Shown piece after piece: positions 1 to 64,000 of a stretch of DNA of 64,000 nt. Within the stretch, counting starts at the first letter, position 1, and every line of letters starts with the position of its first letter. This DNA comes from an uncultured Verrucomicrobiae bacterium (GTDB lineage: Bacteria > Verrucomicrobiota > Verrucomicrobiia > Limisphaerales > Palsa-1400): positions 960,001 to 1,024,000 of the forward strand of contig CAVXRD010000002.1 of the NCBI GenBank assembly GCA_963764165.1. Reading direction: 5' to 3'. The position numbers and the translations under genes are program-made. A model generated the notes under the pieces. It did no database searches and was not told the DNA's origin. It worked only from the letters and a program-made list of their open reading frames with translations.

Positions 1-292
1 CCCGGCGGATGGTTTATCACGCCCGAGAAAACGCATCGCGTCAAAAGGTAAGGCATGAGCGCGGATGCGTTTGCCAAACTCCGCCGCGCCCGCAAACCGT
101 TGGGCGCTGACACCGCCAGGGAAATCTCCGCCAATCTCGCCGCCATTGAAAAGGCGGGTGTTCGAGACGGGCTGGGGCTGCAAATGTAGTTTCCCGATCT
201 GGATGCTGGTGCATGCGCTCTTCATATCGAATGTTTCGCCCTGCTTGCTTTTGTCTTGGGAATCTGTTGCCCTTTTCTAGATTTATAAATCC

Positions 293-652
293 ATGGCCAA
301 CGCGCAGCTACATCCGAGATTGCGAATTCTTGTCGGGAAACAAATCGCCTTGGGGCCGGGCAAGGTGAAATTGCTGGAGAAACTCAGCGAAACCGGCTCC
401 ATCACCGCCGCCGCCAAGGAACTCGCCATGTCCTACATGCGCGCCTGGACGCTGATTCGCACGATGAACGCCTGTTTCAAAAAGCCGCTGGTTTCCGCCT
501 CGCACGGCGGGCCACGAGGCGGGGGCGGCGCAAAACTCACAGCCACTGGCAGGAAAGTGCTCCAGTTGTATCGCGAAATGGAACAGCACTCCCTTCGCGC
601 CGCCGATCCTTCATGGAATCAAATTCAAAAGCTGCTCGCAAAGCAATCATGA
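293..652 (+). CDS. Stand-alone ModE-type winged-helix regulator (N-terminal domain of molybdate regulator ModE)
   Basis: ALGPGKVKLLEKLSETGSITAAAKELAMSYMRAW and GGxxGGGAKLT match the ModE N-terminal HTH; no molybdate-binding TOBE domains. Confidence 0.85.
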   Translation: MANAQLHPRLRILVGKQIALGPGKVKLLEKLSETGSITAAAKELAMSYMRAWTLIRTMNACFKKPLVSASHGGPRGGGGAKLTATGRKVLQLYREMEQHSLRAADPSWNQIQKLLAKQS

Positions 653-722
653 TTAATCTTAATAATTAGATAGTGTGATTTAATCCGAGGCAGCAAAGCC
701 CACGCCTGCTTGCGTTTCGCCC

Positions 723-1664
723 ATGATTGGCCGATATTCGGGCGGTGTGAATCTTTCCGTTACGGAATTGACAGACAAACTCATCGCCTCCTACGCCCGG
801 GTCGGAGGCATAAACCATCTTGACGGCAAAAACCTGCCGTCCAAGACTGCCATCTCGTCGATTTCCTGCGATCTGCTCCGCCTCCTTTTTCCCGGTTTCT
901 TCGATGACAAATCCATCCATTCCTCGCAATTGAAAGTCGAGACGGCGACATTGATGGATTCCATTCTCGGCCGCCTGGCGGATGAAATTTACAAAAGCCT
1001 CGAATACGCCGCGCCCGAAAAAAGCATCGACTCGCGCGACACGGCCCGGCTGGCGCATTCCCTGACGCTCGATTTTCTGGGCAATTTGCCGCGCGTGCGC
1101 GACCTTCTGCAAACGGACACCGAAGCCGCCTACCAAGGCGACCCAGCGGCATTGAGCAAGGAGGAAGTAATTGTCGCCTACCCATTCATTGAGGCCATCG
1201 CTGTTCAACGGTTGGCGCACGAGCTGTACCTTCAGCACATACCTCTCATTCCGCGCATTATGACCGAATGGGCGCATGGCCGCACCGGCATCGATTTGCA
1301 TCCGGGCGCCGACATTGGCTCTCATTTCTTCATCGACCACGGCACCGGGACGGTGATTGGCGAGACGGCGACCATCGGCAAACACGTAAAGATGTACCAG
1401 GGCGTCGGGTTAGTGGCCAGATCGCTTTCGGGCGGCCAATCGCTGAAAGGCCAGAAACGACATCCGACCATCGAAGACAACGTCACCATTTATGCCAATG
1501 CCACCATCGTGGGTGGTGAGACGATCATTGGGGCGGGCAGCACGATCGGGGCGAGCGTCTTTTTGACGCATAGCGTCCCCCCGGATTCGCTGGTGACGCA
1601 CGAGAAAAAGGACATAAAGGTGACCAAAAAACAGGATAAAGGCCGAAGCGACTTCCAAATTTAG
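723..1664 (+). CDS. cysE: Serine O-acetyltransferase (CysE/EpsC type)
   Basis: GDPAA, TGIDLHPGADIG, FFIDHGTGTVIGET and KRHPTIEDNVTIYANATI hexapeptide motifs; start may be the GTG at 747. Confidence 0.92.
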   Translation: MIGRYSGGVNLSVTELTDKLIASYARVGGINHLDGKNLPSKTAISSISCDLLRLLFPGFFDDKSIHSSQLKVETATLMDSILGRLADEIYKSLEYAAPEKSIDSRDTARLAHSLTLDFLGNLPRVRDLLQTDTEAAYQGDPAALSKEEVIVAYPFIEAIAVQRLAHELYLQHIPLIPRIMTEWAHGRTGIDLHPGADIGSHFFIDHGTGTVIGETATIGKHVKMYQGVGLVARSLSGGQSLKGQKRHPTIEDNVTIYANATIVGGETIIGAGSTIGASVFLTHSVPPDSLVTHEKKDIKVTKKQDKGRSDFQI

Positions 1665-1720
1665 CATATTGGAGTAACCTCTTCCTGACTTTTCGTGTCT
1701 AAAGAGGAGTGCCAGCAATA

Positions 1721-3283
1721 ATGGACACCATTAGAATATGCCGGTTGTGCAAAGCGCCCATTCCAATGGACGCAGCCGCCACTGCGTGTCCCGAATGCGG
1801 CACCTCCATCACCGCCAATCCGGTGCTGGACCCGCTCGAACCCCAATTGATTGCGCCAACACCGGCGGAACTCTCCCCGTTTTTTCCCGGCCTGGAGATC
1901 CTCGAAGTCGCCGGCCAGGGTGGGATGGGCACCATTTACAAGGCCCGCCAGCCGCAGTTGGATCGCATGGTGGCCCTGAAAGTCCTCTCGCCCGAATTGG
2001 GGCGCGACCCTGCTTTTGCCTTCCGTTTTTCCCGCGAGGCCCAGGCTCTGGCCAAGCTCAATCACACCAATATCGTCAGCGTTTACGATTTTGGCCAGGC
2101 CGGCGGTTACTATTACTTTTTGATGGAATACGTCGACGGCGTCACGCTGCGATCGTTGATGGACCAGAAACAGGTTCCGCCGGAGGAGGCGCACCGGATC
2201 GTTATCGAAGTTTGCCATGCCTTGCAATACGCGCACGATGAAGGAATCGTTCACCGGGACATCAAGCCGTCCAATTTGCTGGTCGACAAAAAGGGCCGGA
2301 TCAAGATTGCCGATTTCGGGCTGGCCAGCTTGATCGAGCGCGATGCGTCGGACATGCGCGATGGCGCGCCAATGATGGTCGTGATGGGCACGCCGCAATA
2401 CATGGCGCCCGAACAAATTCACGATCCGCACAAAGTGGATGGCAGGGCGGATATCTACGCGCTGGGCGTGGTGCTTTACGAGATGTTGACGGGCCATTTG
2501 CCCCGGGAGCCGCTCAAGCTTCCCTCCCAGGCGTCCGCCGCCCATTCGCACCTCGACGAGATCGTTTTGAAGTCGTTGGAAAAGAGGCCCCGCCGGCGTT
2601 ACCGCACGGCCAGTGAATTTCGCTCGGCGGTGGAAACGGCCACCGGGAAGTTTCACAATTTCCCCGGCGACATGCGGCAAGCCAAGCGGCGAAAATGGAA
2701 GTGGCTGCCGCGCTTCGTGATCACCACTGGCGCAATCTGGCTGGTGGTGGTGACGGCGATTTTATTCAAAGATCATTGGGGCGATGAAAAAACAGTGGCG
2801 ATCCCCATCGGCGCGCTGGAAGCGTTTGCGGCCGGACCGGAGGGCAACGGCATCGGGCGCCGCGTGATTACGGATTTGAATTTGAGCCCGATGCAGACCC
2901 AGGACCTGAACCGGATTTTGAAAAAGTACCAACAGGATTTTCATAATCTGGAGCTGCGCCATACCTCGCGTGAAACCAATGCCAACGGCCACGTCGTCGT
3001 GACAATCAAGCCGTTTCCAGACGAGATGGACAAGTTGCTCAACCGCATGTGGGCAACGATGGGCCCCGTCCTGACGTCAAGCCAGTTGGCGGGGGCGCGG
3101 AACTCCCATTTTGAGCGATTTTTTCCTCATAGCGGGCTCCGTCCGGTCATTGTGGAGGTTTGGAAAGACGAAAATTCCGATGACTTCCATTACATCGAAA
3201 AGAGCCCCGGGGCGGCGCCGACGAATGCCAACCCAAACCGCTATCGGGGGTTTATCCGCGACAGCCAGAAAACGAATCATTGA
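1721..3283 (+). CDS. Membrane Hanks-type Ser/Thr protein kinase with N-terminal Zn ribbon and extracytoplasmic C-terminal domain
   Basis: CRLC..CPEC; GQGGMG, VALK, HRDIKPSN, DFG, GTPQYMAPE; TM segment FVITTGAIWLVVVTAILF. Confidence 0.92.
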   Translation: MDTIRICRLCKAPIPMDAAATACPECGTSITANPVLDPLEPQLIAPTPAELSPFFPGLEILEVAGQGGMGTIYKARQPQLDRMVALKVLSPELGRDPAFAFRFSREAQALAKLNHTNIVSVYDFGQAGGYYYFLMEYVDGVTLRSLMDQKQVPPEEAHRIVIEVCHALQYAHDEGIVHRDIKPSNLLVDKKGRIKIADFGLASLIERDASDMRDGAPMMVVMGTPQYMAPEQIHDPHKVDGRADIYALGVVLYEMLTGHLPREPLKLPSQASAAHSHLDEIVLKSLEKRPRRRYRTASEFRSAVETATGKFHNFPGDMRQAKRRKWKWLPRFVITTGAIWLVVVTAILFKDHWGDEKTVAIPIGALEAFAAGPEGNGIGRRVITDLNLSPMQTQDLNRILKKYQQDFHNLELRHTSRETNANGHVVVTIKPFPDEMDKLLNRMWATMGPVLTSSQLAGARNSHFERFFPHSGLRPVIVEVWKDENSDDFHYIEKSPGAAPTNANPNRYRGFIRDSQKTNH

Positions 3284-3287
3284 GGCG

Positions 3288-4451
3288 ATGTTTCAGGAAG
3301 CCGCCATCGAGCATCTCTATGTTCACGTCCCGTTTTGCGCGAAAAAATGCGCCTACTGCGCCTTCTATTCCGAGGCCGGTGATGGCGAATTGATCCAGCG
3401 TTATGTCGATGCGCTCATTGCCGAATTGAAAATGACGGCAGGCGATTTGAATCCAACAACCATTTTTTTCGGCGGCGGCACGCCTTCGCTTTTGAACCTC
3501 CGCCAATGGGAGCAGATTCTGCAAACCATTCAAGCCTTCCCCTGGAATCCCGCGCGGGAATGGACCGTCGAGTGCAATCCCGCCACTGTTTCCCTTGACA
3601 AGGCCCGGCTGCTGCGCGAAGGAGGTGTCAATCGAATTTCCATGGGCGCCCAGTCGTTCGACGAAACGCTGCTGGATAAGCTGGGGCGCGTCCACAGCCG
3701 CGAAATGATTTTCAAATCCTTCAACACCCTGCGCGCCGCCGGCTTCGACAATCTAAACGTCGATCTGATGTTCGCCATCCCCGGCCAGACGATGGAAACA
3801 TGGCGCAAGACATTGGCGGAAGCGCAATCACTCGGCAGCGAGCACATGTCCTGCTATGAAGTGATTTACGAGGAGGACACGCCGCTTTTTGACGAGCTGC
3901 GATCCGGCGCGATCCGCGAGGACGAAGATTTGGCCTGCGCCATGTATGAGGAGCTTCTCGGCGCGATGGCCTCTGGCGGTTTTCGCCAATACGAAGTGGC
4001 GAACTTTGCGAAGCATTCGGGCGCGGGCGATTCGGAAGTTCCAGACCGCGCGTGCCGCCACAATGTCAACTATTGGCGCGGCGGTTCGTTTTACGGTTTG
4101 GGGCCAAGCGCCGCCGGCTATGTGCGCGGCATTCGGACGCGCAATTGGTCCAGCACGAAATTGTATTGCTACCAACTGGAAAGCGGTAAGCGCGCCATCG
4201 AATTCTCAGAGGAACTCCCGCCGCTGGCCCGCGCCGGCGAACTGGCCGCTTTCGGCCTGCGCATGAACGCGGGCTGGCCGCTTGAGCAATTCCGCCGGCG
4301 CACCGGATTTGAGCTGCCCATCGAATGGAAACCGGAAATCGAGCGGATGATCGAGCTTGGCTACGGCAAGTTGAACCGCGATAGATTTCATTTGACAGAC
4401 ATGGGTTTGCGTTACGCGGATTGGGCGGGCTCGGAATTCCTGAGAAGTTAA
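3288..4451 (+). CDS. hemW: Radical SAM heme chaperone HemW (HemN-like)
   Basis: LYVHVPFCAKKCAYCAF (CxxxCxxC), FFGGGTPS, HNVNYW (HNxxYW HemW signature); ATG at 3288 directly follows the kinase stop. Confidence 0.9.
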   Translation: MFQEAAIEHLYVHVPFCAKKCAYCAFYSEAGDGELIQRYVDALIAELKMTAGDLNPTTIFFGGGTPSLLNLRQWEQILQTIQAFPWNPAREWTVECNPATVSLDKARLLREGGVNRISMGAQSFDETLLDKLGRVHSREMIFKSFNTLRAAGFDNLNVDLMFAIPGQTMETWRKTLAEAQSLGSEHMSCYEVIYEEDTPLFDELRSGAIREDEDLACAMYEELLGAMASGGFRQYEVANFAKHSGAGDSEVPDRACRHNVNYWRGGSFYGLGPSAAGYVRGIRTRNWSSTKLYCYQLESGKRAIEFSEELPPLARAGELAAFGLRMNAGWPLEQFRRRTGFELPIEWKPEIERMIELGYGKLNRDRFHLTDMGLRYADWAGSEFLRS

Positions 4452-4452
4452 A

Positions 4453-4933
4453 GGCAGGGACGCTTCTGGGAAGCCGAACTTCGGCCCGAGGCATCCGGGG
4501 TGTGAATTCCCCTTAACGAAATTCGCGCATTAAACCCATGAACTCGATAGGGCGAGGCTCCTGCCGAGCCATGCCTTGCTTGATCTTTGCACGCGTCTCC
4601 GCCGGAGCGCGGCTGTGTCGAAGACCAGCCGCAGCCACGGCAAACGGAGAGGCACGCTGGTGAATTCGAACGCTGCCGCGGCTCGTCTTCGACACAGCCG
4701 TATCTCCGTTTTGGGGTCTGGGTGATCTCCGGCGGAAACGAGTGCAAGTATGCGAAAGGCATGGCTCGGGCAGGAGACCCCAACCAACGAATTGGTGAGA
4801 AGTTTCGACGAACAAATTTCGCCTTTGGTGGTAGGGACGCCTCGCCGAGGCCTCCGGTTGCGCGTGGAAGTTTTTGTGGGCCGCACCGTTCAATGACGCC
4901 TCACCCCGGACGCCTAGGCGAGGCGTCCCTGCC
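4453..4933. repeat. Composite nested array of REP-like palindromes between convergent hemW and tilS
   Basis: GGYAGGGACGCCTCGCCGAGGCGTCC-type copies at 4453, 4830 and inverted at 4897-4933; inverted arms 4548-4607/4727-4781 and 4604-4635/4672-4707. Confidence 0.85.
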
Positions 4934-6298
4934 TTAGCTTTCTGCCCTGCGCCAGTGCCATTTCAGTCTGGACTGTGTCTTCGCGTTCAGTTTAAACAGC
5001 TCGGAAATTCGCAGGCCTTCCACCCAAAAGATCTGCCCATTTTCCGCCTCGGCAACAACAAGGCGATGGCGCTCGTCGCGTGGAATTTTCGCGTTGGCAA
5101 ATAAATCCTGCAACTTTACGCTCGCGGTCATGCCGGTGGGATGAAAACGATCTCCCCGCCGCCAGTGGCGGAGGCGAATGATTCGCCCGACTTTCCCGGC
5201 GTCGAAATACTCCGTGTTGGGCTGCCTCTCCAGTGCTTTGCCGCCCAACTTAACAAAATCCCAGTGAATCGCCAGACTGTCAAATACAGCCGCCCCGCCC
5301 GACGACGCCAATGCCAGCTCAATTTGGCTGCCGGCAAACATTTCACAGTGCCGGATCATTCCATCCGCGCCGCGAACAAATGATTGGTTTAATGCCGCCG
5401 CGACGAGCATTCCGGGATTCAGCCGCAGCGATTCGACAAGCTTGAAATCCGGCGCGCAGCCCAATCCCAGCAATTGACGATGGATGACATTGCGTTGCAC
5501 CGACGCTGGCAATGCGCCGAACCTGGCGCGCCGTTTGGCGAGCAGCCAATCGCAAGCGAGCCCTGCGCTCAACGCCGCATCGTCATTGATCATTTCCATC
5601 AATCCGAGCACGCGTTCTTCGAGGCGCGGTTGATAATCCGCCTTCAATAGCGGAAGCAGTTTGTGACGGATCCGATTTCTGGCGAAATCGAGCGTGGCGT
5701 TTGTTGAATCCTCAGAGAACGCCACTCCGGCCGCTTTGGCCATTCCGCGCAGCGTCTCCTTGGCTTGATCGAGAAATGGGCGAATAAGCGCAATGCGCGA
5801 ATCGGCGGGGGAGTCGCCCGTCCATTGCATTCCACCGAGTCCGCCGCTGCTGGTTCCCCGCAGCAGGCGCAGGAAAAATAGTTCAACTTGATCGTCGGCA
5901 TGATGCGCGACGGCGACGGTGAAGACTCCCAATTTCCGCGCCGTGCGGGCGAAGAATTGGTGGCGCAGATCGCGCCCCGCCATTTCAACAGAGATTCCGC
6001 GCCCTTTGGCGGCTTTCGCAACATCAGCCCGGCCCGCCACGCACCGCAATCCAAGTTTGGCCGCGCTGTTGCGAACGAGCGCTTCGTCCGCGTCCGCCGC
6101 CTTGCCGCGCAAACGATGGTTGAAATGGACAACAACCATTTTCCACTGATGCGCGCTCGAAAGGGAATGCAGGGCATGGAGCAAGAGCATCGAATCCAAG
6201 CCGCCGGAAACCGCAACCAACAGCGATGCGCCATCTCGAAGTAGATTTCGGCCAGCGAGGTTATTTTCGACGCCGCGAAGCCAGCGGCCAAACGGCAT
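4934..6298 (-). CDS. tilS: tRNA(Ile)-lysidine synthase
   Basis: VAVSGGLDSM PP-loop, HFNHRLRG, AHHADDQVE, LIRPFL, RNRIRH, C-terminal RHWRRGDRF; start overlaps upstream stop (TAATG). Confidence 0.93.
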   Translation of the reverse strand: MPFGRWLRGVENNLAGRNLLRDGASLLVAVSGGLDSMLLLHALHSLSSAHQWKMVVVHFNHRLRGKAADADEALVRNSAAKLGLRCVAGRADVAKAAKGRGISVEMAGRDLRHQFFARTARKLGVFTVAVAHHADDQVELFFLRLLRGTSSGGLGGMQWTGDSPADSRIALIRPFLDQAKETLRGMAKAAGVAFSEDSTNATLDFARNRIRHKLLPLLKADYQPRLEERVLGLMEMINDDAALSAGLACDWLLAKRRARFGALPASVQRNVIHRQLLGLGCAPDFKLVESLRLNPGMLVAAALNQSFVRGADGMIRHCEMFAGSQIELALASSGGAAVFDSLAIHWDFVKLGGKALERQPNTEYFDAGKVGRIIRLRHWRRGDRFHPTGMTASVKLQDLFANAKIPRDERHRLVVAEAENGQIFWVEGLRISELFKLNAKTQSRLKWHWRRAES

Positions 6299-7098
6299 TA
6301 AAGCCACGGGCTGGATGTTTCCGAAGGGGCGCCGGTCCAAAGGTTGCGGATCATGGCCCATATTTTGGCGCGAAGAAGATATGCCCGCTTTCTCCAGCCG
6401 CGATGCACAACCGGTTTCATGGCCTCGACTTTTCTGGCGGCGGCATCGACGGCCTTGCGGCAGCACTCGGCGGCGATGGCAAAATCGTATTCCAATTCCG
6501 GGTGATCCTTCAGCAATTCCATCAGCAAATGATAGCCGCGCGAATCGGCGGCGTTGACTTGCGTGGCCGCCACGAAGCATTGCGCCGCCTCGCGATAAAG
6601 CCCGATCCCGGTCAAGGCAATTCCCAAATTCTTGTAGCCGTTGGGCCGGTTCGGATCCATCTGGATGGCGCGGCGGCAATACGGCTCCGCATCGGAGAAG
6701 CGCTCCATGTTATTTAAGCAATAACCGAGGTTGTTATTGATGAAATACCAAGTCCACGTGTGCATCGGCTCCAGCGCCAGGGCTCTCTTGTAGTATCCGG
6801 CGGCGGATGCGAAATTCCCCACTTGTTCCATTGTCTGGCCCATCGTCAGCAGACACTTGGCGCGTTCTTCAAGATCGGACAGGAGGCAATATAACTGCTG
6901 AAGGCGCGTCATCGCCTTGCCGTTTTGGCGGGTCTGCTTGTAAAACAAAGCCAGTTGCCAGAGCGCCGAGGTGGGGTTGTTTTCAGCCTCTTTAAGCTTT
7001 CGAAGCAGGAAGGTCTCCATGTCTTCGTTGGACACCTCCACTAACGGCCCGGTGGGAGGCCGTGGAAATTCAAACCGGAACTTCAGGTCATTTTCCAT
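6298..7098 (-). CDS. Tetratricopeptide repeat protein
   Basis: TPR motifs NNLGYCL..AEPYCRRAIQMDPN and YKNLGIAL..YREAAQCF. Confidence 0.85.
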   Translation of the reverse strand: MENDLKFRFEFPRPPTGPLVEVSNEDMETFLLRKLKEAENNPTSALWQLALFYKQTRQNGKAMTRLQQLYCLLSDLEERAKCLLTMGQTMEQVGNFASAAGYYKRALALEPMHTWTWYFINNNLGYCLNNMERFSDAEPYCRRAIQMDPNRPNGYKNLGIALTGIGLYREAAQCFVAATQVNAADSRGYHLLMELLKDHPELEYDFAIAAECCRKAVDAAARKVEAMKPVVHRGWRKRAYLLRAKIWAMIRNLWTGAPSETSSPWL

Positions 7099-7230
7099 GT
7101 CCAAGAAACATTTCGTGGAATATTGCGCGCAATGCAAGAAGTTTTCAACGTCCCAGCCACTTTTTCACACTCTTGTAAGGGAATAGATTACCGACGCGAC
7201 ACTCCATGCAAAATCGCGTCAATCCCCGGA

Positions 7231-8034
7231 TCACGGAGCCAGGTGCTCCCGGTGCGGCAAATGGTCTCGATTCCATGCTGCGAGCGCGGCATCTGAAGTA
7301 TCGGCAAAAAGATAATCCAGCTTTAAGGCCGCTGTATGACCATCGCAAAAGGCGACGTTGGCGTTGCCAGAATGACGGGTCATTGCCCGGCGCGTGGAGG
7401 CCGTAAAATCATAACCCGCAAAAATGGGTGAAGAGGGCAAAGATCCACCGTTTCGGCGGAACACGGTGCCATCGACAATGACGCCTTGTCCGAAATCGCC
7501 CGTCAAAGCCTCGCCGATCGCCATCATGTCACTGGGCGCCGCAACTTCAGATTCTTTGACGGGCCCTCCATCTCCCCCGAGGCCAATCGGCGGCTGATCC
7601 GGCGGGGCAAGACCTTTGGCATTGTAGCCGTAGGAAGGATACGCCAAACTTGGAGGCAAACCCGCCGGACGCGGCGCCGAAGGGCAAACCCACACCCCCT
7701 CCTGCATATTTGAATAGCCTTCGGACGTGTGAGGGTTAAATCCTGTCTTCATTTCGCGTTCCAGGGCGGCCGCCCAATAAGTGGAATGCTCGCCCGACCA
7801 ATCGTTGGTGGAAGTCCAAATTGGCTGGGGATAGGCGTGATAACTGCTCAGAAATCCCTGCAGGGCCAAGCCAAGTTGGCGTGTGTTATTGGCGCATTGA
7901 GCCTGCTTCGCCTTCCTTTTGGCGGAGGAAAGCGCCGCCAGCAGCAAGGCCGCCAGAATTCCTATAATGGCGACGACAACGAGCAATTCGCTCAGCGTGA
8001 AAGCAGCTTGCCTATATTTTGGGGATGCTCGCAC
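7231..8034 (-). CDS. Prepilin-type N-terminal cleavage/methylation protein with C-terminal H-X9-DG motif (DUF1559-like)
   Basis: A|FTLSELLVVVAIIGILAALLL, QCANNTRQLGLA, WVCPS, RHSGNANVAFCDGH; start (GTG 8034) approximate. Confidence 0.88.
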   Translation of the reverse strand: MRASPKYRQAAFTLSELLVVVAIIGILAALLLAALSSAKRKAKQAQCANNTRQLGLALQGFLSSYHAYPQPIWTSTNDWSGEHSTYWAAALEREMKTGFNPHTSEGYSNMQEGVWVCPSAPRPAGLPPSLAYPSYGYNAKGLAPPDQPPIGLGGDGGPVKESEVAAPSDMMAIGEALTGDFGQGVIVDGTVFRRNGGSLPSSPIFAGYDFTASTRRAMTRHSGNANVAFCDGHTAALKLDYLFADTSDAALAAWNRDHLPHREHLAP

Positions 8035-8380
8035 TTCAAATAGACAGGCTTGAAACCGTTGTGTCACGCGAGGTCCTGATTTCCAGCGCCGCGCGGACGC
8101 GCTCCCGAATGTTACCGATGCGCGCGATCTGTGGCCGATTTTGCCACCGATTATATCGTTGACAATCAACGATGTTGCATTTTTGAAATTATGCGCCTTC
8201 CGCCAAAATTCCGAGAATGAGGCCCGAAGCGCATGGCGCCAGCAGGAGGCTCTTTTCCCGAGTCCGGCCGTTCCAGATTCAATTTTCCGCAACTTTCTCT
8301 TAAAAATCGTGCATCCCCTTCCCGCGCCTTGCCTTGGTCCGTTTCGCGGGTTACTACTTAAACGATCGGTTTCTTGAGAA

Positions 8381-10210
8381 ATGACGAATTCAACTCCAGA
8401 AAATGCCGCGGGAGCGGCCGCACCGGCTCCAGCGCCGGCACCCTCGGATTTTATACGCGACATTGTCGCGGGGCATGTCGCGGAAAAGCGCTATCCTAAA
8501 ATCATCACGCGCTTTCCGCCCGAACCCAATGGCTACCTCCACATCGGCCACGCCAAATCGATTTGCCTGAACTTCGGCATTGCCCGCGAATTTGGCGGCG
8601 TGTGCAATCTGCGCATGGACGATACCAATCCCACCAAGGAGGATGTCGAATACGTCGATTCCATCGTGGCGGACGTCAAGTGGCTCATCAGTGGCTGGGC
8701 CAACGACAAGCTCGGTTTCAAACCGGCGGGCGCGACACCCAAGGCAATCCAAGTCAACGGCAAGGACGATTTTTTGCAGGAATCCGTGACGAATGCGGAC
8801 CCATCGATTGGCGCGAGCGTTGAACCTTTTTACGCCTCGGATTATTTCGACCAAATTTACGCATACGCCGTGCGCCTGATTGAATTGGGCAAGGCTTACG
8901 TCTGCGATCTCTCACCGGAGGACATGGATCGCTATCGCGGCGCGCCGGATCGGCCAGGGCAGGACAGCCCGTTCCGCACGCGTTCGGTCGCGGAAAGCCT
9001 GGATCTTTTCCAGCGCATGAAGGCGGGCGAATTTCCCGATGGCACGCGGACGCTGCGTTCGCGAATCGACATGGCTTCGCCGAACATCTGGCTGCGTGAT
9101 CCCGTTTTGTACCGCATCCGCCATGCAGAACATCATCACACCGGCGGCAAATGGTGCATCTACCCGATGTATGATTTCGCGCATTGCCTGAGCGATTATC
9201 TCGAGGGCATCACGCACAGCATTTGCACGCTGGAATTCGAAGTCCACCGCCCGCTTTACGATTGGATTTTGGAAAACTTGAGCCTGCCGCGCCCGCTGCC
9301 GCACCAATACGAATTTGCCCGCCTCAATCTCAATTACACCGTGATGAGCAAACGGAAATTGCTCCAGCTCGTGAGCGAGAAAATCGTGTTCGGCTGGGAT
9401 GATCCGCGCATGCCAACGATTTCCGGCTTGCGCCGCCGCGGCGTGACGCCCGAGGCGCTGCGCCACTTCGCCTACAACGTCGGCATCACGAAATACAATG
9501 GCGTGACGGACGTGGCTGTCCTGGAGCACGCCATCCGTGAGGATTTAAACAAGCGCGCCTTGCGCCGCCTGGCGGTGCTGCGCCCGATCAAGGTGGTGCT
9601 GACGAATTATCCGGAAGGCAAAACGGAGGCATTGAACGCCGTCAACAATCCGGAAGATCCGAATGCCGGCACGCGCTCAATATCGTTCGGACGCGAACTT
9701 TACATCGACGCGGAAGATTTCATGGAAACACCGCCGCCGAAGTATTTCCGCCTGCGCCCGGGCGGCGAAGTACGCTTGAAATACGCCTACATCATCAAGT
9801 GCGAAGAGGTCGTCAAGGATGCGGCGGGGAAAATTGTGGAATTGCGCTGCACGGCGGATTTGGAAAGCAAAACCGGCGGCGCCACCGCGGCCCGCAAGAT
9901 CAAAGGCACGATCCACTGGGTCAGCGCCGCCCACGCCATCGACGCCGAGGTGCGGATGTATGACCGTTTGTTCACCGTGGCTGAACCGGACGCGGCGGGC
10001 GATTTCAAGAAACATTTGAACCCGCACTCGCTCGAAATTCTGGCTGCCAAATGCGAGCCGAGCCTGGCTGAGGCGGATGCCGAAACGCGCTTTCAATTCG
10101 AGCGCTTGGGTTATTTCGCATTGGACGCGGAGAGTTCGCCAAAGAAGCTGGTCTTCAACCGCACCATTTCGCTGCGCGATGCGTGGGCGAAAGAAATGCA
10201 AAAAGGCTGA
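8381..10210 (+). CDS. glnS: Glutaminyl-tRNA synthetase
   Basis: [18 protein letters not shown] (HIGH), MSKRK (KMSKS equivalent), [18 protein letters not shown]. Confidence 0.97.
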
Positions 10211-10234
10211 CATGATTTCCTGCGACCTGTTTAA

Positions 10235-10481
10235 GGTAGGGACGCCTCGCCGAGGCGTCCAGGGTGAGGCGTTATCCATGCGCAAACACTGGCCCTTTCT
10301 CAATTCGTTAGAATGTGGAACGAAAGCGCCTTCTGATCCCCTCGCCCCGCCCAGCGGGGAGAGGGCTAGGGAGAGGGGAGCCGATTTCAGCTTTGAGAAA
10401 AGTCGAGATCGATTTCTCAGGGCCGGATGCCGCACAACCATTCGCGCCTCACCCCGGACGCCTCGGCGAGGCGTCCCTACC
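10235..10481. repeat. Inverted REP pair enclosing a CCCCTC..GAGGGG-type palindrome
   Basis: GGTAGGGACGCCTCGCCGAGGCGTCCAGGGTGAGGCG (10235-10271) and its reverse complement (10445-10481); internal cccctcgccccg..gggagagggg at about 10338-10378. Confidence 0.88.
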
Positions 10482-10522
10482 TGTTCAGCGGCCTGTTAGG
10501 CCGGGCATTTCCAGGAACACAG

Positions 10523-11623
10523 ATGGCGCCCAAGAAAAAACGCTCACGCTGGCGGGCTTGCCTTTGGCTTTGCGCCTGCGCGGCTACCATCCTCGCATTG
10601 TCCGGGTGCCAATCGGTTCGCTTTTACAGCCAGGCCGCCGCAGGTCAATACGAAATTCTCGCCCACCAAAAATTGGTGGCCGATCTGCTTGCGGATCCCG
10701 CCACCGATCCAAAGCTCAAAGCGAAGCTGGAGCTTGTCAATCGAATACGCAAGTTTGCCGCCGAGGAACTCAAATTGCCGGCCGAGAAAAGCTACCTCAA
10801 ATACGTTGACCTGCATCGGCCGTATGTCGTTTGGAACGTCAATGTCGCCCCGCCGCTGTCGCTGGAGCCGAAGACGTGGTGGTTCCCGATTGTGGGCCGC
10901 GTGAGCTATCGCGGTTATTTCAGCGAGAAAGCCGCGCATGATTACGCCAGCATCTGGGAAAAAAAAGGATGGGACACATTCGTCGGAGACGTGCCGACTT
11001 ACTCGACGCTCGGCTGGTTCCGCGATCCGCTGCTGAACACGTTTGTGTTCGAGCCGGAGGCCGAACTGGCCGACACGATTTTTCACGAGCTGACGCACCA
11101 GCGCCTTTTCGTTTCCGGCGACACCGATTTCAACGAAGCCCTCGCCACGATGGTGGCTGACGAGGGCGTGCGGCGATGGTTCAATGCCGCCTCGAATTCG
11201 GAATCGTACGCCTCCTTCAAGAAAGACACGGCGCAGAGTCATGAATTTGTGAAAGTCGTCATGTCGATGCGCTCCAAATTGCAGAAATTATACGCCGATG
11301 CCCACCTTTCCGAACAGGCCCGGCTGCGGCGCAAAACGGAAATCGTGGAGGAGACCCGCGCGGATTATGCCAGGCTCAAGGAAAAGTGGGGCGTCAAGAA
11401 ATCCGGTTACGACGGCTGGTTCGCCGAGCCGCTGAACAACGCGCAGATCAACACCGTCGCCGCGTATTACGACTTCGTCCCCGCGTTTCAAGCCGTGCTC
11501 CACGCCAAAAACGGAGACCTTGAAAAATTTTTCGCCGATGTGACGGCGCTTTCCAAATTGCCGATGGCGCAACGGCATGAGGCGCTCAACGCCTACCTCG
11601 CTCCAAGACAAAATAATCCATGA
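10523..11623 (+). CDS. Predicted zinc aminopeptidase lipoprotein (DUF2265-like)
   Basis: Lipobox LSGC; WWFPIVGRVSYRGYF, YSTLGWFRDP, HELTH (HExxH) and FNE. Confidence 0.85.
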   Translation: MAPKKKRSRWRACLWLCACAATILALSGCQSVRFYSQAAAGQYEILAHQKLVADLLADPATDPKLKAKLELVNRIRKFAAEELKLPAEKSYLKYVDLHRPYVVWNVNVAPPLSLEPKTWWFPIVGRVSYRGYFSEKAAHDYASIWEKKGWDTFVGDVPTYSTLGWFRDPLLNTFVFEPEAELADTIFHELTHQRLFVSGDTDFNEALATMVADEGVRRWFNAASNSESYASFKKDTAQSHEFVKVVMSMRSKLQKLYADAHLSEQARLRRKTEIVEETRADYARLKEKWGVKKSGYDGWFAEPLNNAQINTVAAYYDFVPAFQAVLHAKNGDLEKFFADVTALSKLPMAQRHEALNAYLAPRQNNP

Positions 11624-12330
11624 AAACAAACTCCTATTCGCAAAAACTCAGCGCGCTCGCTTTCGTATTTTTCCTGTCAATTACACTCATTCTGCCGCTT
11701 CGCGCGGACGTTTTATATTTGACACCAGGCAAAACCGATGCCGCGGCCGTGCTTCCGGAGCCGCCCTCCGCGGATTCGGAAGAGCAGGCCGCGGAAATGC
11801 GGATGGTGCGCGAGCTTTACAAGGCGCGCACGGATGCTCAAACCGCGCGGGCTAAAGCAGACGCGAAATTGGATCTGTTTTATTTCGCCGGCGTGATTGG
11901 AACAAATTTCGCGCACGGCAAGTATCCCAAAACGGAAGCCTTGTTCGACGAAATTCGCAAGGAGGTGCGCGCGCCCGTCAGCGACGCCAAGAAACATTGG
12001 ATGCGCAAGCGTCCGAATCAACTGGACGCGAGTTTGCTTTTCGACAAGCCGGAAAATACCGCCAGTTATCCCAGCGGACACTCGACTTACGGGACGATAG
12101 AGGCGCTCATCCTTGCCGAGATTTATCCGGAAAAGCGCGAGGCGATTTTGGAGATCGGCCGGCAGATCGGATGGGATCGCGTCATGACCGGATATCATTA
12201 TCTGTCGGACGTGGAGGCGGGCCGCGTTTACGGCCAGGCCCTTGTGAACGAAATGAAGACGAGCCCATCGTTCCAGAAAGATTTGGCAGCAGCCAAGGAA
12301 GAGATCGAAGCCACGAAAGCAGCGAAGTAA
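11620..12330 (+). CDS. Secreted class A non-specific acid phosphatase (PAP2 family)
   Basis: Signal peptide; KKHWMRKRP, SYPSGH, RVMTGYHYLSD PAP2 motifs; ATGA overlap with upstream gene. Confidence 0.9.
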   Translation: MKTNSYSQKLSALAFVFFLSITLILPLRADVLYLTPGKTDAAAVLPEPPSADSEEQAAEMRMVRELYKARTDAQTARAKADAKLDLFYFAGVIGTNFAHGKYPKTEALFDEIRKEVRAPVSDAKKHWMRKRPNQLDASLLFDKPENTASYPSGHSTYGTIEALILAEIYPEKREAILEIGRQIGWDRVMTGYHYLSDVEAGRVYGQALVNEMKTSPSFQKDLAAAKEEIEATKAAK

Positions 12331-12341
12331 AGACTTTCGCG

Positions 12342-12582
12342 GGTAGGGACGCCTCGCCGAGGCGTCCGAGGCCGTGGCGTTTTCGAAAGCGTTCGGGCTT
12401 TCGTTAGCCCCCGGACGCCTCGGCGGAGATTGTCTCAAAACTACAAAATCCTCAAAGTGTGTCAATACTACGACTCTCTCATTTGCGATATGGCGCATTT
12501 TTATTTTCGGCGAGGGTGTTTTTGTGGTGCTTTTTAAAGCCGTTTTTGAGTTTTGAGACAGTCTCCGCGAGGCGTCCCTACC
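12342..12582. repeat. Inverted REP pair whose right copy is split by a MITE
   Basis: GGTAGGGACGCCTCGCCGAGGCGTCC at 12342; right copy halves ccccggacgcctcggc (12409-12424) and gcgaggcgtccctacc (12567-12582). Confidence 0.88.
12425..12566. mobile_element. 142-bp non-autonomous miniature inverted-repeat element (MITE)
   Basis: 18-bp TIRs GGAGATTGTCTCAAAACT / AGTTTTGAGACAGTCTCC (1 mismatch), flanking GC duplication, AT-rich interior, no transposase. Confidence 0.85.
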
Positions 12583-12628
12583 TTTGAAATGTGATTGAAA
12601 CTCCGCCAATCTGCCGCAAAATGTGGCC

Positions 12629-13192
12629 ATGAATAGTGTGATTACAGGGCCCGTTTTTGTGGTGCGCGACAATATCGACACCGACCAGATTATCTCAGCA
12701 CAATACCTGAACCTGGTGCCGACCATTCCCGACGAATACGAAAAGCTCGGCAGCTTCGCGCTGGCGGGTTTGCCGGATTCCCTGTATCCCACGCGCTTTG
12801 TCAAAGCGGGCCAGGTTGACAGCGATTATCCGATCGTCGTCGGCGGGCGCAATTTTGGCTGCGGCAGTTCGCGGGAGCACGCGCCCATCGCGCTCGGTTC
12901 AGCAGGCTGCCACATTGTTCTGGCCGAAAGTTTTGCCCGGATTTTCTTCCGCAATTCCGTCGCCACCGGTGAGCTTTATCCGTGCGAACTGACGGAGCGC
13001 CTTTGCGATGTTTTGAAAACCGGAGACGTCGTCACGGTCGATCTGGACAAGCTCTCGGTCACTGTCCAGGCGACGGGAAAAGTTTATTCCATCAAGGATC
13101 TCGGCGATGTCCGCCCGGTGGTGGATGCGGGCGGATTGTTCAACTACGCCCGAAAAACCGGAATGATGGCGCCCGCCGAGGCTGCTGTGTAA
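12629..13192 (+). CDS. leuD: 3-isopropylmalate dehydratase / homoaconitase small subunit
   Basis: DNIDTDQII, GRNFGCGSSREHAP, ESFARIFFRN. Confidence 0.88.
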   Translation: MNSVITGPVFVVRDNIDTDQIISAQYLNLVPTIPDEYEKLGSFALAGLPDSLYPTRFVKAGQVDSDYPIVVGGRNFGCGSSREHAPIALGSAGCHIVLAESFARIFFRNSVATGELYPCELTERLCDVLKTGDVVTVDLDKLSVTVQATGKVYSIKDLGDVRPVVDAGGLFNYARKTGMMAPAEAAV

Positions 13193-13200
13193 TTGACGCT

Positions 13201-14139
13201 TTATTTCCTGGCTGTCGGGGCGTTCGTGGAACGGGTCGGCACCGAGACATTTCCAATTTCGATTCGCCCCGCGGGATTGATGAACCACTCTTCCCTTCGA
13301 TTGCGGCGGGCTTCGATCAGGTTGCGGAAAGCCTGCGTGTCGGTCCGCATGATTTCCAAATCCGTTCGCTCGGCCATCGGAACATCGGCAGCGAGGCGAA
13401 TGGATTTGATGGGGGTGTTCTGTTCCGGCTTCTCGTAAAATCCGAGCGCCGCCGTGCCGCGCGGCAGCGAGGAAAGCAGTTCCATCCCTTTCACCACCCG
13501 GCCAAGCAGCGTCACGTTCCGATCCAAGTGCCGGGGCGCGTGGCCTATCACGACGTATAATTCCGTCCCGCCGCCGCTGTCAGCCGCGTTGTCGCGCCCC
13601 GCGCCGACCATTCCGTAAGTGTGAACCAGCCACATCTTTTTCGACTTCGGATCGCGCGCCACCGGGAAGCCGCCGGAGAAGCCAACTTCCGGCGCGTAAA
13701 CATCTTTGTCAGGCAACGGAGTGAACGGGAGATTTGGATCAAGGGCGCGGTCGAATTCGGCGGGAAGGGTTTTCTTCGCATGCTCGATTTTGCGCGCCAA
13801 CTCGGGTTTTTCGGAGTTGGGATCGGCCCATTGCACGACGTAATTATCCTGGCAGCGAACAATGGCCAGCCCGTCGAAGTAATGCTCCTTCACGAGCGCC
13901 TTGACGTTGGCGACGTGGTTGGGAGCGAACTCGGGCGCGAGTTCCATCACCACACGTCCCGTGGCGAGTTCAAGGTAAAGCGTATTTTCCGGATCGAGCG
14001 ACCGCCAATCGGACGGCTTCGACGACGAAATGATGTCGGCCGTCACTGGTGGATACGTTTTGGGTGGAGGCGTGCAGCCTGTTAGTTGAAAAACCGCCAC
14101 GCACGCCACGAGAATCAGCGAATGGAACCGCATTTTCAT
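13201..14139 (-). CDS. Cyclophilin-type peptidyl-prolyl isomerase lipoprotein
   Basis: Lipobox LTGC; ELAPEFAPNHVAN, RCQDNYVVQWAD, PRHLDRNVTLLGRVVKGME. Confidence 0.88.
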   Translation of the reverse strand: MKMRFHSLILVACVAVFQLTGCTPPPKTYPPVTADIISSSKPSDWRSLDPENTLYLELATGRVVMELAPEFAPNHVANVKALVKEHYFDGLAIVRCQDNYVVQWADPNSEKPELARKIEHAKKTLPAEFDRALDPNLPFTPLPDKDVYAPEVGFSGGFPVARDPKSKKMWLVHTYGMVGAGRDNAADSGGGTELYVVIGHAPRHLDRNVTLLGRVVKGMELLSSLPRGTAALGFYEKPEQNTPIKSIRLAADVPMAERTDLEIMRTDTQAFRNLIEARRNRREEWFINPAGRIEIGNVSVPTRSTNAPTARK

Positions 14140-14148
14140 GGCCGCATT

Positions 14149-15654
14149 CTACGTATATCCCAAAGCTCGGCAATAAGGTTCCAAAAGTGGCTGGATCGGC
14201 GCCAGGTGTTTTTCATAGGCGCGCCAGCGGGCCACCGAGCGTTTGTAGACTGGCTGCGTTACGTCGCGATAGGTCGGCGAATAAAGCTGGCGCGATTGAT
14301 TCGCCTCGTAAAATTTCTCCTGCGCCGGATTCCACGCCAGCCCCAGAAATTCCGTCACGCGGCGGCCCTCGCCGGGCATGTCGGCCACAATGTCTTCGTA
14401 GCGCGTTTCCAGCCAAGCAAAACCCTGCCATTCGCGGACAGCGAGCCAGGTGCCCATCAAGTCCGAATAATGTTTGGCCAGCCGCTCCAAAGTGAGGAAA
14501 TTCACGTTGGTGGAATTGAGCGGAATGTTCTGGAAATAACAACTCAGCACGACGTCGCGCGGGTCGCGCAATGCGATCAACACTTTCGATTCCGGAAAGA
14601 CGCGGAGCCACACCGGCAGGCGGGCGGTGGGCGAGGGATTCTTGTCAATCAACATTTTGCCGCGCGCTTCCGGCAGAAGATCGTCCTGCAGCGCCTTGAT
14701 GTATTGCCGTCGCAGCGAATTGACGCGCGCGCTGGACAGATCCTTCGACTTGTGAAATTCGGGCTGCAGCACTTCAAGAAACGCGGCGGGTTCATCGAGC
14801 GCGGCGGTATCCGGATGCGCGTCAAGAATGCGTTCGAGAAGGGTCGTGCCGCTGCGGGGATGTCCGCCCAGGAAGGCCAGCGGCGGAATCGCCTCGCGTT
14901 TGTGCGCCGGAAAGTATTTGCACCAGGTTTCCAAAATATTCTTCGGCTGGGCCGCGATGAAACGGCGGATGCTTTCCGCGCCTTGATCGTAACTGCGCAT
15001 CAGCAAATCGGTGTTCGTCAAAGCGACCACGATCTCCTTGGCCTCCTTCAGCAGCGCCATCGCCTCGTCGAAACGGCCGCTGGCATCAAGCAACTGGGCG
15101 AGTTCGTAACGCGTGGCATAACGGACAAACGGATGACGAATTTCGGCGTCCAGCAAATCGCGCAACCCGGATTCGGCAGCGTCGTTCTGCCCTTCGCGCC
15201 GATCAAGCACCGCCTTGAAATAACGGGCTTGCTCGTCGCGCGGATCAATGGCGAGGCATTCGTTGACAGCCTCGCGCGCCTCCGCGAGCCGATGGTTCTT
15301 TTCCAACGACACCGCCAGGCTGATGCGCGGGTTGATGCCGCGCGGGTCGGCCGCCGCCGCTCTGATAAAACAGGCTCGCGCCTTGTCCGGTTTGCGGGTG
15401 GCTTCGTATTGATGGCCGATCAGGCCGAGAAGCTCGGCGTTGCGCGGCTCGGCCTCGACGGCGCAGGTCCAGGCGCGATCCGCCTTCTCGAGATGGCGGG
15501 TCTTGAGAGCAGCATTGCCAAGCTCATACCAAATTGCCCCCAAATGCGGATAGCGCAGAGCGAGCTTTTCATAAATCGGCAGCGCCCGCGCAAAATCCCC
15601 GTGGCTTAGAAATTCACGGGCGCGCAAAAGATCGTTTTGGCTAGAGGCCAGCAT
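14149..15654 (-). CDS. TPR-containing sulfotransferase family protein
   Basis: N-terminal TPRs; PAPS-binding GGHPRSGTTLLE, DKNP, RDPRDVVLSCY, RYEDIV. Confidence 0.9.
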   Translation of the reverse strand: MLASSQNDLLRAREFLSHGDFARALPIYEKLALRYPHLGAIWYELGNAALKTRHLEKADRAWTCAVEAEPRNAELLGLIGHQYEATRKPDKARACFIRAAAADPRGINPRISLAVSLEKNHRLAEAREAVNECLAIDPRDEQARYFKAVLDRREGQNDAAESGLRDLLDAEIRHPFVRYATRYELAQLLDASGRFDEAMALLKEAKEIVVALTNTDLLMRSYDQGAESIRRFIAAQPKNILETWCKYFPAHKREAIPPLAFLGGHPRSGTTLLERILDAHPDTAALDEPAAFLEVLQPEFHKSKDLSSARVNSLRRQYIKALQDDLLPEARGKMLIDKNPSPTARLPVWLRVFPESKVLIALRDPRDVVLSCYFQNIPLNSTNVNFLTLERLAKHYSDLMGTWLAVREWQGFAWLETRYEDIVADMPGEGRRVTEFLGLAWNPAQEKFYEANQSRQLYSPTYRDVTQPVYKRSVARWRAYEKHLAPIQPLLEPYCRALGYT

Positions 15655-15703
15655 GGAGGCATTCGCAGAATGAGGTCACGCAGCCCCGGAAACAAGAATT
15701 GAC

Positions 15704-15830
15704 TGGCCACAGATTGACACAGATGAAACACAGATTTCTAAAGAGCCAATACCCTGCCAAGCCATGCCCGCTTGTACCGGCTTTTCCAGCTTTGAATTTA
15801 TCTGTGTTGATCTGTGTCAATCTGTGGCCA
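15704..15830. repeat. Inverted pair of 10-bp-periodic ACACAGAT repeats (REP-like)
   Basis: tggccacagattgacacagatgaaacacagat (15704-15735) and atctgtgttgatctgtgtcaatctgtggcca (15800-15830). Confidence 0.85.
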
Positions 15831-15840
15831 ACTCGTCCGG

Positions 15841-16320
15841 TCATTTGCAGGCCTCAAGCAGCGCGGATTGAAAATGGCCGGCGAGATGCATGGCTTGCAC
15901 GTCGCGCGGATTCATTTTGGGGCCAGGCTCGGCGGCCTGTTTCTCCAAGTCGGGGCAGCCCAGTTTCACCCAGCTTCCGACCCGGATGTCATTCAGCACT
16001 TGAAGCAGCCATTCCAATTGCATCCCGGAAAGCACCAGCCGCCGTTCGCCCGCGGCCTCCTTGAAATATCGAGTCGGATTGCGGAACAATTCCTCGAGCT
16101 TTTTCCGATGCGCCATGCGCTGTTGGGAAATCGATTCCTCGAGCAATTGCTGCTCTCCTCCCTTCGTGAGATTTGGATCCTTGCTAAGGCGGTAGTGGCT
16201 CGATTCCAAGACGGGATACAAATGCAAAATCGCCAGCAGCAACGCTTCCTCGCGCGCGTCCATCTGAAAAGTCAGGGATCGATCAGGCGTTTCTTTGCGG
16301 AAGCCGGGCAAATACTTCAT
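15841..16320 (-). CDS. Hypothetical protein, DUF2017-like (ClpS-associated)
   Basis: WLLQVLNDIRV resembles the DUF2017 WLxxLNDxR motif; ATGA coupling to clpS. Confidence 0.65.
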   Translation of the reverse strand: MKYLPGFRKETPDRSLTFQMDAREEALLLAILHLYPVLESSHYRLSKDPNLTKGGEQQLLEESISQQRMAHRKKLEELFRNPTRYFKEAAGERRLVLSGMQLEWLLQVLNDIRVGSWVKLGCPDLEKQAAEPGPKMNPRDVQAMHLAGHFQSALLEACK

Positions 16321-16625
16321 TCCTCGCGCTCCATGGTGGCGTGCAAGCCATAACCTTGCAGTTGGTGGACATAATGCTCGGCCTTCTCGAAAGTTTCGCG
16401 CACCAGGAGGCTCTTGCCGGTTTCGTGAACTTGCATCATGTGTTTTTCCGCGCGCGGCCGGAGCCAGCCGAACACCGACTGAAAAACGTGGGTGACATAT
16501 TCCATCAGGTTCACCGGGTCATTCCAACAGATGACGAGATACCCTCGATCAAGCCCCTCTTTCGACTTGGTCTCCTGCTCTTTATCTGTGTCCGGCACCG
16601 TGGCCGCGGCCGATGCTTCTGCCAT
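16317..16625 (-). CDS. clpS: ATP-dependent Clp protease adaptor ClpS
   Basis: VICWNDPVNLMEYVTHVFQSVFG, MMQVHETGKS, YGLHATME. Confidence 0.93.
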   Translation of the reverse strand: MAEASAAATVPDTDKEQETKSKEGLDRGYLVICWNDPVNLMEYVTHVFQSVFGWLRPRAEKHMMQVHETGKSLLVRETFEKAEHYVHQLQGYGLHATMEREE

Positions 16626-16915
16626 GCAAGGAATCATAGCGGCTTTGATGGTTCCGCGCCAGACCGGAAAAGGAGCTTTTGACCCGGTCGCGCACCCGAT
16701 TAATCTTTCAGGAAAAACCCCACTTGGTAAGCACCCGGCAAGCTGCCACATTTATGCGGGAGTTATTATTATGAGGAATGCCATAGAACAACGAACGAGC
16801 ATGGCCGAAAAGATCGAATTCGCCGTCGCCCTCCTTTTGGGCGCCATGATGGGTTGGGCAATGCTGGCCTGACGCTTGCTCAGATTGTCAAAGGACGATC
16901 CCGTATCCAGTGCGC

Positions 16916-18619
16916 TCAACCTGGCGGAGCGGAGGCATTTGGAGTTTGCTGTTTGCGAATGTTTGCGGAAAGCAGCACTTCGCCAGAGGGAACGTTGGGA
17001 GCAAGATGCATGACTTTCTGGGCAAAGCTCAGATCATTGTTCATCATCACAATGTGCTCGCATTGGTCCCCGCGCACGTCGAGGAACGTTTTGGCATCCG
17101 GCGGCGCCGTGCAGCTTCGGAGCGTCACTTCCTTGGATTGAATTATTTTCACGGTCGGCTGAAGGCCGGCTATGGCGGTGCATCGCATTTCCATAAATTC
17201 CACGCCGCGCACGTCTTCCATCATCACCGCCGGCCGCTCTTCCAGCGGTGAAAATCGAAAATCGATATCCTTTACCCGCAGGCCCCTTACGTGGCGCGCG
17301 TAAAGCCCCGCCGCCGGAAGCCGCCCAAACATGCGCGCCTCCGGGGACCCTTGGGGCGCTTCTGGAATGGACCGCCCCACCCACTCCGCCTTGCCCGCTT
17401 CCTGGCTGTCAATGCGAATTCCAGAAAGCGTAACGTCCTCCACGTTGTATCCGGGCAGTCCGCAGATGGAGCTCGTGCACATGGATGCTGTCGCGTAAAT
17501 GTTTTCAATCATCACGCCGCGCAATGTTCCGGCGCTGCCATCAGGCCGTTCTTTGCGCAATCCGCGCCGGATGAAAATCGGCGTTCGCGTTCGCTGCATG
17601 CGAATGTTGGAAATCAGCACCCCGTCGATCCATCCACCTTCAACCACTTCCAGTGCTATGCCGGCCACAACGCGCGCGGGAAGAGGAACTTCGTCATTGA
17701 AAATCACGGAATTGCTGAAGGTGACGTTTTCAAAACCGCCCCGTGTGGCGCCGCCAAATTTGAAGCCGTCGCCGCAGCATGAGAGCACACAATTTGTCAC
17801 TGTTATGTTCCGCGAAACCGCCACTTCCTCGCTGTAAGGATTTTCGCTCTTGAGGCAAATCGCGTCGTCACCCGTGTCAATCATGCAATCAGAAATAAAC
17901 ACGTTCTGGCTGCACGTCGGCGTGATGCCCGCCGTGCCTGGGCCAACGCCCGGATTTTTTATCGTGACGTGGTGGATGAAAACGCGATCGCACTGGATCG
18001 GACGGAGTGTCCAGCCGGGGGAATTTTCTATTCGGACATCCTCAATCCGAAGATGACGGCAATTGTAAAACTCCAGCAGCGGCGAAGCGCGCGGCAGCGG
18101 CTTCCAGTCGAACATTGCGACGTCCCGCCACGCCTCTTCTGGCGGAAGTGATTTGCGGAGGCTTGGCGTCCAAAACTTCCGGCCTTGCCCATCGATGCGG
18201 CCGGGGCCGGCGATGGTGATATTCTCGGCGTCGCGCGCGAAGATGAGATGTTTTTGACTGGAACCGGAATCCTGCTTCGCTACCGGGTTGGTTTCAAAGT
18301 CGTCAATGTTCGCGCTGGCCAGCAGCGTCGCTCCTGCTTCGAGATAAAAGGTGACGTTGCTTTGCAATTGAATCGTGCCGGAGAGATACGTTCCGGGCCC
18401 GAGGTAGACCGTCCCGCCGCCCGTTCCGTGGCACACGTTGACGGCCTGATTGATCGCTTTAGTGTCCAGCGTTTTGCCGTCGCCGAGCGCGCCGTAGGTG
18501 CGGACATCGAAGAGACGAAGTCCCGTGGTGGCGTCGGCGGCGGCTACTCTTGCCGCAGGCGCGATGGCCCCCGTGACGGCGAGCAGGCCGCTCATTTGGA
18601 GAAGTTGCCGTCGATTCAT
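16916..18619 (-). CDS. Tat-exported GH28-like beta-helix glycoside hydrolase (degenerate NTD motif)
   Basis: MNRRQLL Tat motif; FDVRTYGALGDGKTLDT, GTYLSGTI, TGDDAICLKS; GTAG where NTDG is expected. Confidence 0.85.
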   Translation of the reverse strand: MNRRQLLQMSGLLAVTGAIAPAARVAAADATTGLRLFDVRTYGALGDGKTLDTKAINQAVNVCHGTGGGTVYLGPGTYLSGTIQLQSNVTFYLEAGATLLASANIDDFETNPVAKQDSGSSQKHLIFARDAENITIAGPGRIDGQGRKFWTPSLRKSLPPEEAWRDVAMFDWKPLPRASPLLEFYNCRHLRIEDVRIENSPGWTLRPIQCDRVFIHHVTIKNPGVGPGTAGITPTCSQNVFISDCMIDTGDDAICLKSENPYSEEVAVSRNITVTNCVLSCCGDGFKFGGATRGGFENVTFSNSVIFNDEVPLPARVVAGIALEVVEGGWIDGVLISNIRMQRTRTPIFIRRGLRKERPDGSAGTLRGVMIENIYATASMCTSSICGLPGYNVEDVTLSGIRIDSQEAGKAEWVGRSIPEAPQGSPEARMFGRLPAAGLYARHVRGLRVKDIDFRFSPLEERPAVMMEDVRGVEFMEMRCTAIAGLQPTVKIIQSKEVTLRSCTAPPDAKTFLDVRGDQCEHIVMMNNDLSFAQKVMHLAPNVPSGEVLLSANIRKQQTPNASAPPG

Positions 18620-18633
18620 CGGTGCGGACCATT

Positions 18634-20031
18634 CTACCTTCGCGCTCCCAAAGTTGCCAGCAGTTTATCATGAATGCCACCGAAACCGCCGTTGCTGAAA
18701 ACGCAAATCACATCCCCTCCCGCCGCAGCCTGGCGAAGGTGCGCGACGATGGCGTCGGCGTCGGGCAAATAGAAAGCCGTCTTCCCCGCCGCCTGGATGT
18801 CCTTCATCAGCTTCTGGGGATCGAGCCGCTCCTCGGGCTTGAGCAATTCCAAGCGCGCAATCTGCGACACCAGCACGGCATCCGCGTCGCGGAACGAGTC
18901 GGCCAATTCCTGCTGGAAGACATTGCGGCGGGTCGTATTGGAGCGCGGCTCAAAGATGGCCCAGATGCGGTGATTGGCGTAACGCATGCGCAGGGCCTTC
19001 AACGTCTCGCGAATCGCCGTGGGATGATGGCCAAAATCGTCAATCACCGTGATGCCACCGGCGATGCCGCGCACCTCCATGCGCCGCTTGACGCCCTTGA
19101 ACGTGTCGAACGCCGATTGGATTTGTTTGTTTGACAACCCCGCATGCTTCGCGCACGCAATAACCGCCAGGGCGTTGCGCACGTTGATTTCGCCGACGAG
19201 ATTGAGATGAAATTTGAAACTGGGAATTTCAAATTCGCTGGCCGTCGGCCCAAAACGAAGATTGAAAGCTTGAATGCTGTTGTCCGCTCCGAGGCCGAAA
19301 CGCTTGATGGGGCAATGCGTCACATTCAGCAGCGGCGCGAGATTGGGATCGTCGCCATTGGCGAACAATTGGCCGTTCCGCGGAATGAGCGTGATCAACC
19401 GCTTGAACGCCGTTTGAATCGCGCCCAGATTCTCAAAAATATCCGCGTGATCAAATTCGAGATTGTTGATGATGACGACTTCGGGAAGGTAATGGACGAA
19501 TTTGCTGCGCTTGTCAAAAAACGCGGTGTCGTATTCGTCGCCTTCGAGAATGAACCATTGGCTGTCGGTGAATCGCGCGCCCTCGCCAAAATTATTGGCC
19601 AGCCCGCCGATGAGAAAACTTGGCCGCAAACCGTTGTGCTCAAAAACCCAGGCCAGCAGCGAGGTGGTGGTGGTTTTGCCATGCGTGCCCGAGACCACGA
19701 TGGAACGCTTGCCGCGAATAAAAAATTCCTTCAACAATTCGGGCAGCGAGCAGTAGCGGATTTTCCTTTCCAGCACCACTTCCGCCTCGGGATTGCCGCG
19801 CGAAATCGCATTGCCAATGACCACGAGGTCCGGCTTGCCGTTGAGATTAGCCTCTGCGTATCCCTGCATGACATCGACTTTTTTGGAGGCGAGGAAAGTG
19901 GACATCGGCGGGTAAACATTCTGGTCGGAGCCCGTGACCGTGTATCCCTTTTCGCGCATGGCCGCCGCGACCGCGGCCATCGCCGTTCCGCCGACCCCGA
20001 CGAAATGAACAGATTTAATTTCAGCGAACAT
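18634..20031 (-). CDS. mpl: Murein peptide ligase Mpl
   Basis: GSDQNVYPPMST, GTHGKTTT, EGDEYDTAFFDKRSKF, NNLEFDHADIF, DDFGHHPTAI, EPRSNT, FSNGGFGGIH. Confidence 0.93.
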   Translation of the reverse strand: MFAEIKSVHFVGVGGTAMAAVAAAMREKGYTVTGSDQNVYPPMSTFLASKKVDVMQGYAEANLNGKPDLVVIGNAISRGNPEAEVVLERKIRYCSLPELLKEFFIRGKRSIVVSGTHGKTTTTSLLAWVFEHNGLRPSFLIGGLANNFGEGARFTDSQWFILEGDEYDTAFFDKRSKFVHYLPEVVIINNLEFDHADIFENLGAIQTAFKRLITLIPRNGQLFANGDDPNLAPLLNVTHCPIKRFGLGADNSIQAFNLRFGPTASEFEIPSFKFHLNLVGEINVRNALAVIACAKHAGLSNKQIQSAFDTFKGVKRRMEVRGIAGGITVIDDFGHHPTAIRETLKALRMRYANHRIWAIFEPRSNTTRRNVFQQELADSFRDADAVLVSQIARLELLKPEERLDPQKLMKDIQAAGKTAFYLPDADAIVAHLRQAAAGGDVICVFSNGGFGGIHDKLLATLGARR

Positions 20032-20257
20032 GGCGACACATTATCCTGCCGCAGCCTTTCATTCAGTGATTTTTTCGCAAACAGGCGATAATTACCGGTT
20101 GCGTTCGGCAGGGCATGTGCTGGGAGCCATTTCGCAAGGCCAAGCGACAGCCGAGGGGTGAAATTGCATTTATGACATCGGAGTAAACTCCTTTATCGTC
20201 AAACCCCTTGCCGCCAAGCGATGACCGGAGTCGCCGTGTCAATGGCTTCAGCCAGCG

Positions 20258-21508
20258 TTATCGCTTCAGGATTTCGTCGATTTCGATGTGGCCTGTCGGA
20301 AATTTGACGCCGTCCAACGGGCTTCCGGCGTCGATGAGAAGCTGGACAACGCGGGGGAAGTTGCCCTCGGGATGGCGCTTCTCCACAAGGCAATCGTGCA
20401 GAGCCCAGCCCAACGCGGTTGCTTTGTAAGTTGGGTCGACGAGGCCGGTCGGATGGCCGCGATTCAAAAGCAGTTCAACGAGATCAGCGTGGCCGGCCCA
20501 TGCGGCGTTATGCAACGGTGTGAAACCGTAGACCGGTGTGGTCTGCGCGACAGGGAAGCCGAGGTCCAGCATCAGCCGCACTGCCTCGTAATCCAGATTT
20601 GTCTCCCAGCAATACCGCGGCAGCAATTCCAAATCGTCGCCTAAAAGCGTTCCCACCAGCCCGGGATTCCGCGCGAGGATTGACTCCGCCTGCTCGCGCC
20701 GCGCTAGAACGCAGCAAACGAGGAATTGAGTCGTCGTGTCGCTCTGGTCAAAGAAACATTGAAACAAATCTCCATGCCCATTTTTCAGCGCGATTTGGTG
20801 CGGGTAGCTGTTAAAGCCCAGCGTCCATTGGTAGATTGTCCCGCCACGGCCCTTGTAGCCGAGCGCCGGAAACTCGCTTCCCTTTCCGATGCGGCTCGCA
20901 AGGCAGCCCCGGTCCGCCGCGATGAGCCTTTCCGACAGGGCGCGATCGCCAAGAGCGGCGGCGAGGAAAATGTCCGGCGCAGCGCCTTGGTCCAAAAGCC
21001 AGCGCGATACTTCGGGCGTGTCACCAATGAGCCATTGCGCCGGGGTCGAGTCGTGGTCGTCATCGCGGGTGTCCAACCGCGCGCCGCGCCCGACAAGGAA
21101 CTGGGCTGTGGGAACATCGCGCGAAAAATGCAGCGGCCTGCATCCATCGCAGCCCTTGGCCTCGATCAGCGCCGGATCGGCGTTGAGAAATTCCTCGAGA
21201 TGGTCCAGCAATCCGAGGGCAGCCGCCGCGTGAACCGTCAGAACCGCGCTGCGTTCAACCAAGTATCTCGCCACCGAAGCCTCAATATGTCTCGCGTGAA
21301 GGCCGTTCTCCCACCATTTGCTGACAACCGAAACGTCAGCGCCCAACCCAAGCAATCGCTCCGCCATGTCAATGCTGCGAGCAGCAGCGAGGGGCGGGCA
21401 GCGACCGCCGCCGTTCAAAAGATCCACTCTGCCCGTCGCGAGACGCGCCGCGGCAGCCACATCGTCCGACTCAATAGCGCGGACAAGTTCCGAGGCGATG
21501 TCAGCCAT
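20258..21508 (-). CDS. Ankyrin repeat protein
   Basis: TVHAAAALG, DIFLAAALGD, GFTPLHNAAWAGHADLVELLL, TALGWA. Confidence 0.88.
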   Translation of the reverse strand: MADIASELVRAIESDDVAAAARLATGRVDLLNGGGRCPPLAAARSIDMAERLLGLGADVSVVSKWWENGLHARHIEASVARYLVERSAVLTVHAAAALGLLDHLEEFLNADPALIEAKGCDGCRPLHFSRDVPTAQFLVGRGARLDTRDDDHDSTPAQWLIGDTPEVSRWLLDQGAAPDIFLAAALGDRALSERLIAADRGCLASRIGKGSEFPALGYKGRGGTIYQWTLGFNSYPHQIALKNGHGDLFQCFFDQSDTTTQFLVCCVLARREQAESILARNPGLVGTLLGDDLELLPRYCWETNLDYEAVRLMLDLGFPVAQTTPVYGFTPLHNAAWAGHADLVELLLNRGHPTGLVDPTYKATALGWALHDCLVEKRHPEGNFPRVVQLLIDAGSPLDGVKFPTGHIEIDEILKR

Positions 21509-21778
21509 GGGACTAGCTTATCCATCCGTTTGCAATTCCACAACCTAAACCAAAACAAAGGTGTCCGGCGTCTTCGGGTTATGGAGAATGGGGAAAACAC
21601 CCCAATCTAATAAGTTCGCATGCCTTCAGAAAATGGGTGAATCTCCAAACGTGAGGTCCAAAACACGCGCGCAGGATATTTCGGTTTGCCGGTTGCGGCT
21701 GTTGAGAAAATGGGCCATATCCTTAACGTGCCAAACGTGCTCGCAAGTTCAAGCGATGGTGCTCCTGCATCTGGCCTA

Positions 21779-22601
21779 GGGCCTGTTAACACTAACGTAA
21801 CGCCTCCACGATGAGCGCGAGGACGACGAATCCGGAGTACAACGCATCCAATTTGTCGAAGCGACTGAAGACTCGGCGGTAGCTTTTGAGTCGGCGAAAA
21901 AGCCGTTCAATCTCATTGCGGCGTCGGTAAAGGGTTTGGTCATACTCCCACGGATTTAAGCGTCGGGGGTTAGGAGGAACCACTGGAGCGTAGCCCAATT
22001 CCCGCGCCTGTTGCAGAGTCTCGTCCCCTTCATAGGCGCTGTCCATGATGAGTGGAAGCCCTGCCGGAACCGGCCCGCCCGCCTGCAAAAGCTCGCGTCC
22101 TTGCGGCGCGTCCCCCGCCTGGCCGGGGGAAAGCTTGAGCATTAAGGCGCACTGGGCATTCGCGGCAACCAGATGAATTTTGGTGGTGCAACCGCCTCGG
22201 GAGCGCCCGATGGCCTGTGGGCCGTTTTTTTTAGCGCCCCGGTGCCGTCGGGGTGAACCTTGATCGTCGTGCTGTCCAAGCAGACTTGCTCGATCCGGAT
22301 CGCCAGGATTTGCTCCTGCTGGAGCCGGGCGAAGACTCGATCCAGCACGCCCGCTTTGCTCCAGCGGTTCATGCGGGTGTAGATCGTATGCCAGTTGCCA
22401 AAATGTTTTGGCAGGCCGCGCCATTTGCACCCATGCTCCACCACATAGAGCAGGGCGTTGAGAAGTTGCAGATTGGTCATGCTCACGTTGCCGCGCTGCC
22501 GCGGCAGACAATCAGCAACCCGCTGATATTGACTCTCTGTAAGCTCCACCCAGCCATTTTGCCTTGTCGCCTATAAAATGTCAATTAGTGTTAACAGGCC
22601 C
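21779..22601 (-). mobile_element. IS5-family (IS427-like) insertion sequence, 823 bp
   Basis: Perfect 17-bp TIRs GGGCCTGTTAACACTAA; TA duplication within a CTAG target; two-ORF transposase. Confidence 0.95.
21792..22549 (-). CDS. IS5-family transposase (orfA 22142-22549 + orfB, programmed -1 frameshift)
   Basis: GCKWRGLP..GNWHTIYTRMNRW, LDSTTIKVH, GRSRGGCTTKIH, DSAYE, YRRRNEIERLF; A8C slippery site (T run at 22225-22232 on + strand). Confidence 0.93.
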
Positions 22602-23745
22602 TAGTTTGCATAAGCGAAGAGTCCTTTCGAAGGATCGCCGAGGCAATTCCGGGTATAGCCGCTGTGTTTGACACTCAAGGCCGCTGCAGCTATGCCAATG
22701 CCGAATGGGATGAATATATCGGCGCCAAGGCTGGCGCCACCGATGGAGAGGGCTTGTTCGGCTTTGTCCATCCTGACGATCTTGCCAGCTTCATGGCGGA
22801 GTGCCGCCGAGGCAGTGAGTCCGGGGCAAGACTCGATATCGAGTTTCGATTGCGCGGCAAAGACCAGAATTATCGGTGGCATCGATTCCGCGCCGTCCCG
22901 ATCCAGGCGAGCCAAAGTGATGCAACGCAGTGGCTTGGAGTGGGGATAGATATCGAGAACGAGAAACGAAACCAAAGCAAAGGCGCGGAAGTTCAAATCG
23001 AATTAAACCGCACCAAAGATGAGCTGGAAAAGACCGTGGCGGAGCGAACTCACCAACTGGAGGACGTCGTCGAGCAACTGGAAGCATTTGCTTACAGCAT
23101 TGCGCACGACATGCGCGCTCCCCTGCGCGCCATGCATCAGTATGCCCAAATAGTCGCCAACGACTTTTCGGCGGAAGTGCCGCCAGACGCGCGCCCTTAC
23201 TTGAACAAAATCATGGCGGCTTCGGAAAAACTTGATTTTCTCATCCGGGAAGTTCTTGTTTACACGCGGGTGTCGCAAGGCCGCATGGAAATGGCGCCGA
23301 TAAGCCTTGAAAGATTATTGTCTGAGATTCTGGTAATGTATCCACAATTGAATTCACCCGATATCGAACTAAATGCCGTGCTGCCACTCCATCCCGTCAT
23401 TGCCGATGAAACGGCTTTGACGCAGGTTTTTTCAAATTTGCTTTCCAACGCGGTGAAATTTATTGGGACAGACCGCAAACCCCGGGTGAAAATCTGGACG
23501 GAGGCAAAAGGAGAAGTGGTGCGAATTTTTATCAGCGATAACGGAATCGGCATCCCTCAGCGCGATCAAAATCGGATTTTCAAAATGTTCGAGCGCCTGC
23601 AGCCTGAATCCAAATATGAGGGCAGCGGAATCGGCCTGACAATTGTGCGAAGGGCGGTCGAACGCATGGGAGGGAAGATCGGAGTGGAATCAGCCGAAGG
23701 ACTAGGCAGCACCTTTTGGATCGAACTTAGGAAAGGAGATGCGCC

Positions 23746-24243
23746 TTGAATCCCGCGCCGATTCTCCACGTGGAAGATAATGAAGACGATCAATTCTTCC
23801 TGAAACGCGCCTTCGCGGCGGCTGGCATCGAGAACGCAATTCATATCGTGAGCGATGGCAATAAGGCCCTTGATTATTTGTCGGCGAAGGAACCCTACGC
23901 AGACCGGCAGCAATACCCGGCGCCCTGTCTCATCGTCTTGGACTTGAACCTTCCCAAGCTGCATGGACTGGAAGTATTGAAATGGATTCGCGGGCATAAG
24001 GAATTCAAATCTGTCGTGGTCGTGATTCTCAGCTCGTCCCCATTGAGAAATGACGTCGATATCGCCTATGACATCGGAGTGAACTCCTTCATCGTCAAAC
24101 CCCTTACCGCCGACCAGATGACCAGAGTCGCGCGTTTGATTAAAGAGTATTGGCTTGAGACGAACGAATTCCCTTCAGTTTGTCATCTGCAGAAACCGCC
24201 GGATTATTTTGGAGTGAAGCCGCCCCGGCGCTTTGAGGCCTGA
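23746..24243 (+). CDS. Single-domain response regulator (Rcp1/CheY-like)
   Basis: ILHVEDNEDD, LIVLDLNLPKLHG, ILSSS, SFIVKP; start overlaps kinase stop. Confidence 0.9.
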   Translation: MNPAPILHVEDNEDDQFFLKRAFAAAGIENAIHIVSDGNKALDYLSAKEPYADRQQYPAPCLIVLDLNLPKLHGLEVLKWIRGHKEFKSVVVVILSSSPLRNDVDIAYDIGVNSFIVKPLTADQMTRVARLIKEYWLETNEFPSVCHLQKPPDYFGVKPPRRFEA

Positions 24244-24479
24244 CCCCTGCCTGATGATTGAGTTTCATCGGCTCAAAACAACCTGCGTTGTTCTGCGCAA
24301 ATCTGCGGCTCACCATTTCAGGCCGCGAACGATATGTCTTGCTTCGCGCTGTCCCGATTTGCGTCGGGTTCATGGTCTGCCAATTCGCCGGGATCAAAGG
24401 CGGCCTGCTGCTTCACTCGGCTGCCGCCAGCGCCCCGCGACGATGGCAAACGACTTAACTTGGCAAAGAGGGTGTGGCA

Positions 24480-25361
24480 TTATCCCATCGCCATGGCGGC
24501 GCTGGAGATTTCGAGCAATTCCTTCGTGATGTTCGCCTGGCGGAGCTTGTTGTATTCAAGGGTTAGATCCTTGATGAATTGCTTCGCGTTGTCGGTGGCG
24601 TTTTTCATGGCCACCATTCGGGCGCTGTGCTCGCTGGCTTTGGCTTCGAGGAGTATCTGGTAGACTTGGAAATTCAGGCTGTGCGGCAGCAAGGCTCCCA
24701 AAACGGTTTCCTGGCTGGGCTCGAAAAGGTATTCGCCGTTCTTGCCGTCTGCGGCGGGAATCTGCACTTCGGGCTTAACACCGATGCCAGCAGTGACTTG
24801 TTTGATTTCCGCCACGGGCAGCAACTGCCTCACTTCGGGTTTTTGCACCAAAGTGGAAACATACTGCGTGAATACAATATCCACTGCGCCCACTTCGCCC
24901 TTTAGGAATAGGTCCTGGGCGAATTTGGAAATGGCGCGGGCCTCCTCGAACAACGGGGCGTCCTTGTAGCTGAATTCGGCCACCATTTTGCGCTTGGTGC
25001 GGGCGAGAAATTGCGATGCTTTGCGGCCTGCGGAAATGAATTGCGTATCCGGGCCGAACTTGGCGGCTTCACGCATCAAGTTGGTGTTCAAACCGCCACA
25101 CAAACCCTTGTCCGTGCTGATGACGATGACGCAGCGGGCCGGATTGTCATTGGTCTCGAGGAAAGAATGGGTGAAGTCGCGCGATTCTCCCACCAGCGAG
25201 CCGAGCACCTTGTTCATCAGGTTGGCGTAAGGACGCCCGGCCAAGGCCGCTTGCTGGGCTTTGCGCATCTTGGACGCCGCCACCATCTGCATGGCCTTGG
25301 TGATCTGGGCGGTGTTCTTGACCGACTTGATGCGCCGGCGGATGTCGCGTGTGCTGGGCAT
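24480..25361 (-). CDS. atpG: F1 ATP synthase gamma subunit
   Basis: IRRRIKSVKNTAQITKAMQMVAASK, DKGLCGGLN, SEHSARMVAMKNATDNA, RQANITKEL. Confidence 0.97.
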   Translation of the reverse strand: MPSTRDIRRRIKSVKNTAQITKAMQMVAASKMRKAQQAALAGRPYANLMNKVLGSLVGESRDFTHSFLETNDNPARCVIVISTDKGLCGGLNTNLMREAAKFGPDTQFISAGRKASQFLARTKRKMVAEFSYKDAPLFEEARAISKFAQDLFLKGEVGAVDIVFTQYVSTLVQKPEVRQLLPVAEIKQVTAGIGVKPEVQIPAADGKNGEYLFEPSQETVLGALLPHSLNFQVYQILLEAKASEHSARMVAMKNATDNAKQFIKDLTLEYNKLRQANITKELLEISSAAMAMG

Positions 25362-25367
25362 GGCCTC

Positions 25368-26900
25368 TTAGCGGTAAGTTTGCTTGAATTCCGTCACCGC
25401 CGCCTTCAACTCTGCCGCCAGGGTGTCATTGATGGCTTTTTCCTTGCGCACTTTGTCCATCACAGCCGACTTGCGGCTTGTCAAATACTCGGTCAACTTG
25501 GCTTGAAAATCCTTGATCTTCTCGACCGGGACGTCGTCCACGAAGTTGTTCTGCACGGACCACAAAATCGCGGCTTGGACTTCCACCGGGATCGGGTTGT
25601 ATTGCGGCTGCTTAAAAATTTCGACGATGCGTTTGCCACGCTCCAATTGCGCCTGCGTTTTGGCGTCGAGATCGGAGCCGAATTGGGCGAACGCGGCCAA
25701 TTCGCGGAATTGGGCCAGCTCCAGCTTAATACGACCGGACACCTGTTTCATCGCCTTGATCTGCGCGGCGGAGCCGACGCGTGAGACAGACAGACCGACC
25801 GAGATGGCGGGACGAATGCCTTGGTAGAACAAGTCTGTTTCGAGGTAAATCTGGCCGTCGGTAATCGAAATGACGTTGGTCGGAATGTAGGCCGAGACGT
25901 CGCCCGCTTGCGTTTCAATGATCGGCAGGGCGGTCAGAGAGCCATTGCCGTATTTCTCGCTGACGCGAGCGGAACGTTCGAGCAAGCGGCTGTGCAAATA
26001 GAAAACGTCACCCGGATAGGCTTCGCGGCCCGACGGACGCTTCAACACGAGTGAAACTTGGCGATAGGCGACGGCGTGCTTGGAGAGATCGTCATAGATG
26101 ATCAGCGCATCCATGCCGTTATCCATGAACCATTCACCCATTGCGCAACCGGCGAACGGAGCGAGATATTGGTTGGTGGCGGAATCCGAAGCGCTGGCGC
26201 TGACGATGATCGTGTAAGGCATCGCACCGGCTTCTTCGAGAACGGCGATGACGCGGGCCACATTCGATTGCTTTTGGCCGACGGCGACGTAAACGCAATA
26301 CAGCGGGCGATAGCTCGCATCCTTGGCCACTTCCGCCGCTTTATTCTGGCGGGCCTGGCTGATGATGGTGTCAACGCCGATCGTCGTCTTGCCGGTGGAA
26401 CGGTCGCCGATGATCAATTCGCGCTGGCCGCGGCCAATCGGAATCATCGCGTCGACGGCCATAATGCCGGTTTGCACGGGCTGGCTGACGGATTTGCGTT
26501 TGACAATTCCCGGCGCGATTTTTTCGACCGGGTAGCTAAATTCTGTGGTGATCGGGCCTTTGCCGTCGACAGGCTGGCCGAGCGCATTGACCACGCGGCC
26601 AAGCAGCGCCTTGCCAACGGGCACTTGGAGCAATTTGCCGGTCGTCTTGACTTCCTGGCCTTCTTTAATGGCAGTGTAGTCACCGAGGATAATCGCGCCG
26701 ACTTCCGTTTCTTCAAGGTTCAGCGCGAGGCCGACGATGCCGTCGCCGAAGTCGAGCATCTCGTTAAGCATCGCGTCGGAAAGGCCTTCGATCTTGGCCA
26801 CGCCGTCGCCGATTTCGCGGACGGTGCCGACGTTTTGGCGGGTGACGCCGGTTTTCAGGCCCGAAATCTGGGCTTCAATCTCTTGCAACAGTGTACTCAT
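25368..26900 (-). CDS. atpA: F1 ATP synthase alpha subunit
   Basis: [46 protein letters not shown]; start at MSTLLQ. Confidence 0.97.
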
Positions 26901-26919
26901 AAATATCTGGTTGGTTAGC

Positions 26920-27312
26920 TCAGGCCAATTGCTGCAACGCCGCAAGCCGTCCTTGCACGCTGCCATTGTAAACATCACCGCCCACCTGGATGCGGACGCC
27001 GCCAATCAAGGCGGAATTTTGAACGAAGTTGAAGCTTAGCCCCTGCCCGTATTGTTTGGTCAAATCGCCTTGGATGCGGGCCTGTTCCTCCGGGCGGAGA
27101 GCCGTGGCGCTTTCAATCGTCGCCGTGCGGCGGGCGATTTCGAGGCGCACGAGCCGTTCGAAGTGCGACAGAATGGCCACGTAGCCGCGCGGTTTGCCTT
27201 GGACGACGGCGGCCAGCGCTTTGCGGGCGCGGGATTCGTCGAGGCCATCGTTCACCATGCAGGTGCGGAATAATTCGCGGGCGTCGCGGCGGGCTTGTTT
27301 CGTGATTTTCAT
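26920..27312 (-). CDS. atpH: ATP synthase delta subunit (short, 130 aa)
   Basis: [31 protein letters not shown]; position between atpF and atpA. Confidence 0.9.
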
Positions 27313-27329
27313 CCCCGATGCTTATCGCA

Positions 27330-27830
27330 TTAAGCTGCCAACTGACGGCGGGTTTCTTCAGCTAACCGCTGCTGGTCTTCCGGCGTCAGTACCTTGCCTG
27401 TCACCAAGCCGGTCGTATGCACCACCAGCGTGACGACTTCGCGCTTCACTTCGGCCAGCATGCGCTGGCGCTCGAGTTCAGCGGATTCGCGGGCTTTGAT
27501 GATGATCTGCTCGGCGGCGGCGATGGCTTTCTGCGTTTCAGTTTCCTGGACGCGAGCGGCGGCGGCGCGGGCTTCCTCGATTAGCTTGTTGGCCTGGGCG
27601 TTGGCTTTTTCCAAAACTTCGCGCTGGGCCACTTCGGTGCGGGCGAGTTCCACTTTGATTTTATCGGCGTTGTTGATGCCTTCCGCGATCCGCTCGCGGC
27701 GCTGCTGCAACATCGCCAGGACCGGACCATAAGCCCACTTCGACAGCACGAACAAGATAATGCCGAAATTAATCGTCTGGGCCAGCAACTCCCGCCAGTC
27801 GATTCCAAGATGGTCTAAGGTCTCCTTCAT
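27330..27830 (-). CDS. atpF: Fo ATP synthase b subunit
   Basis: QTINFGIILFVLSKWAYGPVLAMLQQRRERI, then coiled coil. Confidence 0.95.
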   Translation of the reverse strand: MKETLDHLGIDWRELLAQTINFGIILFVLSKWAYGPVLAMLQQRRERIAEGINNADKIKVELARTEVAQREVLEKANAQANKLIEEARAAAARVQETETQKAIAAAEQIIIKARESAELERQRMLAEVKREVVTLVVHTTGLVTGKVLTPEDQQRLAEETRRQLAA

Positions 27831-27839
27831 AAAACCGGT

Positions 27840-28055
27840 TTATCGCGTCACCACGAAGAACGTCAAGATGGCCAGACCTTCCGCGAGCGCCATTCCGATA
27901 ATGCCGACCAGGAAGATTTTGCCGAATGCGCCGGGGTTGCGGCCAATGGCTTCGGAGGCTTTGGCCGCCGTCATTCCGACGCCCAGGGCGCCACCCAAAC
28001 CAACCAATGCGACGGCGATGTTTCCATTCAACGTCAATGCTTCAGCTGCTAACAT
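27840..28055 (-). CDS. atpE: Fo ATP synthase c subunit
   Basis: GLGGALGVG, loop GRNP, carboxylate in ALAEGL. Confidence 0.95.
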   Translation of the reverse strand: MLAAEALTLNGNIAVALVGLGGALGVGMTAAKASEAIGRNPGAFGKIFLVGIIGMALAEGLAILTFFVVTR

Positions 28056-28140
28056 ATTAATTATTTCCTTTCACTATTGTTTGTGTTGCATCGCAACCGC
28101 CCGCGCGCAGCACGGTCACAGTTGCAAAATTCGTTTCCGG

Positions 28141-29085
28141 TCAATGGGCGTGCGAGGCTCCCTCTTCCTCCTCATGCGAGCAAAGCGTGCTTATGAACGC
28201 GATGCACAGGAGGGTAAAGACGAGCGCCTGCACAAAGGCCACGACCAATTCCAGAAAATAGAACGGCACCGCCGGCAATCCCCACGCTTTGTGGAGCATG
28301 ATCGCCAGCACGCTTTCGCCGCCGTAGATATTCCCGTAAAGACGCATGGCCAGCGCCACAGGGCGAATGAAAATGGAAACGACTTCAATGCAGCCGATGA
28401 AGGCGAACACCAGCGCCAACGGAATGACCGCCGCGCCCTTGATGCCACCTTTAACGCCGAAAACGTGCTTCACCAATCCGAACGGGCCGTTATAACGAAA
28501 AGCCCAATAGGTGCTCATGACGAAGAAGATGGCCGACATCGCGATGGTGGTATTGGCGTCCGCCGTCGGCGCGCGGAACAGAGGTCGATCCGCTTCTTTC
28601 AGCGCGAAGGGCAAGCTGCTGTGGTGGCTGTACTGGCCCCAGCCAATGCTGCCAATGCCAGGAAGCAGCGCCAACAGGTTGGACATGACGATGAAAATGA
28701 AAAACGTCGCGATGAGAGGAAAGACCCATCCAACAACCTTCGGCTCAAGCAAACCTTTGGTCAGGTCTTCGAGGCCTTCCACCGCCATCTCGATGGCGTT
28801 TTGCAGTCCGCTGGGAATGACTTTCAAATTGGAAGTTCCCGCACGCACCACGACAAGAATGATGATGGCGATCACCCACGTATAAAGCATCGCATTGGTT
28901 ATTGGAATTCCAAGCGGCTCCCAAAGCACGATAGCTTTGGGAGATACCTTCGGTGCGGCTTCCTCTTCATTTTCCGCCGCAGCAGGAGCGCCCGCCGCAG
29001 GTTTCTCAGCCGTCTGCGCCACAAGCGGCGAGATCGGACAGCCCAGCAGGAAAAGCCACAAAATTGTAATTTTTATCAATCGCAT
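28141..29085 (-). CDS. atpB: Fo ATP synthase a subunit with N-terminal signal-like extension
   Basis: IPSGLQNAIE, RAPTADANTT, RPVALAMRLYGNI, LVVAFVQALVFTLL. Confidence 0.95.
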   Translation of the reverse strand: MRLIKITILWLFLLGCPISPLVAQTAEKPAAGAPAAAENEEEAAPKVSPKAIVLWEPLGIPITNAMLYTWVIAIIILVVVRAGTSNLKVIPSGLQNAIEMAVEGLEDLTKGLLEPKVVGWVFPLIATFFIFIVMSNLLALLPGIGSIGWGQYSHHSSLPFALKEADRPLFRAPTADANTTIAMSAIFFVMSTYWAFRYNGPFGLVKHVFGVKGGIKGAAVIPLALVFAFIGCIEVVSIFIRPVALAMRLYGNIYGGESVLAIMLHKAWGLPAVPFYFLELVVAFVQALVFTLLCIAFISTLCSHEEEEGASHAH

Positions 29086-29387
29086 TGGACAATCATCCCT
29101 ATCGTTCACACATAGGGGCACCTCGTCGCCGAAGCCGGCCAAAGCCGTAGCGGCGAAAGAGGGGACGAAATTGCATCATCGTGAAATTTTTCACAAGCGT
29201 TTTTTTTGGGAAAATTTATCGGCGGGATTGGACGCTGTCGAGCGCTTGTATAAAATGCGTGGCGCGGTTTCAGCAATGCATGGGAAGAATGGGAATAATG
29301 AGACGGATGTCTGTGGCCTCCGCCTTCAGACGCTTGCAAGATTACCGGCTATCAGCCGTATACTCCATTGTCCGATTGTCATGAATT

Positions 29388-30320
29388 ATGAAGAAACATA
29401 TCTGCGCCGCCGGAATGGCGGCTTGCTGCATTCTCAACCTCTCTGCCTTCGCGCAGACCAATGAACCCTCCGTCACAACCTCCGGCGACAATGGCGCCGA
29501 TTGGGCTCCATCCCTGGCCGGCAAATGGAAAATGGGTTTTTCCTCGGATTATTCCGCGGTAGCTGCGGGGCGCGTTGATTTTCCCGGCGCCAAAGGCGAA
29601 TCCGACGCCCAATCCGTCAACGCCAGTCTCACCGCGGAAATTCCAGTCAACGACAAGTGGTTCGTTCCCCTCGCCCTTTCATCGCACAATATCTTTCCAG
29701 GCGCGGTCACGGGCGCTCCGATTCCATATCAAATTGACACGCTCGGCTTGAACGCGGGCGCGGGCTATCGCCTCAACAGCGAATGGACCATTGCGGCGGC
29801 GGCCGGTCCGCGCTTTTACCGCATTTACGACACGGACAGCGGGGACATCGGCGTCGGCGGCGCCATTCGCGCCACTTACTTGTTTCGCCCGAACCTTACC
29901 TTTGCCTTCGGCTTTGCCGTTGATCCTGACCGCGATATTCCAGTGCTTCCCGGGGCGGGGTTGAAATGGGACATCCGCGATGATCTCACACTGAGCGTCA
30001 TGTTCCCGCGTTCCGGGCTGACGTATCATATTGATCATCGCTTGAGCTTGTTTGCCGGGTTTGACGGCGAATTCGCCGTGTTCCGCGGCGAAGACAACAT
30101 GGGCAGCAAAATTGGCTTGCCGCAATACAACAACGCGCTGGGAACCTATCGCGATTTCCATGCGGGCGTTGGAGTGGAATATCGGCTCGTTCGCGGACTG
30201 ACGGCGTCGGTTGAAGGCGGTTATTCCTTCGACCGCGAGATGGATTATCAGCGCATCGACCAGACGGTGAAATTTGATTCCGCGCCTTACGTGCAGGTGG
30301 GATTCCGCTATCATTTCTAA
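29388..30320 (+). CDS. Outer-membrane beta-barrel protein (DUF6268-like)
   Basis: Signal peptide; amphipathic strands, PVLPGAGLKW, C-terminal YVQVGFRYHF. Confidence 0.75.
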   Translation: MKKHICAAGMAACCILNLSAFAQTNEPSVTTSGDNGADWAPSLAGKWKMGFSSDYSAVAAGRVDFPGAKGESDAQSVNASLTAEIPVNDKWFVPLALSSHNIFPGAVTGAPIPYQIDTLGLNAGAGYRLNSEWTIAAAAGPRFYRIYDTDSGDIGVGGAIRATYLFRPNLTFAFGFAVDPDRDIPVLPGAGLKWDIRDDLTLSVMFPRSGLTYHIDHRLSLFAGFDGEFAVFRGEDNMGSKIGLPQYNNALGTYRDFHAGVGVEYRLVRGLTASVEGGYSFDREMDYQRIDQTVKFDSAPYVQVGFRYHF

Positions 30321-30375
30321 TCATGGGAGCAATGGGAATAATGGGACGGCGCGGCAGGAGCCTCGCCCCGCGTCA

Positions 30376-31839
30376 TCAGCCTGAGTGCGCCATCGCGTGG
30401 TGCTGGCTGACGGCTCCTCCGTCGTCATCCTTCAATTGGCGGAAGATCAACGACGAGAACACCGTCAAAATGCCCAGCGCGAGGAATGCCTCATGCACAC
30501 CGTGAATCATTTCGTGTGGCGGCGTGTTTTGCAACCGATTCGGAATGAACAGCGCCGTGGCCAGCGAAGCCGTTGCCACGCCAAAGCTGATGGACATTTG
30601 CTGCATGGTGCTGGCAATCGTGCTGGCGCTGCTGGCCAAATCTTCGCCGATGTCCGCATACACCAGCGTGTTCATGCTGGTGTATTGCAGCGAGGTGAAA
30701 AATCCGTAGGCGAAGGCTTGGATTACGATGAGCCAGACGGGCGTCTTCGCGCCGATGGTTGCAAAGAGCACAATCAGCAAACTAATGATGATTGTATTTG
30801 ACAGCAGGACGGCGCGATAGCCGAAATAGCGCAAAATTCGCGGCATGAACATTTTCAAACTCATCGCCGCCAGCGCTTGCGGCATCAACAGCAAGCCGGA
30901 TTGAATTGGCGTGTAGCCGAGCCCCACTTGGTAGAGAAGTGGAAATAGAAATGGAATGCCGCCAATCCCGAGCCGCGTGAAAAAACTTCCCGCGACCGAA
31001 GCGCGAAACGTCCGAATCCGAAACAGCGCCAGCTTGAGCAGCGGAAATGGAATCCGCGTGGCGCGAAATCCATAGGCCGCCAGGCAGCACGCCGAAATCG
31101 AGAGCAGCCCGGCAATCGCCAAAGGGCCAAGCGTGTGCTCCCCGAAAACTTCGAGGACGTAAGACAAAATGGCCACGCCGCACCCAAACGTCACCAAACC
31201 CGGAATGTCGAGCGGATGTGTGACCGGTTCGCTGTAATCCGGCAAGTGTTTGTAAACGAGATAAAGCCCGAGAATGCCAATGGGCATGTTTACAAAAAAG
31301 ATCACCCGCCAATGGAAATAGCCCACGATAAAGCCGCCCGCCAGCGGCCCGAGCATGGGGCCAATCAGCGCCGGGACGGAAACAAAACTCATCGCCTGCA
31401 CGAGTTCTGATTTTGGAAATGCGCGGACCATCGTCAATCGCCCCACTGGCACCATCATCGCCCCGCCGCACCCCTGCAAAATCCGGCAGGCGACCAGCAC
31501 ATGAATATTGCTGGAAATGCCGCACAAAAAGGAGCCGAGCGTAAAAAGCCCAATGGCCGAGGCAAACACGCGCCGGGTGCCAAAGCGGTCCGCCATCCAG
31601 CCGCTGATGGGGATAAAAACGGCGAGGCTCAGCGTATAGCTCGAAAGCACCGCCTTCATGCTCAACGGCGCCACGTCAAGGGCGCGCGCTATGGCGGGAA
31701 CGGCGGTGTTGAGAATCGTCGTGTCGAGCGATTCCATGAAGAAGGCCACCGCAACAAGCCACGGCAGCACCCTTTTCACCGACTCGCTCGTGGTGGGTGG
31801 CGCAGTCGGCGCGCTGGCCTTGGCCGGAATCATTTCCAT
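30376..31839 (-). CDS. DHA2-family (EmrB/QacA, MdtD-like) MFS efflux transporter
   Basis: FMESLDTTILNTAVP, GWMADRFGTRR, GPMLGPLAGG, WRVIFFVNMPIG; about 14 TM helices. Confidence 0.92.
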   Translation of the reverse strand: MEMIPAKASAPTAPPTTSESVKRVLPWLVAVAFFMESLDTTILNTAVPAIARALDVAPLSMKAVLSSYTLSLAVFIPISGWMADRFGTRRVFASAIGLFTLGSFLCGISSNIHVLVACRILQGCGGAMMVPVGRLTMVRAFPKSELVQAMSFVSVPALIGPMLGPLAGGFIVGYFHWRVIFFVNMPIGILGLYLVYKHLPDYSEPVTHPLDIPGLVTFGCGVAILSYVLEVFGEHTLGPLAIAGLLSISACCLAAYGFRATRIPFPLLKLALFRIRTFRASVAGSFFTRLGIGGIPFLFPLLYQVGLGYTPIQSGLLLMPQALAAMSLKMFMPRILRYFGYRAVLLSNTIIISLLIVLFATIGAKTPVWLIVIQAFAYGFFTSLQYTSMNTLVYADIGEDLASSASTIASTMQQMSISFGVATASLATALFIPNRLQNTPPHEMIHGVHEAFLALGILTVFSSLIFRQLKDDDGGAVSQHHAMAHSG

Positions 31840-31855
31840 CCCAGCAACACGTATC

Positions 31856-32410
31856 TCATTTTTCTTTGTTCAGCAACAGATCGAACACCTTGTCGTAAAG
31901 GTTTTCCAGTTGCTCGCTGATGCGCGACAGCTCGCGGACGCGATCGGGTTGGGTATCGTTTTGGCTCGCGACCTTGGCCAGGTTCCAACCGTACGTCAGC
32001 GCCTCGGCCTGGGCCATCAGGACCCCCAATTCCTGCTCCGGACCAGCCAGATGAAGCGTTTGATTTTTCTTCATGGCGGATATGGAATCACGCGTGGCAA
32101 TTTCACCCGGCGGCAGCGCAGTATTGTCAATACGAATATACGGATCCTCCTTCGCGTAATCCTCCAGCAACTTCTCGCCATTCTTGGAGACCACCGAAAT
32201 TTTCTTCAGCAGCTCGCGCACTTCCGGCCGTTCCTTTTTTATGAAGTGTATCAGGTTCACTTCCTTTTCCTCGTGCAGCAGTTGGTGCAGCAGGCTGAAG
32301 GCATTGTTGCGCGTCTCGACGGAAATGGGCGGCGGCTTTGCTTTCGGTGTTTGACAGCTCATGGCCATCGCGCCGAACACAAGCCCGAATAAAATTTTTC
32401 TGAGGTGCAT
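31856..32410 (-). CDS. Hypothetical helical lipoprotein
   Basis: Lipobox-like AMSC after hydrophobic stretch; typical codon pattern; 16 bp upstream of the MFS gene. Confidence 0.65.
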   Translation of the reverse strand: MHLRKILFGLVFGAMAMSCQTPKAKPPPISVETRNNAFSLLHQLLHEEKEVNLIHFIKKERPEVRELLKKISVVSKNGEKLLEDYAKEDPYIRIDNTALPPGEIATRDSISAMKKNQTLHLAGPEQELGVLMAQAEALTYGWNLAKVASQNDTQPDRVRELSRISEQLENLYDKVFDLLLNKEK

Positions 32411-32888
32411 TTTGGCAAGCCGGACTGGTCCTTCACGTAAAATCCCGGCTGTCAAAAAATAGGCGCAAGCAGACTCTTTGACCAATGGGGTGTTTCCATT
32501 ACGGCAAGCGAAGCGAGGTATGAAAACCCCGCCGAGGCGTTGCTGCCTTCCAAGACTCGCCAGGCGCAAATCAGATTTTGTAAACTCATTTGCTCCCCCC
32601 ATTCCGATGGCTGCGATTTGGCCTGCTTGGATTTGATTCGCAGCCGCAACCAATGCACATGCCATAATGGCGCAGTTGTTGCGTGTTCAAGAAAAAAGAA
32701 AAATTCTTCCCGGAAGGCGACTTGACTCAAATTAAGAGACTCCGGGGAGATAAACTGGGAAGGGGCCAATTCAACCTTTAAACCGGCCGGACGGGGCTGC
32801 CACGCCGTGGCGACGGGTCAGCGAGCGGAGTCGACTCTGCCAAAAGATGATCTGCGCCCGACTCGCCATTTCGCATAAACCCGCTAAA

Positions 32889-33704
32889 ATGCCCCGCATG
32901 CCGTGCGTGCAATGCCTGCTTTTTCCAGACCCGCGCCCGCTGGTGGAGCGGTTGGGAGTGGAGTTCTTCCGCCGTTTGCCGGAAGCGCCTGGGGTCTATC
33001 TCATGCGCGATTCGGGCGGAAATATACTTTACGTCGGCAAGGCAAAAAATCTTCGCAAGCGCCTATGCAGCTATCGCGTGGCCAACCCGGATCGCATGCC
33101 GCGACGGCATTTGCGCATGCTGCGCGCCGTCCATCGCATTGATTTGGAGGAGTGCGCGGATGAGGATGCGGCGCTCTCGCGTGAATCACAATTGCTGCGC
33201 GAAATGAAACCGAAATTCAACCGCGCGGGAACGTGGCCGTCGCAAAAAACGCGCTTTCTCTGCTGTCAATATAATAGCTCTCATATCGAACTTTCTGTCA
33301 AAGAAACGGTGTCTGAGGAAAAACTGCAATTGGGCCCCCTCGGCGGGGGAGCTGTCTTCGTGCGGATGGCGCTGGCGCGGCTGCTATGGTTCGCGAGCCA
33401 CGCGGACCGCGGCATCGGCGCGATGCCTTCCGGCTGGGTGCATGGGCGCATGGATAATCCCGCGCGCGTCCATCGCGGGACATTCGATGAATCGGCGGAA
33501 AAAATTCTGAAAGAACTTTTCGCAGGGGAAGTCGAGGCTTTTTGCGATTGGGTGCGCGCGCGAACCACTGCCCTCACCCACCCTGTCGAGAAAACCGTGA
33601 TCGACACGGATTTGGAATATCTGGACGACTATTTTGGATCGCTGATTGTCGACGCCACCGGGAAGTTCGTTTTCGATTGGCCCACGGGCCAGAAGGCGGA
33701 GTAA
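32889..33704 (+). CDS. GIY-YIG nuclease with UvrC/Cho-like N-terminal domain
   Basis: LPEAPGVYLMRD..ILYVGKAKNLRKRLCSY, ALSRESQLLREMKPKFN. Confidence 0.85.
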   Translation: MPRMPCVQCLLFPDPRPLVERLGVEFFRRLPEAPGVYLMRDSGGNILYVGKAKNLRKRLCSYRVANPDRMPRRHLRMLRAVHRIDLEECADEDAALSRESQLLREMKPKFNRAGTWPSQKTRFLCCQYNSSHIELSVKETVSEEKLQLGPLGGGAVFVRMALARLLWFASHADRGIGAMPSGWVHGRMDNPARVHRGTFDESAEKILKELFAGEVEAFCDWVRARTTALTHPVEKTVIDTDLEYLDDYFGSLIVDATGKFVFDWPTGQKAE

Positions 33705-33895
33705 TTTAATCAGGAACGACCGAACTCAGGGACAGAGCCTGAATGCGGTATCCCGCTAATCTTAAGGCTCGTAGCCCTTCGATAAAACTCGCTTCTGAAA
33801 TCTGTCCCATAGTTCACATCACTCCCATGATTGGGGAAACTTGGGTGAATTTCTTTGAGAGCCTCTTTTCCTGAGTTCGGTCGTTCCTGATTAAA
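33705..33895. repeat. 191-bp element with perfect 26-bp terminal inverted repeats (REPIN/MITE-like)
   Basis: TTTAATCAGGAACGACCGAACTCAGG (33705-33730) is the exact reverse complement of 33870-33895. Confidence 0.85.
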
Positions 33896-33909
33896 ATCAT
33901 CCGTCTTCC

Positions 33910-35370
33910 CTACAACAACTTGATCTGCATCACTTCATTCTCGATGCCTTCGGTCAGGCCTTCGGCGCGGGAGCGGCGGCGTTCGATGATGTGCTTGTCC
34001 ACCTGCTCGTCGTAGGCGACGGGATATTTGCCGTTGTAACAGGCCATGCAAAATGAATTTGACGGAAGCCCGGTCGCCTTCACCATTCCCTCCTCCGACA
34101 AGTAGGCGAGCGAATCGGCGTTCAAGTAGCGGCGGATTTCATCGATGGTGTTATTCGCCGCCATCAGTTTCGAGCGGTCGGGAAAATCAATGCCGTAATA
34201 GCAGGGATTTCGGTGCGGCGGGCAGCTCACCAAAACATGAACCTCCTTTGCGCCGGCTTCCTTCAAACTGCTCACGCGCGCTTTGCAGGTGGTGCCGCGG
34301 ACAATTGAGTCATCCACGATGATGACGCGTTTGCCGCGCACCAGTTCCGTGATCAAATTCAGTTTCACCCGCACGTTGAAGTCGCGAATGAGCTGCGATG
34401 GCTGCAGGAAGCTGCGGCCGACGTAGTGATTCCTCACGAACGCCATTTCAAACGGGATGCCGGATTCGAGCGAATAACCAAGGGCGGCGCAGTTGCCGCT
34501 GTCCGGCACGGGGACGACGAGGTCGGCCTCAATCGGAACTTCGCGGGCCAATTGACGCCCCATTTCCACCCGCACTTTGTAGACGTTGCGCCCGGAAATG
34601 TTGCTGTCCGGCCGCGCGAAATAAACATATTCAAAAATGCAAAAGGCGCGCTCCGCCTGGGCCGGGAAAGCCTGGAGAAAACGCGGGCCGTTTTTGTCAA
34701 TAATAACGATTTCGCCCGGCGCTATTTCGCGCTCCAATTTGGCGGAGATCAAATCCAGCGCGCACGTTTCGCTGGCCAGCACCCAGCCGCCGTCAATCTT
34801 GCCGAGACACAGCGGGCGAAAACCAAACGGGTCGCGCACGCCAATCAATTCCTGCTCGGTGAGAATCACCAGCGAATACGCGCCTTCCAATCGGCGCACA
34901 GCTTGCAGCAGATTGCTCTCGTTGCCATCGGGTGACGGCTGGCAGAGCAGATGCAGGACGATTTCGCTGTCGACGGTCGTGTTAAATATCGCGCCGCGCT
35001 CCTGCAGTTCGTCGCGCAATTGGGCCGCGTTGGTCAAATTTCCATTGTGCGCAATGGCAATTTGGCCGCGCTTGCCGTCGCCCGTCAGCGGCTGGGCGTT
35101 GCGGAGATGCGACGAGCCGGTGGTGGAATAGCGCGTATGGCCGACCGCTGAAGTTCCCGGCAACGTTTTCAGAACATCACCCTTGAAAATCTGCGACACC
35201 AGACCCATCCGTTTGTGCTCATGGAACCGGCGGCCTTCGCAGGCGACAATTCCCGCGCTCTCCTGGCCGCGATGCTGCAGGGCGTAGAGGCCATAGTAGG
35301 TCAGTTCCGCCGCGTTGGGATGGCCGTAGACACCGAAGACGCCGCAATAATGTTTAGGATAATTTTGCAT
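33910..35370 (-). CDS. purF: Amidophosphoribosyltransferase
   Basis: Propeptide then CGVFG, LQHRGQESAG, GHTRYSTTG, AHNGNL, VDDSIVRGTT, Fe-S cysteines FCMAC. Confidence 0.97.
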   Translation of the reverse strand: MQNYPKHYCGVFGVYGHPNAAELTYYGLYALQHRGQESAGIVACEGRRFHEHKRMGLVSQIFKGDVLKTLPGTSAVGHTRYSTTGSSHLRNAQPLTGDGKRGQIAIAHNGNLTNAAQLRDELQERGAIFNTTVDSEIVLHLLCQPSPDGNESNLLQAVRRLEGAYSLVILTEQELIGVRDPFGFRPLCLGKIDGGWVLASETCALDLISAKLEREIAPGEIVIIDKNGPRFLQAFPAQAERAFCIFEYVYFARPDSNISGRNVYKVRVEMGRQLAREVPIEADLVVPVPDSGNCAALGYSLESGIPFEMAFVRNHYVGRSFLQPSQLIRDFNVRVKLNLITELVRGKRVIIVDDSIVRGTTCKARVSSLKEAGAKEVHVLVSCPPHRNPCYYGIDFPDRSKLMAANNTIDEIRRYLNADSLAYLSEEGMVKATGLPSNSFCMACYNGKYPVAYDEQVDKHIIERRRSRAEGLTEGIENEVMQIKLL

Positions 35371-35501
35371 TCGCAGAGCGCTTTGCAACGCCAATGAAAC
35401 AAACCCGAATCCTCCCGCGCAAGCTCATTCGATGGCGCAGTTTGCGTTGCGCCCCAACATAGGTCTTGCAGCGATTCCCGCAACCTGCTACGCATTCGGG
35501 C

Positions 35502-35918
35502 GTGGCGCAACTTGAGATCCTGCACGTCGAAGACGACCCCGACGACGCGTTCTTTTTCCGGCGGGCGCTGCGCCTTGCTCACCCGGATTTTAATCTGCAC
35601 CTCGAAAAAAATGGCGAGGGCGCCATCAAGTATTTGGGCGAAGTGGAAAGCCGCCAGACGGACGATTCGCCTCCAGTTCCGGACTTGATGCTGCTGGATC
35701 TCAAACTTCCCGGGCTCTCGGGTTTTGATGTCTTGTCCTGGACGCGAAGCCGCGAGACGTTCAAGGCCCTGCCCATCGTCATCCTGAGCGGCTCCTCACT
35801 CGCCAATGACCGGAAAAAAGCGGACGAACTCGGTGCTTCCGATTTTATTGTCAAGAATAGCAACTATGATCAGATCGCAGGGCATATCCTCCAATTTTTA
35901 GCGAACAGCAGGCAGTAA
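35502..35918 (+). CDS. Single-domain response regulator (Rcp1/CheY-like)
   Basis: ILHVEDDPDD, PDLMLLDLKLPGLSG, ILSGS, DFIVK. Confidence 0.9.
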   Translation: MAQLEILHVEDDPDDAFFFRRALRLAHPDFNLHLEKNGEGAIKYLGEVESRQTDDSPPVPDLMLLDLKLPGLSGFDVLSWTRSRETFKALPIVILSGSSLANDRKKADELGASDFIVKNSNYDQIAGHILQFLANSRQ

Positions 35919-35927
35919 TTCCAACCC

Positions 35928-38039
35928 ATGAACAAACGGAACGCGTCCGTGATCCTTGTTTGTCCTAAATTGAACCGAACTCTCCAGGGCTTCGCATTTG
36001 CGATGGCGCTCTGCGGGCTTTTGTCGGGCCGCCTTGATGCGGCAGACGCGCCGCAGCCAACGAATCCCCCGCCAGCCGGAGAGGCAGACCGCCTCTCGGC
36101 CTTCAAGAGGATGAGCCTCGAGGAATTGCTGGACCAGCCGGTGACCTCCGTCTTAAAGACACCCGTCCCTTACGGACAGGCTCCATCCGCCATTCAAGTG
36201 ATTACTTCCGAGGACATTCAGCGCTCGGGCGCGATGACGATTCCCGAAGCGCTGCGCCTGGCGGACAACTTGGAAGTGGCCCAGATCAACGCGCACGATT
36301 GGGCCATCAGCGCGCGGGGATTTAACGCGGACCTTGCCGACAAGTTGCTGGTGTTGATTGATGGCCGCGCCGTCTATACGCCTCTTTACGGCGGTGTTGA
36401 ATGGAATGTGCAGGATTACGTGATGCAAGACATTGACCGCATCGAGGTCATCAGCGGCCCCGGCGGCACGCAATGGGGCGCAAACGCCGTCAACGGCGTT
36501 ATCAATATCACCACCAAGAGCGCCAAAGACACCCAGGGACTTTACCTTGAGGCGGGCGGAGGAAATGAATGGGACGATTTTACCAGCGTCCGTTATGGAG
36601 GCATGCTGGCCTCGAATGTTTATTTTCGCATCTATGGCAAATATTTCGATCACGACAGCGAAGAACTGTTGGATTACAAAAGCGCGGCGGATGACTGGGC
36701 CATGGGTCGCGGCGGTTTCCGCATAGACGCGCAAGGAACAGCCCAGGACTCCCTCACGGTGCAAGGCGATTTTTACAGTGGCTCGGAGGACCAGAATCCT
36801 GCCGCTCTGGAAGGGCTGGCCGGCGGAAATCTGCTGGCCCGCTGGGTGCACACATTTTCAGAGGATTCGGATATTAATTTGCAGGTCTACTACGACCGCA
36901 CACACCTGGCCCAACCGTTCAACGCCATCGCCCCTGACCCGGGCGTTTCGAGCGGATTTCCAGCCAGCGCGCTGGTGGATGATCTCAACACGTATGATAT
37001 TAATCTTCAGCATCGATTCCCTATCGGCGAATACAACAAAATCCTCTGGGGAACGGGCTACCGCTTCACCCATGAAGTCGACACCGACGCTTCGTTGATT
37101 CAATTTCTCCCTCCTGAGCTGGATCAAAACCTGTTCAACGCCTTTGTTCAGGACGAAATCACTCTCTACAAAAGCGTGACCCTGACCCTCGGCACCAAAT
37201 TGGAGCACAACGATTACACCGGCTTCGAGGTCGAGCCCAGCGGGCGGCTGCAATGGAAAATCACCGACAAGCAAATGGTGTGGGGAGCGATTTCGCGAGC
37301 GGTCCAAACACCCTCGCGTTATGATGAAGATTTGTATCTGCCGACGCACCTAACCATCGTCTTTCCGCCTTACCAATTTCCCAAGGCGTATTTGCAGGGC
37401 AATCCGGATTTTGATTCTGAAACGGTGATTGCGTATGAACTTGGCTATCGCGCGCAACTTGCCTCAAAGCTCTCCAGTTCCATCTCCGCATTTTACAACG
37501 ACTACGGCGATCTCCGCAGTGTCAGCGCGACGCCCACCAGCGAATACTATACGCTCGCCCTGCCAGATTATTTTGCCAACAATTTGGAAGGCGACACCTA
37601 CGGCTTCGAATGGACCGGCACTTATGAAATTCTCCCGAACTGGCGCCTGCATGCGGGCTACGATTTGCTCAAGGAGGATATTCACCCCAAGCCCGGAACG
37701 GTTGACATAACGGACGGCTATTACGGAAGGTCCGATCCACAGCAGCAATTCTCGATTCGCACTTCGATTGATCCCATTCCAGCCATAAGCCTCGACGCCG
37801 CCCTTCGCTGGGTCGACGAGCTGCACACGGTCGATTCGCCGACCACCGGGCCGGCTCTCGGAACAGTGCCAAGCTATTTCGAGCTCGATTCCCGGATTGC
37901 CTGGCGAGCGACAAAACACTGGGAATTTGCGATTGTCGGCCAGAATCTTTTGCACAGCCAGCACGTCGAATTTGGCTACCCCACCAGCCAGGAAGAAATT
38001 GTGCGAAGCGTTTTTGCCAAGGCCATTTTCCGCTGGTGA
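35928..38039 (+). CDS. TonB-dependent outer-membrane receptor
   Basis: Signal peptide; MSLEELL, plug VITSEDIQRSGA..LVLIDGR..IDRIEVISGPGG..GANAVNGVINITTK; C-terminal aromatic W. Confidence 0.93.
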   Translation: MNKRNASVILVCPKLNRTLQGFAFAMALCGLLSGRLDAADAPQPTNPPPAGEADRLSAFKRMSLEELLDQPVTSVLKTPVPYGQAPSAIQVITSEDIQRSGAMTIPEALRLADNLEVAQINAHDWAISARGFNADLADKLLVLIDGRAVYTPLYGGVEWNVQDYVMQDIDRIEVISGPGGTQWGANAVNGVINITTKSAKDTQGLYLEAGGGNEWDDFTSVRYGGMLASNVYFRIYGKYFDHDSEELLDYKSAADDWAMGRGGFRIDAQGTAQDSLTVQGDFYSGSEDQNPAALEGLAGGNLLARWVHTFSEDSDINLQVYYDRTHLAQPFNAIAPDPGVSSGFPASALVDDLNTYDINLQHRFPIGEYNKILWGTGYRFTHEVDTDASLIQFLPPELDQNLFNAFVQDEITLYKSVTLTLGTKLEHNDYTGFEVEPSGRLQWKITDKQMVWGAISRAVQTPSRYDEDLYLPTHLTIVFPPYQFPKAYLQGNPDFDSETVIAYELGYRAQLASKLSSSISAFYNDYGDLRSVSATPTSEYYTLALPDYFANNLEGDTYGFEWTGTYEILPNWRLHAGYDLLKEDIHPKPGTVDITDGYYGRSDPQQQFSIRTSIDPIPAISLDAALRWVDELHTVDSPTTGPALGTVPSYFELDSRIAWRATKHWEFAIVGQNLLHSQHVEFGYPTSQEEIVRSVFAKAIFRW

Positions 38040-38043
38040 TTCC

Positions 38044-38703
38044 GTGAGACAATCGATCACATGCCGATTTTTCCACGCAGTGGCGTTTGCCATGATCATT
38101 GCCCTTGGGCCATTCACAGTCACCCAAGCGCGGGCCGACGATGAACCCAACGAATACGAGTTGAAGGCGGTCATGCTTTTCAATTTGGCTCGCTTCGTCG
38201 AATGGCCGCAAAGCGCCTTCGCCACCTCCAACGCGCCCATCGTCATCGGCGTGATCGGCCGCAATCCTTTCGGCGATGCACTCGAAAAGGCGGTCAAAGG
38301 AGAAACCGTCAGCGGTCGGAAGATCACGGTGGAGCATTACGACAGCGTGAAGGAACTCCAGCGGTGCCACATCCTTTTTGTCTGCTCGAGCGAAAGGCCC
38401 CGGGTCAGCGCGATCCTGGCGAAATTGAAAGGCGCCCCGACTTTAAGCGTTTCTGAAATTGACGGATTTTCCAGAATGCGCGGCGGGATGGTTCTTTTTT
38501 ACACCAACAACCAAAAAAGAATTCGATTGCGGTTGAATTTGGAGTCGGCTCGCGCGGAAGGTCTGATCATCAGCTCCAAATTGATTCAGGTTGCGGAACT
38601 CGACAAGACAACCCTGCTCTGGCCGCGCGAGCCAATGTTGGGCGCCTCGAGCCTTTTCGCGGCCGCCTCGATGACCGTTCCAAATCCGGCGGCGCATCCA
38701 TGA
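38044..38703 (+). CDS. YfiR-family periplasmic protein
   Basis: EYELKAVMLFNLARFVEWP, IGVIGRNPFG, CHILFV, ISSKLIQVA. Confidence 0.9.
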   Translation: MRQSITCRFFHAVAFAMIIALGPFTVTQARADDEPNEYELKAVMLFNLARFVEWPQSAFATSNAPIVIGVIGRNPFGDALEKAVKGETVSGRKITVEHYDSVKELQRCHILFVCSSERPRVSAILAKLKGAPTLSVSEIDGFSRMRGGMVLFYTNNQKRIRLRLNLESARAEGLIISSKLIQVAELDKTTLLWPREPMLGASSLFAAASMTVPNPAAHP

Positions 38704-40163
38704 GGCTGCCGTCGCTCAGACGCCGTTTGCGGGGGGCGATGATCGTGACCAGCGCGACTTCGCTGCTGGTTGTCTGCGTCACTCTCCTGGCCTACGAACA
38801 CGCGGCCTTCAAGCGCGTTGAAGCGCAAAGCCTGGCCACCCTCGCGCGAAGCATCGCCATCAATTGCACCGCCATCCTCCTTTACGGCGATCCAAAACGG
38901 GGCGATGAATACCTGGCTTCGCTCAAGACCGAACCGGCCATCGTTGATGGGGCGCTCTACGATAAAAGCGGCCACCTGTTTTCGTTTTATCCAAGCACCG
39001 CCCCGCCAAGCCAATTCCCAAAATCTCCCGGCCCGGACGGTCTCGAATTTTCCGGGCTCAATCTGACGATAGTGCAACCCGCGATGCAGGACGAAGGCCG
39101 CATGGGAACCATTGTCATCCACGAAGACCTTCACGGAATGTATGGGCGCTTTGGCCTCTACGCGGTGGTGGTCGCGCTCGTCATGGCGGCGGCCATCGGG
39201 CTGGCATATCTGATTTCCGACTTTTTCCAGCGGCGCATTTCCCAGCCAATCCTAAACCTCGCGAGCGTCGCCCGGCGAATTTCGGAAAAGAACGATTTTT
39301 CCGTCCGCGTCGAAAACAGTTCGGTGGCCGAAGAGATCGACCTGCTCAACAAAGCCTTCAACGACATGCTCGAGCAGATTCACAGCCGCGACATTTCTTT
39401 GGAGCAAGCCCGCGCCGCCCTGGAGCAGCACGCCAAAGCGCTCGAAACCCGGGTGGCCGAACGCACTCGCTCCCTCGAAGAGACGACCCGCCAGCTATAC
39501 GATTTCTGCTATTCGGTGGCGCATGATCTCAAGGCGCCGATTCGCTCCCAAGCCGGCTACGCGCGGATTCTCATCCAGGATTTTTCACAGCAGCTCGGCC
39601 CCGAGGCGACAGAATACGCCGAACGCATTGCCGCGGCGGCGGACCGGCAGGACCGCCTTGTTTCGGACTTGCTCACGCATGTCAGCCTCGGCCGCAGCGA
39701 AATGCCAATGGAAAGCGTCGACCTGGCCTTGCTCGCGGAGCAAGTGAAGATGGATCTGACCGGCGAAATTCAGCGCTTGCAGGCGACCGTTAATTTGACA
39801 GATGTCAAAGGGGCCGTGGTGGCCAACCGCTCCTCGCTGAATTTGGTGATGATCAATCTTTTCACCAACGCCCTGAAATTCATCCCCCGCGGGCGGACCC
39901 CTCAGGTCAAGGCTTGGACGGAAGTTCGCGATGGCTGCATTCGGTTTTGGGTGCAGGATAACGGCATCGGCATTTCGCCGCAGCACATCGGAAAGCTATT
40001 TGCCGTTTTCCAACGGCTTCACACCCGCGAGGAATACGCCGGAACCGGAATTGGCCTTGCCATCGTCAAGCGCGCCGCCGAACGCATGAACGGCCGCGTT
40101 GGAGTGGAATCGGAAGAGGGAAAAGGCAGCCGGTTTTGGGTTGAGTTTGCCGCGGCGAAGTAA
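38700..40163 (+). CDS. Membrane histidine kinase with CHASE8/YfiN-like periplasmic domain and HAMP
   Basis: Two TM helices, HAMP (ISQPILNL..EEIDLLNKAFNDML), H-box FCYSVAHDLKAP, DNGIGI, GTGIGL. Confidence 0.92.
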   Translation: MRLPSLRRRLRGAMIVTSATSLLVVCVTLLAYEHAAFKRVEAQSLATLARSIAINCTAILLYGDPKRGDEYLASLKTEPAIVDGALYDKSGHLFSFYPSTAPPSQFPKSPGPDGLEFSGLNLTIVQPAMQDEGRMGTIVIHEDLHGMYGRFGLYAVVVALVMAAAIGLAYLISDFFQRRISQPILNLASVARRISEKNDFSVRVENSSVAEEIDLLNKAFNDMLEQIHSRDISLEQARAALEQHAKALETRVAERTRSLEETTRQLYDFCYSVAHDLKAPIRSQAGYARILIQDFSQQLGPEATEYAERIAAAADRQDRLVSDLLTHVSLGRSEMPMESVDLALLAEQVKMDLTGEIQRLQATVNLTDVKGAVVANRSSLNLVMINLFTNALKFIPRGRTPQVKAWTEVRDGCIRFWVQDNGIGISPQHIGKLFAVFQRLHTREEYAGTGIGLAIVKRAAERMNGRVGVESEEGKGSRFWVEFAAAK

Positions 40164-42279
40164 CTACGGAATCCACACTGCCCGCCAGAATTGGACGCCT
40201 GCCCCCGGGGCAATGGCATTTGTCACATTCATCGGCGAGTTTGTCAAAGCTATGGATGAAACGGTCGTCCATGAAAGCAGATTTGTCGACTTTTGCAGGA
40301 ACGTAAGGCGTGCCGGTTTGACCACTGACTTGCAACACGAGTTGATTGGAGGAGCTTGAGAGAAATTCGAGCGTCGGCGCCTCGGGTGGAAATGACAGCA
40401 CGGTGAGGGAATAGGGAGAAAAATTGTAATATAAATTGGTGGTTGGAATGCTGTTCGTGGAGATGTCGCAGGCACTGCTGCCTGCCTCGGCGGCGTTGTC
40501 CTGAGCCATGCCGTAGGAATAAATGGTGGCATTTGAGCCGGGGAGGAAGCCCTGGAGCGAAATCTGGCCGGTCAGATTTGTCACCGAATCCTTGCTGACC
40601 ACCAGCATGCTGAGCGATCCGTTTGTCCGCCTTGCCGCGTAAGTGGTGAGCAGCCTGTAACTGCTGGTGGCGGGCAAAATGGAATCGCCGGGACCCAAAA
40701 AAAGCTTCATCAGCTTCGCGGCGAAGTAAGTTGGGTAACGATCCGTCAAATTTGTGGCGAGGCCGTCCATCACACCAAGATCGCCATACATGCGCCAACC
40801 GTAGAGCGTGGAGTCCATGTCGCCCGATTCATCGACGCCGTTGCGAAGATCCCACCAGACAAACGAATTGAATTCCGTTTGCGTCAACATGCCAAAACTG
40901 TCGGCGCGGAAAAGCGCGTTGACGAGGCTGGTTGACTGTTTGCCCTGCGCGCCAGCGTCGCTGTTGTTTTCGGTGCAGAGCAGCTCGATGTTCGTGCCGC
41001 CAGCCCCGAAATAATTGCTGATCATTCCGCGCAAATTGCCCGCCGCGCCGATCCAGTTGGTGGTCACATCCAGCAGCCCCATATCGCTGTCGTTGCCGTA
41101 TTCGGGGTACCAGTGATAGATGGCAAAATCCGGCGTGACACCTAATTGCTTTAATGTGCTCATCACGACAGGCGTCCACCCGTAATGCACCTGGCCGGTG
41201 GTCTGATTGGTGGCTGGATGAGCGCTGTATCCGTTGCTGCTGGAGTCCTCGCCGGTGATGGTGACCACGCCGACTTTGATCGTTGGATCGACGGCTTTCA
41301 TTTGCTGGATGTAAGTTGCGGCGCGCGTCGCGTAAGTGAAAGGATCGTGCGGGTTGGCGTTGCTGTCGGTTTCCCAGGTTCCGTAAAGTTCGTTGCCCAC
41401 TTCCCAATATTTGAAGCCGTAATGGTTGGTGACATTCGCGCTCCTCACCCACGCCGCCGCCTCGGCTGGAGTGCCCGTGCCGTAATTGGCCGTGATGATG
41501 ACGTTTGCGCCGACGTTCGTTGCCACTGAGGCAAATGTTCTGAACGAGGTGGCCCATTGCCAAGTGTTGGAATCGGAGGTGTTCGAAGCCCAGTGGTAAT
41601 CATCCGCAGCCGACCCACCCGGAAATCGGAGGAACCGCAACCCCATGTCGTTCAACTCGGAAATGGTGGCAGACGTCCCAAAATCGCCGTCCCAGATTGC
41701 GGTATTAATTCCAAACCACCGGGCGTCGGCGGTGCGCAGGGATTTGGAGGCGTTGACGGAAAGGTACGTAATTTGGGGCGGCGGAAGCGGATTGAGCTGG
41801 ATCGAGTCGAGATAGAAAGTTGGGGCCGCATATGGAGAATTTAACTGCCACCAAAACCCATTAAAATTGCTTTGATATGCGACACCGAGCGACGAGAGCG
41901 GGATAGTGATCTGTCGCCATGCATTTGAAGCAAGCGTCGGCAGGGTCAAACTGCTTGCGGGGCTTCCGCCTAACACGCCGTGCAGGGTTATGTTCTGGCC
42001 TCCGACCGGCCCGCCGTTAATCCAGAAACTGACAGTTGTGTAAATGGAAGTGTCGAGATTGGGCGTATAAAGCCAGAGCGCGGAATAATTCGACGCCGTG
42101 ACACTGATGGAATCCGAGCCGGAATAGACGGGTGATGTATTTGTTAGATTGTTGGTGGCCCAGCTCCAATTTTGAAACCCATTGACGAGGCTGTCTGAAT
42201 AAATCACCAGCGGCGCCTGCGCCTCCACCCGCCCGACCCAAAACAAACCAACAGCGATCAGCAGGACGCGAAAAGACAT
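40164..42279 (-). CDS. Secreted clan GH-A glycoside hydrolase (GH51/GH44/GH79-like, alpha-L-arabinofuranosidase-like) with +1 frameshift near the 3' end
   Basis: Signal peptide, CBM-like N domain, LRFPGGS, WEVGNE (acid/base), TENN (nucleophile); C-terminus continues in the frame ending FWRAVWIP* at 40164. Confidence 0.8.
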
Positions 42280-42324
42280 GCTTACTTATAGCTCATTCCA
42301 CTGGGAACGCGCAACCTGAGCGTT

Positions 42325-43287
42325 CTAATCCTTCAGCGCGGACGTAATTGGCGCGAGAAAGAAGCAATCGCGGTCGTCCGGCGTCTGCTTGGTGGCGGTT
42401 GATCCCGTGCCGGTGTCGCCGATGGCGCTATAGGTGCGAGAGTCTGTCCATTTGTGGATGATGGAATGGCCGTCCGCGAATGAAATGCCCGCTGCCTGGT
42501 CATGGTTGCCCGCCGGGAAATCGATCAAATACGTCGCACCGGGCGAGGCGGCGGCGGAGATGGCCAGCGATCCGTCGTTGATCGACATCGGGTTTTCATC
42601 CATGGTTACAAATGTGTTGGCCGGACCGGGTTTCGTGAAAGAGGACAATTTGCCGTAAGTAAGATAATTATTGGCGGTGTAGCTTTGTCCATCCAGCCAC
42701 TCTCCTAGCACCGGGGATCCCAAGGGCGGCCCACCCGAAGTGTAAGCGCTGCTGCTGTTCCATACCGTGCCAACAGCAGAATTCATGGAAATGCTGCGCA
42801 CATGCACGCTCTTGGCTGGCGCGTCGAAGTAATTATCAGCCGGGCAATGGTAAACGTAGGCATTCGGCAGGTAATGGGACAAAGCTGTGCCGATCGGATC
42901 CGTCAGTTCGCTCAACATCGCCGCGTCGATCGGCTGCTCCATCGTCCCGCAAACCCAATTCTTCATGGAAATTTTGTTGCCAGACGTGTAATAGCATGTC
43001 TCGTAGGGAAAGTCGTTTGGGGCCAGCAAATCGTTATTGTCATCGGCATACATGTGCCATGCCAGCATTATCTGGCGGCCGTTGCTCATGCATTGGGTGG
43101 ATTGAGACTGCTGCTTGGCGTGCGACAGCGCAGGAAGCAGCAGCGCAGCCAGAATCGCGATAATGGCGATCACCACCAGCAGTTCGATAAGCGTGAATCC
43201 ACCTCGCAAAGGCGACGGCGGGCGCGAACCGCAACCCATGCCATGGGTTGCAGCCCTCGCGCCCGCCGTGTGACGACCTGATCTCAT
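42325..43287 (-). CDS. Prepilin-type N-terminal cleavage/methylation protein with H-X9-DG motif
   Basis: [52 protein letters not shown]. Confidence 0.92.
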
Positions 43288-45311
43288 GGATTGATGTTGA
43301 AAGCGGTGCTATTGGCCGGGGCGATGTTCGTGCTGGTCACGTCCGTCGCGGTAACGACCACATTGTTGCCGGTGCTTCCAAAGTAGATGGTATATTGGCC
43401 AGAGCCGTTGACCAATGCCGCGTTATTTGGATCAAACCCGCCGCCATTGTCCGTGATCTGAATCGTGTCGTTGATCCCGGGAACCGGATTGAAGTGGGCG
43501 TCCGTCGCCAGAACCGTCACGGTCAACAGTCCGCCGCTGGCGCTCAAGCTGAATGGCGTCGGTGTGCCCACCTTTCCAGTGGACGTATTAGGCGCGTTGG
43601 TCTCGCCGGGCAGCAGCACCAGCAATTGAGAGAAAGTGCGCTGCACCACGGCGAAAAACGCATCCTGCCCTGCGGGCAATGAATTGGTCGAGAGCAAGGC
43701 TTGGTAGGTGGCGCCGTCTTTAATGGTCAGCGTCGGCGTGATGTTGCCCCATCCCTCGGTCAGATTGGTAGCGGCCGCCAGCGCATAATTGGGCGCGGGC
43801 AAGGACCAGCCAACCCAGTAGGCTGCGCTGCTAGGTATCAAGAGACAGCCGTTGGTATCGTTCGAAAGATCTTCCCAGTAATTGGTGTTCAAGGAGCTGT
43901 CCGTTGTGAAGTTGTCAGTAAAGGCGGCCGATGTCCCTGTTAAGGAGAAGCTGCTGTAAATCACAGCCTGGGTTTCTGGCAGGCCCGTGTAGCCCGCAGT
44001 GTTCGGCTGTGCGCCGAGAATCAGCGTAACCGGGTCGGCAAAGAGCGCCGCGGAGGCTGCATCCATGGTGAAATTCGTCGACGCCCCGCCAGGCGCGGTA
44101 AGTGTTATATTCGTCGTGTCGGAGAACGTCAGGCTCCAGGTGCCCAGCAATGGCGCACTGTCAAATCCAACAATCGGCATCACCGGCCAGCCATTGGGGT
44201 CGCCGGCGGCATTTGTCGGCGAGGTGGTATTGAACAACATGCCGTTGCCGGCGATTTCATTGGTCTTGTATCGGAAATTAGCAATGCCGCCACCGTTGCC
44301 ATCGGATTGAATCGTCAGGAAAATGCAGTTGGCTAGATTGTAGTCAGCCGCTTGATCGTAGGGGCCTGGATAGTAGGTCTGCGTGGTGGTGCTGTCGCTG
44401 CCCGAGACCATGAAAAAATGCGCCTGATAACTGTAGGCGGCATCATTCGTCGGGAACTTTTTGATGGTCCACGAATAGGTCACGCTGGATTGCCCCACGA
44501 ACGACAGCCCGCCTGCGCCATCATTTGTATCGGCGATTTGGTAACGGTTGTACTGCGCGCTGGGGCTGGTGTCGATCAAGTTGAGTCCTGTGACAGGCTT
44601 CTCAATAGTCAGTGTTGGTGGTGGAGGCGGAGGCGCCACGGAGCCGTTGATCGATATATTATCAATCCAGTTGGTGATGGTGAAAAGCGGGTAGCCACCG
44701 TACGAGTTAATATCCAAGGCGATCCCGGGAACATCGCCAAATCCCTGGGTTTGGTCGATCGGAACAGAAACATGAAACCAGTTGGACGAGGCACTGGCCG
44801 GAATCGTCACGGTCCCGCCCGTAATCGCCTCGTAGCCGTAGCCACTGCTGATGAAGCCCACCTGGATAGCCCCATAATTGCCGCTGGAACTCAGCGGCGT
44901 ATTTGACGCAACCAATATATCAAACGAGACAGAGCTGAACTTGGTTGTATCCGCCTCCGTGCTGAAATTATAAGATCCGCTGTCCGCAAAACAGCCGAAG
45001 AACACGTCCTGGGTGTACCCCGCCAGCGGACTGATTACCTCCAACGATCCTGAATCAGACGTGTTGGCGCCTGCCACAGGGTTCGAAGCATCGGTCGTCG
45101 GGTCGGTTATGATGGGTTGGTTCCCGCCGGGAGAATTATACCAATAGATCCAAGTGGGATCGTAAAACTGCCCTTCGTCGGGGCCACTGGTGGGGAATGT
45201 AAAAGCATAGGTGTTGGTGATGATGGTCTGGGCGTGAGTTGGTGAAGGCGAACTGGCCAGAGCCAGCATGGCGATGGCTGATCCAGACAACAGGCGTTTA
45301 AGCGTATTCAT
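43284..45311 (-). CDS. Large secreted Thr/Asn/Gly-rich hypothetical protein
   Basis: Signal peptide ending THA|Q; beta-rich composition; poly-Pro linker; ATGA overlap with the prepilin gene. Confidence 0.85.
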
Positions 45312-45581
45312 AGATTTTGAGTGAAGGGACGGGACGACGTGTTTGCCGTGTGCATAACATGGATTGCGGTGATCATGCGCTATTGCGATCCATTTGTCAC
45401 CAACGCATTTGGTTTGGTTTGAACTACGCCTTTAGTATAGGTTTTTTGCCCCCTGAGTGCGTGGTTGCCCTGCTGGCGCGACTTTGCGAGGCTCACAGGC
45501 ATCATGCCCGTCATCAAGCCAGCCTCCGCCGCATCCCTTTCCGGCGTTGAAGGTTCCCGGATTCTCTGGCAATATGACCCC

Positions 45582-47717
45582 ATGTTCACTCTGCATCTCC
45601 GGGGCGCGGCCACTCCGTTGGCGCTGCGCGCGGCCTTTTTGGGAGGTCTGCTCCTTTCCATTTCCGCGCGGGCTGACACCAACAACGCGCCATCCGCTCT
45701 TCCAGTCTTGACGTCCACTCGCGAGATTCGTGAAATGGCGCCGGAACAGGCGGCGCGGCGCTATCCCGCGCTCGTGAGGGGGGTCGTGACATTTTGCGAT
45801 GCCAAGGCCGACTGGGCCATGTTCATTCGCGACGCCGTGTCTGGAATTTACGTCAAACTCGGTGACGGCAGGAATTTTGAGGTGGGCGATCAAGTGGAGG
45901 TTTCCGGCTACAGCCAGGCTGGCGATTTTGTGCCGTTTGTCTATGCGACCGAGGTGAAAGTTCTTGGCCACGGTTCGCCGCCCCCTCCGACGCCGGTTTC
46001 CTTCGAACAACTGGCCACCGGCAAGGAAGACAGCCAATGGGTGGAATTGCGCGGGAAAGTCCGCTCGGTTGTGCCCAGCACCCAGGGCAAAACACGCTTG
46101 GACCTGTTGGTCGATGGCCAGCGCCTGAGCGTATTGATCACGCGATTTGATTGGACGAATCCTGGCGAACTCATTGGCGCGACAGTCCGCATTCGCGGAG
46201 TCTGCCGGACCCGCTTTAACAATAAACGCCAGATTTGCGCCCCCTACATCAGCGTCACGAGTTCGTCCGACATCACGGTGGATATTCCCGCCACAGGCGA
46301 GCCTCCCACCGTATCGTTGACTCGATTGTTGTGGTTTAATTCGGATGGTTACTATGGCCGGCGGGTCAAGGTGCCCGGCGTGGTCACGGAACAAAAAGGC
46401 ACCACGCTTTTCATCCAGGACGGCGGCGACGGGCTTTACGTCAAAACAGACCAGACCAACGACCTCAATCCCGGCGACATGGTGGAGGCCGAAGGCTTTC
46501 CGCTGGTCGGCCAGTATTCGCCAATCCTCGAGGACGCCACTGTAAAATGCGTCGGGCACACTTCTCCTCCCCAGCCGATCAACGCGCGCCTTGATCAATT
46601 ATTTTCGGCGGATTACGAGTGCGAGCTGGTTCGCGTGCGCGGAACGTTGATGAACGAAGTCCACCGGGCAGGCGAGCAGGTGCTGATCATTGAAGGAGAC
46701 AATTTGATTCTCAACGCGCGCCTCGACGCGGCCAAAGCCGACCCGCAGTTCATGCACCTGGAAAAAGGAACCCAACTGGAATTGACCGGCGTCTGCCTTG
46801 CGCAGCCAATGGAGAATTGGAACCCTTCCGTCGCGACCCGCCCCGAGACGTTTCAGCTTCTGCTCCGCTCCGCCGGCGACGTCGTCGTCATCCAAAACCC
46901 GCCATGGTGGACATTGTCGCGCCTGCTTTGGACGCTGGGAGCGATGAGCGTGGTCCTTTCCGCCGGCTTTGCCTGGGTATTTATTCTTGACCGCCGCGTC
47001 CGCCAGCAGACGACGATCATCCAGCAGAAACTCCACCGGGAAGCTGTGCTGGAGGAGAGAACGCGCATCGCCCGCGAATTTCACGACACGCTGGAGCAGG
47101 AATTGGTCGCCATCACCATTCAATTGGAAACGGTCGCGGCCAAATTTGACGAATCGCCGCAGACCGCGCGGCAAATGCTGGAGCTGGCCCGCAACATGAG
47201 CCGCCGCAGCCTCTTCGAAGCCAAGCGCTCCGTCTGGGATTTGCGCTCGCACCTTTTGGAAAACAGCAGCCTGCCGACCGCCATCTCAGAAGTGGCAAAG
47301 CTCATTACGCGCAGCTCGGGACTGCAAATCGAAGTCGAGACGGCCGGCCTGCCGCGCCGTCTGGCGCCGCAAATCGAAAATAATTTGCTGCGAATCGCCC
47401 AGGAGGCCCTGGCCAATGTCTTGAAACACGCCCGCGCCACCCGCGTGGCCGTGCGCCTCGAGTACCAGCCGGTCAAGGTTTCGCTCAGCATCATTGACAA
47501 CGGCGTTGGGTTCGACACCGCCAGCCAGGCCGCCGCCTACGGCGGGCATTTTGGTTTGATGGACATGGGTGAACGGGCCGAGCGCATGGGCGGCCGTTAC
47601 ATCATGCTCAGTTCGCCGGGCCAGGGAGCGGAAATCCGCGTCGAGGTGAATTGCAAAGATGAACTTTTCCCCGTCGGCGGACCGATGTCCGAGTTAGACG
47701 CGCGAACGGCCGCGTAG
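45582..47717 (+). CDS. NarX/HisKA_3-type sensor kinase with tandem extracytoplasmic OB-fold-like repeats
   Basis: Signal peptide; repeats VRGVVT..FIRD..GDQVEVSG and VPGVVT..FIQD..GDMVEAEG; PPWWT+TM; EERTRIAREFHDTLEQ; DNGVGF; GHFGL. Confidence 0.9.
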   Translation: MFTLHLRGAATPLALRAAFLGGLLLSISARADTNNAPSALPVLTSTREIREMAPEQAARRYPALVRGVVTFCDAKADWAMFIRDAVSGIYVKLGDGRNFEVGDQVEVSGYSQAGDFVPFVYATEVKVLGHGSPPPPTPVSFEQLATGKEDSQWVELRGKVRSVVPSTQGKTRLDLLVDGQRLSVLITRFDWTNPGELIGATVRIRGVCRTRFNNKRQICAPYISVTSSSDITVDIPATGEPPTVSLTRLLWFNSDGYYGRRVKVPGVVTEQKGTTLFIQDGGDGLYVKTDQTNDLNPGDMVEAEGFPLVGQYSPILEDATVKCVGHTSPPQPINARLDQLFSADYECELVRVRGTLMNEVHRAGEQVLIIEGDNLILNARLDAAKADPQFMHLEKGTQLELTGVCLAQPMENWNPSVATRPETFQLLLRSAGDVVVIQNPPWWTLSRLLWTLGAMSVVLSAGFAWVFILDRRVRQQTTIIQQKLHREAVLEERTRIAREFHDTLEQELVAITIQLETVAAKFDESPQTARQMLELARNMSRRSLFEAKRSVWDLRSHLLENSSLPTAISEVAKLITRSSGLQIEVETAGLPRRLAPQIENNLLRIAQEALANVLKHARATRVAVRLEYQPVKVSLSIIDNGVGFDTASQAAAYGGHFGLMDMGERAERMGGRYIMLSSPGQGAEIRVEVNCKDELFPVGGPMSELDARTAA

Positions 47718-47727
47718 CACGCATTTT

Positions 47728-48360
47728 ATGACAACGAAAGATAAAATCCGGATCATGGTGGTCGACGACCATTTTGTGGTGCGGATGGGATTGCGGGGTT
47801 CCATCAATTTGGAGTCGGACATGACAGTCATCGCCGAAGCGCCCAATGGCGACCAGGCAATCGCGCTCTACCGGCAGGAAAGACCCGACGTCATTTTGAT
47901 GGATTTGAAGCTGCCGGGAATGAGCGGCGTCGAGGCCACGCGGCTGATTTGCAAGGAATTTCCCGGCGCAGCGATCATCATGCTCTCCACCCACGACGGC
48001 GAAGAGGATATTTATCGCTCCCTGGTGGCGGGCGCGAAAACGTATTTGTTGAAAACCGCCAGCCGCAGCGAATTGATCGACGGCATCCGCGCCGTTCACG
48101 GCGGCGAACGCCACATCTCGCCCGCCATTGGCGCGCGCCTGGCGGAACGCATGTCGCACCCGGAATTAACGACACGGGAAATTGAGGTGCTTGGCTTGAT
48201 CGTCAAAGGGCGCAGCAACAAGGAAATTGCCTCTGAATTGGCGATCGCGGAAGTGACGGTGAAATTGCACGTCGGCCATGTGCTGTCGAAATTGGGAGTC
48301 AACGACCGCACGCAAGCCAGCACCACCGCATTGCAGCGGGGAATTATACATTTTGACTGA
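47728..48360 (+). CDS. NarL/LuxR-family DNA-binding response regulator
   Basis: VVDDHFVVRMG, DVILMDLKLP, LTTREIEVL..GRSNKEIA..TVKLHV. Confidence 0.95.
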   Translation: MTTKDKIRIMVVDDHFVVRMGLRGSINLESDMTVIAEAPNGDQAIALYRQERPDVILMDLKLPGMSGVEATRLICKEFPGAAIIMLSTHDGEEDIYRSLVAGAKTYLLKTASRSELIDGIRAVHGGERHISPAIGARLAERMSHPELTTREIEVLGLIVKGRSNKEIASELAIAEVTVKLHVGHVLSKLGVNDRTQASTTALQRGIIHFD

Positions 48361-48441
48361 AGCACGGCTGGGCGAGAATCCATCGAGCCCTGATTGAAAC
48401 ACGGAATTTACAGAACCATCTCAATACATCGAGGCAATCCT

Positions 48442-49356
48442 ATGCAAGCGATTATCAAAATCCATAATGGGCTCGACAGAGTCTCGCCCTGCCGGGAATG
48501 GAGGGAGAAAGAGGGGCGGGCTTTCACCCTCATCGAATTATTGGTGGTCATTGCGATCATCGCCATTCTCGCGTCGCTGCTGCTGCCGGCCCTTGCCCGC
48601 GCCAAGCAGCAGGGAAACCTCTCCAAGTGCGTCTCGAATCAAAAGCAGCTCGGCGTGGGGTTCAGCCTTTACCTTGGCGATAACAATGACGTTTATCCCG
48701 CCGCCGCCTGCGACGGCGCCGATAATTCTCAATACACTTGGGACACATCGCTGAACCATTACATTGGCGGAAATCCCGCTTTGAACAAAGCCGAATTGGA
48801 CAGCGGCGCAGTCTCAAACGTATTGACGCCGCAGGTGCTGCGCTGCCCCTCGGATATCGGCCCCGACTCGTATTGGGCGGCGGGCAGCGGTTATGGGCGC
48901 CGCACCTACTCGATGAATGCGATCAGCCAGACTGAGTATTCCGCAACCTTGGGGGCCGCGCTGCCGACTCCGGTCAACGGATTGGGAATTTATTGGAACG
49001 CCCCAACCACCGTGCAGGGGGCTCCGGGCTACAAGGCGGGCGTGGTGCAGGATCCCGCCGGCACGATCAATTTGGTGGAGGAACCGGCCGGCGACAACAT
49101 GTGCGGAAACGTCTGGCCTTCATTCTGCCTCGGTCCGGTCAACGATCTGTATAGCGGCCAGGGCGTGGGAGAATGCTACCAAATCGGCACCCACGATCCG
49201 AACAACCAGGGTCTTGCTCTTTACCAATTGCAGGGGAACAAATTCAGCTACCTCTTCTTCGACAACCACGTTTCGATTCTCTCCGTCCAACAAACGGTCG
49301 GAACCGGCACCACAAACATTCCAAAAGGGATGTGGACGCTGACCGCTGGAGACTAA
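48442..49356 (+). CDS. Prepilin-type N-terminal cleavage/methylation protein (degenerate H-X9-DG)
   Basis: [59 protein letters not shown]. Confidence 0.9.
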   Translation: MQAIIKIHNGLDRVSPCREWREKEGRAFTLIELLVVIAIIAILASLLLPALARAKQQGNLSKCVSNQKQLGVGFSLYLGDNNDVYPAAACDGADNSQYTWDTSLNHYIGGNPALNKAELDSGAVSNVLTPQVLRCPSDIGPDSYWAAGSGYGRRTYSMNAISQTEYSATLGAALPTPVNGLGIYWNAPTTVQGAPGYKAGVVQDPAGTINLVEEPAGDNMCGNVWPSFCLGPVNDLYSGQGVGECYQIGTHDPNNQGLALYQLQGNKFSYLFFDNHVSILSVQQTVGTGTTNIPKGMWTLTAGD

Positions 49357-50222
49357 CGCGTCGATGGCGCGCCGGGCGTCGCCGGATAATCGTTTGAGGT
49401 CAGCAACCGGCGGCCACCGCCGACAAACACATGGCCGTCATCGGTCAAGCGGAGCCGCGGGCGGGATTCGGAATATTCGTGATACTGGCGGGCCAGGAGA
49501 GTCCCGCTGGTATTGATTTCGCAATAAGTGAAGACACGGGCCCCCGTTTGAACCAGGACATGGAAATGGTTGAACCGATCCATCTCCGCCTCCGGATCAC
49601 GGAAATCAACAATGCGCGCCAAAGGATAGACACGCAACGGACGGCCGGTTCCGTCAGACAACTGGAAATACAATCTCATCTGGTCAAGAAATGAGACGCG
49701 AAGGAGGCCATAACGGCGAATATCAGGCGGCGCGTTGGTCACGCCAGCGGGAAGCGGCACGCCGAAAGCGAGATCGCCCAGGCCGGTCAAAGGCGTTCCC
49801 TTTTCCACCGTAAAAATAGCGGGCTTGCACGCCATTTCCTGTTTCCATTGCGGAATCCGGACGACGGCCCGCAGCGAATACCGTCCCGGTTTGCGGAAAT
49901 CGAAATAGGGCGTGATGTTGAATTCGCGCACGATGGTTTGCCCGGTCATCAGCGTAAATGCCTGCTTGACCGGCATCTCTCCCAATTTATGGGCGACGTA
50001 TTCATGCTCGCCGATGACATCAAAGCTGATCCAATTGGTCGTCGCGCCCAGAATGAGCGGCTGGCCGGAGCGATTCACAATCGTCAGGGTGGCGCGGACA
50101 TCTTCGCCGGACAGGTATTGCTGCTGGTCGATTTCGAGATCGAGCGTAACGCCGTTGTGCTGCGCCATCACTGTGTGAGCCATGGCGCAAAGCAAGACAA
50201 ATACAATGGCGAATTTCCTCAT
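49353..50222 (-). CDS. Secreted hypothetical protein
   Basis: Signal peptide MRKFAIVFVLLCAMAHTVMA; Ig-like N-terminal strands (YFDFRKPGRYSL). Confidence 0.75.
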   Translation of the reverse strand: MRKFAIVFVLLCAMAHTVMAQHNGVTLDLEIDQQQYLSGEDVRATLTIVNRSGQPLILGATTNWISFDVIGEHEYVAHKLGEMPVKQAFTLMTGQTIVREFNITPYFDFRKPGRYSLRAVVRIPQWKQEMACKPAIFTVEKGTPLTGLGDLAFGVPLPAGVTNAPPDIRRYGLLRVSFLDQMRLYFQLSDGTGRPLRVYPLARIVDFRDPEAEMDRFNHFHVLVQTGARVFTYCEINTSGTLLARQYHEYSESRPRLRLTDDGHVFVGGGRRLLTSNDYPATPGAPSTR

Positions 50223-50307
50223 GGGACGAGTGTAGAGAGGCGGCGCCCCGATTTCAAGCTGGATAAAGACCTTTCGCAGGCGCTGCACAAATTTCTCGCC
50301 CACCGCC

Positions 50308-52839
50308 CTATCCTGCGGCGGCGGAAGCTGGCGGCGTGACGGGAACGGATTGTCCGAACAACATGTGCAGCGCTGTCAATAATTTCTCCGTTCCGTACGG
50401 CTTTGGCAGAAACGTGGTGACTCCGAGCGCCTTCAATTCCTGGGCGCGAAAACTTCCGCCCATGTCCGTCCCCAATCCGCTGGAGGCGATGATTTTCAAA
50501 TCGGGCACGAGCGGGCGCAATGTCCGAATCAGCGCCACGCCATCCATCCCGGGCATCATGATGTCGGTGATCATGGCATCAATCTTATGCCCGCCGCGGG
50601 CAAAGAATTCCAGCGCAGCCTCGCCGTTGGGAACGGTGAAGACGCGATAATTGTGCTGCTCGAGCAACTCCCCGATGCCCGCCGCCAGCTCCGGTTCGTC
50701 GTCGACGATCAGAAGCGATTCGCCCGAGCCGCGCGGCAGGGGCTGCATGATGCGCGCCGTGCTCTTTCGCGGCGCCTCCGGCGTGGCCGGCAGCCAGACC
50801 TTGAAACTGGTGCCGCGGCCAACTTCACTGTCAACTATAACAACGCCGTGGTGGCTCTGCACAATTCCCAGCGCGGTTGACAATCCCAGGCCAGTCCCCT
50901 TCCCCACCTCCTTGGTGGTAAAAAATGGATCAAAAATCCGCTCGCGGTCGGCGGCGGGAATTCCACTGCCGTTGTCAGCCACTTCAAACACCACGTAGGT
51001 GCCTGGCGCGGCGGGAGCCGGGAGGGCGTGCATGGGCTCCGCGAGCGTGGCCATGCTGGCCCGCAAGATCAATTGCCCGCCACGGGGCATGGCGTCGCGG
51101 GCGTTGACGCAAAGATTGAGCAAGACCTGGTGGATCTGCGTGCGGTCGCCGATCAGCGGCCACATGTCCGGCTGTTTTTCCACCGTGAGCGCGATGTTCT
51201 TGGGGAATGTCTGCCCAATAATCGCGGTAATTTCCGACAACAAATCGGCTGGCTTCACGGCGATGCGCTCGCCATCGATGCCCTTGCCAAAGGTCAGCAC
51301 TTGCTGGATGATCTCGGCTCCGCGCTTGACGCTTAATTCAATGCGGCCAATGGCCTTGTCGCGCTCATCGGGCGGGATGTCCCAGCGGAGGTAGCCGGCG
51401 GACATTAAAATGGGGGCCAGAATGTTATTGAGATCATGGGCCATTCCCGTGGCCAGGGTGCCGATGCCTTCGATGCGCTGGGCGCGGAGAAACTGGGCTT
51501 CGAGGCGCTTTTTCTCGGTGATGTCCGTGTCAATAATCAGGATGGATCGCGGTTCGCCCTTTTCGTTCCTCAGCAAGGTCCAGCGGCTGGAGACCACCAC
51601 CTCATGGCCGTCCTGATGGTGCTTTTTGAGTTCGCCCGTCCATTCGCCGCGCGCCAGAAGCTGGCGTTCGGCGGCGGCGACGTCCGCCTTGGTTTGCTTG
51701 GGAAACAAGGAAGGCCACAGGTTTCCAACTGCTTGCCCTGAGTTCCAGCCGTAAAGGCGTTCCGCGCCTTTGTTCCAGAATCGCACCCGGCCGGTGAAAT
51801 CGCGCACCGCAATGGCATCGCTGGCCATATCCAGCAACGCGGCCTGCTCGTGAATCCGATCCTCGGCTTTCTTCCGCTCGGTGATGTCGTTGGCCAGCGA
51901 CAGCTTGGCTTCGCGTCCCGAAAATGAAATCAGGCGGCAGGCAATTTCCGCGTCGATATATGTGCCGTCTTTTTTCAGATGCCGCACAACCAGCCCGTCG
52001 ACGGACCGCCGGGCGTTATCATCAGAAAAGCGATCCTCCACAAACGAGTAATCCTCCTGCGAATGCAGATCATGCACCGTCATGGCCGCAAACTCGTCCG
52101 CCGAATAGCCGTACTTATCAACGGCCGCCTGGTTCACCGCCAGGAATCCGCGCGTTTCCAGGTCCACCACCCACATGGGCAGGGGGTTCCTGTGGAAAAG
52201 GAGGTGATAGCGTTCTTCCGTTTCAGAAAGGGCGTCCGCGGTGCGTTTGCGCCGGATGATCTCCGTCTTGAGAGTGTCGTTGGTCTGGCGCAGGACCTGA
52301 GTGCGATCCGCCACCAGCATTTCCAATTGATCCGTCCGCAGCTTGGATTGCTGGAGCAGGCGCCATTTCTCCGTCAGCGCGGAGGCCAGCTGCAATACCT
52401 CGATGCCATCGAAGGGCTTTTTCAGAATGACGACCTGGTCGCGTCGCGGCAATTGCTGCGTCATCTGGCTCCACGAATAATCCGCGTAAGCGGTGCAAAT
52501 GACAATCTGGAGATCCGGGCACACTTGCCAGAGCCGCGTGATGGTTTCGATTCCGTCCCAGCCCGGCGGCATGCGCACATCCACGAATGCCATCCAATAC
52601 GGCCGGCCATCTTTCAGGGATTTTTCCACCAAGGCCAGACCCTCCTGTCCTTGATACGCGGAACTCATTTCAAACGCCGGAGGTTTGGACGGCTGCCCTT
52701 GCGGGCCAAAAATCGTCGCCTCCAAGTCGTCCAGCGCGGCTGAGGAGCTCGGGCAGAGAATCTTGGCAAAATCCTGGTGGATGGATCGGTTATCATCGAC
52801 GACGAGGATGCGCGGGATGGATTTTTCCGCCAGGCTCAT
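50308..52839 (-). CDS. Hybrid sensor kinase (REC-PAS-PAS-HisKA-HATPase-REC)
   Basis: ILVVDDN, FVDVRMPPGWDG, two PAS domains, MAHDLNNIL, FFTTKEVGKGTGLGL, terminal receiver TDIMMPGMDG. Confidence 0.93.
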   Translation of the reverse strand: MSLAEKSIPRILVVDDNRSIHQDFAKILCPSSSAALDDLEATIFGPQGQPSKPPAFEMSSAYQGQEGLALVEKSLKDGRPYWMAFVDVRMPPGWDGIETITRLWQVCPDLQIVICTAYADYSWSQMTQQLPRRDQVVILKKPFDGIEVLQLASALTEKWRLLQQSKLRTDQLEMLVADRTQVLRQTNDTLKTEIIRRKRTADALSETEERYHLLFHRNPLPMWVVDLETRGFLAVNQAAVDKYGYSADEFAAMTVHDLHSQEDYSFVEDRFSDDNARRSVDGLVVRHLKKDGTYIDAEIACRLISFSGREAKLSLANDITERKKAEDRIHEQAALLDMASDAIAVRDFTGRVRFWNKGAERLYGWNSGQAVGNLWPSLFPKQTKADVAAAERQLLARGEWTGELKKHHQDGHEVVVSSRWTLLRNEKGEPRSILIIDTDITEKKRLEAQFLRAQRIEGIGTLATGMAHDLNNILAPILMSAGYLRWDIPPDERDKAIGRIELSVKRGAEIIQQVLTFGKGIDGERIAVKPADLLSEITAIIGQTFPKNIALTVEKQPDMWPLIGDRTQIHQVLLNLCVNARDAMPRGGQLILRASMATLAEPMHALPAPAAPGTYVVFEVADNGSGIPAADRERIFDPFFTTKEVGKGTGLGLSTALGIVQSHHGVVIVDSEVGRGTSFKVWLPATPEAPRKSTARIMQPLPRGSGESLLIVDDEPELAAGIGELLEQHNYRVFTVPNGEAALEFFARGGHKIDAMITDIMMPGMDGVALIRTLRPLVPDLKIIASSGLGTDMGGSFRAQELKALGVTTFLPKPYGTEKLLTALHMLFGQSVPVTPPASAAAG

Positions 52840-54560
52840 AGATTGGGATCCTCAGCCGTGTCCTGCGCGGCAATGGGAAGCTTGAGCACGAATGTCGCCC
52901 CCGTGCCGGGGCCGTCGCTGACAGCCGTCAGGCTCCCTCCCATTTCGCGGGCCGCCAGGGCGCCGCTGTGCAGCGCGAAGCCGTGGCCGTTCCTGCGGGT
53001 GGTGAAGCCGTGCTCAAAAATGCGCGTCATATTCTTGGGCGCAATGCCGCAGCCGTTGTCTTTGACGTAGAGCATCACCATGCCCTCGCCGCCCGGCCCG
53101 ATTCCAAGCGTGATTGTTTTGTCGTCACTCTTCCGGTCTTCCAATGCGTACTTCGCATTGCGGATGAGGTTGACCAGAATCTGCAGCACTTTGTGTTTGT
53201 CAACTAGAATCATGGGCACGGGCGCAAACTCGCGAACCAGATGGATGCGATGGCGCTCGCACGCCCCGGCGTTGAGCCGCAGGGAATCCTCCATCAGGTC
53301 CGTCGGATTCAACATTTCGCGGACGCCCGCCACTTTGGCGTAGGCTTGCTGCATCGCGACAATTTCTTTGATATGATCGATATTGGCCCGGAGCGAGGCC
53401 AGCTCCCGCAGCACCTCCTGCTGCTCCGCAGCCAGGCTGGCGGCAAGCGCCCCGAGATACTCCGGCAGCTTGGCGCCCTTGGGGTCCTTGGTCAGAAACT
53501 CCGGCAAATCGGTCTCGTGCTCGCGAAACATGCCCGCCACCCGGCTGAGATTCGAAATCTTGGAATGCTGTATCTTCTCGGCCACCACCGACGCCGAGAT
53601 ATTGACGCTGTTTAGAACGTTGCCGACGTTGTGGAGAACGGTCGTGGCGACTTCCGCCATGCCCGCGAGCCGGGAGGTTTCAATCAGCTTCCGGTTCACC
53701 TGCTCTAATTTGACCTCGGCCTCCTTGATGAAGGTGACATCCTTGGAAACGCCAAACGTCCCGATGATTTTTCCATCCGGGCCGCGCCACGGCATTTTCG
53801 TGGAAACCACCCAGCGAAGGCGGCCGTCGGGGCGGACGCTTTTTTCGAGTTTGCCGGGGATGGCTTCGCCGGTGCGGATGATTCTCTGCTCATCTTCGAA
53901 GGCGTCACGGGCGCGTTCTTCGCTGAAGGTGTCGAAATCGGTCTTGCCGAGGAGGAATTCGCCAAATACGGCCGGATTGGCCAGATGCTTCGGAAGCTCC
54001 GCGCCGCCTGCGGTGTCATAACCCGCCCGCACGAAATCCAGCGTGCTCTCCACCTTGGAACGGCTGACACGGATGAAACGCGACTCGAGATCCTTGAAGT
54101 ATATAAAGTCCGGCGAATTGTCCAAAAGCGTCGTCAAAAGATCACGCTGATAAGCCAGGTTCGTTTCCGTCTGCTTGAGGTCGGTGATGTCTTTGTTGAC
54201 CCCAAAGGTTCCTATGATCTGGCCGGCCGTGTTGAAAAGCGGCATTTTGGACGTCAGCGCCCAGCGCTCGGTGCCGTCCTTGAGAACTTCCCGCTCTACC
54301 TGGTCCTTGAATCCCTGCCCAGTTTGCATGATGCGCTGCTCATCCTCAAACGCGCGGCGCGCGTGAACTTCATCGAAAAAATCGAAGTCCGTCTTCCCCA
54401 AAAAATCATTCAGGGTCAATCCAAAACGCGCGTAAACGGCTGGGCTGCAGCGCAGGAATCGCGACTGGCGATCTTTGAAATAGATGAAATCCGAGGAATG
54501 GCCCAGCAGCGCTTGGAGAAACTCATGGTCGTTGCCCCAAGCGGGGTTTGAGTCATTCAT
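52836..54560 (-). CDS. Cytoplasmic PAS-PAS histidine kinase
   Basis: Two PAS domains (IYFKD..GKTDFD..KMP..IIGTFG..KDIT), H-box GMAEVATTVLHNVGNVLNS, FTTRRNGHGFALH; ATGA overlap with hybrid kinase. Confidence 0.92.
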   Translation of the reverse strand: MNDSNPAWGNDHEFLQALLGHSSDFIYFKDRQSRFLRCSPAVYARFGLTLNDFLGKTDFDFFDEVHARRAFEDEQRIMQTGQGFKDQVEREVLKDGTERWALTSKMPLFNTAGQIIGTFGVNKDITDLKQTETNLAYQRDLLTTLLDNSPDFIYFKDLESRFIRVSRSKVESTLDFVRAGYDTAGGAELPKHLANPAVFGEFLLGKTDFDTFSEERARDAFEDEQRIIRTGEAIPGKLEKSVRPDGRLRWVVSTKMPWRGPDGKIIGTFGVSKDVTFIKEAEVKLEQVNRKLIETSRLAGMAEVATTVLHNVGNVLNSVNISASVVAEKIQHSKISNLSRVAGMFREHETDLPEFLTKDPKGAKLPEYLGALAASLAAEQQEVLRELASLRANIDHIKEIVAMQQAYAKVAGVREMLNPTDLMEDSLRLNAGACERHRIHLVREFAPVPMILVDKHKVLQILVNLIRNAKYALEDRKSDDKTITLGIGPGGEGMVMLYVKDNGCGIAPKNMTRIFEHGFTTRRNGHGFALHSGALAAREMGGSLTAVSDGPGTGATFVLKLPIAAQDTAEDPNL

Positions 54561-54938
54561 GCCTTCCACCCCGGCCCCATGTTCTTGGGTTTTATCCACG
54601 TGATACTTAGGATATAGTGTCAATACCCCGCCTGTTTGCAAGCTAATTCCAGCCTAGGGGGGGAGGCTGGCGCTGCCCCGTTATCGGCTGTCTGGACCAA
54701 AGACTTGAATGATTTCGGAAACGCTGTCAGGACCGATAATTATCAATTTTTGGAGAAAAACTGAGGGAAATTGAATCTTGAACGACCAAACTCGCAAAAG
54801 AGGCCCCCTGAAACGATCCAAGCGGATTGGGAGCGCGGCCGCCCTAGTCGTCCAATCCTGAGTTCTTGAGTAAATTCGGCGTTGACTTGGCAGGCGGGGA
54901 GTTTCAATTTCCTCACAGCCGTGCAGCGGCTCAAACCC

Positions 54939-55929
54939 ATGAATAGCACCGAAGCCATGTTTTCCAATAAAGCCCCGTCGACCTCGGGAGCAAAAGATGT
55001 GTTGGTTCACGTTGACGATTACACCCAGCCCACAGGCTGGGTGAACCCGGCAGACGCGGCCAGCCGCTCCCGTGAATGCTGCGCGCAATTGGAAGCGGGC
55101 AAAGTGCTTTGCTTCGAACGCATACCGTATCTTTTCCCACGCGAGAACCAGGAATTCCTGCTGTCGCAGCGCCAGACCGAATCGCGCCTGCACAAAAATG
55201 TCTCTTATCGACCGGCACAGGACATTTTGCGCGGCGCGGCCGGCGATGCCGTGGAAACGACCCGCCTGCACGACGTCATGCGGAAATATTTCGGCGGAAG
55301 TGGCGCTCTTCATCAAGCAGCTGCTCGCGCCTTACGCGGGCGAAATGGCGCTCGATTACGCCAGCTTCCGCCCCGAAGAGGAAAAAGGCCGCGACCTGCC
55401 GGTTCACAAGCGCAACGATTTGCTGCATTGCGATTCCTTCCCGACCCGCCCGATGAACGGCCGCCGGATTTTGCGCTGCTTCACAAACATCAACCCCACC
55501 GCCCCGCGCGTCTGGCACACGACCGAGGATTTCTCCAAACTCGCTTCAAAGTATGCGGAAAAGGCGGGGCTGGCCGGGTTCGCAGCCAAGGGAAGCCCCA
55601 AGGCCAATCCGCTGGTGAAGAGCATCAAGAAAGCGCTCGGCCTCAAGGCGGTGGATCATTCGGCCTATGACCGTTTCATGCTCCGTTTTCACGATTACTT
55701 GAAGGAAAATGGAGATTTTCAGGAGAACTGCCCCAAGACACGCCTTGAATTTCAACCCGGCTGGACTTGGATTTGTTACACCGATTCCGTGGCCCACGCG
55801 GTTTTGTCCGGCAGATTTGCGCTGGAGCAGACGTTTATCATCTCGGTCAATTCGCTGGTAACGCCGGAGAAAGCGCCAATCCGAATCCTAGAGAAGCTCG
55901 CTGGCAAATCACTGGCGCGCGCCGCTTGA
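54939..55929 (+). pseudogene. Kdo hydroxylase (KdoO family), frameshifted
   Basis: HKNVSYRP in the first frame; ASFRP, LHCDSFPTRP, RILRCFTNINP, SAYDRFMLRFHD, HAVLSGRFALEQT in the second; extra T at 55289-55291. Confidence 0.82.
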
Positions 55930-56002
55930 GAATCTTTGTCAGGCACCGATGTAACATAACCGTAACAATCCTGATTGACGGCTATGCTATTATTGGGAGC
56001 GA

Positions 56003-59000
56003 ATGCTAAACCATCTCGTTTCCTGCGCAAGGCGCCGCATTTTTTGCCGGGTCCATTTTACTGAGGCACTCATTTTCTTCAGTTTTGCCGTCCTGATTTT
56101 TGGCCTATCCGCCGCAAAAGCGGCGACGAACATGATGCCGATCAGCCTGACCGGCTGGAATGCCGATGTCGTCATCGAGGCGGCTGCCGCAGGTCCGCCC
56201 TTTAACAGTTACGCCTCGGAAGTGAATGCGGGCGAAGGAAATGCATATTATCAAACAGGGCTGCCGCAATACGCCTGGGGCATGCCCCCTTCGGGAACCC
56301 TTGCCAGCCTGGTTGGCGACCGGACCATATTTCAATTGCAGCCGTATACGGCCAATAACGCCCTCGTCCTTAGCCCCGACACAGGGCTGACCAATGGCAC
56401 GCTTTATTTGACAAATCCGGCGACTTACGCGCGTCTGGCGGTCCTGGCGAATTCAGCCAACGGCACCAATCAAACAGGGTCGGTCACGCTTAATTTCAGC
56501 GACGGAACGGCGGTGACCAACACGCTTTTCGCGCCGGATTGGATGAACGGCACGGTCAATGTCGCATGGTTTGGGCCGGGCCGCGTCAATTTGAGCAGCG
56601 GCGCGGACACGACCGGGCCCGAGAATCCCTGCTTTTACCAGACCACCATCAACGTCCTCGCTCTGACGGGCGGCACGAACAAAACGCTCCGCAGCCTGAC
56701 GTTCGGCAAGGCCCAGGCCAATTCGACTTTGATTTACGCCGTGAGCGGATTGCTCGCGGGCAGCACGCCACCCGGCGGGACGCCCGTCGCGGTCACTGGC
56801 TGGAATCGGGACATCATGATTGAAAACACCGCCAGTGGGCCGCCCTACGGGAATTACGCGCTGGAATTTAATCCCACCGAGGGGACCGCCTTCTACCAAT
56901 CTGGCCTGCCCGGCACCACTTACGGATTGCCGCGCAATGGCGCATTCGCCAGCGCGGTGGATTCGACGCTGTTTCAATTGCAGCCTTACACTGCCAGCAA
57001 TGCGCTGGTGATGAGCTCGGAAACGGGAATTGCGCAAGGAACGCTGACGCTCGTGGCGCCAGCGATCTACAACAGCATTGATATTCTCGCCAATTCCGCG
57101 GGCGGCGGCGGGACGCCGATGGCCACGATTTACTTTTCCGACGGCACGAGCCTGACGAATGCCTTCAATGCGCAAGACTGGTTCCTGGGATCACCGGAGA
57201 CGGCGCTGCAAGGCTTCGACCGCATCGTCATGCAATCCGGGGTGACGCAGGGCGGCCCGGTCAATCCGCAGTTTTACCAGACCACCGTCGATCTTGTCGA
57301 ACGGCTGGGAGCCGGCAACAAACCGATTTCGAGCATCACCTTCAATCAGGCAGCCGGCGCGGGCGCGACTGGCATTTACGCCTTGAGCGGCGTCCTTGCG
57401 AACCAAACCAATGGAAATTATTCGCTGCCGGTGGCGTCCATGGATGCGGCTTCGGGAATCTCCCCGCGCTCCGCCACGCTGACCGGGACGGTGACGGCGA
57501 CTGGCGGGGCCGCCCCGGAAATTATTATTTACTACGGCACGGCGGACGGCGGCACGAATGCCAGCGCGTGGGCCGCGAGCGAATTTCTCGGATTTCAATC
57601 CGGCAATTATTCCCTGCCGCTGGCCGGATTGTCTGTCAATACAACTTATTATTACCGCGCCATCGCGATTAATCCGGCAGGAGCGAGTTGGTCGGCGTCG
57701 TCGCAGAGCTTCGTGACAGCGTCAGCTTCCGACCCGGCGGTGACCAACATACCGGCATTCAACGTCGGAGCGGTGTCGGCGATTCTCTCGGGAATGGTAA
57801 CTTCCACCGGCGGCGATGCGCCTGCCGTCACGTTGTATTACGGCCTGTCCAACGGCGGAACAACCGCCGGCTCGTGGGCGAATAGCTTCACTCTGCCAGG
57901 CGTGCAGAGCGGCGTCTTTGCCGAGGCGGTGGCCGGACTCGCTCCGAATACAACCTATTATTTTACAGCCCAGGCATCCAATGCGGCCGGCACAGTGTGG
58001 GGTTCGCCGGTTCAAAGTTTTACCACTGCCTCCAACGCCATTTCGCAGACAAATCTCTTCGCCGTCCTCACGGGCCGCGACGACAACGCGCGAACGGGCC
58101 AGAATACGAATGAAACGATCCTGACTCCGGCCAATGTGAATTCAAACAGCTTTGGCAAACTGTTTTCCTATGGGTTGGATGGTTACATGATGGCGCAGCC
58201 GCTCATCCTGCCGAACGTGAACATTCCCGGGAAGGGCGTCCACAATCTCGTCATCGCCGCCACCGAGCACGACAGTGTTTACGCGTTTGATGCCGACAGC
58301 AACGCCGGTCCTAACGCCCAGCCGCTCTGGCACACCAGCTTCATCGATCCCGCCGCGGGAATTTCGCCGCTCCAATCGGCGATCGATCTGCAAGCGAGCA
58401 CATCACCGAGCTTTTACGGGCCGGAAGTCGGCATTCCCGGGACGCCGGCGATTGATGCGGTGACGGGAACCGTTTATGTCGTGGCCAAGACGAAGGAGAT
58501 TTCGGGAGGCACGTCGAATTTTGTGCATCGCCTGCACGCGCTGGACGTTTCGACCGGGGCGGAAAAATTTGGCGGGCCGGTTGTCATTGACGGGACGGTG
58601 TTCGGAGTGGGAGATGGTCTTTCGCCGCTGGATACGGTTCCGTTCTCGTCCTACAAGCACATGAATCGACCGGCGCTGCTCTTGCAGAACGGAGTTCTTA
58701 CGGTGACGTTCACCTCGCACCAGGATTTTCCGCCGTACCACGGATGGGTCTTCACTTACAACGCTTACACCTTGCAACAAACCGGTGTCTATAACACGAC
58801 TCCCAACGGTTCGGCGGGTGGTCTCTGGCAGGCGTCGAGCGGCCCCGCGGCGGACGCGAATGGGAATATTTATTTTGAAACCGGCAACGGAACTTTCGAC
58901 GCTGACAATCAAAATTATGGCGACAGCGTGGTTAAACTTTCGACGGCGGGCGGCGGATTGGATTTTGTGGATTATTTCACGCCCTACAACCAACTCATGC

Positions 59001-60694
59001 TCAATCTCCAGGACCTGGACATCGGCTCCGCCGGGTTGATGCTGCTGCCGGATTCCGCCGGGAGCGCGGCGCACCCGCATTTGCTGGTGGCGGGAAGCAA
59101 GTCTGGCGTTTTCTGGCTGCTGGATCGCGATAACCTCGGGCAATTCAACCCCTCCGGCGACACGCAAATCGTGCAGGAAATTTCCGGCGAGACGGGCGGC
59201 ATGTGGGTGACACCGGCGTATTTTAATGGCGCGATTTATTATTCCGCCACTGGCGATTATGCCAAGGAGTTCGCCATTTCCAACGGGGTGATCAACACGG
59301 CGCCATTGAGCACCTCGACAGTAAAAATTGGCTATCCAGGCTCCTCCCTGATGATCTCGGCCAACGGCACGAGCAATGCGATTGTTTGGGGAATGGAAAC
59401 CGGGGCCAACCGAAGCGGGCCTGTCGTGCTGCACGCCTACAATGCGACGAATCTCGCCAATCAGCTTTACACCAGCAGCCAAAACCTGGCCCGCGACAAT
59501 CCAGGACTCGCTGTAAAATACACGATGCCGGCGATTGCCAATGGCAAAGTGTACGTGGGGACGGCCAATTATCTTTCGGTGTTCGGCAACATCAGTTTTC
59601 TTCCTCCGCCGGTATTTTCGCCCGCGGCGGGAGTGTTCACCAATTCCGTCACCGTTTCGCTTTCAGCGTCAAATACAACATCCATTTATTACACCCTGGA
59701 CGGCAGCGTGCCGACCACCAATTCGGCGCATTACACCGCCCCGTTGGTGATCTCCAACACAATGACGGTTCAAGCCATCGCGGCGATTGCGGGCCAGATT
59801 AACAGCCCGGTCTCGACCGCCCGCTTCATCAACAGCGCCTCGCTCAGCCCATATGAATCAGCCGTGGTCGCGGCCGGGCCGCTCGGATATTGGCCCTTGA
59901 ATGAAACAGCCGGGTCAACCGCATTCGATATCGCGGGTGGCCATAATGGAACTTATATCGGCAACGTCACGCTTGGCCAGCCCGGCATTCCCGGTGAAGG
60001 ATTTGGCTCGGCTGATTATTCCGCGCTCTTCGATGGGGCAAGTGGTTACGTCGATATTCCGCCGGGGCCGTTTAATATCACCGGCGCCGTGACGGCGATG
60101 CTTTGGGTCAATGTGCCGTCGACTCCCACCCATTTTTCAGGAATGTTCGGGCATGGGGACGCTTCGTGGCGCACGAGCATCAACGGCAGCGGCCAGCCCG
60201 GGGCCGCCGACGGCGCAGCCCCGGATGCCACAAGCGCAAGTTCGATTGTCGGAAGCGGCTGGCATCTCGTCGCATATTCTTACACGGGCGCTGCGGGCGT
60301 TACAAACAGCGGCTCGCTCTATGTCGATGGCGTGTTGGTGGCTAACAACACCGTAACGACACCGGCGGGGAGCGCGATGGATGTTTGGATTGGCGGCTCG
60401 CCGGATTATGGCACGCAGCGGCTGCTGGCCGGAAGCGTGGCCAACGCGGCAATCTTCACCCGCGCGCTGACGCAAGCGCAGATTCAATCGATCTTTCACG
60501 CGAGTTCCATGGCGCTCACCGTCCCGCTGAATATTTCACGCGCCGCCGGTGGAAATATCCTTTTGACATGGCCGCAAGGAATTCTGCTGGAGTCCACCAA
60601 TCTCATCGGCCCGTGGACGACGAACAGCGCCACCTCGCCTTACATCGTCGCGCCAACTAATTCGCAGACGTTTTTCAAACTGTCGGTGAATTAA
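56003..60694 (+). CDS. Large secreted mosaic protein: 2 unknown repeats, 2 FN3-like, PQQ-like beta-propeller, CHB_HEX_C-like, LamG-like, C-terminal domain
   Basis: Signal peptide; internal duplications; RTGQNTNETILTPANV, GTPAID, LHALD..TGAEKFGGP, IANGKVYV; IYYTLDGSVP; YWPLNE..WHLVAYSY..LYVDG. Confidence 0.88.
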   Translation: MLNHLVSCARRRIFCRVHFTEALIFFSFAVLIFGLSAAKAATNMMPISLTGWNADVVIEAAAAGPPFNSYASEVNAGEGNAYYQTGLPQYAWGMPPSGTLASLVGDRTIFQLQPYTANNALVLSPDTGLTNGTLYLTNPATYARLAVLANSANGTNQTGSVTLNFSDGTAVTNTLFAPDWMNGTVNVAWFGPGRVNLSSGADTTGPENPCFYQTTINVLALTGGTNKTLRSLTFGKAQANSTLIYAVSGLLAGSTPPGGTPVAVTGWNRDIMIENTASGPPYGNYALEFNPTEGTAFYQSGLPGTTYGLPRNGAFASAVDSTLFQLQPYTASNALVMSSETGIAQGTLTLVAPAIYNSIDILANSAGGGGTPMATIYFSDGTSLTNAFNAQDWFLGSPETALQGFDRIVMQSGVTQGGPVNPQFYQTTVDLVERLGAGNKPISSITFNQAAGAGATGIYALSGVLANQTNGNYSLPVASMDAASGISPRSATLTGTVTATGGAAPEIIIYYGTADGGTNASAWAASEFLGFQSGNYSLPLAGLSVNTTYYYRAIAINPAGASWSASSQSFVTASASDPAVTNIPAFNVGAVSAILSGMVTSTGGDAPAVTLYYGLSNGGTTAGSWANSFTLPGVQSGVFAEAVAGLAPNTTYYFTAQASNAAGTVWGSPVQSFTTASNAISQTNLFAVLTGRDDNARTGQNTNETILTPANVNSNSFGKLFSYGLDGYMMAQPLILPNVNIPGKGVHNLVIAATEHDSVYAFDADSNAGPNAQPLWHTSFIDPAAGISPLQSAIDLQASTSPSFYGPEVGIPGTPAIDAVTGTVYVVAKTKEISGGTSNFVHRLHALDVSTGAEKFGGPVVIDGTVFGVGDGLSPLDTVPFSSYKHMNRPALLLQNGVLTVTFTSHQDFPPYHGWVFTYNAYTLQQTGVYNTTPNGSAGGLWQASSGPAADANGNIYFETGNGTFDADNQNYGDSVVKLSTAGGGLDFVDYFTPYNQLMLNLQDLDIGSAGLMLLPDSAGSAAHPHLLVAGSKSGVFWLLDRDNLGQFNPSGDTQIVQEISGETGGMWVTPAYFNGAIYYSATGDYAKEFAISNGVINTAPLSTSTVKIGYPGSSLMISANGTSNAIVWGMETGANRSGPVVLHAYNATNLANQLYTSSQNLARDNPGLAVKYTMPAIANGKVYVGTANYLSVFGNISFLPPPVFSPAAGVFTNSVTVSLSASNTTSIYYTLDGSVPTTNSAHYTAPLVISNTMTVQAIAAIAGQINSPVSTARFINSASLSPYESAVVAAGPLGYWPLNETAGSTAFDIAGGHNGTYIGNVTLGQPGIPGEGFGSADYSALFDGASGYVDIPPGPFNITGAVTAMLWVNVPSTPTHFSGMFGHGDASWRTSINGSGQPGAADGAAPDATSASSIVGSGWHLVAYSYTGAAGVTNSGSLYVDGVLVANNTVTTPAGSAMDVWIGGSPDYGTQRLLAGSVANAAIFTRALTQAQIQSIFHASSMALTVPLNISRAAGGNILLTWPQGILLESTNLIGPWTTNSATSPYIVAPTNSQTFFKLSVN

Positions 60695-60699
60695 CGGAA

Positions 60700-61689
60700 T
60701 CAAGCCGCCGGCCCGAAATGCTGCCCCCACTTAGGGGCCAGTTCCTGTCCGCGAGTCCGCAATTGGTCTCTTTCCGCAAGGGCCAGGGGCGAATAACGTT
60801 TCGCCCATTCGACGCTCTTAAGGACTTCCTCGGTCCCGTAAAAACCGATCACCGCGGCGGTGACGCCCTCAATTCCGAGGCTGTAACGCATCGCGCTTTC
60901 GAGCATGGCCGGGTCGATTTTGGAAGGGCCGCGCTGCGTGTAGCCGCCAGTGGCGTGGCCGCCGTAAACCTTCATGGCGAGGATGCCGCAATTGTGCTTG
61001 CGGGCGACCGGCAGGATTTGCTCCTCGAAATGATATTGGTGGTAGTCAACAAAATTGAGCGCCACCATGATGACATCCACCTCTCCGCTATCGATCACCG
61101 GCGCAAAGCGCGGAACGCGGTTGTGCCCGGTGACGCCGACGAACCGGGCCAGCCCCTTTTCCTTCATCTTCTTGACAAACTCAAGCGGTCCGCCCGGCGC
61201 CATCACATGGGCGGGATCGCTGTCGCCAATGCTGTGGACATGAAGCAAATCGACGTGTGAAGTCTTCATTAATCGCAGGGAGGCTTCAAATTGCTGCTGC
61301 ATTTCGGCGGCGGCCTCGCGCGGATTTTCCTTGGACGAAAGCGCCTTGGTGGTGAGAAAAATTTTGTCGCGATAGCGCGGCACGACATCGCCCAGATACA
61401 GCTCCGCCTCGTCGTAGGCATGGGCGGTGTCAACGTAATTGACGCCCGCGTCCAGCGCCGCTTCATAAACCTTTGCAGCAGGTCCGGCCCCTGCTTTGCT
61501 TAATCCCATCGGCGCCGTGCCGAGACCGAGGACGGTAATCTTCTCGCCAGTCCGCCCGAGCACGCGCAGCGGAATGCCCGCGGAATTCTTCCCCGCGTCC
61601 GCATTCATGGCATTGATGAGATTCGGGGAAGCAACAGCGGCGGCCCCAGCCACGGCACTGACGTTCCGCAAAAATGTGCGTCGATTCAT
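60700..61689 (-). CDS. Tat-exported aldo/keto reductase
   Basis: MNRRTFL Tat motif; LGRTGEKITVLGLG, YVDTAHAY, IFLTTK, DLLHVH, GVTGH, AMKVYGG. Confidence 0.9.
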   Translation of the reverse strand: MNRRTFLRNVSAVAGAAAVASPNLINAMNADAGKNSAGIPLRVLGRTGEKITVLGLGTAPMGLSKAGAGPAAKVYEAALDAGVNYVDTAHAYDEAELYLGDVVPRYRDKIFLTTKALSSKENPREAAAEMQQQFEASLRLMKTSHVDLLHVHSIGDSDPAHVMAPGGPLEFVKKMKEKGLARFVGVTGHNRVPRFAPVIDSGEVDVIMVALNFVDYHQYHFEEQILPVARKHNCGILAMKVYGGHATGGYTQRGPSKIDPAMLESAMRYSLGIEGVTAAVIGFYGTEEVLKSVEWAKRYSPLALAERDQLRTRGQELAPKWGQHFGPAA

Positions 61690-61877
61690 CGGGGCATTAG
61701 ACGAAGGTAATGGAACGAAATTCAGTTCAAACGCTAGGCGAAGGATCAATTTCAAGCGCCAATTAAATCGGAGCGAGCCAAATCTGAGCCCATGGTGTGG
61801 AGAAGCGCAGACCAATTCAGATTAGTGCTCTGCCGAAATCCTCGCATTCGCGCGGTGTTGCGCTACATTGCGCGGCG

Positions 61878-63746
61878 ATGGTTTCGGCGGAAAAATCATG
61901 GCTCGAAATGCTGAAGCGCTACTTCGGCTTCACTTCCTTTCGCCCGCTCCAGGCCGAAATTATTGGTGACACGCTGGCCGGGAAGGACGTGTTTGCATTG
62001 CTTCCCACCGGTGGTGGAAAATCACTCTGTTTTCAATTGCCAGCCCTTATCCGGCCTGGCTTGACCGTTGTCGTTTCGCCTTTGATTGCGCTGATGAAGG
62101 ATCAAGTCGATGCGATGCAGGCGGCGGGCGTGGCCGCGACGTATCTGAACTCCACTCTTTCAGCCGACGAATCAAGGACGCGTTTGCGCGGGTTGCACCA
62201 GCAGCAATATCGCCTGCTTTACGTCGCGCCGGAGCGTCTCATGCTGTCAGGATCGCTCGATGACCTGCAGCGTTGGAATGTCAGCATGATCGCGGTGGAC
62301 GAAGCCCATTGCATCAGCGAGTGGGGCCACGATTTTCGACCGGAATACCGCCAGCTTGCCGAATTGCGCGGCCACTTTCCAAACGTCCCCATGATGGCTC
62401 TTACCGCTACGGCGACTGAGCGCGTGCGGTCCGATGTCATTAATCTTCTGCAATTGCGCGAACCGAGTTGTTACGTCGCCAGCTTCAATCGGCCAAACTT
62501 GTCGTATCGCGTGGTGCCGCGGGCCAAGCCGACCGATCAGGTCTTGAAATTTCTGCGAGACCGCCGCCGTGACAGCGGCATTATTTACTGCCATAGCCGG
62601 AAGGGAACCGAGACGCTGTCCCAATTTTTGGCGGAGCACGGTGTTCCCGCCCGTCCCTATCACGCGGGGCTCAGCCCGAAGGAGCGCAACGACAACCAGG
62701 ATTTATTCCTGCGCGATGAAGTTCGCGTGATCTGCGCCACCATCGCCTTTGGGATGGGCATCAACAAGCCGAATGTCCGCTTCGTCATCCATTACGACTT
62801 GCCGAAGAACATCGAAGGCTACTACCAGGAAACCGGGCGCGCTGGCCGCGACGGTTTGCCGAGCGAATGTGTCTTGTTATTCAGCGCCGGCGACGTCGTC
62901 AAGCAACAGCGGTTCATCGAGGAAAAATCGCCGGAGGAGCAAGTCCACGCCCGGCAGCAGCTCCAGCAAATTGTCCATTACGCAGAGTCCGGCCAATGCC
63001 GGCGCGTGGAATTGCTGCGGTATTTCGGCGAGACGTTCGCCGCGGATAATTGCAACGGTTGCGACAATTGCCTCACGCCCCGCGCGACTTTCGACGGCAC
63101 GGTGGCTGCGCAAAAATTCTTGTCGTGCGTTTATCGGATCCAGCAGCGCAGCCATTTTGATACGGGGTTGAACCACGTTGTGGAAGTTCTTACCGGCGCG
63201 GACACAGACAAAATTCGCAATTGGGGCCACGACCAGCTTACCACTTACGGCATTGGCCGCGAGCATACGCGGCCCGAATGGCAGGCGCTCGGGCGGGAAT
63301 TGATCCGGCTCGGATATTTGCGGCAAGCCCCCGGCAAATTCAGCACCGTAAGCGTGACACCGGAAGGTTTCGCCGCGCTGCGCGAACGGAAAAAAATCGT
63401 CCTGACCACGCCTATGACGCCTGCCGCCGCGCCCGAGAAAGCGCCACGCACCGGAGCCATCAGTTGCGACGAGGCGCTTTTCGAGCGCCTGCGCCAGCTC
63501 CGCAAAACCCTCGCCGACGAGCGCTCCGTACCCGCCTACATCGTGTTTTCGGATGTCGCCCTGCGTCAGATGGCCCGCTACTACCCGGCCACGGACGAGG
63601 AATTCTCGCGCATCAGCGGAGTGGGCGAAAAGAAACTGGCCGAATTCGGAAAGGTGTTTCTTGAAGAAATCGCCACTCACCTCCGAGCCAATCCCCGCCA
63701 AATGTTCGCCGAGGAATCATTCCAGCCGCCCGGAAGACGGGCCTAA
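61878..63746 (+). CDS. recQ: ATP-dependent DNA helicase RecQ
   Basis: PTGGGKSLCFQ, VDEAHCISEWGHDFRPEY, YYQETGRAGRDG, Zn-binding CNGCDNC, RQC and HRDC domains. Confidence 0.97.
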   Translation: MVSAEKSWLEMLKRYFGFTSFRPLQAEIIGDTLAGKDVFALLPTGGGKSLCFQLPALIRPGLTVVVSPLIALMKDQVDAMQAAGVAATYLNSTLSADESRTRLRGLHQQQYRLLYVAPERLMLSGSLDDLQRWNVSMIAVDEAHCISEWGHDFRPEYRQLAELRGHFPNVPMMALTATATERVRSDVINLLQLREPSCYVASFNRPNLSYRVVPRAKPTDQVLKFLRDRRRDSGIIYCHSRKGTETLSQFLAEHGVPARPYHAGLSPKERNDNQDLFLRDEVRVICATIAFGMGINKPNVRFVIHYDLPKNIEGYYQETGRAGRDGLPSECVLLFSAGDVVKQQRFIEEKSPEEQVHARQQLQQIVHYAESGQCRRVELLRYFGETFAADNCNGCDNCLTPRATFDGTVAAQKFLSCVYRIQQRSHFDTGLNHVVEVLTGADTDKIRNWGHDQLTTYGIGREHTRPEWQALGRELIRLGYLRQAPGKFSTVSVTPEGFAALRERKKIVLTTPMTPAAAPEKAPRTGAISCDEALFERLRQLRKTLADERSVPAYIVFSDVALRQMARYYPATDEEFSRISGVGEKKLAEFGKVFLEEIATHLRANPRQMFAEESFQPPGRRA

Positions 63747-63898
63747 AATCTGAGCCGCAGATGGACGCAGATAAGAAAAGACGGGGAAGAGTTGGGATAG
63801 GAGCCGGACTTTCTAACTTCATTGGATTGCTGTTTGTCAACCGAATGTCTTTTTCAGAAAATCTGCGTTGATCTGCGTCAATCTGCGGCTAAGATTTT
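63746..63898. repeat. Inverted pair of ACGCAGAT-periodic REP-like repeats
   Basis: aaatctgagccgcagatggacgcagat vs atctgcgttgatctgcgtcaatctgcggctaagatttt; same family as 15704-15830. Confidence 0.82.
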
Positions 63899-63901
63899 GG
63901 C

Positions 63902-64000
63902 ATGCACTCAAAACATGGCGTTGGCGGAGCCGTTGGTTTGGCGATTTTGGCGGGAGCATTGGCGTTTGCGGGTTGTGGGAAGAAGACTGACGAAACTCCC
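63902..64000 (+). CDS. Lipoprotein, 5' end only (runs off the window)
   Basis: MHSKHGVGGAVGLAILAGALAFAGCGKK with lipobox FAGC. Confidence 0.7.
   Translation, partial: MHSKHGVGGAVGLAILAGALAFAGCGKKTDETP

Follow-up and report, generated by a model that had tools for sequence, protein, structure and literature searches.

Two Prepilin Orthogroups in a Conserved Verrucomicrobiota Gene Cassette with a Predicted Clan-A Hydrolase and Carbohydrate-Binding Exoprotein

Introduction

Verrucomicrobiota are considered major degraders of polysaccharides, and the PULs of Bacteroidota are defined by a SusC/SusD pair. The genome considered here, from an uncultured Verrucomicrobiae bacterium, is 97% complete and has 0 matches to SusD in a search that returned control matches in Bacteroides, yet about 82 of its genes are pilin-like. 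What might such genes be doing beside a hydrolase, a large exported protein and a sensor-regulator pair? One locus raises this question in compact form, since two pilin orthogroups here have fixed partners and can be linked to a predicted operator and substrate class, which makes it a testable case for the role of a large pilin-like family. An initial annotation, made from the letters of a 64,000-nucleotide stretch of DNA (the window), had proposed a self-regulated glycan-utilization module at this position.

Results

The features of the locus, in window coordinates, are the following.

40164..42279, minus strand: hydrolase, a secreted clan-A glycoside hydrolase by prediction, 704 aa if intact
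40164..40330, minus strand: hydrolase C-terminal domain, ~52 aa, E 7e-17 in the shifted frame
41785..42219, minus strand: CBM8-like module of the hydrolase, E 2e-22 to 7T7Y
42325..43287, minus strand: prepilin-1, N-methylation helix plus ~240-aa head, H-X9-DG
43284..45311, minus strand: BIG, a 675-aa exported protein, model pLDDT 86
45372..45400, minus strand: BIG promoter, weak sigma-70-type (GTGACA, 17 nt, CATGAT)
45424..45443, minus strand: conserved box, predicted operator, consensus CTATACTWWRGTA
45465..47717, plus strand: sensor kinase, HisKA_3 + HATPase, likely start ATG 45582
47728..48360, plus strand: NarL/LuxR-type response regulator, Response_reg + GerE
48442..49356, plus strand: prepilin-2, ORF opening at 48394, second orthogroup, Q-X9-DN

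An ORF re-check recovers all six genes on the strands given in the initial annotation, and gene calls and domain profiles reproduce the leftward run of BIG, prepilin-1 and hydrolase and the plus-strand placement of kinase, regulator and prepilin-2. The reported ATGA overlap does couple BIG to prepilin-1. As read, the hydrolase ORF spans 40066–42279, a frame change near 40300 masking its end; tblastn and an intact 704-aa copy in another assembly put the true end at 40164, the position first chosen. Because this copy is 99.4% identical and keeps an intact tail with no frameshift, the frame change is probably an assembly error. Pfam and NCBIfam searches return 0 matches to SusD, ABC and T2SS-core families among the six genes, in line with the earlier claim. 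A TonB receptor (35928–38039) lies 2 kb off, oriented toward the hydrolase, and scores above the NCBIfam TOL_0244 cut-off and far under the SusC cut-off. No transporter recurring within the cassette was found among the compared loci, and a terminator search gave nothing convincing (10 matches against 11.8 expected).

The original proposal was to be abandoned if its genes were not co-conserved or co-induced in relatives. On the genomic side, a synteny survey of 401 genomes of the order, with 31 genomes of the family for the regulator, finds the block co-conserved across the order. Of 70 hydrolase loci, 38 have a BIG-type D2 gene within 6 kb, as do 32 of the 49 with at least 6 kb of upstream sequence. 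Prepilin-1 adjoins BIG in 24/32 matches (21/29 plus loci L053, L058 and L060), with at least 5/32 having no nearby BIG despite full flanks, and in 18/21 cases among the family genomes the regulator has a BIG-family match no more than 6 kb away. Prepilin-1, prepilin-2 and a small lipoprotein described below occur at 0/15 hydrolase loci that lack BIG. BIG-family genes are found in 165 of the 401 genomes and prepilin-1 in 29. As judged from sequence, the pairing exceeds chance, since BIG genes are rare in the genome (3 strong family members in 7.0 Mb) and the pairs recur in many families. The block is a conserved gene cassette, though its composition is not fixed, as some loci have no pilin and the sensor can be replaced by another type.

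The hydrolase is built of a signal peptide, the CBM8-like module (aa ~21–165), a GH44/GH51-like catalytic part and a C-terminal sorting-type domain, consistent with its first description as a secreted clan-A enzyme. Aligned with a GH44, the predicted acid/base E297 and predicted nucleophile E437 coincide with its N-E and T-E motifs, and both are unchanged across 10 orthologues; by alignment, the enzyme has the two glutamates expected of clan GH-A. In the CBM8-like module, residues W38, W40, Y63 and Q145, matched by hand from printed alignments, correspond to W572, W574, Y600 and Q686, the binding-site residues of DdCBM8 in the accessible part of PMC9079177, where CBM8 is described as binding cellulose and glucomannan. 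The hydrolase thus shares catalytic glutamate positions, a C-terminal beta-sandwich and binding residues with GH44, GH51 and CBM8 (accessible part of PMC9079177). It differs in having no match to Pfam GH44 (PF12891) or to a GH51 domain, and in being just 24% identical to the genome's own GH44 over an end-to-end alignment (hhalign 96.7%). Within clan A it falls between GH44 and GH51, probably in an unclassified family or subfamily, and it is predicted to cut beta-1,4-glucan.

BIG, initially annotated as a large unknown exported protein, has a carbohydrate-binding architecture by predicted fold. The model comprises a CBM-type sandwich (D1, aa 29–227) followed by a poly-Pro linker, a ConA-like jellyroll (D2, aa 239–494), a probable diverged sorting domain (D3, aa 495–557) and an Ig-like domain (D4, aa 558–675); no catalytic domain is recognized in it. 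D1 and the CBM8-like module of the hydrolase are homologous (hhalign 95.9%), and the D1 type also occurs fused to GH44 catalytic domains. The fold of D2 resembles GH16 (Z 13.9), the catalytic motif of which, E-x-D-x-x-E, is not conserved in D2 alignments; 71 members gave no Pfam match. D2 also matches PL7 in fold (Z 10.5), and its conserved R, Q-x-H and G-x-Q-x-N resemble motifs of PL7 lyases. Searches of BIG against Pfam, NCBIfam and PDB sequences gave no match of note, whole-model Foldseek gave no informative match, and the tail HMM reached E<0.001 in D3 of 0/71 members; in the Atlas at 0.90, BIG falls in unnamed Verrucomicrobiota clusters. From the model, BIG is predicted to bind polymer. 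Complex prediction for BIG (28–675) with prepilin-1 (53–320) scored 0.00 twice with controls that did not fold, and so speaks neither for nor against an interaction. At L063 and L065, two BIG paralogues are followed by a GH44.

Both prepilins exceed the N_methyl (TIGR02532) cut-offs, with a G-F-x-x-x-E cleavage motif and a hydrophobic helix. Prepilin-1, which carries GFTLIELL, is a distinct orthogroup with one copy in the genome, and the H-X9-DG motif first ascribed to it is exact (H262-X9-D272-G273). Prepilin-2 has Q-X9-DN in its place; Q and N variants occur among prepilin-2 orthologues, most of which have H or Q, then DG. Neither prepilin of the locus matches PF07596 (DUF1559) or TIGR04294. 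Among the matches listed, 3 of 120 prepilin-1 homologues contain PF07596, as do 20–51% of members in Atlas neighbours of prepilin-1 at score 0.98. Profiles of the Verru_Chthon cassette (TIGR02596–02600) match the prepilins over the helix only (15–24 bits against cut-offs of 70–256), which places the locus, by these scores, outside that cassette. The prepilin-1 head gave no usable model (pLDDT 35 from a 12-row alignment), and no solved relative was found beyond the helix; gene context suggests a putative glycan-binding role for this head. In relatives, the small lipoprotein stands before prepilin-2 in 24/31 loci, and prepilin-2 often precedes BIG. At the present locus the lipoprotein is missing, and prepilin-2 trails the regulator with no box upstream. 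A reading of the lipoprotein as a mimic of the pilin head was not supported (hhalign 0.4–0.7%).

The kinase consists of a signal peptide, four repeated beta domains, one membrane helix and HisKA_3 + HATPase. The repeat in its initial label, OB-repeat kinase, is borne out (repeat 1 against 3, hhalign 98.5%); the OB-fold matches in Pfam are sub-threshold, and the repeats are probably OB-folds. The closest relatives of the regulator (73–79% identity) adjoin BIG-family genes. The GTGACA hexamer is kept in promoters of 12 relatives, and the box starts exactly 40 bp ahead of this -35 hexamer in 12/12 box-carrying promoters, a spacing repeated at 2 loci that were not part of the training set. At 15 bits or more the box occurs in 0/41 BIG loci without a regulator orthologue versus 2/2 with one. 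It also lies upstream of the lipoprotein–prepilin-2 unit (L033, L070), of extra BIG copies (L056, L064) and of another prepilin (L089). The exact box is not over-represented in the 31 family genomes (17 matches versus 23 for the reversed control), and the information lies solely in where it stands. In this family, these patterns suggest, the neighbouring two-component system likely switches the operon on via the box. The proposed self-regulation is thereby favoured insofar as the box tracks the regulator, though the regulator is not a fixed part of the cassette: a LuxR-type regulator is nearby in just 11/27 hydrolase+BIG loci having at least 9 kb upstream, and the sensor type varies between lineages, some relatives carrying Reg_prop/Y_Y_Y sensors. 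A GH3 at C2:3027524, with the sole other strong box in the genome, was rejected as a regulon member; the box is absent from 18/18 related GH3 genes, the 40-bp spacing is lacking, and shuffled genomes yield single matches of the same score.

Discussion

We read the cassette as an inducible beta-glucan foraging unit in which a prepilin serves as a glycan-specific head, and put the probability of this explanation as a whole at about 0.5. Glycan sensing would fall to the neighbouring kinase, and the regulator would bind the conserved box and activate the BIG–prepilin–hydrolase operon. Outside the cell, BIG would bind the polymer and the hydrolase would cut beta-1,4-glucan, the candidate substrates being cellulose, glucomannan, xyloglucan or mixed-linkage glucan. 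The prepilin would add its head to a pilus or pseudopilus whose machinery genes lie outside the locus; the genome has 5 secretins, 14 T2SS/T4P ATPases, 1 prepilin peptidase gene and 12 TonB receptors. Export may be of a type II-like kind and make use of the C-terminal domain, a likely export or surface-sorting signal common to 127 predicted proteins of the genome, in 115 of which it lies within 15 aa of the C-terminus; uptake would fall to transporters outside the locus. A broader proposal, in which H-X9-DG prepilins are interchangeable glycan-specific heads on a shared retractile pilus or pseudopilus and their dozens of paralogues in a PVC genome form a SusC/D-independent capture-import repertoire, is possible though rather doubtful. 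Taken jointly with it, at the same tentative level, are the ideas that every prepilin has a dedicated sensor, lectin-like exoprotein and hydrolase with which it is co-induced, and that the present cassette is the beta-glucan module, bringing with it a C-terminal sorting signal that has no name and a GH44/GH51-like family that is new.

Several other explanations share much of this evidence. The prepilins could be cargo-specific T2SS pseudopilus adaptors that help export the hydrolase and BIG with no glycan contact, as the ATGA coupling of BIG to prepilin-1 and the T2SS-like gene clusters in the genome would allow; pilins are also enriched beside exoproteins bearing the C-terminal domain (15/82 within 1.5 kb versus a 6.3% background), and, in the accessible text of PMC13274419, the authors propose T2SS export of alginate lyases from a pseudopilin operon. 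We nonetheless hold this account unlikely, if worth serious consideration. The remaining 67/82 pilins lie away from any tail-bearing gene, and 6 of the 27 hydrolase+BIG loci that have 9 kb or more of upstream sequence lack a pilin, so export seems not to need a dedicated pilin. BIG is also far more variable than prepilin-1 (mean identity 34% versus 51%), and the divergence of prepilin-1 correlates little with that of BIG (rho 0.14, against 0.30 for the hydrolase, 18 loci), a loose coupling that counts against the favoured reading as well. The substrate, too, may be other than beta-glucan because the catalytic part finds its best sequence and PDB matches among GH51 arabinofuranosidases (E 8e-16). 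An otherwise identical unit aimed at arabinose-containing hemicellulose (arabinoxylan or arabinan) through a GH51-like arabinofuranosidase would fit these matches, a weak NCBIfam ArfA match (16 bits; cut-off 625), the closest fold match of BIG D1, which is a GH51 N-terminal domain (Z 14.2), and a second D2-bearing gene of the genome near a GH115 and an esterase. The GH51 match is, however, limited to the N-terminal half (residues ~205–340), full-length GH51 similarity including the nucleophile region was not found in the hydrolase, it is to GH44 that this region and the C-terminal sandwich align, and the ligands of CBM8 are cellulose and glucomannan; we consider this alternative unlikely.

It is less probable still that the prepilins are periplasm-facing inner-membrane proteins that bind oligosaccharide or signal with the lipoprotein or kinase and never enter a filament. 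The frequent lipoprotein–prepilin-2 order in relatives is consistent with such a role, as is the position of 8/11 repeat-sensor kinases of the genome within 5 kb of a pilin (13% background), and planctomycete N_methyl + SBP_bac_10 proteins fractionate unlike plain pilins in the accessible part of PMC8567305. Against it, the lipoprotein is missing here, and across 149 sequences the cleavage motif and E5 hardly vary, as expected of pilins that are processed and assembled. Finally, the locus might be a loose CAZyme neighbourhood in which abundant pilin genes hitch-hike with no shared function. Parts are indeed often lost or moved, prepilin-2 being separate from BIG in 16/31 loci, some of them contig-limited, but among dozens of pilin paralogues it is the same two orthogroups that keep fixed positions across many families, and the box accompanies the lipoprotein–prepilin-2 unit when that is transcribed separately; hitch-hiking therefore appears very improbable.

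The beta-glucan foraging unit that we favour has partial precedents. The initial annotation put the locus forward as a candidate for an undescribed system, a claim now narrowed by the PulG-like pseudopilin published in an alginate-induced operon (pgaptmp_000046-60) of Verruconatronum alginivorum (PMC13274419). Like the cassette, this is a Verrucomicrobiota polysaccharide operon with a pseudopilin (67 paralogues) and T2SS encoded elsewhere; unlike it, the operon belongs to another order and has alginate lyases and a putative uronate transporter, and the accessible text of PMC13274419 describes no BIG-like protein, lipoprotein partner or operator. In the literature searched, mostly main texts of open-access papers, no report of the present cassette was found. 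A Bacteroidota PUL likewise gathers a sensor-regulator, a non-catalytic glycan-binding protein (here predicted by fold) and a hydrolase in one locus, whereas the cassette is without SusC/SusD and has pilin-like genes, and its exoproteins end in a sorting-type domain. A PUL is also co-induced by its substrate, a behaviour for which the shared box gives indirect support here.

Another Verrucomicrobiota locus that ties a pilus-type part to glycan capture is Akkermansia MUL2 (amuc_1099-1102), which has an archaeal-type pilin and a PilM protein (PMC13174399); the cassette instead has N-methyl H-X9-DG prepilins, a hydrolase and a sensor but no assembly gene, and Pfam gives no PilM match among the six genes. 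The N_methyl + SBP_bac_10 (DUF1559)/TIGR04294 proteins share the cleavage motif, H-X9-DG, dozens of paralogues per genome and signal-peptide neighbours (accessible parts of PMC8567305 and PMC4807772), whereas here neither prepilin of the locus matches the PF07596 or TIGR04294 profile, and fixed partners and a predicted operator can be assigned to two particular orthogroups. Caldicellulosiruptor tapirins, which bind cellulose without being catalytic and are needed for attachment, have their genes next to those for a pilus and glucanases; as far as the available portion of bioRxiv 10.1101/359786 goes, they differ in their Gram-positive host, beta-helix fold and full pilus locus, BIG being a CBM + ConA + Ig protein by its model. 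The cassette also offers what are probably a clan-A hydrolase family outside the current classification, a new module related to CBM8 and a common C-terminal domain of sorting type that has no name.

Gene content of the locus

All six genes that the initial annotation had assigned to this locus are present where it placed them.

43284-45311, minus strand: BIG, a 675-aa exported protein with domains D1-D4
42325-43287, minus strand: prepilin-1, joined to BIG by an ATGA overlap
start 42279, minus strand: hydrolase
plus strand: HisKA_3 sensor kinase
plus strand: Response_reg + GerE regulator
plus strand: prepilin-2

The hydrolase reading frame shifts near 40300. Its tail, the C-terminal domain of ~52 residues, is intact in a 704-aa protein from an independent assembly that is 99.4% identical to the hydrolase, so the gene does end at 40164, as annotated, and the frame change probably arose during assembly. 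A Kdo hydroxylase gene (PF11004, 54882-55929) is likewise split across two frames, probably by another assembly frameshift in the window. A single-copy 316-aa gene at 49353-50303 overlaps the prepilin-2 stop on the opposite strand; it gave no Pfam or NCBIfam match and was not seen in the related loci inspected. Convergent with the hydrolase is a separate signalling cassette (35466-40163), consisting of a lone receiver gene followed by a TOL_0244-family TonB receptor, a YfiR-like protein and a CHASE8 kinase.

Conservation of the cassette

Of 401 genomes from the order, at least 165 have a match to BIG, at least 83 to the hydrolase, at least 29 to prepilin-1 and at least 111 to the wider prepilin-2 group, all of these being lower bounds because two to six candidates were scored per genome. 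The best 72 of 102 hydrolase matches, after removal of the source genome and merging of two matches from one region, gave 70 loci; the 30 weaker or partial matches were excluded. Among these best matches, 38 of 70 hydrolase loci have a gene with a D2 domain no more than 6 kb away (32 of the 49 with enough upstream sequence). Counted from prepilin-1, BIG is adjacent in 24 of 32 matches, and three of the eight matches without BIG lie at contig ends. The genomes are kin, and such counts are not independent events. In the best-match hydrolase set, the 27 loci that have both hydrolase and BIG and at least 9 kb of upstream sequence contain a pilin in 21 cases (prepilin-2 in 13, prepilin-1 in 9), a small lipoprotein in 12 and a LuxR-type regulator in 11; in the 15 hydrolase loci without BIG, prepilin-1, prepilin-2 and the lipoprotein are found in none.

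The lipoprotein carries a lipobox, a Pro/Ala linker and a conserved domain of ~55 aa, with no convincing match in NCBIfam. Among 31 loci examined from the best 36 of 130 prepilin-2 matches, it lies directly ahead of prepilin-2 in 24, at ~90-140 aa (L033:5413-5763, L034:8434-8820 and nine others, in DNA from relatives); 15 of the 31 have BIG no more than 6 kb away. It is absent from the window locus, and a weak relative lies elsewhere in the genome (G000 C2:3056333-3056698). The fullest cassette order is sensor/regulator, lipoprotein, prepilin-2, BIG, prepilin-1, hydrolase. The cassette also occurs on contigs labelled Saccharimonadales and Pseudomonadales (L031, L043), which more likely reflects wrong labels or mis-binning than gene transfer.

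A predicted operator

In 31 genomes of the bacterium's own family, 18 of 21 regulator matches have a BIG-family match no more than 6 kb away, two of the latter comprising D1 only. Alignment of 14 kinase-BIG intergenic stretches revealed a 20-bp element (the box, 45424-45443, minus strand), whose core occurs in 12. In every one of these, one copy is spaced exactly 40 bp ahead of GTGACA; the other two stretches are cut at mis-called starts, and matrix sites were found at both loci. The genome contains a single instance of box and GTGACA paired at this distance. Across 31 genomes, the exact pattern gave 17 matches, of which 15 have the regulator or BIG no more than 3.5 kb away. Eight of the 17 are training sites, and seven of the other nine are at the cassette. 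Where the lipoprotein and prepilin-2 form a transcription unit of their own, a non-training site precedes it, and such sites also precede additional BIG copies and another pilin. A box of at least 15 bits is found in none of the 41 BIG loci that lack an orthologue of this regulator; some of these loci carry a different sensor, for example a Reg_prop/Y_Y_Y kinase.

We infer that the regulator binds the box. A promoter scan reports the window's own -35/-10 pair, and the box lies upstream of the -35 and therefore fits an activator. No box site precedes prepilin-2 in the window, where this gene may be transcribed by read-through from the regulator. An exact box copy 65 bp upstream of a GH3 gene (L180:9525-11348) was set aside, as it is not conserved in 18 relatives.

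Architecture of the exported proteins

Nearly all of the 142 clustered-database homologues of BIG lack a name. In its predicted fold (pLDDT 86), D1 (residues 29-227) resembles a CBM-type sandwich (GH51 N-domain, Z 14.2, rmsd 2.8, 160 aligned; also CBM27, CBM30 and CBM22), D2 (239-494) resembles a ConA-like jellyroll (GH16, Z 13.9; L-type lectin, Z 12.8), and D4 resembles Ig domains from GH2 enzymes; these Z values are middling, and the folds do not imply function. D1 also occurs in fusions with GH44 catalytic domains, and the CBM8-like module of the hydrolase is a homologue of it (hhalign 95.9%; controls <1%). D3 weakly resembles the hydrolase C-terminal domain (53%), and many shorter BIG homologues terminate directly after it.

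The hydrolase module matches CBM8 (E 2e-22) and, in alignments read by eye, appears to retain the four binding residues reported in PMC9079177. In the catalytic part, a GH51 match is confined to the N-terminal half; the genome's own GH44 aligns end to end at 24% identity, covering both glutamate motifs. By a custom gene caller and custom HMM, the tail is shared by 127 predicted proteins of the genome, and in 115 of them it sits at the very end of the protein. No NCBIfam model for it was found, and it is a candidate lineage-specific sorting signal.

Proposed function

We propose, at roughly even odds, that the cassette serves for foraging on beta-glucan and is inducible. Support for this proposal is good as regards regulation and co-conservation. 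The beta-glucan substrate is moderately supported, with an arabinose-type substrate retained as a rival. The pilin role is weakly supported: the pilin might act as a glycan-binding head, which we prefer to a role as export adaptor because exoproteins are also found without a pilin, because their tail is a general feature of more than 100 proteins of the genome, and because pilin and exoprotein diverge out of step (over 18 loci, rho 0.14 for BIG and 0.30 for the hydrolase). Also in contention are a membrane-bound pilin with a periplasmic role, and pilins that are mere hitch-hikers of the cassette.

The genome (7.0 Mb, 5 contigs) encodes 5 secretins, 14 T2SS/T4P ATPases above cut-off, one prepilin peptidase, 12 TonB receptors and ~82 pilin-like genes (76 by regex, 86 by phmmer). 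No SusD match was found in the genome. The cassette would work like a PUL but, because SusC/D are absent, is not one. Among described systems, PMC13274419 reports an alginate-induced operon that includes one of 67 homologous PulG-like pseudopilins, and its authors suggest T2SS export. The MUL2 pilus locus (PMC13174399), the expanded N_methyl/SBP_bac_10 family (PMC8567305, PMC4807772) and tapirins (bioRxiv 10.1101/359786) are further points of reference; PMC11596606 added nothing specific to the cassette. A search of mostly open-access literature, main texts only, found no publication that deals with the cassette or its operator, with BIG or the lipoprotein, or with the tail.

Sister modules in the genome

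The initial description of the kinase as an OB-repeat sensor holds for its repeated periplasmic units, and these have weak OB-type matches. PA14 exceeds the Pfam cut-off in three paralogues of the kinase. The kinase-pilin-glycoside hydrolase design recurs in the genome: 8 of its 11 repeat-sensor kinases have a pilin gene no more than 5 kb away, versus 13% for like-sized genes, and a scan of selected genes at nine other kinase loci, with one further locus left out, found Pfam glycoside hydrolases at five.

Glycoside hydrolases at the five kinase loci
GH16 + GH3
GH20 + GH18 + GH78
GH5
GH38 + GH92
GH115

At one sister module (L171, G000 C1:106000-122000), a repeat-sensor kinase and regulator are divergent from a 1312-aa exported protein, on whose side are also a prepilin and GH16, with GH3 nearby. 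At another (L177, G000 C2:3510000-3528000), a PA14-containing kinase lies divergent from genes for a prepilin and for a 777-aa protein that carries D2, after which come an esterase and GH115; two short ORFs between pilin and partner resemble transposase pieces. Elsewhere in the window are a third prepilin (7231-8463), with N_methyl and SBP_bac_10 both above cut-offs, and, outside the locus, a protein of 1563 aa (56003-60694) that combines Fn3, chitobiase-C and LamG domains.
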